This document shows positions 1 to 60,037 of a stretch of 60,037 nucleotides of DNA, in pieces. A model generated the notes under the pieces. It saw only the letters and a list, made by a program, of their open reading frames with translations, had not been told where the DNA came from and searched no databases. Each line of letters opens with the position of its first letter. The stretch's first letter is position 1. Source of the stretch: Macrostomum lignano (lineage: Eukaryota); contig NIVC01002549.1 in assembly GCA_002269645.1 (NCBI GenBank), positions 1-60,037 of the forward strand. Direction: 5' to 3'. The translations under genes and the position numbers were made by a program.

Positions 1-567
1 ACTGTCATTAATCGTCAGATTAACGACTGGGCGGACATCCTGCACTTGCGCAGATGGGATGGTATCTCCAACTGCCGCAATCTCGTGCGGCAGTGCCCAA
101 TCCGTCCCGCTCAAGCTGCGGAGAATCCTTTTGAACCAAAATCGAAAAGATATCCGCGCTCTCACTATGACCTTCACAGGTCACGGTTGCTTTGCCAGGC
201 ACTGTCCTCCGAAGTGCCGCCGGAGCGAACTCTGCCCTTTCTGCAACCTCGAGAACGAAGACGCCAAGCACTTCGTCTGCTACTGCCCGGCCTTCAACCG
301 AGACCGGCTCAACCACCTCGGGCCCAACCCGTCCCTGGACGACGTTTGCCGGCCCGAGAACATCCCACGGCTCATCCGGTTCCTCCGGGCCACCAAGCGA
401 GCCTCTGTCTTCCCCACCAGAAGACAACGCTGCAGACAGGACCGGCAGACCTCCCTGACCGGCCCCGCGCCCTAGCCTATGCGGGTCTTTCAGGGATTAG
501 CGGAATGGCGACGCTCGCCTCCCCGCTGCGTCTTCGGACCGCCCTGCAGCTAAGTCAAGTAAGTCAA
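1..567 (+). mobile_element. 3' end of a non-LTR retrotransposon (LOA/I-group LINE): C-terminal ORF2 fragment, 3' UTR and short TAAGTCAAG tail
   Basis: Frame 1 reads WDGISNCRNLVR, then frame 2 (59-475) reads LLNQNRKDIRALTMTFTGHGCFARH...CPFCNLENEDAKHFVCYCPAFNRDRLNHLG. This fits the TGH...CxxC...H..C.CP zinc-binding C-terminus I recall for RNase H-bearing LINEs. There is a frameshift near 90-110, a stop at 473-475 and a tail taagtcaagtaagtcaa at 551-567. Clade assignment is from motif recall only. Confidence 0.75.
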
Positions 568-693
568 AGGGGGAGGGAGATGGGGCGCATGATGGGCAGG
601 AATCAGAGCTTTTCGCACCGCCCTGCAGCTAAGTCAAGTAAGTCAAAGGGGGAGGGAGATGGGGCGCATGAGGGCAGGAATCAGAGTTTTCGC
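538..693 (+). repeat. Two-copy tandem duplication (79-bp unit) spanning the LINE 3' junction
   Basis: accgccctgcagctaagtcaagtaagtcaaagggggagggagatggggcgcatga(t)gggcaggaatcagag(c)ttttcgc occurs at 538-616 and 617-693. Confidence 0.9.
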
Positions 694-805
694 AGACGGA
701 AATCTTCATTATGAAGTTTTATTAAGCTTTGAATGCCAACCCAGTTTAGTTTATATAATGTTCGAAAGAATGTTTGATGTTTTTAAGAAGCTCATTTTTT
801 ATCTC

Positions 806-2190
806 AATTCCCTATCCCTGATTCCTCATGTGGAATCCGAACCCACGATTCTTAATTCCCCATCCCTGCTTCCTCATGTGGAATCCGAATCCCCGATTCT
901 TAATTCCCCATCCCTGATTCCTCATGTGGAATCCGAACCACGATTCTTAATTCCCCATCCCTGATTCCTCATGTGGAATCCGAACCCACGATTCTTAATT
1001 CCCTTTCCCAGATAGGGCATATGGCACCTTTCGCGAGAAGCTTAAAAGACTGGGTCGGCGATCATAATTCATACGGCAGAGAGGAGCTTATGGCACCTTC
1101 TTCTAAATGTTTGAAAGACTGCCAGCTATCAGAGAACCGAGAGAAGCTCATTTTTCAATCCGAATCCCCGATTCTTAATTCCCTATCCCTGATTCCTCAT
1201 GTGGAATCCGAATACCGATTCTTAATTCCCTATCCCTGATTCCTCATGTTGGAATCCGAATCCACGATTCTTAATTCCCTAACTCTGATTCCTCATGTGA
1301 AATCCGAATCCACGATTCTTAATTCCCTATCCTTGATTCCTCATGTGGAATCCGAACCCACGATTCTTAATTCCCCATCCCTGCTTCCTCATGTGGAATC
1401 CGAATCCCCGATTCTTAATTCCCCATCCCTGATTCCTCATGTGGAATCCGAACCCACGATTCTTAATTCCCCATCCCTGATTCCTCATGTGAAATCCGAA
1501 TCCACGATTCTTAATTCCCTAACTCTGATTCCTCATGTGGAATCCGAACCCACGATTCTTAATTCCTATCCCTGATTCCTCATGTGAAATCCGAACCCCC
1601 GATTCTTAATTCCCCATCCCTGATTCCTCATGTGGAATCCGAACCCACGATTCTTAATTCCCTTTCCCAGATAGGGCATATGGCACCTTTCGCGAGAAGC
1701 TTAAAAGACTGGGTCGGCGATCATAATTCATACGGCAGAGAGGAGCTTATGGCACCTTCTTCTAAATGTTTGAAAGACTGCCAGCTATCAGAGAACCGAG
1801 AGAAGCTCATTTTTCAATCCGAATCCCCGATTCTTAATTCCCTATCCCTGATTCCTCATGTGGAATCCGAATACCCGATTCTTAATTCCCTATCCCTGAT
1901 TCCTCATGTTGGAATCCGAATCCACGATTCTTAATTCCCTAACTCTGATTCCTCATGTGAAATCCGAATCCACGATTCTTAATTCCCTATCCCTGATTCC
2001 TCATGTTGGAATCCGAATCCACGATTCTTAATTCCCTAACTCTGATTCCTCATGTGAAATCCGAATCCACGATTCTTAATTCCCTAACTCTGATTCCTCA
2101 TGTGGAATCCGAATCCCCGATTCTTAATTCCCTATCCCTGATTCCTCATGTTGGAATCCGAATCCACGATTCCTAATTCCTTATCCCTGA
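806..2190. repeat. 48-bp minisatellite/satellite with a ~659-bp higher-order repeat
   Basis: The unit is ctgattcctcatgtggaatccgaacccacgattcttaattccccatcc, seen as 16-aa repeats in the ORF track. A ~150-bp non-unit segment recurs at ~1003-1155 and ~1662-1815. Confidence 0.95.
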
Positions 2191-2448
2191 TAAGACGCAC
2201 TTGCTTATATCCCTCAGAGGGGTTGGTGAGGGGAAGCCTCTGACGACGAGTTGCTTTAGCTACGAGTATACATGTACAATTTGTAAATATACATGTAGTC
2301 TTCGCATAATTTATATGCCACCTTTTTTCGAAATGTTTGAAAGCCTTTAATCGGTTTTCGGTAGAAGAAAATAACAAGTCAAACAATAAATTCAAGCCAG
2401 ACTTGTCCACAAACTTGTCTGCAAAATTCAGCAAAGAGCCTTGGGACT

Positions 2449-4260
2449 GCGCCTGCATGTGTATTCTAGTATCAAAACAAAACTAATAAAAGCGAAAAAT
2501 AGAAGCGTCATGTAAAAATAAAAGAAGCGTCATGTAAAAATCTTAAAAGCGTCATGTAAAAAATCTTACAAACGTCATGTAAAAAATCATAAAAGCGTCA
2601 TGTAAAAATCATAGAAGCGTCATGTAAAAATCATAGAAGCGTCGTGTAAAATTGAAAGAAGCGTCATGTAAAGATCATAGAAGCATCATGTAAAGATCAT
2701 AGCAGCGTTATGTAACAAGTAAAAAAGCGTCATGAAAAAAGAAAAGATGCGTCGTCATGTAAAAAATCACAGAAGCTTCATGTAAAAATGATGAAAAGCG
2801 TCAGGTAAAAATCATAGCAACGTCAGGTAAAAATCATAGCAACGTCAGGTAAAAATCATAGCAACGTCAGGTAAAAATCATAGAAGCGTCATGTAAAGAT
2901 CATAGCAGCGTTATGTAACAAGTAAAAGAAGCGTCATGTCAGACTATAAGAAGCGTCATGTCAGACTATAAGAAGCGTCATGTCAGACTATAAGAAGCGT
3001 CATGTCAGACTATAAGAAGCGTCATGTCAGACTATAAGAAGCGTCATGTCAGACTATAAGAAGCGTCATGTCAGACTATAAGAAGCGTCATGTCAGACTA
3101 TAAGAAGCGTCATGTCAGACTATAAGAAGCGTCATGTCAGACTATAAGAAGCGTCATGTCAGACTATAAGAAGCGTCATGTCAGACTATAAGAAGCGTCA
3201 TGTCAGACTATAAGAAGCGTCATGTCAGACTATAAGAAGCGTCATGTCAGACTATAAGAAGCGTCATGTCAGACTATAAGAAGCGTCATGTCAGACTATA
3301 AGAAGCGTCATGTCAGACTATAAGAAGCGTCATGTCAGACTATAAGAAGCGTCATGTCAGACTATAAGAAGCGTCATGTCAGACTATAAGAAGCGTCATG
3401 TAAAAATCAATAAGCGTCATGTAAAAAGAAGCGTCATGTCAAAAAGGAGCGTCATTTCAAAACTTAAAAAGCGTCATGTAAAATGACAAAAACTTCATAT
3501 TGAAAATAAAACAAGCCTCCCGTAAACTCTGCTGACTCTTTGGACGAATTACTGAGATTTTAAGGTTTACGGGGGATTTTTGAGATGTCAAGCCTTTTTG
3601 CTTTTTCAAGTCTTGTAAAAAATAATAATATGATGCTTTTTATTATATAAAAATAATAAAAAATAATACATGACGCTTCTTTTTACATGACGCTTATTGA
3701 TTTTTGCATGACGCTTATTGATTTTTACATGACGCTTTTTCATTTTTACATAAAGCTTATTTTCTTTTTTACATGACGCTTATAAATTGTCTGACATGAC
3801 GCTTCTTATAGTCTGACATGACGCTTCTTATAGTCTGACATGACGCTTCTTATAGTCTGACATGACGCTTCTTTTACTTGTTATATAACGCTGCTATGAT
3901 CTTTACATGACGCTTCTATGATTTTTACCTGACGTTGCTATGATTTTTACCTGACGCTTTTATCATTTTTACATGAAGCTTCTATGGTTTTTACATGACG
4001 ACGCATCTTTTCTTTTTTCATGACGCTTTTTTACTTGTTACATAACGCTGCTATGATCTTTACATGATGCTTCTATGATCTTTTCATGACGCTTCTTTCA
4101 TTTTTACATGACGCTTTTATGATTTTTTACATGAAGCTTGTAAGATTTTTTACATGACGCTTTTAAGATTTTTACATGACGCTTCTTTTATTTTTACATG
4201 ACGCTTCTATTTTTCGCTTTTATTAGTTTTGTTTTGATATTAGAATACACATGCAGGCGC
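2449..4260. mobile_element. Foldback-type element: long inverted arms built of GCGTCATG-containing repeats, non-coding
   Basis: 2449-2518 (gcgcctgcatgtgtattctagtatcaaaacaaaactaataaaagcgaaaaatagaagcgtcatg) is the reverse complement of 4191-4260 with one mismatch. The arms run ~2449-3500 and ~3660-4260 around a short central spacer. No TSD was found. Confidence 0.75.
2927..3401 (+). repeat. 22-bp perfect tandem repeat (agaagcgtcatgtcagactata) x21 in the left foldback arm
   Basis: Read directly from the sequence. About 4 inverted copies lie in the right arm at 3789-3872. Confidence 0.95.
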
Positions 4261-4465
4261 CAGTGCATCCAGTTTCCATTGGCTCAGGCCCAGCCGCCTC
4301 CCCAGCCGTCGCGGAGGCGGATACGGCGCCCACGGCAGGTGAGTCACCTAGCCGCGCTACACCGCCCTCCCCTCCCCCAGCGACTGGGGTACGGCTGCTG
4401 CCTTCGCCTTGCGCCCCGCCGTCGGGAGTCTGAGCTCGGCCGGCAGCGTCCTCCTGGTGGTAATC

Positions 4466-5613
4466 CTACCAGTTGGAAGGCTGAGCCATGCCGTCGTCCA
4501 GTTCCCTCGGCTGGCATTCGGTATTTTTGCGAGCAGCGCGAGTCTGCTCGAGGTGAAGTCTCAGAGACTGAGCTTCGTCAAGTGCGCGCTGGATTAGCCC
4601 GGACCGCCGGTTACTGCGGGCGGGTCTACGTCCGCGCGAGGCGGACTCAGCAGCGCGAATAGCCTTGTTAGGCTCGGGATCGGGTTGCTGCTGCCGCTTG
4701 GCCGGCGGAGCCTGAGCCCCAGCTCCGGGAGCGGCGCGCTTCCCGTCGTTCTTGGTCTCCACCTTGCCCTCCTCACAGCGGAGGATGGTCAGTTGATGGA
4801 GACCAAGGTGGAGGTTTGTGCCGTGCGGTAGCCGCTTGGCCCATCCCTCCGTCAGGCCGAGGATGACGGTGGCCCCGGTCGTGCCCTTGCGAACCGTGCT
4901 GTGGTACACAAGACCACTGGCGTCGAGATCCGGGTGCCGCTTGAGCAGGAGCTGCCGCAGCTGCTCCCCGGACTTGATTGCACTGTCGGCCGAGACCCAA
5001 ATCCGATGGCGGATGGTCTTCGGCCGCTCGCTCACCAGGGCGAAGGTCAGCTGGCCCAGGTCGCTGTGCCAGTCGAACTTGGGCAGCTGATCCCGCAGGA
5101 GCTGGGTGCTCTCCTCGGATTTGCACCACAGTAGGATGCACCCGTTCGCCTTGGTGGACTTGACGATGTCCACGAAGACGCCCTCCAGGGTTAGGTTGAG
5201 CAAGCCCTCGTCGATGGTGCGCCACGCGACGTCGAGCTGCTCGGGCGTCAGGTCAAAATCCCCGCCGAGGATCATCACGGCGGGTTGCAGCGGCTGCTTG
5301 ACCTTGGAGGCGTAGGACTCGGAGGTCTTGAGCGGGGCCGCTTTGTCCTTGAAAGGCGGTAGGCCGGCAGGGTTGCCCCCTGAGAGTCCGAGGACACGGC
5401 GGTTCCTGACGGCCCAGCCGCGCTACCGGACTCCCCAGAGGGCCTCCCCGCTGCGGTGGCTCCCGAAGGCCTCACCGCGGCTTGCCCGCCCTCCGCGGAC
5501 GCAACAGCAGCCCGCTTCTCCTGCCGCTTACGATTGCGGCGGATATACTTCTGTAGGTTGGGTGACGAAAGATTAGAAGAGTGACACACTGTAAAGGAGA
5601 GGACATAGGACAA
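4466..5613 (-). pseudogene. ORF1 (gag-like, DUF4780-type) of a LOA/R1-like LINE; frameshifted and lacking downstream ORF2
   Basis: A basic N-terminal piece (KYIRRNRKRQEKR, 5275-5613) joins by a -1 shift to SYASKVKQPLQPAVMILGG...GCILLWCKSEESTQLLRDQLPKFDW...RHRIWVS...QLLLKRHPDLDASGL...VILGL...LHLGLHQL (4466-5278). This resembles my recollection of DUF4780 LINE ORF1s. The GC-rich block ends abruptly at the foldback arm (4260). Confidence 0.55.
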
Positions 5614-6009
5614 TAGGTAGAGATACAGAGAGGAGGTAGGACGAGAGTAGCATGACTGAATGACCTGGATTAAGGTGATAAAAAGCGATAAAAGCGATAT
5701 GGGCGATTCTAATTGGCATCATAACTCATCGCTAACAGTGCATTAAGTGAGTAAAAGATTAAGACAAAGACATTACACAATTAAATCGTAAAAGTAAACC
5801 ATAACTCAGTCATAATAACAAGGTAGTAGATATTCAGTATATCCTGAGTCGCATAAATTGAAAAAAATCAACTCTCAGCAAATAGTCATCTCTAAAAATA
5901 ATCAATAACAAAGTAATCAACAATCAATAACAAGTCAAAAAATGACACTTTTGATTTTTATAGTGCCAATTGAATGTAAATCAGTGCTGATCCCTGAAGC
6001 CATGCCTAA

Positions 6010-6216
6010 AAAGCCCAAACCAGCGCCGAAAAGCTCGAATTGGCGCCGAAAGCCAAATTTGGCGCCAGGATCCCCAAATCAGCGCCAGGATCCCTAAATC
6101 AGCGCCGGAACGCTGAAATCAGCGCCAATAGGCCCAAACCAGCGCTGGAAAGCTAAAATTGACGCGGGAAAGCTAAAATGGCGCGGGAAAGCTAAAATTG
6201 ACGCTGGAAAGCTCGA
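6010..6216. repeat. Degenerate ~20-bp tandem repeat (GGCGCC/CAGCGC core)
   Basis: About 10 units such as aaagcccaaaccagcgccga, atccccaaatcagcgccagg and aaagctaaaattgacgcggg. Confidence 0.8.
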
Positions 6217-6930
<714 letters not shown>

Positions 6931-7122
6931 TAGTAGTCTGATTTTCGTTCGGCATGGCTGGTTCCAGTAGGTAGTTCCTCTGGATAAAAGCGCTTACCGC
7001 GCCCATTGGCTTTCCAGCTGCCTTAATCGTTTCCGGTGATCTTGTGTGCGTGCTTTCAGCGTGATTGGCTGCGGCAAGCAAGCTCGAAAGAGCTCGCTTC
7101 GCTCGCTCTTTCTCGCTATCTA

Positions 7123-7175
<53 letters not shown>

Positions 7176-9458
7176 CAACCAGACACTTTAGTACCCTATA
7201 TGCTCGTAGGGTCGCGCGATTGCATTGGTAAACTTAGAGAGAATTTCACTACTGTCTCTCATTCACCTGGGCTCATGCCCAGCCCAGTCAGAGTTGTTCA
7301 ACTTGAGTTCGGCGCTATTCTGCCCTCTTTAATTTTCTTTTCGAGGCTAATTGTGCACTGCTTAGGTAAAGGGGGGAGTTCTATTGTCCGATTTAAGGGA
7401 CAATAGATCTAGGGTTAGCTTGATTGGTAGGATTCGGCGCCTTATGCAGCTTGTCGAGTCTTTTTCTGTAGCTGCATAAATTCTTTAGTAATTGCTACTC
7501 GTCGGGAGAGCAGGAATTTCAGGTTTGACTAGAAGAAGAAAAGTTATTCCTTCACCCAGTTCGTTTATTCAAGTCACAGCGACTCTTTTCCGAAGGGCTG
7601 ACTGCACCAGACGGCCCTGCGCCAAACTCCGAGATGCCACTCGCAGATCGATCTGCACTGCTTGGTAGGCAATTTCTATTTTTGACTACTTATTGTCAGT
7701 AAAGCTTGTTGCTGGAGGCACTGTTATTCTGTGCATAGAATTTTTATCGGTAAGGATCGCTAAATTATTTAAAGGCCCAGTCTCACGGGTTGCAGACAAT
7801 TAGTGCCAAGAATTTACGTCTGGGTCAGTTGCTTCACTCAAGGACAAGGAACGCGGTCCGAACATTGAGAACTTCCTGCTTCTCGTTGTCCTCACCTGCT
7901 AAGGGCAGAGCAAACTCCCACCGAATTTGTTTTAGTGTAATTACATAATTTTTACTCACGCTATTTACCCATACGAGCGTATTTAGCAAGTACTCGTATT
8001 TATTGTTGTAGGTGCTGTTAAATGTGCCAGCATTTAACGGTTCTGTTTCAACTACTTCTGTCGTTAGCATTCGTGGCCCTCCAAAACAAGCTGCTAGTTT
8101 AAGAACATAAGTCAGAAGATTTGACACTTGAAAGATGGAAGCAGTGAGAAAACAGGACAGATGCAGATTTTTCAAAGCAACTTCCAATATACTAAAAATG
8201 AGTTGTCTGTCGGTAGGTATATAAGCGATAGATTTCAGAAAAATTTCCATATACTAAAAACGGTTCGTTGGTATATGTGTGTCCACTGAACGCGGCAGAT
8301 GCTTCTCTATGACATATGCATGCAGCACATTAAAACGTGGCAGTTTGGTCTCCAATGGAAAAGATCACAATGGCAGTTTTTTTCTTTCTGCCTCAGCGCA
8401 GGGCTACGGTGCAACCCGTAACCCCTGCCTTGCAAGCTGACGATGAGAAGTTGAGAAAGTTGTAGCTCGTAGAAATTTCTAAGAAATTTTATCATTGCAG
8501 AAAACTTGCGTTTTTGTAAAAAAAACCGGCAAAGCATCCACCCTGCAAGCCATATAAAGTTCGCATTGTCTTAGAAAAAATCCGTGGGCGTAGAAGCTTT
8601 TGGAAGATTCGAAGAAACGCACGCCGACGACCCACATTCAGTGCGCTTTATAAAAAACACTGGATTTTAGCAACTTGAGATGCAGAAAATGTCTAAAAAG
8701 CGAAGAGCGGCGGATAAGTTCTCTATTCATTCGCATCTTTAATGGCACCCAACAGGAGCGCGGGGTGTTGCGTACCAGCCGGCATGGCGCCAGTCGGGCA
8801 ACCCCCAACATTCCTGTCCCTGCACTCAATAAACTCGACGAAATGCTTTTTAAGCTAGCGAACTCGCCGCCCTCACAAGCAGGTCGGTATATGGAGTTCT
8901 ACCATGGATTTCTGGAAATAGAATATGGAATTTGGATATCATTCCAGATGCGAATAGTGAAACTTAATAAACTCTACCTACTAAACATTTGACGCAGATG
9001 TTCCTTCAGTTCATCAGACAGCCTACTAACTAGTAGCAAGCAAAAAATGTGGGGCGAATAGAAAAGTGTACACACGAAGTTTGCGAGCTGATAAGTTATC
9101 GAATTTCGAACCGCTATATTCCCGTGTTGGGCGCTTGCTTTTTGCTTTGTGGTTAATATTGAAAGAGAATATTAACGACTTCAAGAGTAGTCCCGTGTAC
9201 CCCCCCATTCTTGCGCAATATACGAAGTTTGTATTGGGACTGCGGTGCAGTCAAGCGTCAATTAGTGCTGACACACCTCGAAGTTTGGACTTTACTCGTC
9301 TGGTTGAAAGTCCCCTTATGCTTGATGGCATCGTTTAAAAACATTTAATAGCAATACAGAAGTCGAGTTGAAAAGCTAAGAGTACAGTACATGTAATAAA
9401 ATAAAAATTGAGCGTAAAGATATTGATTTATGAAATGCAGTCATTCCACAAGAACTAG

Positions 9459-9464
9459 TTTCAG
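9459..9464 (+). promoter_or_regulatory. Candidate (trans-)splice acceptor TTTCAG opening the signal-peptide exon
   Basis: The acceptor is phase 0 to the signal-peptide frame, directly follows an in-frame TAG (9456-9458), and there is no in-frame ATG before the hydrophobic core. Confidence 0.4.
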
Positions 9465-12400
9465 TACCCACTAAATCGTGCATCCTATGACTTTATAACT
9501 CCATTCTCAGCAGGAATATTCGCCGCGGCAGCCCTTCTAGCTGTCCTGACATTGCCGGTTGCCGGCTTCACAACGACAGCGGATCCCTTCTGCTCGTGCG
9601 TGCCGCTCACCACCAAGTACTTCTTCACCACCCCAACTCCAACCACTCCCACCACCACGGTCACTACAACGACGCCCACGACAACTTCAACTACGACGCC
9701 AACTACAACTACAACAACACGGCTGCCGACAACCACACCAGGTGAGTGCGGCACCGCTGATCATTCATGATCATTATTGTTGTATATTCTTGCAACTAAA
9801 TAAATTTTTATTACGAGTAATTTAGCGATTCGAAAAAAGCCCTGAAAAGTTTGCGTCAACGGTGTAGGAGGTACCTGTAGGAGCCGTGACGGGTGTCAAC
9901 TGAAGCATTCGAATGGAGCCCTATAAGTAAAGGTCTGGACAAAAAAAATCCATTACTTGATAGACTTTTTATCCCCTGGTAGCCCATGAGAGACCTGCAT
10001 AGGATGTCTCGACGTCTCTAATCTCCCGTTCTGACAAGTTATCGATCTCCTAAATCTCAAATTTTAAGGTTTAGATGCAGAAGGTTTTCATACTAATAGG
10101 CTAAAAATTCTAATTTAAAAAAATCTTCAGTCTGCGACTACGTGAACGGTCTGTCGCAGAAGTCTTACATCCCGGACAAATCCATCTCTGGTGGACGGCC
10201 GGGAGTCACCGGCAGCTTTCTTATTAATTTCAACGATCAGATGGAGTTTGACTTCATTGTCGATGGCTGTCGAACTACTGAAATTTTTGTGAACACTCTG
10301 TGCATGACTGGAAACGTGATGCGAGCAGTAGTGCAGTACATGCCGACCACCAGTAGCCGCTACGTCCCATTTGAGCCGTCCAGCTCCCTGTTTTCTGATG
10401 TCACTGGCGCCAGGCTGTGCTATGAGCTGAATACGAGGATGGCTCGGCTTGCCTTTTATCCAGTCGCACTGAAGTCCGGGCCCTGTCGGCCACCAACTAC
10501 CAGGTATTCCTCACCATCGACGGCTGCTTCACACCGGTTAATGACAGCTGCCAAACTACCTCCACAAGCACTACAACTTCTACTACCACTACCAGCACTA
10601 CTACGACCCCGACGACTACATCTACTACTACTACAACGACGCCGACAACACCCACTACAACTCCGACGACATCCACCACAACCACCAGCACAACACCGAC
10701 AACCACCACAACAACGACGCCTACCACTACGACTTGTAAGTTCAGTGTTAGTAAATCAGTTATCAAAAGTTAATGATTTATAACTGATACAGATATTAAT
10801 TTTAAGACATAACTTTCATTAGAACTCTTTTAGTCCCGGCCCCTTAAGAAAATAGCGCATCTCAATGCCTCTTTTCAACTACAGATTGCCCCAGTGTCGA
10901 TGGTATGCTGTACCCTTCGATGATCCCCGCTATCGACATTGCGACAGTCGGTAACAGCACTCGTCAAGTCTCAGGAGCGTTTACACTTCAGCCTAGAACG
11001 TCTGTCATTGTCGATATCTCGTCGAGAGGCTGTCGTCCCGCAACTCGGGTTCTAAGAGTAAGAAAAAGCAGCATTTCTGCCAACTGACACAATCATTGAC
11101 TATAATATCACACTAATCTAAATTTTAGGTTTGCATAGCTGGAAACGTTGCTCAAGCATTTGTTCTGGTGCGATTCAACACAGACGTGATTCCCTACCTG
11201 ATCCCTGACTCGGCTACGCTCACTGCAAAGGAGGAGAAATTCTGTGCATTGATGTAAACAGAGATGTCATCAGTGTTCAGGTAGAACCGCAGCTATTCAA
11301 GACGACAGCAAGTTCCTACTACTTCTTCTTATCGATCTATGGCTGCTTCAGCAACTTAAACTCGTCCTGTCTGACAACACCGACTGCCATTACTAGCAGC
11401 ACTACCAGCACATCAAGCACAACCAGCAGCACCAGCACTACTTCGACCACGACAACATCCACTTCTACGACGACGACACCGACAACGCCAACAACAACTC
11501 GGACAACCTCAACCACAACCAGCACAACACCGACAACCACCACTGTAACGACACCTACCACTACGACTTGTAAGAATTGCTGCACTAATATTTTCAATAT
11601 CAGTAAAAAATTAATCCTCACTTATTGCATGACTAAGCTGCATACAATATGCTCGAAAGAGAGCAGAAACGTCTAAAAATGAAAACTTTTAACAAATTTC
11701 GCTATATGAAAGTTTATCTTATTTTAGCTTTTCATTGACTTTTATGTTTTTGGCACATAACCATTTTAGACTGCCGCATTGTGAACGGCATGTCGGACTA
11801 CTCCTATATTCCGCTCACCGCCGTGAATCACGCGACGAATGATCCGCTTCGCGGCTGGCTGGTTCACCAAAATGACGTCATGCAAATTGACCTGGTACTT
11901 GGATCTTGTCGTGCCCCGATTCGAATCGAAACAGTGAGTTTGATATTTTACAAGCGATTCAACAAATTCGAATTCTCACGACTTTGGTTTAAAAATGATA
12001 TTTATTTAAGAAATTTCTTCACCTAACAATAACTCGTTTCAGATCTGTATCAGTGGCACTGTAAAACGGGCCAACATTTTGTACGGGGAAACATTCGATA
12101 AACCGTTCGTTCCCGTGCCGAGATCAGCATCCGTATCGAGCGATGTTGGAGATCTGTGCTACGACATTAAACTAGTTGCGGCCAAGATTGGAATTTTTCC
12201 ATTGGAGTTCAAGTCGTCGGCACCGAACAAAACCCAGTACCAGTTCTACCTCACGATCAACGCGTGCTTCTTGCCGCTTTCCGCAGTGTGTCTGACAACG
12301 CCAACAACAACTACAAGCACTACCACTACCCCAACAACACCAACGTCTACTAAAACCACATCCACCACATCAACGACTCCAACTACAACCAGCACGACAG

Positions 12401-15400
12401 CATCTACACAAACTACTTCAATATCGACATCAACTCCAACAACAGTTTCTACGACGACACCTGCGACAACTACAACTGGCACAACTTCTTCATCCACAAC
12501 GCAAACGACTGCCACACCGACCACGAGCACCACTGGAACAACCACTACGACAACTTCTACGACTCCTAAGCCAACAAGTAGGTTTTATACTGCTGAGCAT
12601 TTTTCATTCGAAGCCATGTGATTTTTATGGGTTTCAATTGTTTTAATTCGGGGCTCCGAACTACAGCAGTTCTATGAGGGTAGTTAAATCTCTTCACTAC
12701 CCTCATTTAGTCTCTGCTCTTAGTCTATCCAGCTGCACTAAATACTTTTAAGCCCTTTTTAGCACCCAACTTCTATGTAATCCCTTCTGAACCAAAAGGA
12801 TTGTTCCTCAAAATAACCAAAAGGTTAAAGAGGGATTACCAAAAGGTTATCCCTCTCTGCAAAACAGATAAATTTACAAAATAATCTTTAGGCTGAAGAT
12901 AACTACTGAGATAAGCATATAATGTGTTAATGTTAAAAATGATATATATGTATATTGGACCAGATGTACGTATAGATAAAGTATCTCATGGCGTGGACAG
13001 CTGAAGTAGAAGGATGTTACACTCGAAAATCATGTAAATTTCATAGGAAACCAGTTTTTTTCTGCAAAAATGCATTAGCAACATAAGAAGCTGTCACTAA
13101 TTTTAGCACTAAATCATAATATCTCATATTATGGATTTCCGAATTCGGAATTAAGCGAGCAGGGAGTGGTTTCGTTCAAGGAGAAAAATCCGTCTAGAAC
13201 AATACATTAGAAATACAAACAGGTGAAATTTTCTCCGTAACTTTGCTTGCCGACGAGTCCCCCCCTAGTAAGTATTTCATAAAACAATAGCTTGTTAATT
13301 TATGAGTGAGTGAACCCCAGGAAATGTCGACTTGTTTACTTGTCAGAAAGGGAGCTATTCGGCTTTTTTTAGAACTAAAAAGCGAACACCTCCTTATATC
13401 GCCAATGAATTTTGCAATGAAAATCGGCCCCCATTTCAACTTGTACGATTTGCAAAGAAACGCGTCATTTTACTTCGGTTGGCCATGTTCTACAATGAAT
13501 GGTTCATTGCAGATCTGTGGTATCAAAGCGCTCTAAAACAGTTTCTAAATTTAAAACAGATATAACTTCTGCTAAGTAGAAGTTCTGTTTTACACAGCAG
13601 AGTTAACAAATCAGTTTGAAGGATTTATGTTGCTACAGATAAAAACAGGGTCAACAATTTTCAATAGGACTTGAAATTCAGACTGGTAAACCTCTTCGGG
13701 AAAACCTCGCTGCGGGAAAATCTCGGCGGGGAAAACTCGGCAGGAAAGACTCGGTGGGAAAACCTCCCGTGGAAAAATTTTCCTGCCGGAAGGAAGAGAG
13801 GAGAGAGGAGAAAGAAGGTTAGAGAGCAGAGCGCTGGGTAGAGATGTATACATTGAGTGGGCCGGATTGCTAATTGTGAAGTTTTGAAGGACCCGAGGGC
13901 CGGATAGAGAGGCTTTGCCCACGAGCTGACGTTCTCCGACCCCTGATTTACAAAAATTCGATGTGACTCTATGTGACTGCAAGCAAAATCAAACCCATTG
14001 CATGGACATGGGAGGGGAGCAAAATTGGAATGTATCACCTCTAAGCTACACCTCGCAGGGAATTCTGCATCCTTTGTGTATCGTTTATAAAAGTTAACTT
14101 GCTTTGTTAACTTGCTTGTCAACAAGTTAATTGGAAATAAGGACCACAATACGAGAAGTAGAAGTCCTCTCAGACAATAAATTTGGCAGCATTACATTTA
14201 AGCGAGAAGGGAGAATGGGGCATTACTACACAGCACCTCAGAGGCCGTCAGGGCCACATATGAGCGGCGCGGCAAAATTCTAATACCAAGTCAGGCATCC
14301 CGCCACAGATGATCACAAATGGAGTTGAGAATGTGATGGAGAAAGCTTTACTGACCCAGAGAGTGAATTTCACGAATTCAACCAAGCCAATAAAAAAGTG
14401 AGCCACAAAGGCTACTCCAGTCAGGTACTCACAGCCAGCTAGCAGCATTACGAAAAACATCAATTCTTACAGAATGAAAAATCAATGACTAAAATTATTT
14501 ACTATAACTACGAGCTACTCTGATTTTTAAGTATTTCTCAATAACTTTCAAAACGGTACATTTAGACTCATAAAAGTCCAATGCTTACTTTTTTGCCTAA
14601 TTTTCAAGTAATTAGGAGTAATTAAAAACAAAGGTCTAAACGAAATATTGGAAACGTATGTACCTGTTTTATTGCAGTCTGCCCACTGATCAATGGACTG
14701 ACTAGCAGTACCTACATCCCGTCCTACTCTATCAGCGGAGTCTCGTCTGACCCCACATTTGGATACAGCATTTTAAGGTCCACCTCTGGTTTTATGGATA
14801 TCGATCTGTCTGCCGTGAAATGCCGACCAAATCCAGTCTACATTGAAAGGGTAGAGCTTTTTGAATAAAACTATTGTTAATAAACAATTATTAAGCAATT
14901 TCTTTAGAATTCCATTTTTCCATTAAAAAATTCAGATCTGTCTGTACGGAAACATCAAACAAGCTAACATTCACTTAAAAAGAAGCGTCACTGGAAATCT
15001 GGTCTTTTCTGAGCTATCTTTCACAACCACCGGCGACGCCATGGCCGACTCGCTTTGCTACTCGATCGGATTCAACATATCGGCAGTGAGAATTGCTCCT
15101 CAGTTGGTAAAGTCGTATGATTCGGCTGCGACAAACTTCCGGTTTTCCGTCACCATTGAGGGTTGCTTCGAACCACTGCCGAGCACTTGCACTGCGCCAA
15201 CGACTACGACGTCAACTACTACATCAACTACTACACCTAGAACTACCACAAGTGCTACGACATCGACTTCAACAACGACCACCACACCGACCAGTTCGAC
15301 GACTATAACTACTCCAACAACAACATTAACAACAACGACTACATCAACAACTCCAACAACAACGTCGACGACCACGACAACGACGCCGACCACAACGACA

Positions 15401-18400
15401 CCAACAAGTACGACTACAACATCCCCGAGTACAACCTGTGAGTTCATTTCTAGACAATTAAATTGTAAATCCATTTACAAAACTGTTGACTGTCTTTTCT
15501 ATCGATTCTGTATGGGCATTGGAATTTTATATTGCATAAATCTGGCGCTCAATTGCAGATTGCCCCAGTGTCGATGGTATGCTGTACCCTTCGATGATCC
15601 CCGCTATCGACATTGCGACATTCGGTAACAGCACTCGTCAAGTCTCAGGAGCGTTTACACTTCAGCCTAGAACGTCTGTCATTGTCGATATCTCGTCGAG
15701 AGGCTGTCGTCCCGCAACTCGGGTTCTAAGAGTAAGAAAAGCAGCATTTCTGCCAACTGACACAATCATTGACTATAATATCACACTAACCTAAATTTTA
15801 GGTTTGCATAGCTGGAAACGTTGCTCAAGCATTTGTTCTGGTGCGATTCAACACAGACGTGATTCCCTACCTGATCCCTGACTCGGTTACGCTCACTGCA
15901 AAGGAAGGAGAAATTCTGTGCATTGATGTAAACAGAGATGTCATCAGTGTTCAGGTAGAACCGCAGCTATTCAAGACGACAGCAAGTTCCTACTACTTCT
16001 TCTTATCGATCTATGGCTGCTTCAGCAACTTAAACTCGTCCTGCCTTACAACAACCACAACTACTACAACGACATCAACAACCACGCCAACAACAAGTAC
16101 AACAAGTTCGAAGACATCAACAACTCCTACAACAACCAGTACAACTACAACCACGCCTTCAACTACTTCAACGACAACCAGCACAACGAAAAGCACTACT
16201 CCGACGACGCCGACAACAACTTCTACTACAACAACTACACCTACGACCTGTAAGAATTAGTAGTAATAGAAATCTAACCTTTTCGTTTCATTTTATTGTT
16301 TTTTGTTATAATCATCATTTGTCTGTAAAAATATGATTTTTAGACTGTCCTGTGGTCGACGGAATGACAAGCGCGCAGTTTATACCAGATCAAGACATTT
16401 CTGGGGCATCTATTAATCGAGCAGGAGCATTTGTTGTTCCACAACTTAGTTCAATAATGGTGGATATCTCAGCTCGCGGATGTAGGGCGCCAATTCGAAT
16501 TTTTAGCGTCTGTCTCGGTGGAAATGTGCAAACGACTCTGATTTCAGTACAGAACAATCTGGATTCTAGGCTTGTGCTTTTCCCTGCATCCGTTACGGGT
16601 GGAAACGGGCTACTTTGTCTTCAAGTGAACAGAGACATCACCGGTTTGCAGCTGATGCCACAGACAATGACTCCTGGAACAGGATCAGATTTCACGTTTT
16701 ACATGAATATCTACGGCTGCTTCACTGCCTTAAATGCCAGCTGTCTCACTACTACGACTACAACAACCACCACCACAACAACGACACCCACGACGACGTC
16801 AACGACAACGACACCAACGACAACGTCAACCACAACTACACCAACAACATCGACATCGACTACTCCTACTACCACTACAACTCCAACGACGATGTCTACC
16901 ACAGTCGCACCAACAACCCCCACTTCAACAACTACATCAACCACTCCGACTTCGAGTACTACAAGCACGACTACAACGCCTACTACAACTAGTAGCACTA
17001 CTACTACACCGACGACTACTTCAACAACCACTACAACACCTACAACTACCAGCACAACTACAACTCCTACGACAACGTCAACGACAACAACGTCTACAAC
17101 TACTGTCAAGCCTACAATTTGTCCAGCACTCAATGGCCTTAGTGATAGAAAGTACATACCTGATTGGGCCATTACCGGCGCCACTTATGTAACTGGTCGA
17201 TACGAGATGCCAGTGAGTCCGAGACGAGATCTTATCATAGATTTGACAGCTGGAGGATGTAATCCTGTTCCTACATACCTAACGAGAGTTTGTGTGACAG
17301 GAAATGTAAGGCAGGTAACGGTGTCTACCCAGACGACTTATCCGACCGGTCGGTTCGATCTTGTCTTGGAATCCAATTTGGTATCTGTCTCGTCTTCGTT
17401 GACTCCTCTTTGCATAACTCTGGGAGCAAACGCGACAGGAATTGCAATCACGCCAGTCGCACTACTGAACAGCTCGTCGCTGGAAACGAATTATTTATTC
17501 TTCCTGAGCCTTGAGGGCTGTTTCGCGCCTCTGTCTACGGCCTGTCAAACTCAACCTGTAACGACTTCTACAACGTCGACTACTTCATCCACAACAACAA
17601 CTCCCACAACTACTAGCACAACGCCGACATCGACCACAACAGCAACTAGCACTACTACAACCACTCCGTCGACAACAACATCCTGTTTGGTGAACGGACT
17701 CAACGGCGTCTTGATTCCTAGTTCTTCTATCAATGCTCCTAGTTATAATCCGTTAACAGGATATAATGTACCCAGAGGCTCAGTGGAAGGCGTCTATGTG
17801 GACATTTCTGTATCCGGTTGCCGCACACCGATCCTAATTAATAGGGTATGTAACTTGTTCTTTTCTTGATATTTAAATAAAATAGCAATTTCAAATGCTA
17901 AAATTAGATGCGTTCCGTTTTAGATTTGTCTGTTCGGCGGTAATGTAAAACGAGCTGATCTTATCATCCGTCAAGGCTCCACCCTCTACTGGGACTTCTT
18001 CGAGCAGTCGCTGTACAATACAAGTGACACTGCTACACCGCTGTGCTACTACCCAATGCTTCCCATTTCCGAGCTGAGAATTGTTCCGAAAGAGTTTAAA
18101 AGCGCAGCCTCAGGCGATTCGTTGTATCAGTTTTTCCTTTCCATCGAGGCCTGTTTCACTCCTCTGCCAGTATCGTGTACTACGACGACTACCTCAACGA
18201 CAACTTCAACACCAACCACTTCGACGAGCACAACAACGACTGCGACTACACCGACGACAACATCAACAGCGACAACTACACCCACCACGTCGACATCAAC
18301 GACGAGCACGACGACGAGCACAACGACCACTGCTACTACAACTACGCCTTCATGTGCAGTTGATGGCTTGTCGGATGAGCGCTTTATTCCATCATTTGCA

Positions 18401-21400
18401 GTCAGTGGAGCCAATTACACTGCTTCAGGGTACATGATTCGAACTGGTGGTACCTACGCAATGACAGTGGACATCTCCGTGTTTGGCTGCCGCATGCCAA
18501 TTACTGTTGAGAGCGTGAGTATTGAGCAGGAATTTCGTTACAACGTGACACTTTGCTAATACATTTCAGACATACCACTAGACAATACATTGTGTACCAC
18601 ACAACGGTTTTTGCAGATTTGTCTACTAGGAAACATTCAGAGTTCCTACATCCTGTATCAAACTACATACGGAGGACCATTCAGTCCGAATCTTCCGTCT
18701 GCAAGCCAGTCAGCTACTGGGGTTTCCGATCCGTTGTGCTTCACTCCGCCTACAGGAATGATGCTCACTGGTGTGCGCATCTCACCGCAACAGTTGAAGA
18801 GCGCTTTCAGCTCCGACACGGCATTTCGAGCTTACATCACAATCAAGGCTTGCTTCACACCTTTGAATAATACCTGCTTGACAACTCCGACAACAACGAC
18901 CACTACAACAACTACAACACCCACAACAACCACAACAACTACACCGACAACGTCGACCACTACCACTACAACTACTCTGACAAGTACAAGTACTACAACA
19001 GTGCCCACAACAAGTAAATAAGATCGTTACATGATTCTTTTAAGTGCTCAATTGTTATTGAGAGCTGTATTCGAGAAATAGTGTATTAATAACTTAATAA
19101 ATAAGACATTTTCACGTTCATTACAGTTTGTCCCGTCGTTAATGGTTTATCGAGTCCTGTGTACTTGCCGCAATTTACGATCACTGGTGCGACGTTTGAC
19201 GGCGCTACTGGCTGGAACATTCCAGTTTCCAGCGGTGGATACATAGCGATTGACCTCACAGCTCGTGGATGCCGGGGAGCCTTGACTGTTTATCAGGTAT
19301 GTATAATAGGGTACAACGAAAGATGACGCAGCTTTTATTTTTAATCTTCTCTGGCTTAACAGTGAAAGTCTATTAAACCACAATTTTGTTATATTTTATT
19401 TTGCTTTTGCACTGTAGTGCCTTTGTTATGTAGGTAGCTTCAACACTAGAAAAATAAATAAGATTCTAGGAAAAGCGCAGGTCAGTTTTAAGTCACTACT
19501 AAACATTTTTGGTTCATCAAAACTGGCACGGCTTCCCTGATTCTCATTATTACAGGTTTGTCTAATTGGAGGTAATGTGAAGATGGCAAACGTAATATAT
19601 CGAAGAACATATTCCGACTATCCGGTTATCTTCGCCGACTCAATAAACTATGAAACTAGTAGCTCTCAACTGTGCTACAATTTGAACATCGACATGGTTG
19701 AGCTCCAAGTCAAGCCTACTGCTCTTCGAGCTCCTGCAACGAACTATCAGTTTTTCTTGACTATACGAGCTTGCTTTTTGCCGCTTAACGACACATGTCA
19801 AACAACACCAACAACCACAACGACTACAACCACGACAACCACAGCAACTACCACGCCTACCACAAGTACGTCAACAAGCACAACAAGTACACCAACAACA
19901 ACTTCAACAACCACAACGCCAACTACTCTACCAACGTCATCTACAACTACAACAACGCCAACATCGACAAGCACCTCTTCGACTTCCACTACAACAACTA
20001 CACCTACCACTACTACAACTACAACTACGCCCACCACGACTGTGACGACGACTCCAACAACTACAATAACAACCCCGACTACTACTACTTGTAAGTTAAA
20101 ACAACGTTTAAAAAGAAACTTTTTAGTTTTAGTTCTCGAGTTTCTTTGGAAACCCAGCTTACAAGATGCGATTAATCATTTGTGCAAACTGACTACTTGA
20201 TTTTCAGCATGCCTCGTTGATGCCTTCAGTCGCTCGGACTTGCTGCCATCATTCGCAGTCACTGGTGGCACATACAGAGAGCTTTTTGGATACATTCTTC
20301 CCCTCAAAGCCGCATTGAAAATCGATCTTACTGTCTTTGGCTGCCGACCCGCTGCTGTGATTTCAAGGGTAAAGTTTAGATGTTGTATTCCTGTTTTCGA
20401 CATGGATATGCTTACTCGCTTAGTAACTACGCTCGTATATAACATTAATCTAACTAATCGTCAACGATCGTGATTGCAGCTGTGCATCGCTGGAAACGTG
20501 TTCAATGCACAAATCTTGATCCGAGAGCCAACCAGCGACAAACTGGTACCCGACTTCAACACGCCAGGAAAGACTTCTTCAACTGGAGATCCTCTGTGCT
20601 ATGATCTTAATAGACTCACCTCTGAACTAATGATTGTTCCTCAAGCTACAAAGCCTGGCTACAACTCAACCGAGTACCAGTTCTTCGTGTCTCTCATGGC
20701 CTGCATCAATCCTCTTAACTCCACGTGTCTGACCACGCCGACCACAACGACCAGCACCAGCACTACCAGCACGACTACAACTACTACAACGCCGACCACG
20801 CCGACTACTGTTACAACAAGCACTACTACAACTACACCGACTACAACTACCACTACGACGACTCCAACGACCAGCACTACGACATCGACGACAACAAGAA
20901 CTACTCTGACCACAACACTGGAAACCACAACGTCTTGCGCTATTGACGGCTTCTACCAGTCCAACTTGATTCCTTCATTCGCTGTAACTGGTGGAGAATA
21001 CGACCCATTCTATGGCTACAGACTTCCTCTGAAGAACGGAAGCCTTGAGATTGATCTGACTGTAAACTCATGTCGGCCGCCAATAGTCGTTGATAGGGTA
21101 CGCGTTTGTATGTCATTTATGACGTGTCTTGAACTATATTTTCCTCACATGTTTCCATACACTGGAATGTCCGCTTATTCTTTCAGATTTGTCTGATTGG
21201 TAACGTGCGAGAAGCCAACTTGCTGTTTGCAAGATTAAGCACTGAAAAGTACTCGCCTGATTTGTCTGCTTCGAGCATCTCAGTTGACACTACGAGTCCG
21301 TGGTGCTACACAGTTCTCAACAAAGAGACTGTAGCTAAAATAGCAATTGTGCCTCTGCGACTCAAATCGTTCTCGACCGAAAGTATGTTCAATTTCTTTG

Positions 21401-24400
21401 TTAGAGTCGATGCCTGCTTCACGCCGCTAACAGGCGCCTGCCTCACGACTCCAACGACTACCACCACAACTACTACTCCAACGACAACTTCAACCACGAC
21501 TTCAACGACAACGAGTACGACGACTACAACACCCACAACGACGACTCCAACAACCAGCGCATCGACTAAATCTCCAACAACTTCGACCTCTACTCCAACT
21601 TCAAGCACATTGACAACATCAACAAGTTCTACAACTACAGCGACCACCACGTCGACTGCTACAACTACGCCAACTACCTCGACCACATCAACAACCACTA
21701 CTTCTACTACCCCTAAACCAACTTGTAAGCAACTTACACGAGTAAAGTCAAATTTTACTTCTTCGTTAGTTTGCTGAATCTAGTGTCATCTGAATCGCGG
21801 TAATTACTTTTAGTTTGTCCTGCTGTCGATGCGATCGCTGATCCATCGTTGCTGCCTTCCTGGGCCATCAGTGGAGCAACATTCTCTTCTGTCTTGGGCT
21901 ACACAATGTCTAGAGCACCCGGCGAAGGACTTTTCATCGATTTGACATCCAACAACTGCCGCAGACCAGAATACATCACACAGGTACAATTAGGCTCTGT
22001 AGCATTGTTATTTTATTTGTCAGTGAAAGCTTGTCAAGATTCAATCTCTAATCGAAATTTTCATGCATTTTAGGTTTGTCTTATCGGTGGCAATGTAAAG
22101 AAAGCTGACCTCATCTACCAGACATCGGCATCGGTGCCCTACCTGCCACTGGTTCAGTCCACAACTATTATTCAAGACGGTCCAGGACTGCTGTGCTACG
22201 ACCTGAACTTCAACGTGAGCTCTATCATCATCGCACCGAAGGAACTGAAGTCTTCTGCAGCCACCGGATCTAGCACTTACAACTTCTTCCTGTCGGTGTA
22301 TGGCTGCTTCATGCCGATTCCAGGATGCACTCCAACAACCAGCACAACGACCAGCACGACGACAAGCACTAGCACAACCACGTCAAGCACGACCACAAGT
22401 GCAGCTACAACCACCACGACCCCCACGACCACTACTACTGTTGGAACCACTTGTAAGTGAAGAAAAAGAATGACAAATTTAGCCGGCCGCTCGAACAGGC
22501 CTGTTTTGTGTTTCTCGCACTAATATTTCCCAAAGAAAAGTTGTTCTTTGGCTTCATTTGACTTCGCTGCTTATCATCCCTGAATTATCTGTGGTAATTA
22601 TGTGTAATACTCGTATTCTTTAAACTTTATTTTTAGTCTGTCCAATGGTTAATGCTCTGACGGACCCATTGCTGCTACCGATGGATTCCATCACAGGGGC
22701 CACCAGCTTTAGCGACGCTACTGGCTTCAATATTCGCACTGGAACGGATGGATATTTGACTGTGGATATTACTGTCAGAAACTGTCGTACTGCTATATAT
22801 GTTGATAGGGTAAGCTTTAAAAAGCTGGTCAAATTTTAGGTATATGATTGCCGTTTGAGAATAGAAATTAATGTCTCTTTCTTCAACAATTTCTAGTTGT
22901 GTCTCTCCGGAAACGTTAGAGAGGCTACGATTCGATACAAGCAGTTCTATGCGGCACCTTTCCAAAATCTTGCTAGCTTGGTATCCTCAGACACTGCGGC
23001 GGATCTGTGCTTTGACATCGGCTTTCCAGTAGCTCAGTTCATCATTTTGCCGCGCACGCTTAAGACAGCTTCAGCGACGAGCACAAATTTCCAGATGTAC
23101 CTCATCATCAACGGCTGCTTCACAAGAGTTCCAGACATTTGCTTGACTACGACAACATCTACTACTACTACTACTCCGACCACTACTTCAACAACCACCG
23201 CAACAACTTTGAAACTAGTAGCACTACCACAACACCGACGACTACTTCAACAACCACTACAACACCTACAACTACCAGCACAACTACAACTCCTACGACA
23301 ACGTCAACGACAACAACGTCTACAACTACTGTCAAGCCTACAATTTGTCCAGCACTCAATGGCCTTAGTGATAGAAAGTACATACCTGATTGGGCCATTA
23401 CCGGCGCCACTTATGTAACTGGTCGATACGAGATGCCAGTGAGTCCGAGACGAGATCTTATCATAGATTTGACAGCTGGCGGATGTAATCCTGTTCCTAC
23501 ATACCTAACGAGAGTTTGTGTGACAGGAAATGTAAGGCAGGTAACGGTGTCTACCCAGACGACTTATCCGACCGGTCGGTTCGATCTTGTCTTGGAATCC
23601 AATTTGGTATCTGTCTCGTCTTCGTTGACTCCTCTTTGCATAACTCTGGGAGCAAACGCGACAGGAATTGCAATCACGCCAGTCGCACTACTGAACAGCT
23701 CGTCGCTGGAAACGAATTATTTATTCTTCCTGAGCCTTGAGGGCTGTTTCGCGCCTCTGTCTACGGCCTGTCAAACTCAACCTGTAACGACTTCTACAAC
23801 GTCGACTACTTCATCCACAACAACAACTCCCACAACTACTAGCACAACGCCGACATCGACCACAACAGCAACTAGCACTACTACAACCACTCCGTCGACA
23901 ACAACATCCTGTTTGGTGAACGGACTCAACGGCGTCTTGATTCCTAGTTCTTCTATCAATGCTCCTAGTTATAATCCGTTAACAGGATATAATGTACCCA
24001 GAGGCTCAGTGGAAGGCGTCTATGTGGACATTTCTGTATCCGGTTGCCGCACACCGATCCTAATTAATAGGGTATGTAACTTGTTCTTTTCTTGATATTT
24101 AAATAAAATAGCAATTTCAAATGCTAAAATTAGATGCGTTCCGTTTTAGATTTGTCTGTTCGGCGGTAATGTAAAACGAGCTGATCTTATCATCCGTCAA
24201 GGCTCCACCCTCTACTGGGACTTCTTCGAGCAGTCGCTGTACAATACAAGTGACACTGCTACACCGCTGTGCTACTACCCAATGCTTCCCATTTCCGAGC
24301 TGAGAATTGTTCCGAAAGAGTTTAAAAGCGCAGCCTCAGGCGATTCGTTGTATCAGTTTTTCCTTTCCATCGAGGCCTGTTTCACTCCTCTGCCAGTATC

Positions 24401-27400
24401 GTGTACTACGACGACTACCTCAACGACAACTTCAACACCAACCACTTCGACGAGCACAACAACGACTGCGACTACACCGACGACAACATCAACAGCGACA
24501 ACTACACCCACCACGTCGACATCAACGACGAGCACGACGACGAGCACAACGACCACTGCTACTACAACTACGCCTTCATGTGCAGTTGATGGCTTGTCGG
24601 ATGAGCGCTTTATTCCATCATTTGCAGTCAGTGGAGCCAATTACACTGCTTCAGGGTACATGATTCGAACTGGTGGTACCTACGCAATGACAGTGGACAT
24701 CTCCGTGTTTGGCTGCCGCATGCCAATTACTGTTGAGAGCGTGAGTATTGAGCAGGAATTTCGTTACAACGTGACACTTTGCTAATACATTTCAGACATA
24801 CCACTAGACAATACACATTGTGTACCACACAACGGTTTTGCAGATTTGTCTACTAGGAAACATTCAGAGTTCCTACATCCTGTATCAAACTACATACGGA
24901 GGACCATTCAGTCCGAATCTTCCGTCTGCAAGCCAGTCAGCTACTGGGGTTTCCGATCCGTTGTGCTTCACTCCGCCTACAGGAATGATGCTCACTGGTG
25001 TGCGCATCTCACCGCAACAGTTGAAGAGCGCTTTCAGCTCCGACACGGCATTTCGAGCTTACATCACAATCAAGGCTTGCTTCACACCTTTGAATAATAC
25101 CTGCTTGACAACTCCGACAACAACGACCACTACAACAACTACAACACCCACAACAACCACAACAACTACACCGACAACGTCGACCACTACCACTACAACT
25201 ACTCTGACAAGTACAAGTACTACAACAGTGCCCACAACAAGTAAATAAGATCGTTACATGATTCTTTTAAGTGCTCAATTGTTATTGAGAGCTGTATTCG
25301 AGAAATAGTGTATTAATAACTTAATAAATAAGACATTTTCACGTTCATTACAGTTTGTCCCGTCGTTAATGGTTTATCGAGTCCTGTGTACTTGCCGCAA
25401 TTTACGATCACTGGTGCGACGTTTGACGGCGCTACTGGCTGGAACATTCCAGTTTCCAGCGGTGGATACATAGCGATTGACCTCACAGCTCGTGGATGCC
25501 GGGGAGCCTTGACTGTTTATCAGGTATGTATAATAGGGTACAACGAAAGATGACGCAGCTTTTATTTTTAATCTTCTCTGGCTTAACAGTGAAGTCTATT
25601 AAACCACAATTTTGTTATATTTTATTTTGCTTTTGCACTGTAGTGCCTTTGTTATGTAGGTAGCTTCAACACTAGAAAAATAAATAAGATTCTAGGAAAA
25701 GCGCAGGTCAGTTTTAAGTCACTACTAAACATTTTTGGTTCATCAAAACTGGCACGGCTTCCCTGATTCTCATTATTACAGGTTTGTCTAATTGGAGGTA
25801 ATGTGAAGATGGCAAACGTAATATATCGAAGAACATATTCCGACTATCCGGTTATCTTCGCCGACTCAATAAACTATGAAACTAGTAGCTCTCAACTGTG
25901 CTACAATTTGAACATCGACATGGTTGAGCTCCAAGTCAAGCCTACTGCTCTTCGAGCTCCTGCAACGAACTATCAGTTTTTCTTGACTATACGAGCTTGC
26001 TTTTTGCCGCTTAACGACACATGTCAAACAACACCAACAACCACAACGACTACAACCACGACAACCACAGCAACTACCACGCCTACCACAAGTACGTCAA
26101 CAAGCACAACAAGTACACCAACAACAACTTCAACAACCACAACGCCAACTACTCTACCAACGTCATCTACAACTACAACAACGCCAACATCGACAAGCAT
26201 CTCTTCGACTTCCACTACAACAACTACACCTACCACTACTACAACTACAACTACGCCCACCACGACTGTGACGACGACTCCAACAACTACAATGACAACC
26301 CCGACTACTACTACTTGTAAGTTAAAACAACGTTTAAAAAGAAACTTTTTAGTTTTAGTTCTCGAGTTTCTTTGGAAACCCGTCTTACAAGATGCGATTA
26401 ATCATTTGTGCAAACTGACTACTTGATTTTCAGCATGCCTCGTTGATGCCTTCAGTCGCTCGGACTTGCTGCCATCATTCGCAGTCACTGGTGGCACATA
26501 CAGAGAGCTTTTTGGATACATTCTTCCCCTCAAAGCCGCATTGAAAATCGATCTTACTGTCTTTGGCTGCCGACCCGCTGCTGTGATTTCAAGGGTAAAG
26601 TTTAGATGTTGTATTCCTGTTTTCGACATGGATATGCTTACTCGCTTAGTAACTACGCTCGTATATAACATTAATCTAACTAATCGTCAACGATCGTGAT
26701 TGCAGCTGTGCATCGCTGGAAACGTGTTCAATGCACAAATCTTGATCCGAGAGCCAACCAGCGACAAACTGGTACCCGACTTCAACACGCCAGGAAAGAC
26801 TTCTTCAACTGGAGATCCTCTGTGCTATGATCTTAATAGACTCACCTCTGAACTAATGATTGTTCCTCAAGCTACAAAGCCTGGCTACAACTCAACCGAG
26901 TACCAGTTCTTCGTGTCTCTCATGGCCTGCATCAATCCTCTTAACTCCACGTGTCTGACCACGCCGACCACAACGACCAGCACCAGCACTACCAGCACGA
27001 CTACAACTACTACAACGCCGACCACGCCGACTACTGTTACAACAAGCACTACTACAACTACACCGACTACAACTACCACTACGACGACTCCAACGACCAG
27101 CACTACGACATCGACGACAACAAGAACTACTCTGACCACAACACTGGAAACCACAACGTCTTGCGCTATTGACGGCTTCTACCAGTCCAACTTGATTCCT
27201 TCATTCGCTGTAACTGGTGGAGAATACGACCCATTCTATGGCTACAGACTTCCTCTGAAGAACGGAAGCCTTGAGATTGATCTGACTGTAAACTCATGTC
27301 GGCCGCCAATAGTCGTTGATAGGGTACGCGTTTGTATGTCATTTATGACGTGTCTTGAACTATATTTTCCTCACATGTTTCCATACACTGGAATGTCCGC

Positions 27401-30400
27401 TTATTCTTTCAGATTTGTCTGATTGGTAACGTGCGAGAAGCCAACTTGCTGTTTGCAAGATTAAGCACTGAAAAGTACTCGCCTGATTTGTCTGCTTCGA
27501 GCATCTCAGTTGACACTACGAGTCCGTGGTGCTACACAGTTCTCAACAAAGAGACTGTAGCTAAAATAGCAATTGTGCCTCTGCGACTCAAATCGTTCTC
27601 GACCGAAAGTATGTTCAATTTCTTTGTTAGAGTCGATGCCTGCTTCACGCCGCTAACAGGCGCCTGCCTCACGACTCCAACGACTACCACCACAACTACT
27701 ACTCCAACGACAACTTCAACCACGACTTCAACGACAACGAGTACGACGACTACAACACCCACAACGACGACTCCAACAACCAGCGCATCGACTAAATCTC
27801 CAACAACTTCGACCTCTACTCCAACTTCAAGCACATTGACAACATCAACAAGTTCTACAACTACAGCGACCACCACGTCGACTGCTACAACTACGCCAAC
27901 TACCTCGACCACATCAACAACCACTACTTCTACTACCCCTAAACCAACTTGTAAGCAACTTACACGAGTAAAGTCAAATTTTACTTCTTCGTTAGTTTGC
28001 TGAATCTAGTGTCATCTGAATCGCGGTAATTACTTTTAGTTTGTCCTGCTGTCGATGCGATCGCTGATCCATCGTTGCTGCCTTCCTGGGCCATCAGTGG
28101 AGCAACATTCTCTTCTGTCTTGGGCTACACAATGTCTAGAGCACCCGGCGAAGGACTTTTCATCGATTTGACATCCAACAACTGCCGCAGACCAGAATAC
28201 ATCACACAGGTACAATTAGGCTCTGTAGCATTGTTATTTTATTTGTCAGTGAAAGCTTGTCAAGATTCAATCTCTAATCGAAATTTTCATGCATTTTAGG
28301 TTTGTCTTATCGGTGGCAATGTAAAGAAAGCTGACCTCATCTACCAGACATCGGCATCGGTGCCCTACCTGCCACTGGTTCAGTCCACAACTATTATTCA
28401 AGACGGTCCAGGACTGCTGTGCTACGACCTGAACTTCAACGTGAGCTCTATCATCATCGCACCGAAGGAACTGAAGTCTTCTGCAGCCACCGGATCTAGC
28501 ACTTACAACTTCTTCCTGTCGGTGTATGGCTGCTTCATGCCGATTCCAGGATGCACTCCAACAACCAGCACAACGACCAGCACGACGACAAGCACTAGCA
28601 CAACCACGTCAAGCACGACCACAAGTGCAGCTACAACCACCACGACCCCCACGACCACTACTACTGTTGGAACCACTTGTAAGTGAAGAAAAAGAATGAC
28701 AAATTTAGCCGGCCGCTCGAACAGGCCTGTTTTGTGTTTCTCGCACTAATATTTCCCAAAGAAAAGTTGTTCTTTGGCTTCATTTGACTTCGCTGCTTAT
28801 CATCCCTGAATTATCTGTGGTAATTATGTGTAATACTCGTATTCTTTAAACTTTATTTTTAGTCTGTCCAATGGTTAATGCTCTGACGGACCCATTGCTG
28901 CTACCGATGGATTCCATCACAGGGGCCACCAGCTTTAGCGACGCTACTGGCTTCAATATTCGCACTGGAACGGATGGATATTTGACTGTGGATATTACTG
29001 TCAGAAACTGTCGTACTGCTATATATGTTGATAGGGTAAGCTTTAAAAAGCTGGTCAAATTTTAGGTATATGATTGCCGTTTGAGAATAGAAATTAATGT
29101 CTCTTTCTTCAACAATTTCTAGTTGTGTCTCTCCGGAAACGTTAGAGAGGCTACGATTCGATACAAGCAGTTCTATGCGGCACCTTTCCAAAATCTTGCT
29201 AGCTTGGTATCCTCAGACACTGCGGCGGATCTGTGCTTTGACATCGGCTTTCCAGTAGCTCAGTTCATCATTTTGCCGCGCACGCTTAAGACAGCTTCAG
29301 CGACGAGCACAAATTTCCAGATGTACCTCATCATCAACGGCTGCTTCACAAGAGTTCCAGACATTTGCTTGACTACGACAACATCTACTACTACTACTAC
29401 TCCGACCACTACTTCAACAACCACCGCAACAACTTTGAAAACTAGTAGCACTACACAACACCGACGACTACTTCAACAACCACTACAACACCTACAACTA
29501 CCAGCACAACTACAACTCCTACGACAACGTCAACGACAACAACGTCTACAACTACTGTCAAGCCTACAATTTGTCCAGCACTCAATGGCCTTAGTGATAG
29601 AAAGTACATACCTGATTGGGCCATTACCGGCGCCACTTATGTAACTGGTCGATACGAGATGCCAGTGAGTCCGAGACGAGATCTTATCATAGATTTGACA
29701 GCTGGCGGATGTAATCCTGTTCCTACATACCTAACGAGAGTTTGTGTGACAGGAAATGTAAGGCAGGTAACGGTGTCTACCCAGACGACTTATCCGACCG
29801 GTCGGTTCGATCTTGTCTTGGAATCCAATTTGGTATCTGTCTCGTCTTCGTTGACTCCTCTTTGCATAACTCTGGGAGCAAACGCGACAGGAATTGCAAT
29901 CACGCCAGTCGCACTACTGAACAGCTCGTCGCTGGAAACGAATTATTTATTCTTCCTGAGCCTTGAGGGCTGTTTCGCGCCTCTGTCTACGGCCTGTCAA
30001 ACTCAACCTGTAACGACTTCTACAACGACGACTTCTACAACGTCGACTACTACATCTACAACAACGACTCCTACGACTTCTACAACCTCTACAACAACTA
30101 CTACTACTCCAACTACAAGCACCACAACAACAACGACTACTTCCACCACTACTACAACTCCGACTACAACTACGACTGTTGCGCCCACAACGACGTCTTG
30201 CATCTGTCCGTCCAACTACCAGCCTGTGTTTAAGAACGTCAAGACCGTGCCGTTCTCGTTCCGCTTTTCAAATTTGCAGTGGTTCGATGACTATGCAGAC
30301 CCGAACAGTTGGCGCTACAAGCAGCTGGCTAACTACGCCTTCGAGACCATTATGAAATCATCCAGGTCAACTTCGCTTAATGGTGAACTGCAAAATGCAG

Positions 30401-31009
30401 TAAACTTACAGTTTAAGTCGGGAAGTGTTGTTATCAGTGGAAACCTTGTGGTTCGAGACACGCTGACAAACACGGCCGATGCTATTATTAAACTTCTTTC
30501 TGAAAGTCTTAAAGCGACGGATCTGGGCGGTGTCATTGTCGATAACGTTGGATCTTCTGGTAAGTAGCGGCTTAAATATTAACCTAGAAATTTATTTTTT
30601 GTAACAATTTTTCTGTCACGACACCTCAGCTGTTACGACCCTTGCCGGTACGAGCTCTTCTGTTGCAGCCATCGAAACAACAGCACAGGCAGCATCCACA
30701 ACGGGAAGTGTCATGGCTGGCACAACAGCAACCAGAGTCACTGCAACTCCGTCTCAGGATTACACTGTCCTTATTATTCTGGTGGCGGTTATTGGTGGAC
30801 TTTTCCTCTTTGTGCTCATCATTTTTGTCTCCGTAAGCCTTATTGATTGATATTAAAAGAAATGAAGTTAATAAGTTTATAGTTATTCTGAAGATTTGTA
30901 ATGATTCACCAATGCTCCACTGCACAGGTCTACATCGTGCACATCAGGTGGCGGAAACGTGAACCGAATCTTCACACGCCGTATAGGACTGAGGAGCCGT
31001 ACACGGCAG
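9465..31009 (+). CDS. Giant type-I transmembrane mucin-like protein (~5,100 aa): signal peptide, 23 Cys-rich discoidin-like modules alternating with Thr/Ser/Pro linkers, SEA domain, TM, cytoplasmic tail
   Basis: GT-AG exons built by hand: 9465(or 9511)-9741, 10131-10735, 10885-11057, 11129-11569, 11770-11933, 12043-12577, 14678-14850, 14936-15437, 15559-15731, 15802-16249, 16344-17845, 17924-18514, 18617-19013, 19127-19296, 19556-20090, 20208-20368, 20480-21097, 21187-21724, 21814-21983, 22074-22452, 22637-22809, 22897-24071, 24150-24740, 24844-25240, 25354-25523, 25782-26316, 26434-26594, 26706-27323, 27413-27950, 28040-28209, 28300-28678, 28863-29035, 29123-30559, 30630-30832, 30928-31009. 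Intron phases are consistent. The signal core is GIFAAAALLAVLTLPVAG. Four 1-nt frameshifts occur (~10480, ~11231, ~23212, ~29454). The start codon and last exon(s) are unresolved. Confidence 0.85.
10131..29996 (+). other. Array of 23 ~135-142-aa six-cysteine extracellular modules, divergent discoidin / F5-8 type C (galactose-binding-like) fold suspected
   Basis: Consensus C-xx-[VIL]-[ND]-G-[LM]..[YFL]IP..[IV][ST]G...[VI]D[LI][TS]..xCR.P..[IV]..[VI]CL.GNV...LC[YF]...I.I.P..LK...[FY].FFL.I.[GA]CF.PL...C. The two ends echo FA58C motifs (C..LGM..G.IPD.QITAS and RI.P....LRLELYGC). The fold is inferred. Confidence 0.55.
13692..13782. repeat. Degenerate ~16-17-bp GGGAAAA repeats inside the 2.1-kb mucin intron (probable MITE remnant)
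   Basis: cgggaaaacctcgctgcgggaaaatctcggcggggaaaactcggcaggaaagactcggtgggaaaacctcccgtggaaaa. Confidence 0.55.
16988..30023 (+). repeat. Intragenic tandem duplication, 6,226-bp unit (8 modules plus introns), ~2.1 copies
   Basis: Matching ORFs are offset by 6226 (17290/23516/29742, 18056/24282, 22897/29123). I saw only a handful of substitutions and indels, introns included. Confidence 0.95.
30199..30559 (+). other. SEA domain of the mucin, with the autoproteolysis motif F-K-S-G^S-V-V-I
   Basis: CICPSNYQPVFKNVKTVPFSFRFSNLQWFDDYADPNSWRYKQLA...VNLQFKSGSVVISGNLVV...; the GSVV glycine codon is at 30421. Confidence 0.85.
30630..31009 (+). other. Juxtamembrane Ser/Thr stalk, transmembrane helix and start of the cytoplasmic tail of the mucin (2 exons)
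   Basis: Exon 30630-30832 ends ...DYTVLIILVAVIGGLFLFVLIIFVS. Exon 30928-31009 reads VYIVHIRWRKREPNLHTPYRTEEPYTA, a basic stop-transfer segment. Confidence 0.8.
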
Positions 31010-31967
31010 GTTGGGTTTCACTCAGTTATTGTGTTAATTGCTTGTAGTATACCATTTCATTCTCGACTTTGGCAAAATTGACCTTAATTTTGGCAAGCCC
31101 ATTGATAATATAATAACCTTCGGGCAATATGCCTATGGTTAACTGTGGCAGAATCAGTTAAAGCGTGCATTCAACTTTGGCAAAAGTGGGCGAATTGCGA
31201 AGGATGATCTGAAAGAGGAACTGACCCAGTGCACGAGCTTGAGGACAGGCAGACTGCAGCACAATCTGGTGAGACGTTACAACATCGTCGCCTCACTATT
31301 CTGATGGCTCAAGTAGAGGCAGCGTCATCTAGTTTCATCACCTCCGAACAATGTCGGAATTGGCACGAGTACGAGCGTACGTGCTGAGCTATGGACCCCG
31401 CTGTCTTGACTACGCTCGCCAGTGTCAATGACATTGATAGCGAATGCTTTTTGAATGACTTCAAAAGTAACATCTGGATCAATGAAGCAGTGACATTGAC
31501 TACTCTTATGTTTGTATCTTGCCTTTCTCGTTCGTTTGTTACAGTTTGCCTTTTAGATGACCGTGTTACCAAAATTCGTCCGCTTTTGCCAAAGTTAAAT
31601 GTCGAATTTTTTTAAACTTAAATCTGAAGAAATTTAAACTTACCCATTTATCCAACACATTGCCTGGCTTGCACAAGTTCTGTCACTTCCGACTAGACAT
31701 GCCAATAGTGGGTTATGATCTATGAGTATTAAAACCTTCAAGACATTCAGTGAGTTTCACGAGTTCCTCTGGCATCGGGGATTGTTTAAACCGGGTTTGC
31801 TTTGGATCAAGTCGCTGCGCAAAACGTGAAAAAATTGCGCCATATTCGCAGGAAGAGCTCGTTTTTACGACCCGGTGGCGGGGCCGACAGCTGAGAATTC
31901 CGCCGGCGGGTCCACCGGCCGCGCCGCCTGATCAGTTTTCGACTAAAAGAGGACGGAAATCAGAAAC

Positions 31968-32307
31968 AATATTTAATTGTTTTAGTGTGAACTCTGCGAT
32001 ATTTAATTGTTTTAGTGTGAACTCTGCGATATTTAATTGTTTTAGTGTGAACTCTGCGATATTTAATTGTTTTAGTGTGAACTCTGCGATATTTAATTGT
32101 TTTAGTGTGAACTCTGCGATATTTAATTGTTTTAGTGTGAACTCTGCGATATTTAATTGTTTTAGTGTGAACTCTGCGATATTTAATTGTTTAGTGTGAA
32201 CTCTGCGATATTTAATTGTTTTAGTGTGAACTCTGCGATATTTAATTGTTTTAGTGTGAACTCTGCGATATTTAATTGTTTTAGTGTGAACTCTGCGATA
32301 TTTAATT
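31968..32307. repeat. 30-bp minisatellite (atatttaattgttttagtgtgaactctgcg) x ~11
   Basis: Read directly from the sequence; a few units are 29 bp. Confidence 0.95.
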
Positions 32308-32478
32308 TCTAACAAAATTTGTATCACTGATTCTCTTTAACCTCTGCCTACGAACTCAGTAAGGAAGTAGTATTGTTTATTGAATTTCTCTATACCTAAC
32401 CGAAAGACTTTATTAATAAAATTACACAATACATGTGTATCTTGCAAGCCTTGCACTCCCCGACCGACGCTCCTCCCG

Positions 32479-32620
32479 CATGCCTGATGCACCCAAATTG
32501 GTGGACTCATTCTAGAAAACTTTGCCATGCCTGATGCACCCAAATTGGTGGACTCATTCTAGAAAACTTTACCATGCCTGATGCACCCAAATTGGTGGAC
32601 TCATTCTAGAAATCTTTGCC
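32479..32620. repeat. 47-bp tandem repeat x3
   Basis: catgcctgatgcacccaaattggtggactcattctagaaaactttgc starts at 32479, 32526 and 32573. Confidence 0.95.
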
Positions 32621-33338
32621 TAAATCTGCAAAATTCGAGTCAAGGACTTCTAGACTTCTAGACATGCCAATAGTGGCATGATCTAGAAGTCCTTGATTCG
32701 AGTTCAAAGGCGAGTGAAGCTGTATTCTCAGTTCAGTTAAATATCAGATGGTGAAAAAAATTATGGCAAGCAAATAAAAAACTTAGCGAATCCGCTAATC
32801 AATCACGTTAAATTACTAAAAATATTATTTTTCAAGACTAACACTTCTCGAGTGAATTTCTATCATGATATATAAGTTCCTTCCAGTTATTCTTTTTATC
32901 TGTTTTTACTGCACTTAGAGGTAAATATAATTAGCTGGCTCGTAGATTGAAAAAAGTTTCAAGCAAAATGTTTTTTTCTCGGTTTAGATTTTTTCACGCT
33001 GTTATATTAGATTATACCGACTAATCTAAAAAGTGCACTGTATTACCGCTTCTGTGTGTGCCGCTTCCTCTGCAAAATACACTGTCTTGTTTGAAAGTTG
33101 AAAAAAATTATTTTTTTACAGATTATTAGATTACATACATGCAAGGTGTTACATACACTCGCATGATGAGGACTCACTCAAGTCTTGGGGCTCTGTTAGG
33201 GTTAATGTTAGGATTAATTTTAAGTATCCCGTAGCTCGAACACAATAGAATCTATTGAGGGACTCTCGCTTTACATGTAGCCATGGATATTGTAAGACAA
33301 ATGACACTAATTGTACATATTGGATATTGTGCTGTAAC

Positions 33339-34146
33339 CAGGCGCGTCACCACCGGGGGGACGGGGGGACATGTCCCCCCCCCCAGTAAAAGCGCCTCTT
33401 TTTTACTGGGGGGGACATGCTAATGCTTTGTCTCCCCCCACCTTGTGAGTCGTTGTGGTAATCAATAATTTTTCTTCAGGGCGCCAAAATACAGCGACTT
33501 CGGCGCCAAAATGAGTGCCTGCGGCGCTAAAGTGAGTGCCTTAAGGCGTTAAAATGAGTGCCTGCGCCGCTAAAATGAGTGCCTTAAGGCGCTAAAATGA
33601 GTGCCTGCGGCGCTAAAATGAGTGCCTGCGGCGCTAAAATGAGTGCCTGCGGCGCTAAAATGAGTGCCTGTGGCGCCAAAATGAGTGCCTGCGGCGCTAA
33701 AATGAGTCCTGTGGCGCCAAAATGAGTGCCTGCGGCGCTAAAATGAGTGACTTAAGGCGCCAAAATGAGTGCCTACGGCGCTAAAATGAGTGCCTGCGGC
33801 GCTAAAATGAGTGCCTTGAGGCGCTAAAATGAGTGCCTGTGGCGCCAAAATGAGTGCCTGTGGCGCCAAAATGAGTGCCTGTGGCGCCAAAATGAGTGCC
33901 TGCGGCGCTAAAATGAGTGCCTGTGGCGCCAAAATGAGTGCCTGAGGCGCTAAAATGAGTGCCTTGAGGCGCTAAAACGAGTGCCTGCGGCGCTAAAAGG
34001 AATGCTTGCGGTGCCAAAATGAGTGCCTGCGGCGCCAAAAGGAGTCCCTGCGACGCCAAAATGAGTGCCAAAATTTAGTCATGTACATGAACATGTTGAA
34101 TTCTTGGCTTTGTCCCCCCCACCATAAAATCCATGGCGACGCCATG
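33339..34146. mobile_element. Non-autonomous DNA element (hAT-like MITE) carrying a 21-bp minisatellite
   Basis: Imperfect TIRs CAGGCGCGTCACCA / CATGGCGTCGCCA with subterminal G/C runs. The degenerate 8-bp flanks gctgtaac / actgcaat match 5/8. Internal (ggcgctaaaatgagtgcctgc)n spans ~33502-34068, and a hairpin lies at 33370-33419. Confidence 0.55.
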
Positions 34147-34628
34147 ACTGCAATACATGTACATGTACATGTGCATAATTCTATAACTTTTATAGACAAC
34201 GTGTTGGTGACTCGACTCGGGTGGGTGATGTAACCGTTACTTATTTCCCATGCAATTTGCTGAAAATGCAATTCACCTAAAACTTTCGGACCCCCGGCTG
34301 CTCTTGCTGGCCGCTGTAGCTAGGAAGGATGCCACCACCAATTATGAGCAGGCACACCGTCTCTTCCACTTTAACTTGGCGGATTCTGATGATCGGGAGT
34401 GTTTGAGCTAGCCGAAGACGGGACTCTGCTTTGCCCTCGGGCATTCATGGGGAGTCTCCTACACCAAGCAGCTGAAGGACTTTTTAGCAGGGGTCGGGGA
34501 TCCTTGTGCATGGCTAGCTGTGACTGACAAAGCAGCTCACGTTGGACTGCTGGCTAATGAACGTTTTTTAATTTGACGTGCACGAATTGGCTTAGCTATT
34601 TTTAATCATCCTTGAAGGAAGCGATTAC

Positions 34629-35934
34629 CAGTGTTGGGCAAAGTTCCGGCACTTCGTCACTTCCGGCACTCTTAGTACCGGAAGTTACTTTTTTTAAACG
34701 GCAGTTTTTTCCGGTTCTTTTTTTTCAGAATGCCGGACTTAAGTAACAGAAGTTACTTTTTGATAAGTGCGGTCCCCCGGTACTTGAAAATAAATTTTAG
34801 GTGCCAAACAGCCAATTTAGCACTAAATATTTCCCAAAAGCGCAAAACTTCACCAAAAAATCGTAGCACAATTATAAAAAAGGTAAAAAAGAGATGATTC
34901 TAGTTCGTGTCGTTTTTACTTTTTAAGTTAAAGCACGTTTTAAGAATCATATAATCATAGAATTAAAGAAATTATTGGTAACTACTAATGCTGAAACAAG
35001 ACACTTTCAAAACAATAAACATCCTTTACCAACTCCTTGCAAGTTTTCTAACAAGGATAACACCAGGACACTACACTCCTGATTCGTGGAAAATATTTTG
35101 AAGGCCGATTTCTTAATTTCGATGTTCGTGCAGGACGACACGAGTGATGCATTCTAAAAGTGTTTTGACTTCAACTCTTTTGAGGCAATTATTATAATTT
35201 TCTAATTGCAGCTAGCGCATGGCACTAATCAAGTTATTTAGTCTTGTGCATTGATTCAGCTATCAAATACCATCCATTTGTTGTCCTGGTATCTTTTTTC
35301 TTAATTGTTAACTGGTATTAACTGTGGTTAACTGTTAACTGGCAAGGCTGCCAGAAGATTATCATTGATTCTAAATAAGTCAGCTGTACAAAAGTATACT
35401 TACACTACTGTAAAATAGCTGCTGTAAAATTACAGCACAATACTAGTAAGGGCGACGGGAATGACCCGCAAAAACTAAAAGTCGTCTGAAGTATTCTACT
35501 CATTGTGACACAAATATTGGACAAAATTATCTCCAAACATAGAGTACTTCTGAAGAGTCAGAATCAACATTTGAAAATCGGCCTCCAAAATCTTTTCTAT
35601 GAATCGCGAGTGTAGCCTCCTGATATATCAGATAGTGCAATCCTTGTTTTGTAAAGGTTTTGTTTATTCACTCAAATTTTGGATGCGATAATAATAAAAA
35701 ATATCATGTAGCATCTTTATTTGAGGAATAACAGCATGTTAACTCTAGACCAACAAACCAACTTTTTGTTTTTTCATAAAGACATGTTTGAGCACTTTTT
35801 AATTGGCGGTTCTTTATAATTAACATTTTATAAAAAGTACTGGTACTCCAACAAGTGCCGGAAGTTAATTTCCTTGGAACCGGAAGTTACTTAACTGGAA
35901 GTTACTACTTTTCAAAGTAACTTGCACAACACTG
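34629..35934. mobile_element. Non-autonomous hAT DNA transposon
   Basis: TIRs CAGTGTTGGGCAAAGTT / CAGTGTTGTGCAAGTT, a perfect 8-bp TSD GCGATTAC (34621-34628 and 35935-35942), subterminal CCGGAAGT/ACTTCCGG repeats and no ORF. Confidence 0.9.
35074..35612. mobile_element. Tc1/mariner-type MITE nested in the hAT element
   Basis: ~38-bp imperfect TIRs cactcctgattcgtggaaaatattttgaaggccgattt / cactcgcgattcatagaaaagattttggaggccgattt, flanked by TA on both sides (35072-73 and 35613-14). Confidence 0.75.
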
Positions 35935-36222
35935 GCGATTACAGAAAGAATATATAAAATTCAAATATTCAACCCATGGTGAAAAATGCCTACTATGGAG
36001 ATAAAACGCAATTTCCCGTGAATAACTCGTACAAGGCTTTAATCTAGAGTGCAGATTTTCGACTAGTCAACACATGTCGCGTGCGTCAAGAGAATTAAGC
36101 TAGCTTCATACAAGTATAGCTCTGCATATATACTGTATATATTTTAACACCTGCTAAAAGATCGGAGTGGGCATCTAATAGTACTACGATGAAACATTAA
36201 ACATCCATCCTTGGCTTACTAA

Positions 36223-36964
36223 TGTCACGTGTTTTGTCGTGACGAAGAAATACTAGTTGAGACAACACGGCGGTTTGTAGCGGTAGCACTGGCAATATCG
36301 TGGCAACAAGTTGGCCGTAGGCTTGTTTATTTGAGTAGTAGTCAGATTTACACAAAGGTTAACAGTTTCAATATAGTGGACTACTGTACTGGGCACTGGC
36401 GGCAGCGCAACAATAAGTTGAGTTAAGTTGAAGGCGGTTGAGCACGATGAAGGTGATCCCGAGTGGCGAATGATGGCAGTGAGCAAACAGTGCAGTGGCA
36501 CTAGGAGAATAGACTGGCAGTGGAAAGGCGTAAACAGGTCTGGCTGGCGAGACGGGCCCAGACAGGGTGGGCCGTGGCGAGAGATAAGGCAGGCACGAAG
36601 AGAAGGCAAGAGAGAGAAAACGCAAGGAAGGAAAGGAGAGCAAGAAGGAACGGAACGAAAAGTGAAAAACCCAGCCCGCCGCCAGACGGGGGGTTAATAA
36701 GGAGCGCAAAAGGGGGTAGCATAAACACGGAGAGCCTTCATTGGCTGGCGAGAGAATTTGGCGAAATTATCGATCGTGCCAAAATTCACAGACGAGCGCA
36801 AGGCCTACCAAATACACAGTGAATTAGCAGTTGATACAGATTATTTGCACGCTACTACAAGTAAACGTTAAAATAAACTATTGGAGAAATTAAAATGAGA
36901 AATAGCAAGGGAAACTATAGTCCAACGGCCCTTTTGCGGGACCACTTAAACTAGCAACGTCACA
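36223..36964 (-). mobile_element. Solo LTR (family X, copy 1), 742 bp
   Basis: TGTCACG...CGTCACA termini and a 4-bp TSD CTAA (36219-22 / 36965-68). Orientation is inferred from an AATAAA near the minus-strand 3' end. Confidence 0.85.
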
Positions 36965-37387
36965 CTAATACATACAATACAAATACCATAATTTGCAAAG
37001 GATGATCTATAAATTAGTCTTATAATCTGCATAAGTAATTTTATAATAAGCAGGTTAAAATAATAACAAATTTTATAATAACTAGGGCCTAATAAACTAT
37101 GTATAGAGAGCGCGCGCGCACCCACCAGGTTTAGGGCTTGCTGTAAGGTTTTGAAAAACTCTAGTCAGCCATTTTTATTTTTTGCAGCTATAACAAAGTG
37201 CACGTAAAGAATATTTTTAAGCCCTTACTGTAAACTACAAAACAAAAAAGTCTTTACTTATGTTTTTTGAAACAGCATAACATTAATATGTACATATTGA
37301 TTTTACATTTTTATACAATTTAAAAAATAATACAGGTAGGTAGCGAACTTACGCCACCCATTCGCGACTAAATCTAAATGCTACTAA

Positions 37388-39225
37388 TGAAATAGTTTGG
37401 GGTTTTCTCGGGGTGGCCTAGTAGGTCTTTGAATCCCACCGCTGCCACCAGTGAAGTACAGTGGGTTTTCTTCCCGGTTTAGGCCCTTGCGGATTACCTT
37501 ATGACTCGAGCCTCTTCAGTGGGAAGTTCTCTCAACTCTCAGTAGCGTAGGTAGTGCTGCCACCAGTTCCTTCAGGTCTCGGCCTTCGATGAGGTGAGCT
37601 TCCCGTCGGAACGAAATAAACAAGTCAACGAACTCAGCACAGCGTGCAGATTTGCAGATTAATGAACAAGGCGTCCTGATCAGCAGATCCCCGCCGGGCT
37701 CAGGGGTGGCTGGGAAGGCAGTGTTAGCCTCCCTTAGGCTTGGGCTTTAGTGGGGTCTCAGTCAGACCAGTACAAACGGATTCAGTACGCAAAGGGCACT
37801 TAGTTAGACACTGACGCACACGGGATCTTAGTGAATTCTCCGCAGTTAAGAAGCCAACTCCTTGACGGAAACAAGGGGAGAGGGGTCCTATTGTGACGTT
37901 GCTAGTTTGAGTGGTCCCGCAAAAGGGCCGTTGGACTATAGTTTCCCTTGTAATTTCTCATTTTAATTTCTCCAATAGTTTATTTTAACGTTTACTTATA
38001 GTAGCGTGCAAATAATCTGTATCAACTGCTAATTCACTGTGTATTTGGTAGGCCTTGCACCCGTCTGTGAATTTTGGCACGATCGATAATTTCAAGTTCT
38101 CTCGCCAGCCAATGAAGGCTCTCCGTGTTTACGCTACCCCCCTTTTGCGCTCTTTATTAGCACCCCCCGCCTGGCGGCGGGCCCCTCGCTCGCTTCTTCT
38201 GCCCCGTCTCCTCCGGCCTTCTGTCTGCCTCCTTATCTCTCGCCACGGCTCCTCTGTTGGGGCCAGCCTGTTTACACTGCCTGCCACTGTCTGCCACGGC
38301 TAACGCCAATCTCACCACTACGCATCTGCCACTGCTGTGCTCATCGCCGTTACTGACCACGTTGCATCGCCTTGCATCACTCGCCTACTACTCGACTACA
38401 ATTTCTAATTCACCTTCAATTCAAAACCATTGTTGCAGCCGCCAGTGTCCCAAAAGCACAATAAGTTCTGTATTAACATTAACCAAATTTGAATATTGAT
38501 CTCAACAATAAAACAACTACGGCAGTTACCTGCCTTGTATGCCAAGTGCTCCGCTACACAATCCGCTTATCAAGACTTGACTCGATTCATTTTGGGACTA
38601 CGACTTACGACAACTCTCGTAAAACGGCCCTTCTAAGGGTCATAGCCTCTACGCCAAAAACGTGACACTATTTATAGCCGGGAAACGCCCACGCACAAGA
38701 CCTCGTGACTTGTTCTATTTTTAGAACTGACGTCACTTGAGATCTCGAGGCAGGGTCTCAGTGCGCGCAAGACCTCGTGACTCGTTCTATTTTTAGAACT
38801 GACGTCACTTGAGGTCTCCGGCCAGAGTACACGCGGCTGTGACTCAGTTGCTATTTTTAGCAACATGAGTCACTCCTCTCCTTAGAGAAGGGAGGGGTCC
38901 GAAAGCACGTGATTCTCCCGGTAAACAGGGCCAACGAGTGCAGTAAACATGTTTACTGCACTTTAGGACTCGAAGAACGCAGAGTCTGTCATGTGACTTG
39001 CTCACATGACAGAGGAAAACGGGACGGGAACGAAACAGAGACAGCCCACAGCAGAGAAGCTGAGGGCTGAGAACAGAGACGCAGAAGGGCAGAACAGGCC
39101 AAGGGCAGCAACAGACGGGCCAAGGGGGGTGGGAAGCTGACCAGCGGCAGACAGCAACCCAGGGCGAGGGCGAGGGAGACTGCTGACAAAGTGGGACGCC
39201 TAACATCAACTAGCGGATCACTACA
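37388..39225 (-). repeat. 3' LTR of the Gypsy element, interrupted by a nested solo LTR
   Basis: Direct repeat of 46191-47233 once 37892-38671 is removed (1058 bp). On the minus strand it starts TGTAGTG after the PPT and ends CTATTTCA. Confidence 0.9.
37892..38667 (+). mobile_element. Solo LTR (family X, copy 2), 776 bp, nested in the Gypsy 3' LTR
   Basis: TGTGACG...CGTGACA termini and a 4-bp TSD CTAT (37888-91 / 38668-71). The empty site is intact in the other LTR (46690-46693). AATAAA at ~38507. Confidence 0.9.
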
Positions 39226-39796
39226 CTCTCCCCGTTCAAATGAAGAGGCGGAGTGAAAGCGAAGCGCGCTTTATTTAATAAACAAAATAGTGTTTATTAA
39301 ACACTGCTGTGCTCAATAAAATTATTGCTGCTGTGTAAATAAAATTATTACAAATGCCTGGCAAAAGGATGACAGTGTCACAAGGCATACCAATTATTAC
39401 ACGGCTGGGCCAAGGTCAGGATTGTGGCCCGAAATGGCAAAGCGCGAATAGCACCATGCAGTGGGTTGCCCACGCCAAGGCAGAGCCCTAGAAAATGATA
39501 AAATCGGAGGGGCTGGCAAGTCCCTCGGGCGTACGCAGAATCAGGACCTCAGTCCAACAGCGGTTCGGGGGCGCCGGCCCGGAAAATGGGCGCCTAAATA
39601 TACGGGATACTATAGACAGCCGGCAGAGCCCGTCACTGGGGAGAAGGAGGATGCAGAACTGCATCAGAGCAACAGCTCACGGGAAGATAAAAGAGTACGC
39701 ATTGCGGGGGCGCTGGCCCGCTATTGAGGGGCCACATAAAGTAGAGCAGGGAAAAATCAGAGGGTGCCTGTCAGCACCAAGTCCACAGAGTCAGAG

Positions 39797-42034
39797 TTAA
39801 TCGCTGCGTTGGGTTGATCGGTGCACGCAGATGCGGGCAGTGCGACTAACATACGTCTTGGCCCTAGGATTAATAATTAGCCTCTCAGGCTGTCTACGAT
39901 TCCTAGCCGGCCTACCGGCATCTACAGTTCCTACTGACGCTTCCACCGGAGTGGTGCATAGCGACGGCCCAGGGGTCTGGACCACACAAAAAGCAGCACT
40001 GGGGGCGGGAGCAGAAACGGGCGGAAAAGAAACAGCAGGCATAGACGCATCAAGAACAGGCTCATGCAAATGACATTCACCATACGGCACTGGCTCACGC
40101 CGAAGTGCACTTGCCTGGTTCGCTGGTGTCGTGACCGGTCCACCTCCTGGCTGCACCTCCGGGATCGCTAAAGGCCGGAAGCGCCATCGGAAGGCCGGCC
40201 TTGCGTCGTAGCCGTCATCATCGTCAGCATCGGCGTCGCCCGGGTCGTTCTCGGGGATCGGCGTCAGGGTCGCGGGTCCTGCGCCGTCGGGAACGTCAGG
40301 CGGTCGCCGACGCGTCCTTGGCTTGTCGACTTCAGGATCGGAAGTCCTCGTGTAGTCAGCGTCAGGCACGAGCAGAAGGTTCCGGCGATGGACGACTAGT
40401 TCGTCTCGTCTAGCTCTCGGGTTTGGCAGTCTCCGTCGAATCTTGTAGACGACCTCGCCCTTGGGCTCGACGACTTCGTACAGCGCTTTGCGAGGTCGAT
40501 GAAATTTCGCCGCCTCGTCCGGTTCAAGCACCGGATTGTTGAGGAAGACCAGATCACCGGGTTGAAGCTTCTTGGCGGCGGGCAGGTTCGAATAGTGCTC
40601 GTCTCGCAGTTGCTGGTGCAGATGCAGGCGCTCCTTGGCTAGCTCAGTCGCCTCGTCCAGGCGACGTTGGAAGTCCTTGACGTAGTCGGGCAGGTCGGCG
40701 TACTCGGGCAGCTTCTTCAGCGCGTTGTCGATCTGGAGTCGGAAGTCACGGCCGAACACCAGGTAGTGAGGCGTGAAGCCGGTCACCGGGTGCACGCTGG
40801 AGCGGAGAGCCATCAGACAGGCTGGGAGGAAGGTGTCCCAGTCGTTGTGGTTGCGCTCGAGCAGGCAGGTGAGGACACTCTTTAGCTGCTTGTTGAGGTT
40901 CTCGACTTGTCCATTGGAAGCTGGATTGTACGGTGTTGTTGTCGTATGCCGAAGGCCAAACAGGTCGCAGAACTTCTTGAAGGCCGAGCAGGTGAAGTTG
41001 GTGCCTTGGTCGGTGTGGATCCAGCATGGTACACCGAACTCAGGGATGAAGCGCTCCTGCAGAAGCTTGATGACTGTTTTGGCTTTCTGGTTTCTCATCG
41101 GGTAGGCGAATGGATACTTCGACGTCGCATCGCACAAGGTCAGGATGTAGCGGTTGCCGCTCTTGCTCTTCTGCGCGATTGGTCCTACTACATCACAGTG
41201 GATTCTACCCAGAACTTCGCAGACTGGGAAGCTCTGGACCGGAACTCTCTCTCGCCGTCGCGACTTACTTTCAAGGCATGTGCGGCACTTACTGATGAAG
41301 GTCTTGGTAGCACGGGCTAATCCGGGTCTCCAGAACCGTTCTCGTAGCTGCAGTAACGTCTTCGTCTCGCCGAGGTGTCCACACAGTGGCGAACTGTGGA
41401 GCTCCTGGAGCACCTGGGCGTCAAGGACCTCAGGCAGAACAACCTTTGGCGGCTGCTGGCCATCGGACAGGTCAATCAGCAGCAGGCCGTTGTCCTCCTG
41501 CAGGTTCTCGTAGTATCCGAGCAGATTCCGCTGCTCCTTCGTCAGGCGCAACCGGGAGTCGAACTCAGGCTTCGGGGCTTCGTCCTTGACCAGGTTGAGC
41601 ACGTAGCTGATGGCTCGGTCAGCGCGCTGGGCTTCAACGAACTGTTGGCGAGTCATCGGCAGCTTCAGAAAATCAGTGAGCACGGCGCGGCATGGCTGAG
41701 GGGTCATGACTCCCGCAGTCTCCGCTTTAGTGGCTCCAGGTCGATCACACGGCACCGCCTTGTCGGCGTCAGGATTAGGTCGCTCCGAGGGACTTTGTCT
41801 CACAACGTCGGCGTACGTCCGTTGATCTCGTCTTGAAGTTCTCTTCGTCGCTCTCTTGACAGAAAATTCCGCAGATAGAGCAGTGCACATGCCTCCACTG
41901 CCTAGCCCAGGCGACTCTTGGCTGTAGGGCGGGACGCAACACGTGAAGCACGCCTCGTCGCTGGCAGCCGTAGCCGTCGGCTCAGTCGTCGTCAAATTTG
42001 GGTGAGTCTTCTCCTGCACTGGGCGGTGTCGCAA
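39797..42034 (-). CDS. pol: Gypsy integrase portion of pol
   Basis: HHCC motif (HSSPLCGH...CRTC) and D,D35E core (IHCDVVGP...HTDQGTNF...GQVENLNK), with a C-terminal RPARNRRQPERL. It is in the same frame as PR-RT-RH beyond a single TAG at 42122-42124. Confidence 0.95.
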   Translation of the reverse strand: MRHRPVQEKTHPNLTTTEPTATAASDEACFTCCVPPYSQESPGLGSGGMCTALSAEFSVKRATKRTSRRDQRTYADVVRQSPSERPNPDADKAVPCDRPGATKAETAGVMTPQPCRAVLTDFLKLPMTRQQFVEAQRADRAISYVLNLVKDEAPKPEFDSRLRLTKEQRNLLGYYENLQEDNGLLLIDLSDGQQPPKVVLPEVLDAQVLQELHSSPLCGHLGETKTLLQLRERFWRPGLARATKTFISKCRTCLESKSRRRERVPVQSFPVCEVLGRIHCDVVGPIAQKSKSGNRYILTLCDATSKYPFAYPMRNQKAKTVIKLLQERFIPEFGVPCWIHTDQGTNFTCSAFKKFCDLFGLRHTTTTPYNPASNGQVENLNKQLKSVLTCLLERNHNDWDTFLPACLMALRSSVHPVTGFTPHYLVFGRDFRLQIDNALKKLPEYADLPDYVKDFQRRLDEATELAKERLHLHQQLRDEHYSNLPAAKKLQPGDLVFLNNPVLEPDEAAKFHRPRKALYEVVEPKGEVVYKIRRRLPNPRARRDELVVHRRNLLLVPDADYTRTSDPEVDKPRTRRRPPDVPDGAGPATLTPIPENDPGDADADDDDGYDARPAFRWRFRPLAIPEVQPGGGPVTTPANQASALRREPVPYGECHLHEPVLDASMPAVSFPPVSAPAPSAAFCVVQTPGPSLCTTPVEASVGTVDAGRPARNRRQPERLIINPRAKTYVSRTARICVHRSTQRSD

Positions 42035-42121
42035 AGGGGGACTCGACTTTCCGCACAGGCGATGAGCAGCTGTCTGTCGGCCCGGGGGCCAGAGCTTCGA
42101 CCTTGCAGCTGGCGCGAGATT

Positions 42122-45094
42122 CTAGCCCCTGTCAACATGGCGAGAGATCTCAGCGAAAGGCTCAGAGGGGTTGTACTTAAGTTGCTGTCCTGGAGTTGCG
42201 TGGCGGGCCGTCATCGGAAGGGCTGCTGGTGCGGTGGCCTTTGAATCTTGGTCCGTGGGCGTCTCCAGATTCCGAGACCGGAAGTCTTGGGCGTCGTCAA
42301 GGAGGTCTGCTTCAGCGGTGGCCTCGGGGACTTCGTCCAGATTGGTCTCCAGATAGCGGCAGGCGGCGTGGGCGTCGCGGCAGAGGGCTGTTGTCGCAGC
42401 GGCCTCTGGGTTGTCTTCCAGGCCGATCTCCAGGCGTTGACTGCATCGGTGGGCGTCGTGCTGGAAGGCTGCTGGTGCGGTGGCTTCCAGGTCTTCGTCC
42501 AGGTCAGTCTCGGCCTCCAAGTTGCGAGAATGGACAGTTTTCGGGAGGGCTGCTCCGGCAGTGGCCTCGGGAATCGCGTCCAAGTCCGGTTCCAGGTCAT
42601 GGTCGTCACCGGGTCGGGCTGCAGAACCGGGTTGCTCTAGCAGTCGGCCATGGTCGAAGAAGATCGGCGGGCCCTCCGGTCTTCTTGACAGGGCATCAGC
42701 GTTGGCGTGGTCCTTGCCTTTGCGGTGGTTGAGCTTGAAGCGGAACTCGCTTAGGCGTTCGATCCAGCGGCCTAAAATACCTGTGGCCTGAGTTTGGTTC
42801 AGTAACCACACTAAGGCCCGATGATCGGATCGAACTTCAAACTTCTTGCCGATTAAGTAATGACGGAAATGTCGCATAGCGTCCACAATTGCAAGCAGCT
42901 CTTTCTTCGTGACCGTGTAGCGCTTCTCAGGATCGCGAAGTTTACGGCTAAAGAATGCAATTGGACGTTCGACGCCGTCGGATTGCAGTTGTCCAAGACA
43001 AGCGCCTATTCGAATATCAGAGGCATCCGTGTCGAGGACAAACTTCACTGCAGGATCAGAATTAAACTCAGGCAGAGCGAGAACTTCAGTAGAACATAAT
43101 TTCTTCTTCAGAGTGTCGAACGCGTGCTGATGCTCGGGAGTCCAGTGCTGCCGCAGGCTGCCAATGTCCTTTCGCGTCAGGGCATGCAGCGGCGCAGCTA
43201 CTCCAGCGTAGCCGTCGACAAACTTGTGGTAGTAATTGGCGAGGCCTAGAAATTGTCTCAGTTGAGTAACGGACTGTGGCACGGGCCAATCATGGATCTG
43301 CGCAATCTTGTCCTCACAGGTCTTCAGGCCGTCGGGAGTCACGACGTGACCTAAATAATGCAGCTCCTTGAGGAACAAATGACACTTCTTCGGTTTCACT
43401 TTGAGGTTGGCTGCGATGATGCGCTGGAGTACAGTTCGCAAGTTATCCAGCTGTTCCTCGAAAGTCACTGAGTGCACCACAATGTCGTCCATGTAGCCAA
43501 GCGCAGTCTTTGGCGTCAGGCCGTTCAGGAGCTTATTGATGCAACGCTGAAAGCTGCCGGGACTATCGTGGAGACCCATCGGTAGAACGTTAAAACAGAA
43601 TTGGCCGCGATCGATTACTGAGAACGCCGTCAAGTGCTGGTCGCAGTCACGCAGCGGGATCTGCCAGAATTCTTGAGCAAGGTCCAAGCTGGAATACCAC
43701 TGAGCACCACGAAGCTTCGCGAAGGTTTCCTGGATGTGCGGCAGTGGATACGGGTGATACACACACCTGTCGTTGAGAGCTCTGAAGTCGTGGACTAGTC
43801 GGATGTTGCCGTCCTTCTTGGGCACGATGAGCATTGGCGAATTGTAGCTCGAGTAGGCAGGGCGAATGATGTGCTTCGCCAGCATCTCGTCTAGCAGGGC
43901 GTCGAGCTTGTCCTTCAGATGAGGCGGGATTCGGCGCGGTGGAAGCGCAACTGGTGTCCGGTCCTTCAGGATGATCTCATGGGTCACCAGATGAGTCAGG
44001 CCGGCGTCTAGCGAGTGCTTGGAGAAGGCCGCTTGACATTCGACTAGTAGATCTCGCACTCTTTGATGTTGTTCTTTGGACAATTCGCTGTTGATCTCGA
44101 CTTCATCTAGCCATGCTGAGCTGGACTTTTCAGAGTTCTTCGGGAGATGTCGCACTTCAGGTTCTGGCGTCTCGCTCAAGTACATCAGGTCGGCAGTTCG
44201 GAGTGGCGTCGCAACACCAACACGGATACCGGCTTGCAGAAACACTTCGCTGTCGGCGGTGTTGACGACCTCAATGTAGCCGCGACCTTCAGGCATCGTC
44301 ATCAGAGCAGGTGCTGCTTCCAGAGCGTTGCAGCTGGGATGCAGCCTCGACTTAACCAGCTCGACAATTGATGGCGATCCTCGATTCTCAGGGTGGCTGT
44401 CATCCAGTCTGACGGCAAGCAGCGCTGAACTTCTAGGCGGCAGGGTGCACTTCTCGGAGGTGTACACTCGGCAGTTCTGAAGCTCACGACGCGAATAGCG
44501 AACAGGGATGCACGTGCCATTGTTGAACTTCAACATTCCTTCAGCGAAGTCCAAGTTCTGGCAGTGCTCTCGCATAAACGATACGCCAAGCAAATTTTCA
44601 CAATCGGAGACCGTGACGAGGAATTCGGTGTCCGCGACGACATCACCGAACTCCACCGGGATGGTCACCTTACAAGCAAGAGAGAGCTGCGTCCAATCAT
44701 ACATAGTTACGCAATCGGGAATAGCATGCGATATAATACAACGAGGCATCCGACGTCTAATAGCGGCCCAGGTTGACGAACCGAGGAAGTTTTTCCGGCT
44801 GCCGCTGTCTAGCAAGAAAGGGACCTCTCGACTCGCAACTCGACCTGTGACGTACGGATCGGCCTCACGCGCATGGATTTTTTGATTCGGGGAGGTGTCC
44901 ACGAAACCTCCGCACTCAGCGTCGCTTACTGACGAGCGACTGTCGGACTGGGCATTGGCGCCTGCGCAGCCGACATCCTCTTCTTCTCGCGACCGTTCTG
45001 AATCTGCCAAGTAGCCTGGGCTTGGACCTCGTGGAGGGCGGTGCCGTTGTCGCTCTCCGCCTGGCCGCTTCCCTGGTTCTGGCGCATGGGGCAC
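42122..45094 (-). CDS. pol: Gypsy protease - reverse transcriptase - RNase H portion of pol
   Basis: Protease FLLDSGS; RT SSLDLAQEFWQIPL...LPMGL...YMDDIVV; RNase H LDTDAS...KELLAIV...SDHRAL...NADALSR. Confidence 0.97.
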   Translation of the reverse strand: MPHAPEPGKRPGGERQRHRPPRGPSPGYLADSERSREEEDVGCAGANAQSDSRSSVSDAECGGFVDTSPNQKIHAREADPYVTGRVASREVPFLLDSGSRKNFLGSSTWAAIRRRMPRCIISHAIPDCVTMYDWTQLSLACKVTIPVEFGDVVADTEFLVTVSDCENLLGVSFMREHCQNLDFAEGMLKFNNGTCIPVRYSRRELQNCRVYTSEKCTLPPRSSALLAVRLDDSHPENRGSPSIVELVKSRLHPSCNALEAAPALMTMPEGRGYIEVVNTADSEVFLQAGIRVGVATPLRTADLMYLSETPEPEVRHLPKNSEKSSSAWLDEVEINSELSKEQHQRVRDLLVECQAAFSKHSLDAGLTHLVTHEIILKDRTPVALPPRRIPPHLKDKLDALLDEMLAKHIIRPAYSSYNSPMLIVPKKDGNIRLVHDFRALNDRCVYHPYPLPHIQETFAKLRGAQWYSSLDLAQEFWQIPLRDCDQHLTAFSVIDRGQFCFNVLPMGLHDSPGSFQRCINKLLNGLTPKTALGYMDDIVVHSVTFEEQLDNLRTVLQRIIAANLKVKPKKCHLFLKELHYLGHVVTPDGLKTCEDKIAQIHDWPVPQSVTQLRQFLGLANYYHKFVDGYAGVAAPLHALTRKDIGSLRQHWTPEHQHAFDTLKKKLCSTEVLALPEFNSDPAVKFVLDTDASDIRIGACLGQLQSDGVERPIAFFSRKLRDPEKRYTVTKKELLAIVDAMRHFRHYLIGKKFEVRSDHRALVWLLNQTQATGILGRWIERLSEFRFKLNHRKGKDHANADALSRRPEGPPIFFDHGRLLEQPGSAARPGDDHDLEPDLDAIPEATAGAALPKTVHSRNLEAETDLDEDLEATAPAAFQHDAHRCSQRLEIGLEDNPEAAATTALCRDAHAACRYLETNLDEVPEATAEADLLDDAQDFRSRNLETPTDQDSKATAPAALPMTARHATPGQQLKYNPSEPFAEISRHVDRG

Positions 45095-46097
45095 TGGGTG
45101 TTGCGATGACCGGGCTGTCCGCAGCTATAGCAGATTATAGCTCTCTTTGGCGGGCTGGCTACCTGCTGTTGGTCACGTTGCACCAGGTGATCCAGCATTC
45201 GCTGCTGCTTCTCAATCAAGTCGGTTAGAGTCAGCAAGGCTTGGGCGGTGACGTCGGGTTTCGGGTCGCCGTCCTCCTCCCCGTCCAACATCCTAACCGG
45301 GGGTTGAGCGGATCGCTGTGCCAATTCTTTAGCGCCTTCTAGTCGTCGTAGTTCTCGAATCGCAGCTAGAAGATTGTTCGGGCGAACCCAGTACAGCCGT
45401 TCTCGCAAGTCTGGCGTTGTCCGGATACCAGCGAGAAATTGATCCGCAATCTCCTTCTCGCGGTCTTCAGGGTGCATCGAGGATACGCACGTTCACCCAG
45501 AGTTCTCAGGGCGTCAGCAAACTCTTCTGCTGACTCATTCTTGCCTTGTTGACGACGCCTCAACAGCTCTCTGTACTCATCAGCACCACCATGACGGGCA
45601 AATCGCTTAATCAGACGCTGCTTGACCTCCTCGTAGCTGGCGAAACGCGGAAGATTCATACTAAGCAAAGAAGGATATGCAGTAGCCAAATCAAGACTCG
45701 CGATGAGGTGTTGCTTCATCTCGAACGGGTCGACGATGCGCTCCATCTCGCAACGCTGCTCGAACGCGGCAAGCCAGACATGAATGTCCTGACTTGGAGT
45801 AAATTTCACAATTTTAACTTGTTTACTCACGGGCCGCTCCATCTGCTGCTGCAGAGCTGCCATCATGGTCCTCACGTCCTGGTGCATGATGTTCCGGCCG
45901 ATGTTGTCCAGGCCTTGCAGAAGCTCGTCTGGCGGGTCATCGGACACGTCGCTTCTGGCACCTCGCCTCGGCGTCGGCTGCTGACCAAAGTCGTTGATCG
46001 CTGCTGCTGCTGCGGCGTCCGCTGCCGCAGGCCTCGAACTGCTGATGTGCTGATCCAGCCTGCTGCTGCACCGGCTCTCGTCTCGTTCGTTGAACAT
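44926..46097 (-). CDS. gag: Gypsy gag (capsid-like region plus CCHC zinc knuckle), split by a 1-nt frameshift at ~45480
   Basis: WLAAFEQRC...LIKRF...QGKNESAEEFADALRTLGERAYP continues as EKEIADQFLAGI...CYSCGQPGHRNTQC. Pol lies in the -1 frame. Confidence 0.9.
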
Positions 46098-46167
46098 GTT
46101 GAACTCGTCGTAGTCGCTGGCCGATGTCGTTCTTGAAAGAGCGGGTTGGCTTGGGTGTGTCGTAGTC

Positions 46168-46189
46168 GGATCTCACCGCTGCGTCACCA
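46168..46189 (-). promoter_or_regulatory. Primer-binding site adjacent to the 5' LTR (degenerate tRNA-Leu type)
   Basis: TGGTGACGCAGCGGTGAGATCC begins 1 nt after the LTR end. A perfect tRNA-Leu PBS lies inside the LTR at 46233-46252. Confidence 0.75.
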
Positions 46190-46190
46190 G

Positions 46191-47233
46191 TGAAATAGTT
46201 TGGGTTTTCTCGGGGTGGCCTGGTAGGTCTTTGAATCCCACCGCTGCCACCAGTGAAGTACAGTGGGTTTTCTTCCCGGTTTAGGCCCTTGCGGATTACC
46301 TTATGACTCGAGCCTCTTCAGTGGGAAGTTCTCTCAACTCTCAGTAGCGTAGGTAGTGCTGCCACCAGTTCCTTCAGGTCTCGGCCTTCGATGAGGTGAG
46401 CTTCCCGTCGGAACGAAATAAACAAGTCAACGAACTCAGCACAGCGTGCAGATTTGCAGATTAATGAACAAGGCGTCCTGATCAGCAGATCCCCGCCGGG
46501 CTCAGGGGTGGCTGGGAAGGCAGTGTTAGCCTCCCTTAGGCTTGGGCTTTAGTGGGGTCTCAGCCAGACCAGTACAAACGGATTCAGTACGCAAAGGGCA
46601 CTTAGTTAGACACTGACGCACACGGGATCTTAGTGAATTCTCCGCAGATAAGAAGCCAACTCCTTGACGGAAACAAGGGGAGAGGGGTCCTATTTATAGC
46701 CGGGAAACACCCACGCACAAGACCTCGTGACTTGTTCTATTTTTAGAACTGACGTCACTTGAGATCTCGAGGCAGGGTCTCAGTGCGCGCAAGACCTCGT
46801 GACTCGTTCTATTTTTAGAACTGACGTCACTTGAGGTCTCCGGCAAGAGTACACGCGGCTGTGACTCAGTTGCTATTTTTAGCAACATGAGTCACTCCTC
46901 TCCTTAGAGAAGGGAGGGGTCCGAAAGCACGTGATTCTCCCGGTAAACAGGGCCAACGAGTGCAGTAAACATGTTTACTGCACTTTAGGACTCGAAGAAC
47001 GCAGAGTCTGTCATGTGACTTGCTCACATGACAGAGGAAAACGGGACGGGAACGAAACAGAGACAGCCCACAGCAGAGAAGCTGAGGGCTGAGAACAGAG
47101 ACGCAGAAGGGCAGAACAGGCCAAGGGCAGCAACAGACGGGCCAAGGGGGGTGGGAAGCTGACCAGCGGCAGACAGTAACCCAGGGCGAGGGCGAGGGAG
47201 ACTGCTGACAAAGTGGGACGCCTAACATCAACT
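46191..47233 (-). repeat. 5' LTR of the Gypsy element (15 bp truncated at the outer end)
   Basis: Direct repeat of the left LTR. Homology stops at ...catcaact|gcaaatt, where the left copy continues catcaactagcggatcactaca. Confidence 0.9.
46690..46895 (-). promoter_or_regulatory. LTR U3 promoter/enhancer: TATA (CTATAAATAG), 3 x CTATTTTTAG (MEF2 consensus), 2 x TGACGTCA (CRE), 2 x TGACTCA (AP-1)
   Basis: Exact motif matches at 46690, 46737, 46750, 46809, 46822, 46862, 46873 and 46888, repeated in the 3' LTR at 38668-38872. Function is inferred. Confidence 0.55.
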
Positions 47234-47289
47234 GCAAATTCATTTTTTAATCATTTAATATGCAAAACAAAAATTTTCTTGTAAAAAAA

Positions 47290-47529
47290 ATCGCTAGCGA
47301 TTCGATGGCTATTCGCCAGCGATTATTCGCTGGCGATCACTCGTCACCAAATCGCCACTGAATCGCCAACAGTTTTAAAGCAAGAAAAAATGAAATGACC
47401 AATTTTTTTTCGTGAACCACATTTGTTTGAAATCCCCAGAGGCAATATTTTGCCAAGAAAAAAAATCGCCACTAAATCGCGTCCTCGCCGGCGATTCGCC
47501 TGCGATTCGCTGGCGCCGTTCCCAGAGGG
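47290..47529. mobile_element. Single end of a DNA element with TCGC/GCGA subterminal repeats and a CCC...GGG-type terminus
   Basis: A dense aatcgcc/gcgattcgc cluster ends in gttcccagaggg. No partner terminus was found. Confidence 0.35.
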
Positions 47530-50500
47530 AAGGAATATAAATTAAATATGAATTGTTTCTACTGGCTTTTTTTGAACTTTAATCATAAAGACTAGAACTC
47601 GTATACCATCTTCTCTTCGGACGCGTAAATTTCAAGCGCAGTAAATCATTTTAAGCTGTTTAGTTGTCAAGCTTTTGTGACCTCGGAAAGCATTAATCGA
47701 CCCCTTGCAGTCTATAATCAAAGAGAAGTGCTTAGGTTATTTCAAGCTAATTACGTCTTAAAGCTTTTCTACGTGAATTACTGCGGTGGTGGCAGCGACC
47801 TACTACTTCTGGTACTATATTTAGCGAATTCGTTTATTTTATTAAGTTCTCCGCGGTAGCGACTAATCTGCAATTGGCATTGAAAGAGACAGCATCAACA
47901 AGACAAGACCGCCCGGCTACGACCACAGCTACCCTCTCCCTGAGCCTGAGGAACTTAGCAGCCTGAGCTCCAATCTGCACCCCGAGTTTGTTTAACTTGT
48001 CGAACCGCCGGAAATCCAGCACCGATTTGAACGCGGCAAGAAACAACCCCCGATCCAAATGGGTAGTTCTCAAATTAAGGTCATGATGTTTTGGTACAGA
48101 AAAAAAAGTTTTTGAATAAAGTAATTATTTTGCAAAAACGATTCTTTCGTCAATTTAATTAAGAAACTGCCGTTAAAACCACAAGAAACCAAATATTTAA
48201 GACGAAATCTAGCAATTTGTTATTTTTCGCAACGGAAAATAAAACGACCAAAAATTGTGAAATAATGCAAGTTTTCTTTTATTTTTTATAAATAAGATAC
48301 ATTTTTATTTTATGTTTACTATTTAATAAGTATTATTTCAATAGAAAATATTATTTTTAAATCAGCATTTTGTTTTTTTCGTCTAAATTGCTTGTATTTA
48401 AAATTATCGCGTAACAAGAAACACCCGAAATAATTGATATTGTACCACTCAAGAACTTAATTATTGTACTTAACACTGAAATATGAAGCTTAAAATCTAC
48501 AAAACTGGTTTAGCTAAAAATTAGGCTTGCAAAATATGTCTTTTAAAGCATTAAAAGTTCTTTGAATTAGAAATATATAGTAAATGAGCTAGGAAGCCAT
48601 TTCTTTTAAAACCTAAAATACATGTATCTTTTTTTCGAACAGACTTGCGTTTTTTTGAAAAAGAACTCAGCAAGCATTTATATTCTGCAACATAGCTTTA
48701 ATACTATTTTACTATTTTACAATACTATTTTCTTATGTAATTAGGCTGCATAACTACTAAAAGAACAGAGCCATAAATTTAAATTAAATACTTTGGTCTT
48801 GGTGAGTTGGCCTATTACAGACGTCTGACTTGGCAGCCACATGGATCACTGCAATTGCTCTGGCGAACCTCTGTAATCAATTCTGGCCCTGCACTAGCTG
48901 TCATGCTCGGTATACAATTCGTCTCATTTGATAAATTACGTCGATGCCTGCAGAACTAACCACATCCAAAGGACCGCTGCACATCTTAGCATTGTGGCAC
49001 ATACAATGATGCTGGTGTTCTGGCAGAGAAACAGGTAAAAGTGCAGCAAATGGCATTACATATCCGTCCGAGATGTGTGCAGTTTACAGTGCTTTAGCCA
49101 ATTGGGTCAGTAGAATTAAATCGATCACATTAGAATAAAAGTAGATGTTCGCTGTACATGTAACAAACCAATAGCAAGACACTATTGGATTTCTTTCCCT
49201 TCTACTGATGCTCGTACATCAGATGGCTGTCTCCACAGGCCACAGCTCATCGCATTCTCTGTTTATCGCCGCTTCAGTGCTGTCAGCCGCACTTAACTGT
49301 GTCCGGCCTCGGTATATATAGAGTCAGTCCCAATGGAAAATCATCATCTAAAACATATCTAAAGCGTAATTGTCAATCGAAGAGTAAATATAAAATATAG
49401 TATGTCTGTTATGGGACTGCCATGACTAATCTGTTAAACACTTCACAAATTCGTGTGGCAGCACTCTGTAGAGATTCCATCTTTCTGTACCATATTTAAT
49501 ATTACATTGCCAGCATCAATGGCAATTAAGTTTTTTCTTTTATCTTTTTTTTGTTAGTAGCTATATGCATCCAAAGGTGCAAAGTATCAACTGAATGTTT
49601 AAGTTGCTACATGTATATCTTTAATGAAGTGCAGCACATATGAGAATGAATTTAATGTTTCAAAGAAATTAATTTTTTGTGCTTCAGACAGATAATTTCA
49701 TTGATAATAAATCAGATGCAAAATTGTTTTAATACTATTTCTTGACTGATCAAATCATGCAACTTTTTTATTATTCGTTACTCTTATTTTCTTTTCAGTT
49801 TCTACTACCTCTTGTTTTGACTCATTATGTTTACTTGTAACTTACAATACAAATTTTAAATCAGTTAAAAAAATTTTTGAGTGAAAACAACAAAAAACGA
49901 CTGTTTTTAAGAGAAAAATAGTCGATTTTATCTACATAAATCAAATTCTGTTTGTTCTGACTAACATACGCTCGTATTGGGTGATCAATAGCAAAAATTC
50001 ATCTAAATACATAAAAAAACATCCAAAAAACCTAACAATGTGCTGAGAAAATTTTTTTTCATAACTAGAGACAAAAAAGTGGTACTTTTTCTCATCCCAC
50101 AGATGAGGACTTTGAATTAAAATAACTTTGGTGCTACTTGCTTTGTTGTAGTCAGCTAAATCTCTCTTTGTTAGGTTAATTTTGTGCTATTGAAAAAAAC
50201 TTAAAATTGAATTTAATTAACTTTTCTTTTTTATATTGAATGAAACTGCCTTAATTGATACTTTAGTGTTAGATATGACTATCTTTCTTAAAAAAACATC
50301 AGAAAACGCAGCTATTAGCTGATTCCATCAACAGAACAAATTAATTAAAAGTGGATTTTTTAATCATTAATAATGTTACGTTTCTAGCGAAAATCGAAAT
50401 AACAACATCTGCTTTGCAATCGAAAGAGTTAAATGGGTTCTAGGTTGTGCTAACCAAAGATATAAATAACATTTATCAATTTTCTTCTTTAATAAGACCA

Positions 50501-52399
50501 CGTGAACAGAATGTAGCTTCTCTAAAGTGGGTATTATAGCTCGTGCGATAATAAAAATATATATCGAAAAATGAAATAGCGCACTCTGTTGAGATTAACA
50601 TCAAAAGTTCAATGTTAAAAAAGATTAAGACCCATGAGAGGCATTTATATTTTAAGTCCTTTTAGAGCTACAATAAGAAAAGATTTAATATTTCAGGCTG
50701 ATTTTCAAAAATATTTGTTTCACTGCTTACGCTAAACTTTAAGAACGACCCAAATACATAGCTCTATAATATATTGGCCAAATAGGCTAATTGCCTGAGC
50801 CAAATTCTCTTACTACTACTTACTACAATTCTCCGATCGGTCTCCCTAAAACCAAGGACGACTTAAGTAGAAGGACGGGAAACCTCGTTTCTTAGAAAAG
50901 TTTTGAAGGCACTTTTTCCCGAAAAAATACACTACGGAGATAGGAAGTTTTCATTTTTTCAGCACAAAAATTGTTATTGCGTTTGATAGGAGGCAGATCC
51001 AGTGTTCATCTTTTGATATGTTGTGCCTTTTTTATTGCTCTATCGATATTTATAAAGCTTTTCGTTCAGAAAATTAGGATTCTATGTTAATCCTAAGCCA
51101 TTGCTTACTTTTCTGCTTTTAGACCCCTACTCTCTGGATGGCTAGACAACCAATAATCTCAAGTTGGATTATGCCATTTGTGGAAGTACAACTAGTTTTA
51201 AAGTGGCAATTGACTATAACAAAGAACTTTGCTACTAGTACATATTAACAATAGGATTACCAAGCCATTTTTCTGCCTGTCAAACTACCAAAAAGTGGAA
51301 AAATTTCTCCCTTCCTTGACAATATTTGCTGCACCATACTGGAGCAATGTAGGCACACAAAGAACTTAAGCTAACTTTTTGTTGTATACCTTCTCAAACA
51401 AGAATCAAGTTGGCGCATTCCATATAAGATGGACATATTTAGAAAATAAAAGTCAATATTTTTGCTTGTCATTGCCTTATCAGCCAATTTTTTTACTAAA
51501 TCTTTTTGTATGTAATGTATACAATCTAAGAATAAATAAATGATAAAATGTTGGATTAGTATATCATCAATTGGCAAAAAGTTATTTTTGTAAAAAATTG
51601 GACATTTTCTAAGCAAAAGACATCATTAAGTTTATGTAGGCCTACCTTTTAAAAACAAATAGAAAGCTTTAAAAGGTTAAAACAAACTATATATACCTAA
51701 AATTATAGTACTTGCATCATCAGATAAAAACATTAGCAACCATATAATCTATTATATTTTTAATATATCAGTACTTCAAAGTTACTGAATTGACAGAAAA
51801 AAATGTTACGACCATAATATTACAACCATAAGGCTGCCTTTTCTTTTGTATCTTTGTTGCCTTTTTGAGTTTATATATTCTAATAAAAGAGTATGACTTC
51901 TAAAGATATTCTTAATCAAATTTAAAAAAACTATTGCAAAATATAAAAAAATGAAAAATGTTATAAGACTTTTACCTTTTAGTTTCTATATGTCAAAAAT
52001 CCTGTTGTTACAACCATAAGTGCCATTCAAGGTTTAATAGCATCTATAAGTAATGATAATATCTATATGAAACTTTATAAACATATTCTTGACAAAATAA
52101 TCTTTCATTTAAAATATTGGTTTAGTATATTCTATTTTTAGATTTCATTTTATAAGTAAAAATAGTCTGTTATATTACAACCATAATTATATGGAATGGC
52201 CTAGTTGCCAGCCATCCAGACTGTTAAGATATTCAACAATTCTGCCAAGTCAGATTTTCCTATAAACATTAGTACAGTCAATATACCCCAGTGTGCCAAT
52301 CAGTACTATGCCTCAATATAGCCTTGCCAAGCCTCCAAATTTTATCAGCACATTGATAATGTGTCTGCATCAGCATTGACTTTGTTGGTCAGTAGCCTT

Positions 52400-53180
52400 T
52401 AACTAGGTAGAGCTTCTAGACCTTTATAAGATGGTACCAAGTGCCTATAGATACCCTAATTCGAATTTCTTTAGTTTTGCCAATCAAGCCTTGATAGTGG
52501 GCAAACCTCAATTGCTAAGTATCCTCAGCTAGTCTCTTGAGCATGAGCATTCTATCAGTATCCTGACACTGTTGGTTCCTTTAATAGATGACACTGGGTG
52601 ACTATGGACACTGGTAGGAATTTTTCTAGTTTAGCCAATCAAGCCTCAATAGTGGGCAAACATCAACTACTAGGTATCCTTAGCTAGTCTTTTGAGCATG
52701 AGCATTCCATCATTACCCCAACACTGTTGGTTCCTTTAACAGATAACACCAGGTGACTATGAGTACCCTGATACAAATTTCTATAGTTTTGCCAATCAAG
52801 CCTTGACAGTGGGCAAGCTTTAACTGTTGGACATCCTCAGCTACAGTGTAGTCTTTCAAGTATTCTGTCATTACCCCGACATTGTTGGCTCCTTCAACAG
52901 ATGACACCACGTGACTATGGATACTAGTACAAATTTCTCTAGTTTAGCCAATCAAGTCTCAATAATGGGCAAGCCTCAACTGCTGGGTATCCTCAGCTAA
53001 TCTTTCAAGCATTCCATCATTACCCTGACACTGTTGGCTCCTTCAGCAAATGACATCAGATGACTATAAGCACCCTGATGCAAATTTCTATAGTTTTGCC
53101 AATCAAGCCTTGACAATAGGCAAGCTTCAACTGTTGGACATCCTTAGCTAGTGTCAAAGCATTCTGTCATTAGCCTGATG
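52400..53180. repeat. Degenerate ~155-bp satellite, ~5 copies, alternating A/B monomers
   Basis: The anchor gccaatcaag recurs at ~52479, 52634, 52791, 52947 and 53098. Confidence 0.85.
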
Positions 53181-55068
53181 CTTCCATACCTTCAAGAAGA
53201 CAAAATTGCATGTTTCTAGCCTTTTTCTTTTATATTTAAAAAAAACAATCAAGCATTTGTTAAGTGTTGATTTTCAAGTTTTGTTTTATTATTTTTTAAA
53301 CTGCTTTCCTGTGGCTTTTTTCAATAAGCAAAATGAAGGCCTATAAAATTCATATTATGGTATAGCTTTAATAAGTTGAAATTTCTGACTTTATAATATT
53401 TTTATTGCTATATACAAGTAGAAAAATGAGGCCAACTCCTCTGCTAGAGGAGAAAAGGGAAGAACTCCTGTCACTGGAATTCCATTCCTTGAAATCCATC
53501 AGCTGAATCCCTTGACTCAAATCCCCTCATTCAATTAATCTCCAAAGAATCTCCAAAAAATCCTTTCCATAAAATTGAACATCATCAAAATCCTCTCCAC
53601 AAAATAGAAATCTTTTCCATGAAACTGAAAACCATCAAAAGCCTCACCATCAAATAAAAAACAACTCTCTGGACTTGGTGGCTAGGGTTAAGGTTAGAGC
53701 TGCTTAGAGCTATGTGTTCAAAGGTGCTGATACTATAAAAATTGAACCAAGTAAAACAATTGGTTGCACAATCAATTTCTCTGTCTGTCAGTATCAGTCT
53801 CAATTAAAGTTAACAAAATGATTGTGCAGTCTAAATCAACCCTCCAATACACAGCAACCAACCCCCTTCCACTACAGTGGCAATTAAAAATTGAAACCCC
53901 CCAACTGGTAGGGGTCAGTTGAAACCCCATTCAATCCCAAAATGTGTACAATCTTTGCAGAAAGTTAAAAGAATAGAAATTGTTTCTTTGAATGCTGTGC
54001 TTTTATTTTTCATACTTAAAGCAAAAAACTTATATTCCCAAACTCACCATTGAAAGATCTTTCTAGCAATATAAGTCTTTTCTTTGAAAGTTTAAAACTT
54101 AAGGAACAGTTTGCATTTGAACTTCCCAGTTTAAAGCATTGAATTTTTTAGTGTATATTCACTGCTTGCTACAGTGAGAGGCTTGCAAGTTTATGCATTG
54201 AATTTTACTGTTCGCCAGTTAGCAAGGGTCCAAGTGTACAAATGCAGCCACTTAAAACTCCCCAAAACCCATATTGGAGAGAAAATGCACTGCCAAGATA
54301 GGAAAAAGTTGTGGTGCAATTGCTCAAAATTGATGCAAATTTTCAGTTCAGAGCAGGAAAAGTGGCCAAAGAAGGTTAACAAACCAGTTTTCTGCTTTTT
54401 AACAGACTTAATTTAAAAAAATTCAACATTAAAATAGCCTATTTGTTGCATAGAAAAATTCTGCATTGATATATATAAGTCCCGCATTTGAGTTGGCAGC
54501 CGTCTAAGAGGACATATGCGTTAAACCTGGTCAATCGACCAGTCTACTCAGCTTTAGATATAAAGAGAAAAACTCAATTAATATAGCATGATCACAGCTA
54601 TATTGCTCATTTCAAGACTTTAAACTTTCACTTTGTCTATTTTTTACTCAAATAATATCAAAAATAAGTCTAGATATTTTGTCTTTAAAGTGGAACAGTT
54701 TATTGAATCCCTTGTGTTATTTTTGTTTTGGGCCAAAGCTCTTGCCAATGTATGAATTTGTATAAACACTAATTTCATTTTTCAACTGGTAGTATTGCCT
54801 AGTTTTGAATTTTTAAATCTCAGTTGGGATGCCATTTGTTTAGTTTTAAGGACTTATTGATGAGTAAAATGAAAAATATAAAAATCTGTATCAGATCTTT
54901 AAACTTATAAAATAAAAAATAGACTAATAATCTTCATAATAGTTTTTTTAAATGTTGAGTTGAGTGTTCCTTTTTCTTTGCCAATATGTTCTAATAGCCT
55001 TCCTCAAAATTGCTGGGGTGGGCTATTACTCGTACATTTGAATTCTGACTTTTCTGTTACCTAGAGCT

Positions 55069-58000
55069 ATGAGCGAAGACCACACGACAGTTGCTGAGAT
55101 GCAGCCGCAGACTTCCATCTGTGCAGATGGCGATGAGGCAGCACCAGAGGGCTCATCAGCGACTCAAGAGGCAGCAGAAGAAGCGGCCGCAGAACCGGAA
55201 GTGGAAGCGGATGCAGACTCCCCACCAGTGTCGCTAAAGGTCATCTTCAATAAGCGCAAGATTGACCTGACCTTGCCGGTCTCGGCTAAGGTCATCTCTC
55301 TGAAACGGCAGCTTCAGGAATTGACTGGCGTTCCGGTTGACATGCAGAAGCTCATGTTCAGAGGCCTCTGCCATGACGATCGGCGACTCAGTGAGCTCGG
55401 GGTCGGCGACGGTGCCAAGCTGATGCTCGTGGGCAGCACGCCGGACAGCTTGGCGTCGGTACGGCGTCAGGACGCGGCTGGCGAAGCGGCTGATGTCAGG
55501 TAGGCGATTCAGCTCGTGTGTGAGGTGGTGTGTCTGATTGTGGTCTGGCCGAGATTGGATGTGTCTGTCCGCTTGTGTCTGGTTGTGGCCTGGCCGAGAT
55601 TGGATGTGTCTGTCCGCTTGTGTCCGCTTGTGTCTGGTTGTGGCCTGGCCGAAATTGGATGTGTCTGTCCGCTTGTGTCCGCTTGTGTCTGGTTGTGGCC
55701 TGGCCGATATATGATGTGTCCGTGTCTGCTTGTGGCCTGGCCGAGATTGGATGTGTCCGTCCGCTTGTGTCTGCTTGTGGCCTGGCCGAGATTGGATGTG
55801 TCCGTCCGCTTGTGTCTGCTTGTGGCCTGGCCGAGATTGGATGTGTCTGAGTCTACTTGTGTCTGGTTGTGGCCTGGCCGAGATTGGATGTGTCTGAGTC
55901 CACTTGTGTCTGGTTGTGGTCTGGCCGAGATTTGATGTGTCTGAGTCCACTTGTGTCTGCTTGTGGCCTGGCCGAGATGGGATGTGTCTGTGTCCACTTG
56001 TGTCTGGTTGTGGCCTGGCCGAGATTGGATGTGTCCGTCCGCTTGTGTCTGCTTGTGGCCTGGCCGAGATTGGATGTGTCTGAGTCTACTTGTGTCTGGT
56101 TGTGGTCTGGCCGAGATTGGATGTGTCTGAGTCCACTTGTGTCTGCTTGTGGCCTGGCCGAGATGGGATGTGTCTGTGTCCGCTTGTGTCTGGTTGTGGT
56201 CTGGCCGAGATTGGATGTGTCTGAGTCCACTTGTGTCTGGTTGTGGTCTGGCCGAGATTGGATGTGTCTGAGTCCACTTGTGTCTGCTTGTGGCCTGGCC
56301 GAGATGGGATGTGTCTGTGTCCGCTTGTGTCTGGTTGTGGTCTGGCCGAGATTGAATGTGTCTGAGTCCACTTGTGTCTGCTTGTGGTCTGGCCGAGATT
56401 GGATGTGTCTGAGTCCACTTGTGTCTGCTTGTGGCCTGGCCGAGATGGGATGTGTCTGTGTCCACTTGTGTCTGGTTGTGGCCTGGCCGAGATTGGATGT
56501 GTCCGTCCGCTTGTGTCTGCTTGTGGCATGGCCGAGATTGGATGTGTCTGAGTCCACTTGTGTCTGGTTGTGGCCTGGCCGAGATTGGATGTGTCTGAGT
56601 CCACTTGTGTCTGCTTGTGGCCTGGCCGAGATGGGATGTGTCTGTGTCCACTTGTGTCTGGTTGTGGCCTGGCCGAGATGGGATGTGTCCGTCCGCTTGT
56701 GTCTGCTTGTGACCTGGCCGAGATTGGATGTGTCTGAGTCCACTTGTGTCTGGTTGTGGTCTGGCCGAGATTGGATGTGTCTGAGTCCACTTGTGTCTGG
56801 TTGTGGCCTGGCCGAGATTGGATGTGTCTGAGTCCACTTGTGTCTGCTTGTGGCCTGGCCGAGATGGGATGTGTCTGTGTCCACTTGTGTCTGGTTGTGG
56901 CCTGGCCGAGATGGGATGTGTCCGTCCGCTTGTGTCTGCTTGTGACCTGGCCGAGATGGGATGTGTCTGAGTCCACTTGTGTCTGGTTGTGGTCTGGCCG
57001 AGATTTGATGTGTCTGAGTCCACTTGTGTCTGCTCGTGGCCTGGCCGAGATGGGATGTGTCTGTGTCCACTTGTGTCTGGTTGTGGCCTGGCCGAGATGG
57101 GATGTGTCTGTGTCCACTTGTGTCTGCTTGTGGCCTGGCCGAGATGGGATGTCTGTGTCCGGGTGAGCAATTTCGCTCAAACGTTGGTCCGCAGGTCGAA
57201 AGCGAACAATCCAGGCAACTCAGATGGCGCTGGCGCGGTTCGTCTGTCGCAGCGTGACCTGCACCGCCGAGTGCTGGACAAGTACGGCCGGCCGGACGAC
57301 CTGACGCCCGGAATTCTCAATGCCAACTTGCCGCTGCCCCCGGCCCGCTTAGTGGCATGTACAATCGGCAGGGTGCCAAGGTATTTGGGGCCGTTTGACC
57401 TGAACTGCAACTAAGACTGGAGTTGTCCCACCGGCATGATAATTGCCCCTACAAAATGAGAATCACACCCCCCCCCCAAACATAAGAATCGCCTCCCAAA
57501 CATAAAAATCCCCCCAAACATGAGAATCGCCCCCCAAACATGAGAATTCCCCCCCAAAATGAATATGCCCCCCATGCTGAGAATGCCCTCCCCCAAACAT
57601 GAGAATCGCCCCCCCCCCAACATGAGAATCGCCCCCACCAACACGAGAATCGCCCCCACCAACACGAGAATCGCCTACACCAACACGAGAATCGCCCCCA
57701 CCAACACGAGAATCGCCCCCCCCAAACACGAGAATCGCCCCCACCAAGACGAGAATCGCCACCCCAAACATGAGAATCGCCCCCACCAACACGAGAATCG
57801 CCCCCCCCCCAAACATGAGAATCGCCCCCACCAACACGAGAATCGCCCCCACCAACACGAGAATCGCCCCCACCAACACGAGAATCGCCCCATCAAACAT
57901 GAGAATCGCCCCCACCAACACGAGAACCGCCAGCATCCGCCTGCCTGCCCGCAGGTTCGATTGACATTCAAGCTGGAAATCGACCAGCTGTGGATCGGAA

Positions 58001-58185
58001 CTAAGGAGCGCACCAACAAGATCCCGATGTCGTCAATCAAGCGGATAGTCAGCGAGCCCATCGAAGGCCAGGAGGCGCACCACATTGTCGGACTGCAGCT
58101 GGGCACCACAGAGCAGTCCATGTACTGGCTGTACTGGGTGCCCTGCCAGTACGTACGAGCTATTCAAACCACTATTGGTACTTGA
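55069..58185 (+). CDS. UBFD1: Ubiquitin domain-containing protein UBFD1 (N-terminal acidic region, UBL domain, C-terminal PH-like domain); 3 exons
   Basis: Exons 55069-55499, 57195-57380 and 57955-58185. Motifs are LKVIFNKRK...TGVPVDMQKLMFRGL...GAKLMLVGST; HRRVLDKYGRPDD; PLSGMYNRQGAK|VRLTFKLEIDQLWIGTKERTNKIPMSSIKRIVSEPIEG...YWLYWVPCQYV. These match the UBFD1 sequence as I recall it. There is a 1-nt deletion frameshift at ~57344-57346. Confidence 0.93.
55525..57160. repeat. 45-47-bp minisatellite filling UBFD1 intron 1 (~35 copies)
   Basis: Unit cttgtgtctggttgtggcctggccgagattggatgtgtctgagtcca and variants. Confidence 0.97.
57455..57928. repeat. ~21-bp minisatellite filling UBFD1 intron 2
   Basis: Unit caacacgagaatcgcccccac, with variable C-run length. 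Confidence 0.95.
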
Positions 58186-58529
58186 TTTGCAGAGCTGCAA
58201 AGGTTCAACTGCATGCGCGAATGAAGGCTTTCTACTTGTTACATAGTTGTGTTCCTTAGATCTACTTTCAGTTGCGTAATCATTCTGTTCCGTTCGCTCG
58301 GTAAATTATTTTTTTCTCTAATAGCGTACGCGCCCTCTGCTGTAAAACACTGCCCGAGATAAACTCTGGTCTCTATTCGCTAGGCATAATTTTTGCGGCA
58401 AGGTTTTTGCACTTTGACTGGCTGCCGCTACCCTTTGCCTACTTCAGGGGCCAAACAGTAACGATTTAAGCGCTCTGGCGAATGCTGCCTGCTGCGCTTG
58501 TGACAGAACCGCTTTCTGCTCAAATTCCC

Positions 58530-59302
58530 ACATCACGGAGATCGCCCCAGTTACTCCAGAATCCTCTCCGCCACATCACGTAGATCGCCCCAGTTACTCC
58601 AGAATCCTCTCTGCTACATCACGTAGATCGCCCCAGTTACTCCAGAATCCTCTCCGCCACATCACGTAGATCGCCCCAGTTACTCCAGAATCCTCTCCGC
58701 CACATCACGTAGATCGCCCCAGTTACACCAGAATCCTCTCTGCTACATCATTGAGGTCGCCCCAGTTACTCCAGAATCCTCCTCGCCACATCACGTAGAT
58801 CGCCCCAGTTACTCCAGAATCCTCTGTCTCACCGTGGAGATCTCCCCAGTTACACCAGAATCCTCTCTGCTACATCATTGAGGTCGCCCCAGTTACTCCA
58901 GAATCCTCTCTGCTACATCATTGAGGTCGCCCCAGTTACTCCAGAATCCTCTCTGCTACATCATTGAGGTCGCCCCAGTTACTCCAGAATCCTCTCTGCT
59001 AAATCATTGAGGTCGCCCCAGTTACTCCAGAATCCTCTCTGCTACATAATTGAGGTCGCCCCAGTTACTCCAGAATCCTCTCTGCTACATCATTGAGGTC
59101 GCCCCAGTTACTCCAGAATTCTCTCTGCTACATCATTGAGGTCGCCCCAGTTACTCCAGAATCCTCTCTGCTACATCATTGAGGTCGCCCCAGTTACACC
59201 AGAATCCTCTCTGCTACATCATTGAGGTCGCCCCAGTTACTCCAGAATCCTCTCTGCTACATCATTGAGGTCGCCCCAGTTACTCCAAAATCCTTTGTCA
59301 CA
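58530..59302. repeat. 43-bp minisatellite (~18 copies) downstream of UBFD1
   Basis: Unit acatcacgtagatcgccccagttactccagaatcctctccgcc, or the later variant acatcattgaggtcgccccagttactccagaatcctctctgct. Confidence 0.97.
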
Positions 59303-60037
59303 TCGTGACTTTATACAAAGTTAAATTTTCTGAGCACAAAAGGTCCCAGACCACCTGTGTTCATTGTTTAATGCGCCCTCATTTGTAACTCGCCTGTCCA
59401 CTATCCATTGCAGTCCTTCTAATGCTTACGTTTCGCCAATTTTATTCAAGGGCTAACTTCGAAGCTCCTCAGTTGAAATTGTTGGTTCTGTGCAACCGCT
59501 TTCTCATTTCAATTTCCCAACTTGGGAACTGAAGTACGCAATTTATTTTCTTGATTTGGTAGTTTTCGGAGCTCTAGTGAGTTTGCTTTAGTGCGTTACT
59601 ACTATTTTGTGCAGGCTTGTCAGTAGTATGCTAACTTAATCAAGCCCAGGTGCGCCCAGACAAGTGTAATATTGAGCGGCCAGTGCGGTTGGCACCTGCT
59701 GGCTGGCGGTGATTTTCATATGCATTCTCGCCGATTATGGTCAGTTTACTGTTTCTTTAATAAAAGCAGACATTGCTTGTTCTTGTGGTTTTGCCAATTC
59801 TTTCGTATTTTTTGTTTTACTTTTGCTCCCATCTCTAGTCTGTGCATACGCTCGTATAAGTCTAGAGGTCCTAGGCTCGAACTCTTATCAAAGTTCGATA
59901 CTATAGCTACTAATACTAGTTTTAGGAGGTCATTGGTTCGATGTCTATTCTTGCCATACAATATTTAGAGGTCCTTCCCTCCTCTTTCTCTCTCGAGTCG
60001 AATCCTGCGGATTCTCGAGGCCTTTTTGCCCGGTCTC

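Follow-up and report, generated by a model that had tools for sequence, protein, structure and literature searches.

Gene structure of the locus

The analyzed stretch of DNA, hereafter the window, comprises 60,037 nucleotides of the flatworm Macrostomum lignano (assembly GCA_002269645.1, contig NIVC01002549.1, forward strand) and harbors a real 35-exon gene for a membrane-anchored mucin of about 5,100 residues. When stop-to-stop frames were joined through frame-consistent GT-AG junctions, 35 exons emerged on the + strand (9459/9465-31047), and after four single-base patches the resulting 15.4 kb frame translates into 5,133 amino acids with no internal stop codon. The introns measure 70-389 nt in 33 cases and 2,100 nt in one; their phase is 1 between modules and 0 inside modules, and the junction across the long intron (PKPT-I-CPLINGL) is also found in the predicted protein P0003. 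The splice donors are mainly GTAAG/GTGAG, a type published for M. lignano cis-splicing (PMC8629364). Our literature search turned up no paper on this gene, nor any data on its expression, localization or glycosylation.

A module profile searched against the six-frame translation gave matches on the + strand only (10133-29997), corresponding to 23 full modules; the E-values run from 1e-12 (half modules) to 1e-44 (whole modules). An earlier note on this DNA had proposed a giant protein of ~5,100 aa, a single-pass membrane mucin type whose 23 modules sit on Thr-rich spacers and are followed by a SEA-TM anchor; our gene model agrees with this length and places all of these elements on the + strand. 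The linkage of modules to SEA, likewise proposed there, does not even need splicing, since one open frame (29449-30564) takes in module 23 together with its spacer and SEA. As for the gene end, placed at 31009 in the note, the simplest reading frame runs on to the stop codon 31045-31047. Comparison with another assembly of the locus revealed 20 synonymous and 17 non-synonymous differences and substitution rates of 0.6% in exons versus 1.15% in introns; the 20:17 ratio and the lower exonic rate point to purifying selection on the gene. Its features are as follows (position in the window, strand, description).

9465..31047, +, whole gene model: 35 exons, 34 GT-AG introns, ~5,133 aa
9465..9741, +, exon 1: signal-like stretch, PFCSCVPLTTKYFF motif, first Thr-rich spacer
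9516-9566, +, hydrophobic signal-like stretch IFAAAALLAVLTLPVAG, in exon 1
9585-9626, +, PFCSCVPLTTKYFF motif, in exon 1, common to the paralogue N-terminus
10133..10551, +, module 1: profile match, without internal intron
10482, +, frame break 1, inside module 1
10887..11370, +, module 2: profile match, phase-0 intron at 11058-11128
11231, +, frame break 2, inside module 2
11772..12291, +, module 3: profile match, junctions agree with predicted protein P0003
12578..14677, +, the only long intron, 2,100 nt, separating spacer 3 from module 4, module-free
14680..15190, +, module 4: profile match
15561..16044, +, module 5: 98% copy of module 2
16346..16744, +, module 6: profile match, intronless
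16987..30033, +, tandemly duplicated 6,226-bp unit: 16987-23212, 23213-29439, partial 29440-30033
17120..17545, +, module 7 (type A): profile match, intronless, taken for the structure model
17684..18178, +, module 8 (type B): profile match
18353..18877, +, module 9 (type C): profile match, junction agrees with PAA49141.1 / P0005
19129..19798, +, module 10 (type D): profile match
20210..20728, +, module 11 (type E): profile match
20936..21441, +, module 12 (type F): profile match
21816..22328, +, module 13 (type G): profile match
22639..23142, +, module 14 (type H): profile match
23207..23214, +, frame break 3: a run of AAA, against AAAA at the following unit junction
23346..29368, +, modules 15-22, the second A-H set: profile matches
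23346-23771 and 23910-24404, +, modules 15 and 16 of this set: profile matches
24579-25104 and 25356-26024, +, modules 17 and 18 of this set: profile matches
26436-26954 and 27162-27667, +, modules 19 and 20 of this set: profile matches
28042-28554 and 28865-29368, +, modules 21 and 22 of this set: profile matches
29450..29457, +, frame break 4: reads ACTACACA, against ACTACCACA at the preceding unit junction
29572..29997, +, module 23 (type A, third copy): shares its exon and open frame with SEA
30196..30558, +, SEA domain: Pfam PF01390, E=1.7e-8, 35.0 bits (cut-off 26.4)
30421..30435, +, G-S-V-V-I, candidate autoproteolysis site in the turn between model strands 2 and 3
30630..30760, +, Ser/Thr/Ala-rich juxtamembrane stalk, from the sequence
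30761..30945, +, TM helix YTVLIILVAVIGGLFLFVLIIFVS/VYIVHI, interrupted by the intron 30833-30927, alignable to the P0022 paralogue TM
30946..31047, +, cytoplasmic tail RWRKREPNLHTPYRTEEPYTAGWVSLSYCVNCL (33 residues, basic, Tyr-containing) and stop codon

Sequence and predicted fold of the modules and their spacers

The modules are 133-142 aa long, possess six invariant Cys residues and share 24-42% identity between types (about 32%). Fourteen types had been counted before; this number holds as 13 distinct types plus the near-copy module 5. Our alignments yield a family pattern (C..[DN]G[ML]....[IL]P...I, [IV]D[LIV], V..V.[LV].GN[VI], AC[FY] and a terminal C) to which a ~140-aa unit conforms in M. 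lignano, a chiton and metagenome eukaryotes. Four Cys residues of the Macrostomum modules lie beyond the Cys positions that are common to the non-flatworm homologues in the alignment. No Pfam family matched the module, F5_F8_type_C was absent at E<=10 across the 13 modules, and a PDB sequence search with the module gave no match; the earlier view that it is unmatched by any characterized protein is thereby sustained. Comparison of the module profile with a bona fide FA58C sequence by hhalign returned a probability of about 1.2%, and hence Pfam, PDB and hhalign did not tie the module by its sequence to any family of lectins or discoidins. The N-terminal segment C..DGM....IPD..I and the core IDL ... 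V..V.V.GN resemble the FA58C pattern.

The AlphaFold2 model of module 7 has a pLDDT of 93.9 and a pTM of 0.88. Its best Foldseek matches in the PDB are the muskelin discoidin domain, IFT25/HSPC034, the C domains of factors V/VIII and neuropilin b1, with lactadherin C2 and CBM32/29 as further matches (E 6e-6 to 1e-3, probability 1.00, and modest TM-scores of 0.5-0.65). On the basis of this model, we confidently predict that the disulfide-rich module adopts a discoidin / galactose-binding-domain-like beta-sandwich. With no sequence link at hand and modest TM-scores, it is only the general habits of this fold that speak for carbohydrate binding. The label lectin-like, which had been attached to the modules, consequently applies at the level of the fold only (discoidin / F5-8C / CBM32).

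The 24 spacers measure 42-125 aa each, in place of the ~25-90 aa assumed before, and total 1,668 residues, of which 68.6% are Thr, 14% Ser and 8.8% Pro (about 91% T/S/P). Their Thr codons are mixed ACN triplets and not a microsatellite. In length and composition, they correspond to what is expected for dense O-glycosylation in SEA-type transmembrane mucins, a modification that we predict for them.

N-terminus, SEA domain and membrane anchor

No in-frame ATG was found in exon 1 in either of two assemblies. The sequence TTTCAG/TAC at 9459-9465 (the slash marks the junction) matches the acceptor motif [T/C]TNCAG of spliced-leader (SL) trans-splicing in M. lignano, whose SL ends in ATG (PMC8629364). 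It is thus plausible that the AUG is donated by the spliced leader at the acceptor directly upstream of 9465.

The SEA domain scores 32.8 bits against PF01390 on the raw ORF as well, and its structural model (pLDDT 80.4) shows the element order beta-alpha-beta-beta-alpha-beta; the top seven Foldseek matches are all SEA domains (MUC16, TMPRSS6, 2e7v, 1ivz; E 6e-6 to 2e-4). The segment FKSG-SVVI occupies SEA residues 73-80, between the strands 65-73 and 79-87. G-S-V is invariant in all three M. lignano family members, and a paralogue reads G-S-V-K at this position. From this motif we infer that the SEA domain may cleave itself at G-S-V-V-I. The C-terminal 228 aa retrieved no homologue at E<=1e-3 and no SEA sequence match in the PDB, so that none of the named vertebrate MUC genes qualified as an orthologue. 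Within the cytoplasmic tail, position 31009 is a possible weak alternative donor.

Frame breaks and the tandem duplication

Four 1-bp frame breaks are present in the gene (10482, 11231, 23214 and 29454). The two 5' breaks read in frame in the other assembly, whose own breaks are private to it, and this indicates consensus errors. Two of the four lie outside homopolymers and are not simple homopolymer slips, so that some probability has to be granted to a broken allele.

The nine modules 15-23 are owed to the 6,226-bp tandem duplication, the breakpoints of which fall within Thr-rich spacers. Its units are 99.8% identical, and 7 substitutions and 4 indel events separate the two full ones. With units this similar, the module copy number may vary or be affected by the assembly; the scaffold of the independent assembly ends within the repeat, and the A-H copy number rests on one assembly.

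Relatives of the module

In an exhaustive search, the module profile matched only 21 proteins among 1.84 billion protein representatives, including M. lignano paralogues, a chiton "mucin-2-like" protein and a few metagenome proteins, some of them mucin-like; at least two of the 21, P0016 and P0019, look spurious, being repetitive proteins. The paralogues A0A1I8HA14 (annotated as 'Membrane-associated protein', a 1,617 aa model) and A0A1I8IX78 (945 aa) and the chiton protein XP_064614628 are all automatic, unreviewed predictions. Both paralogues carry the same module family, share the PFCSCVPLTTKYFF start and end, like the gene in the window, in SEA-like, TM and tail segments. The 13 module types recur in a paralogue in the same order at 44-54% identity; its SEA-TM region is 45-53% identical to that of our gene, whereas the A-H duplication is absent from its model. 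The homologue search that had been suggested for this locus has thus uncovered the same modules-SEA-TM plan within M. lignano, and the module itself beyond it.

In the chiton Liolophura sinensis, XP_064614628 has seven modules that alternate with T/P-rich linkers and possess the terminal Cys residues only; neither SEA nor TM was detected in it. In metagenome proteins, the module stands alongside TIL/VWC, and one contig has an exon with a TPGTTTTA repeat. The occurrence of the module beside mucin-type linkers in the chiton and in metagenome eukaryotes suggests an overlooked mucin-associated domain.

Interpretation of the encoded protein

We consider it fairly probable, judging from sequence features and structural models, that the gene encodes a type I transmembrane mucin-like glycoprotein of the apical glycocalyx that would present ordered lectin-type modules and use its SEA domain as a cleavable mechanical fuse. 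Densely O-glycosylated spacers would form stiff bottle-brush rods, and on an exposed epithelium, either epidermis or gut, the ectodomain could project several hundred nanometers beyond the apical membrane. Through its ordered series of differing modules, the protein may recognize, in a multivalent and lectin-type manner, the glycans of mucus, microbes, food or a secreted adhesive. Self-cleavage of SEA between G and S in the ER would leave two chains that are held together non-covalently, so that the giant ectodomain could be shed under tensile load and the membrane be spared, as in vertebrate SEA mucins. Each module with its spacer would make up a symmetric phase 1-1 cassette, and the array would grow through unequal crossing-over within spacers, the 6.2-kb A-H duplication being the latest event.

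The same membrane mucin could carry its modules as structural knots and not as lectins: protease-resistant, disulfide-locked spacers or homotypic cross-linking points, comparable to CysD, that organize or stiffen the glycocalyx without binding any foreign ligand. The four additional Cys residues of the Macrostomum modules would fit such a role, as would the lack of a recognizable sugar-binding signature and of lectin-family matches in the modules, and discoidin-fold proteins such as IFT25 and muskelin serve protein-protein contacts. Yet 13 types have stayed distinct and in order since the paralogues split, which is more than a generic spacer needs, and the nearest folds include many ligand binders (FV/FVIII C2, neuropilin b1, CBM32); we regard this reading as rather unlikely. 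Less likely still is that the module represents a hitherto unrecognized, mucin-dedicated branch of the discoidin fold, a spiralian counterpart of CysD, whose 13 ordered types bind O-glycans and thereby create a self-cross-linking mesh on a SEA joint. If true, the bound O-glycans would be those of neighboring mucins or of secreted glue or mucus, the SEA joint would be releasable by force, and such a coat in Macrostomum could be the missing link between the secreted adhesive and the microvilli.

This last idea touches on the duo-gland adhesive organ, for which the published model, as far as the portion of the source available to us goes, needs a link between secreted Mlig-ap1 and the anchor-cell microvilli and names no microvillar receptor (PMC8621496). 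An anchor-cell protein on the microvillar surface, bound by the cohesive glue protein Mlig-ap1 or by the glycosylated Mlig-ap2, would suit this gap, given many lectin-fold modules on a long tether and a force-sensitive SEA domain whose shedding would aid release. However, a general role as a mucin is suggested by the paralogues and by the relatives from the chiton and the metagenomes, and the adhesive-organ studies, in those parts of their full text that our search returned, make no reference to any SEA-domain protein or discoidin; a dedicated adhesive function hence appears very improbable. That this copy of the gene is in decay or was wrongly assembled, with real frame breaks, no full-length protein from this allele and an inflated count of 23 modules, strikes us as quite unlikely. 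The four frame breaks, two of them not simple homopolymer slips, the missing in-frame ATG, the 99.8% identity of the units and the independent scaffold that stops inside the repeat favor it, and M. lignano is described as a hidden polyploid with redundant copies (PMC10468722). Against it, there is not one substitution-derived stop codon in 5,133 codons, the synonymous to non-synonymous ratio implies constraint, and where one assembly breaks, the other stays in frame. At two unit junctions, moreover, each copy is intact where the other breaks, and the 7-substitution pattern is common to units 2 and 3, which argues that the units are not one sequence written twice.

Membrane mucins have been studied almost wholly in vertebrates. 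On the favored reading of a recognition-type membrane mucin, a flatworm uses the same SEA-TM anchor for a cell-surface mucin of the half-micrometer class, and its answer to the spacer-and-bead problem is another module, for which no family entry exists and which sequence databases hardly contain. In addition, the locus clearly exemplifies modular 1-1 exon cassettes that expand through unequal exchange in low-complexity spacers. As RNAi, in situ hybridization and transgenesis are established in M. lignano, both the ligands of the beads and the SEA fuse can be tested directly in vivo.

Comparison with known mucins and discoidin-type proteins

Folded domains interleaved with mucin spacers are familiar from MUC16 (SEA modules and PTS), from the CysD domains of MUC5AC/5B/2 and from the chitin-binding domains of insect peritrophin mucins. 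There is a close likeness with MUC16 (CA125), a giant single-pass mucin with repeated folded modules, O-glycosylated spacers (predicted in our case), a membrane-adjacent SEA domain and a short Tyr-containing tail; MUC16 SEA structures are also the best matches of our SEA model. Outside SEA, no sequence homology to MUC16 was detected, and its beads are near-identical SEA domains, whereas those of the M. lignano protein are 13 diverged discoidin-fold types above a single SEA. MUC1, MUC3, MUC12, MUC13, MUC17 and the cnidarian 'mucin1-like' proteins share the order of signal peptide (a signal-like stretch here), PTS, SEA with a G/SVVV-type motif (GSVVI in the beta2-beta3 turn here), TM and tail. 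These proteins have unbroken PTS arrays, and MUC3/12/13/17 an EGF domain beside SEA; in the window, the PTS is cut by globular modules into 24 short spacers, and EGF is absent.

In MUC2/MUC5AC/MUC5B and the peritrophin mucins, as in the window, small Cys-containing globular domains alternate with spacers, but these proteins are secreted, polymerize via VWD/CK or bind chitin via CBM14, and have beads of another fold. Pfam searches of the N-terminus, modules and C-terminus gave no match to VWD, C8, TIL, CK (cystine knot) or CBM14, and a gel-forming mucin was rejected because VWD-C8-TIL and the C-terminal cystine knot are absent. Discoidin, F5-8 type C and CBM32 domains (e.g., Clostridium CBM32) share the beta-sandwich of the module and Cys residues at both ends; they lack its four extra Cys residues, and a profile match is absent.

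The architecture had been put forward as one without known parallel. This remains correct for the module, which has no characterized match; the plan itself is preceded by the beads of MUC16, CysD and peritrophin mucins and by the signal peptide-PTS-SEA-TM 'mucin1-like' proteins reported outside vertebrates (PMC9080433). Nor is the system undescribed, as had been suggested, since paralogues of the same plan are deposited in UniProt (A0A1I8HA14, A0A1I8IX78) and the module stands between linkers in the chiton mucin-2-like protein. Collectively, these precedents and relatives identify the M. lignano protein as an unusual version of a protein class that is already known, built with a discoidin-fold module that has no family entry.

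Results

Across ~9.4-31.1 kb, the plus strand is C-rich (GC skew -0.1 to -0.3), and its open frames consist of Thr-rich runs alternating with Cys-containing segments. We listed the frame-compatible GT...AG pairs for each adjacent frame pair; nearly every junction offered a single strong pair (GTAAGT/GTGAGT donor, T-rich ...YAG acceptor) that restored the same local peptide, '...R|[VIL]C.GNV' at intra-module and '...TTT-x-C..[VI][DN]G' at inter-module junctions. The donors agree with the M. lignano consensus GT[G/A]AG (PMC8629364); GC-AG donors at 'TTTTCK' exon ends were dropped, as the DNA has T|GTAAGT phase-1 donors there. The resulting model comprises 35 exons, 33 introns of 70-389 nt plus one of 2,100 nt, and a 15.4-kb coding sequence translating into 5,133 residues. 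All inter-module introns are in phase 1; the intra-module introns are without exception in phase 0, at one shared profile position (57-59); module and spacer therefore form a symmetric 1-1 cassette.

The predicted protein starts with a hydrophobic signal-like stretch followed by a PFCSCVPLTTKYFF motif. Exon 1 contains no in-frame ATG, either in the window or in a second, independent assembly of the locus (GCA_002269645.1 scaffold NIVC01003964.1); in both assemblies the ATG at 9487 misses the frame by one base, and that at 9430 reads into a stop. The sequence TTTCAG|TAC at 9459-9465 matches the trans-splice acceptor motif [T/C]TNCAG published for M. lignano, whose spliced leader terminates in ATG (PMC8629364). 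An AUG donated by the spliced leader would yield a protein beginning with MYPLNRASYDFITPFSAGIFAAAALLAVLTLPVAG. An earlier note had placed the gene at 9465-31009; its start coincides with this acceptor, but its end falls short, as the frame stops at codon 31045-31047. No AATAAA occurs within ~700 nt of the stop codon. Two arrays lie 3' of the gene, one of 30 bp x 11 (31969-32307, 99% identical) and one of 21 bp x 27 (33501-34069).

When the whole window, translated in six frames, was searched with the module profile, matches were confined to the plus strand at 10133-29997 and comprised exactly 23 complete units, which bears out the 23-module array proposed previously. The modules have 133-142 residues each, and the 24 spacers measure 42-125 residues, somewhat longer than the ~25-90 residues first estimated; their Thr-rich nature was correctly recognized (pooled Thr 68.6%, Ser 14%, Pro 8.8%). 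All four ACN codons are used in the spacers, so that they do not represent a simple microsatellite. The last spacer is followed by a SEA domain, a 44-residue Ser/Thr/Ala stalk, a transmembrane (TM) helix and a 33-residue tail that starts with RWRKRE and contains three tyrosines. A single uninterrupted open frame (29449-30564) contains module 23, the spacer that belongs to it and the SEA domain, and the connection of the beads to the anchor, also part of the earlier proposal, therefore holds at the DNA level independently of splice prediction. The only splice-dependent C-terminal parts are those behind a 70-nt intron (before the stalk-TM exon) and a 95-nt intron (before the tail).

Pfam searches with the raw ORFs, each module type and both protein termini detected nothing besides the SEA domain, which scores over the Pfam threshold. 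Its structural model (pLDDT 80) has the element order beta-alpha-beta-beta-alpha-beta, and each of the seven structures that match it best is a SEA domain, the sources being MUC16, TMPRSS6, a membrane protease of the mouse and the murine homologue of MUC16. A phmmer search of the PDB with this segment gave chance matches only, and the SEA-TM-tail segment had no match in a word-indexed protein search. The sequence FKSG-SVVI is placed in the turn that joins strands 2 and 3, the position at which MUC1-type SEA domains undergo self-cleavage, and G-S-V is invariant in three M. lignano family members.

The earlier note's count of 14 module types is correct: 13 types are distinct, and module 5 is a variant that copies module 2 at 98%. 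Six cysteines are invariant across the 13 types, whose pairwise identities are 24-42% (mean 32%). None has a Pfam match even at E<=10, and PDB sequence profile searches with the 13-module alignment and with a 23-sequence alignment including non-flatworm homologues returned nothing meaningful. From the 13-sequence alignment, AlphaFold2 produced a confident all-beta model (pLDDT 93.9, pTM 0.88). The top ranks of a Foldseek search against the PDB (E 6e-6 to 1e-3, probability 1.00, TM 0.5-0.65, ~13% identity) were the muskelin discoidin domain, IFT25/HSPC034, factor V/VIII C domains, neuropilin b1, lactadherin C2 and bacterial CBM32/CBM29, a ranking that places the predicted module structure in the galactose-binding-domain-like/discoidin fold class. 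Membership in the F5/8 type C family by sequence was rejected; a comparison by hhalign with the true F5/8 type C sequence of the metagenome protein P0026 gave a probability of 1%. The label "lectin-like" that the modules had received is fair with respect to their predicted fold, lectin activity itself being putative.

Relatives of the module are rare. Among 1.84 billion cluster representatives, an exhaustive search with the profile retrieved only 21 proteins, and at least two of these matches (P0016, P0019), to repetitive proteins, look spurious; the word-indexed protein search gave no match with the 13-module alignment and only six short metagenome proteins with the 23-sequence alignment. Several profile matches are fragments of the window locus labelled Macrostomum lignano, and such fragments, including PAA49141.1 (BOX15_Mlig023086g3) and A0A1I8FZS0, identify the source organism and match four junctions of our model. 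The paralogue A0A1I8HA14 follows the same plan as the window gene (signal peptide, PFCSCVPLTTKYFF, modules, spacers, SEA, TM, tail), with 45-53% identity in the SEA-TM region; a second paralogue of this plan, A0A1I8IX78, carries four modules and, behind them, SEA-like and TM segments. Module types are 44-54% identical to their paralogue counterparts, whose order is conserved, and ~32% identical to other types; the types therefore predate the gene duplication and have stayed distinct.

Outside the flatworm, a chiton 'mucin-2-like' protein contains seven modules separated by T/P-rich linkers. The remaining relatives are metagenome proteins, some of which pair the module with TIL, VWC or true F5/8C domains. 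P0026 (4,511 aa, JGI metagenome), P0010, P0013, P0014 and P0017 are large secreted-type proteins with VWC/TIL domains; in this group, a further ~130-aa unit is repeated with T-rich linkers in between, the C-terminus has three or four copies of the module that lack the extra cysteines, and P0026 carries a genuine F5/8 type C domain. On a metagenome contig of an AT-rich eukaryote (ENA ERZ25069853 ctg28616l, plus strand 658-11331), at least five modules are encoded, mostly one per exon, and one exon has ~12 TPGTTTTA repeats followed by a module. Judged from its sequence, this looks like an independent gene built of beads and mucin spacers.

Between 16987 and 30033, the gene contains a tandem duplication.

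Tandem units of the mucin gene
16987-23212, plus strand: unit 1 (6,226 bp), module types A-H
23213-29439, plus strand: unit 2, module types A-H
29440-30033, plus strand: unit 3, partial, type A only

The two full units differ by seven substitutions and four indel events, and two variants are common to units 2 and 3 relative to unit 1; the units are therefore separate copies, as opposed to a single sequence that was entered two times. Their breakpoints lie in Thr-rich spacers, the pattern expected under unequal exchange.

The flanks of the mucin gene contain the following features.

Other features of the window
802-2191: 48-bp satellite, in the repeat-dense upstream flank
2501-3481 and 3680-4210: two arrays of one 22-bp unit in opposite orientation, foldback-like
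4469-5422, minus strand: GC-rich open frame of 318 codons between repeat arrays
6217-6930: perfect (ATCT)178 microsatellite
37397-47250, minus strand: Ty3/gypsy-type LTR retrotransposon
45369-46172, minus strand: gag-like frame, open
42125-45124, minus strand: RT-RNaseH frame, open
39800-42121, minus strand: integrase frame, open
38668-38967/46690-46989 and 37397-37696/46199-46498: direct repeats flanking the retrotransposon, 99% identical
55042-55500 and 57904-58182, plus strand: regions with the exons of a UBFD1-like gene
55529-57152: 47-bp satellite, ~30 copies, between the UBFD1-like exons
57471-57931: 21-bp array, after the 47-bp satellite

The direct repeats are 99% identical, so the retrotransposon is probably young. 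The UBFD1-like gene has a ubiquitin domain (E=9e-13) in one exon; the C-terminal PH-like domain of UBFD1 (E=4e-36) is encoded in another. The frame at 4469-5422 has no Pfam match and may be part of another mobile element.

Discussion

Our gene model needs a single added base at four sites (10482, 11231, 23214 and 29454) to remain in frame, and one has to ask whether the window represents a broken allele or an array inflated through assembly. The breaks at 23214 and 29454 are situated at the two junctions of the large tandem duplication, and in each case the counterpart at the other unit junction is intact. Scaffold NIVC01003964.1, 98.4% identical over window 9204-19431, is in frame at 10482 and 11231; it has, in turn, about nine exon deletions of 1-2 bp of its own, at sites where the window is complete. 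The model contains no substitution-derived stop in 5,133 codons; the two assemblies differ by 20 synonymous and 17 non-synonymous changes, and diverge by 0.6% in exons and 1.15% in introns. From this sequence record, we attribute the frame breaks to errors in the consensus or to lesions of very recent origin, not to an old pseudogene, and we regard a broken allele or an inflated array as distinctly improbable. The copy number of the A-H unit comes solely from the window assembly, because the independent scaffold terminates within this repeat. That older assembly annotates the locus as at least two separate genes (products of 964 aa and 290 aa); given this split, its private deletions and its end in the A-H repeat, the public gene models are fragmented.

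Sequence analysis and modelling show how this gene is organized into cassettes, how its product is built and folded, and how the module types are conserved. As to function, the protein is probably a glycocalyx mucin with multivalent discoidin-fold beads and a cleavable SEA domain. By analogy with established mucin biology, the spacers would be O-glycosylated and extended, and the ectodomain would contribute to an apical glycocalyx with a depth of several hundred nanometres; the ordered set of different discoidin-fold beads could provide multivalent recognition, and the SEA domain might be cleaved and serve as a force-sensitive joint. That the beads are structural or cross-linking elements and not lectins is a less likely explanation. 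A role on the surface of the anchor cells, as binding partner of the duo-gland adhesive, is in our judgement highly improbable; the published adhesion model (PMC8621496) requires a link of this kind.

We found no published description of this gene, either under its locus tag or in the literature on Macrostomum mucins, SEA domains or discoidins. The earlier note had considered the architecture as undescribed, which is true only in part. Folded beads between mucin spacers are known from MUC16, CysD-containing gel-forming mucins and peritrophin mucins, and the window protein has this interleaving of beads and spacers in common with them. Cnidarians, too, are reported to have proteins of the PTS-SEA-TM type (PMC9080433), and the same mucin-SEA-TM order is found in the window protein. 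What is new is that the bead belongs to a rare family without annotation and with a predicted discoidin fold, that one SEA-anchored chain carries 13 ordered types, and that this module family, as far as sequence similarity indicates, recurs in mucin-type proteins of other invertebrates.
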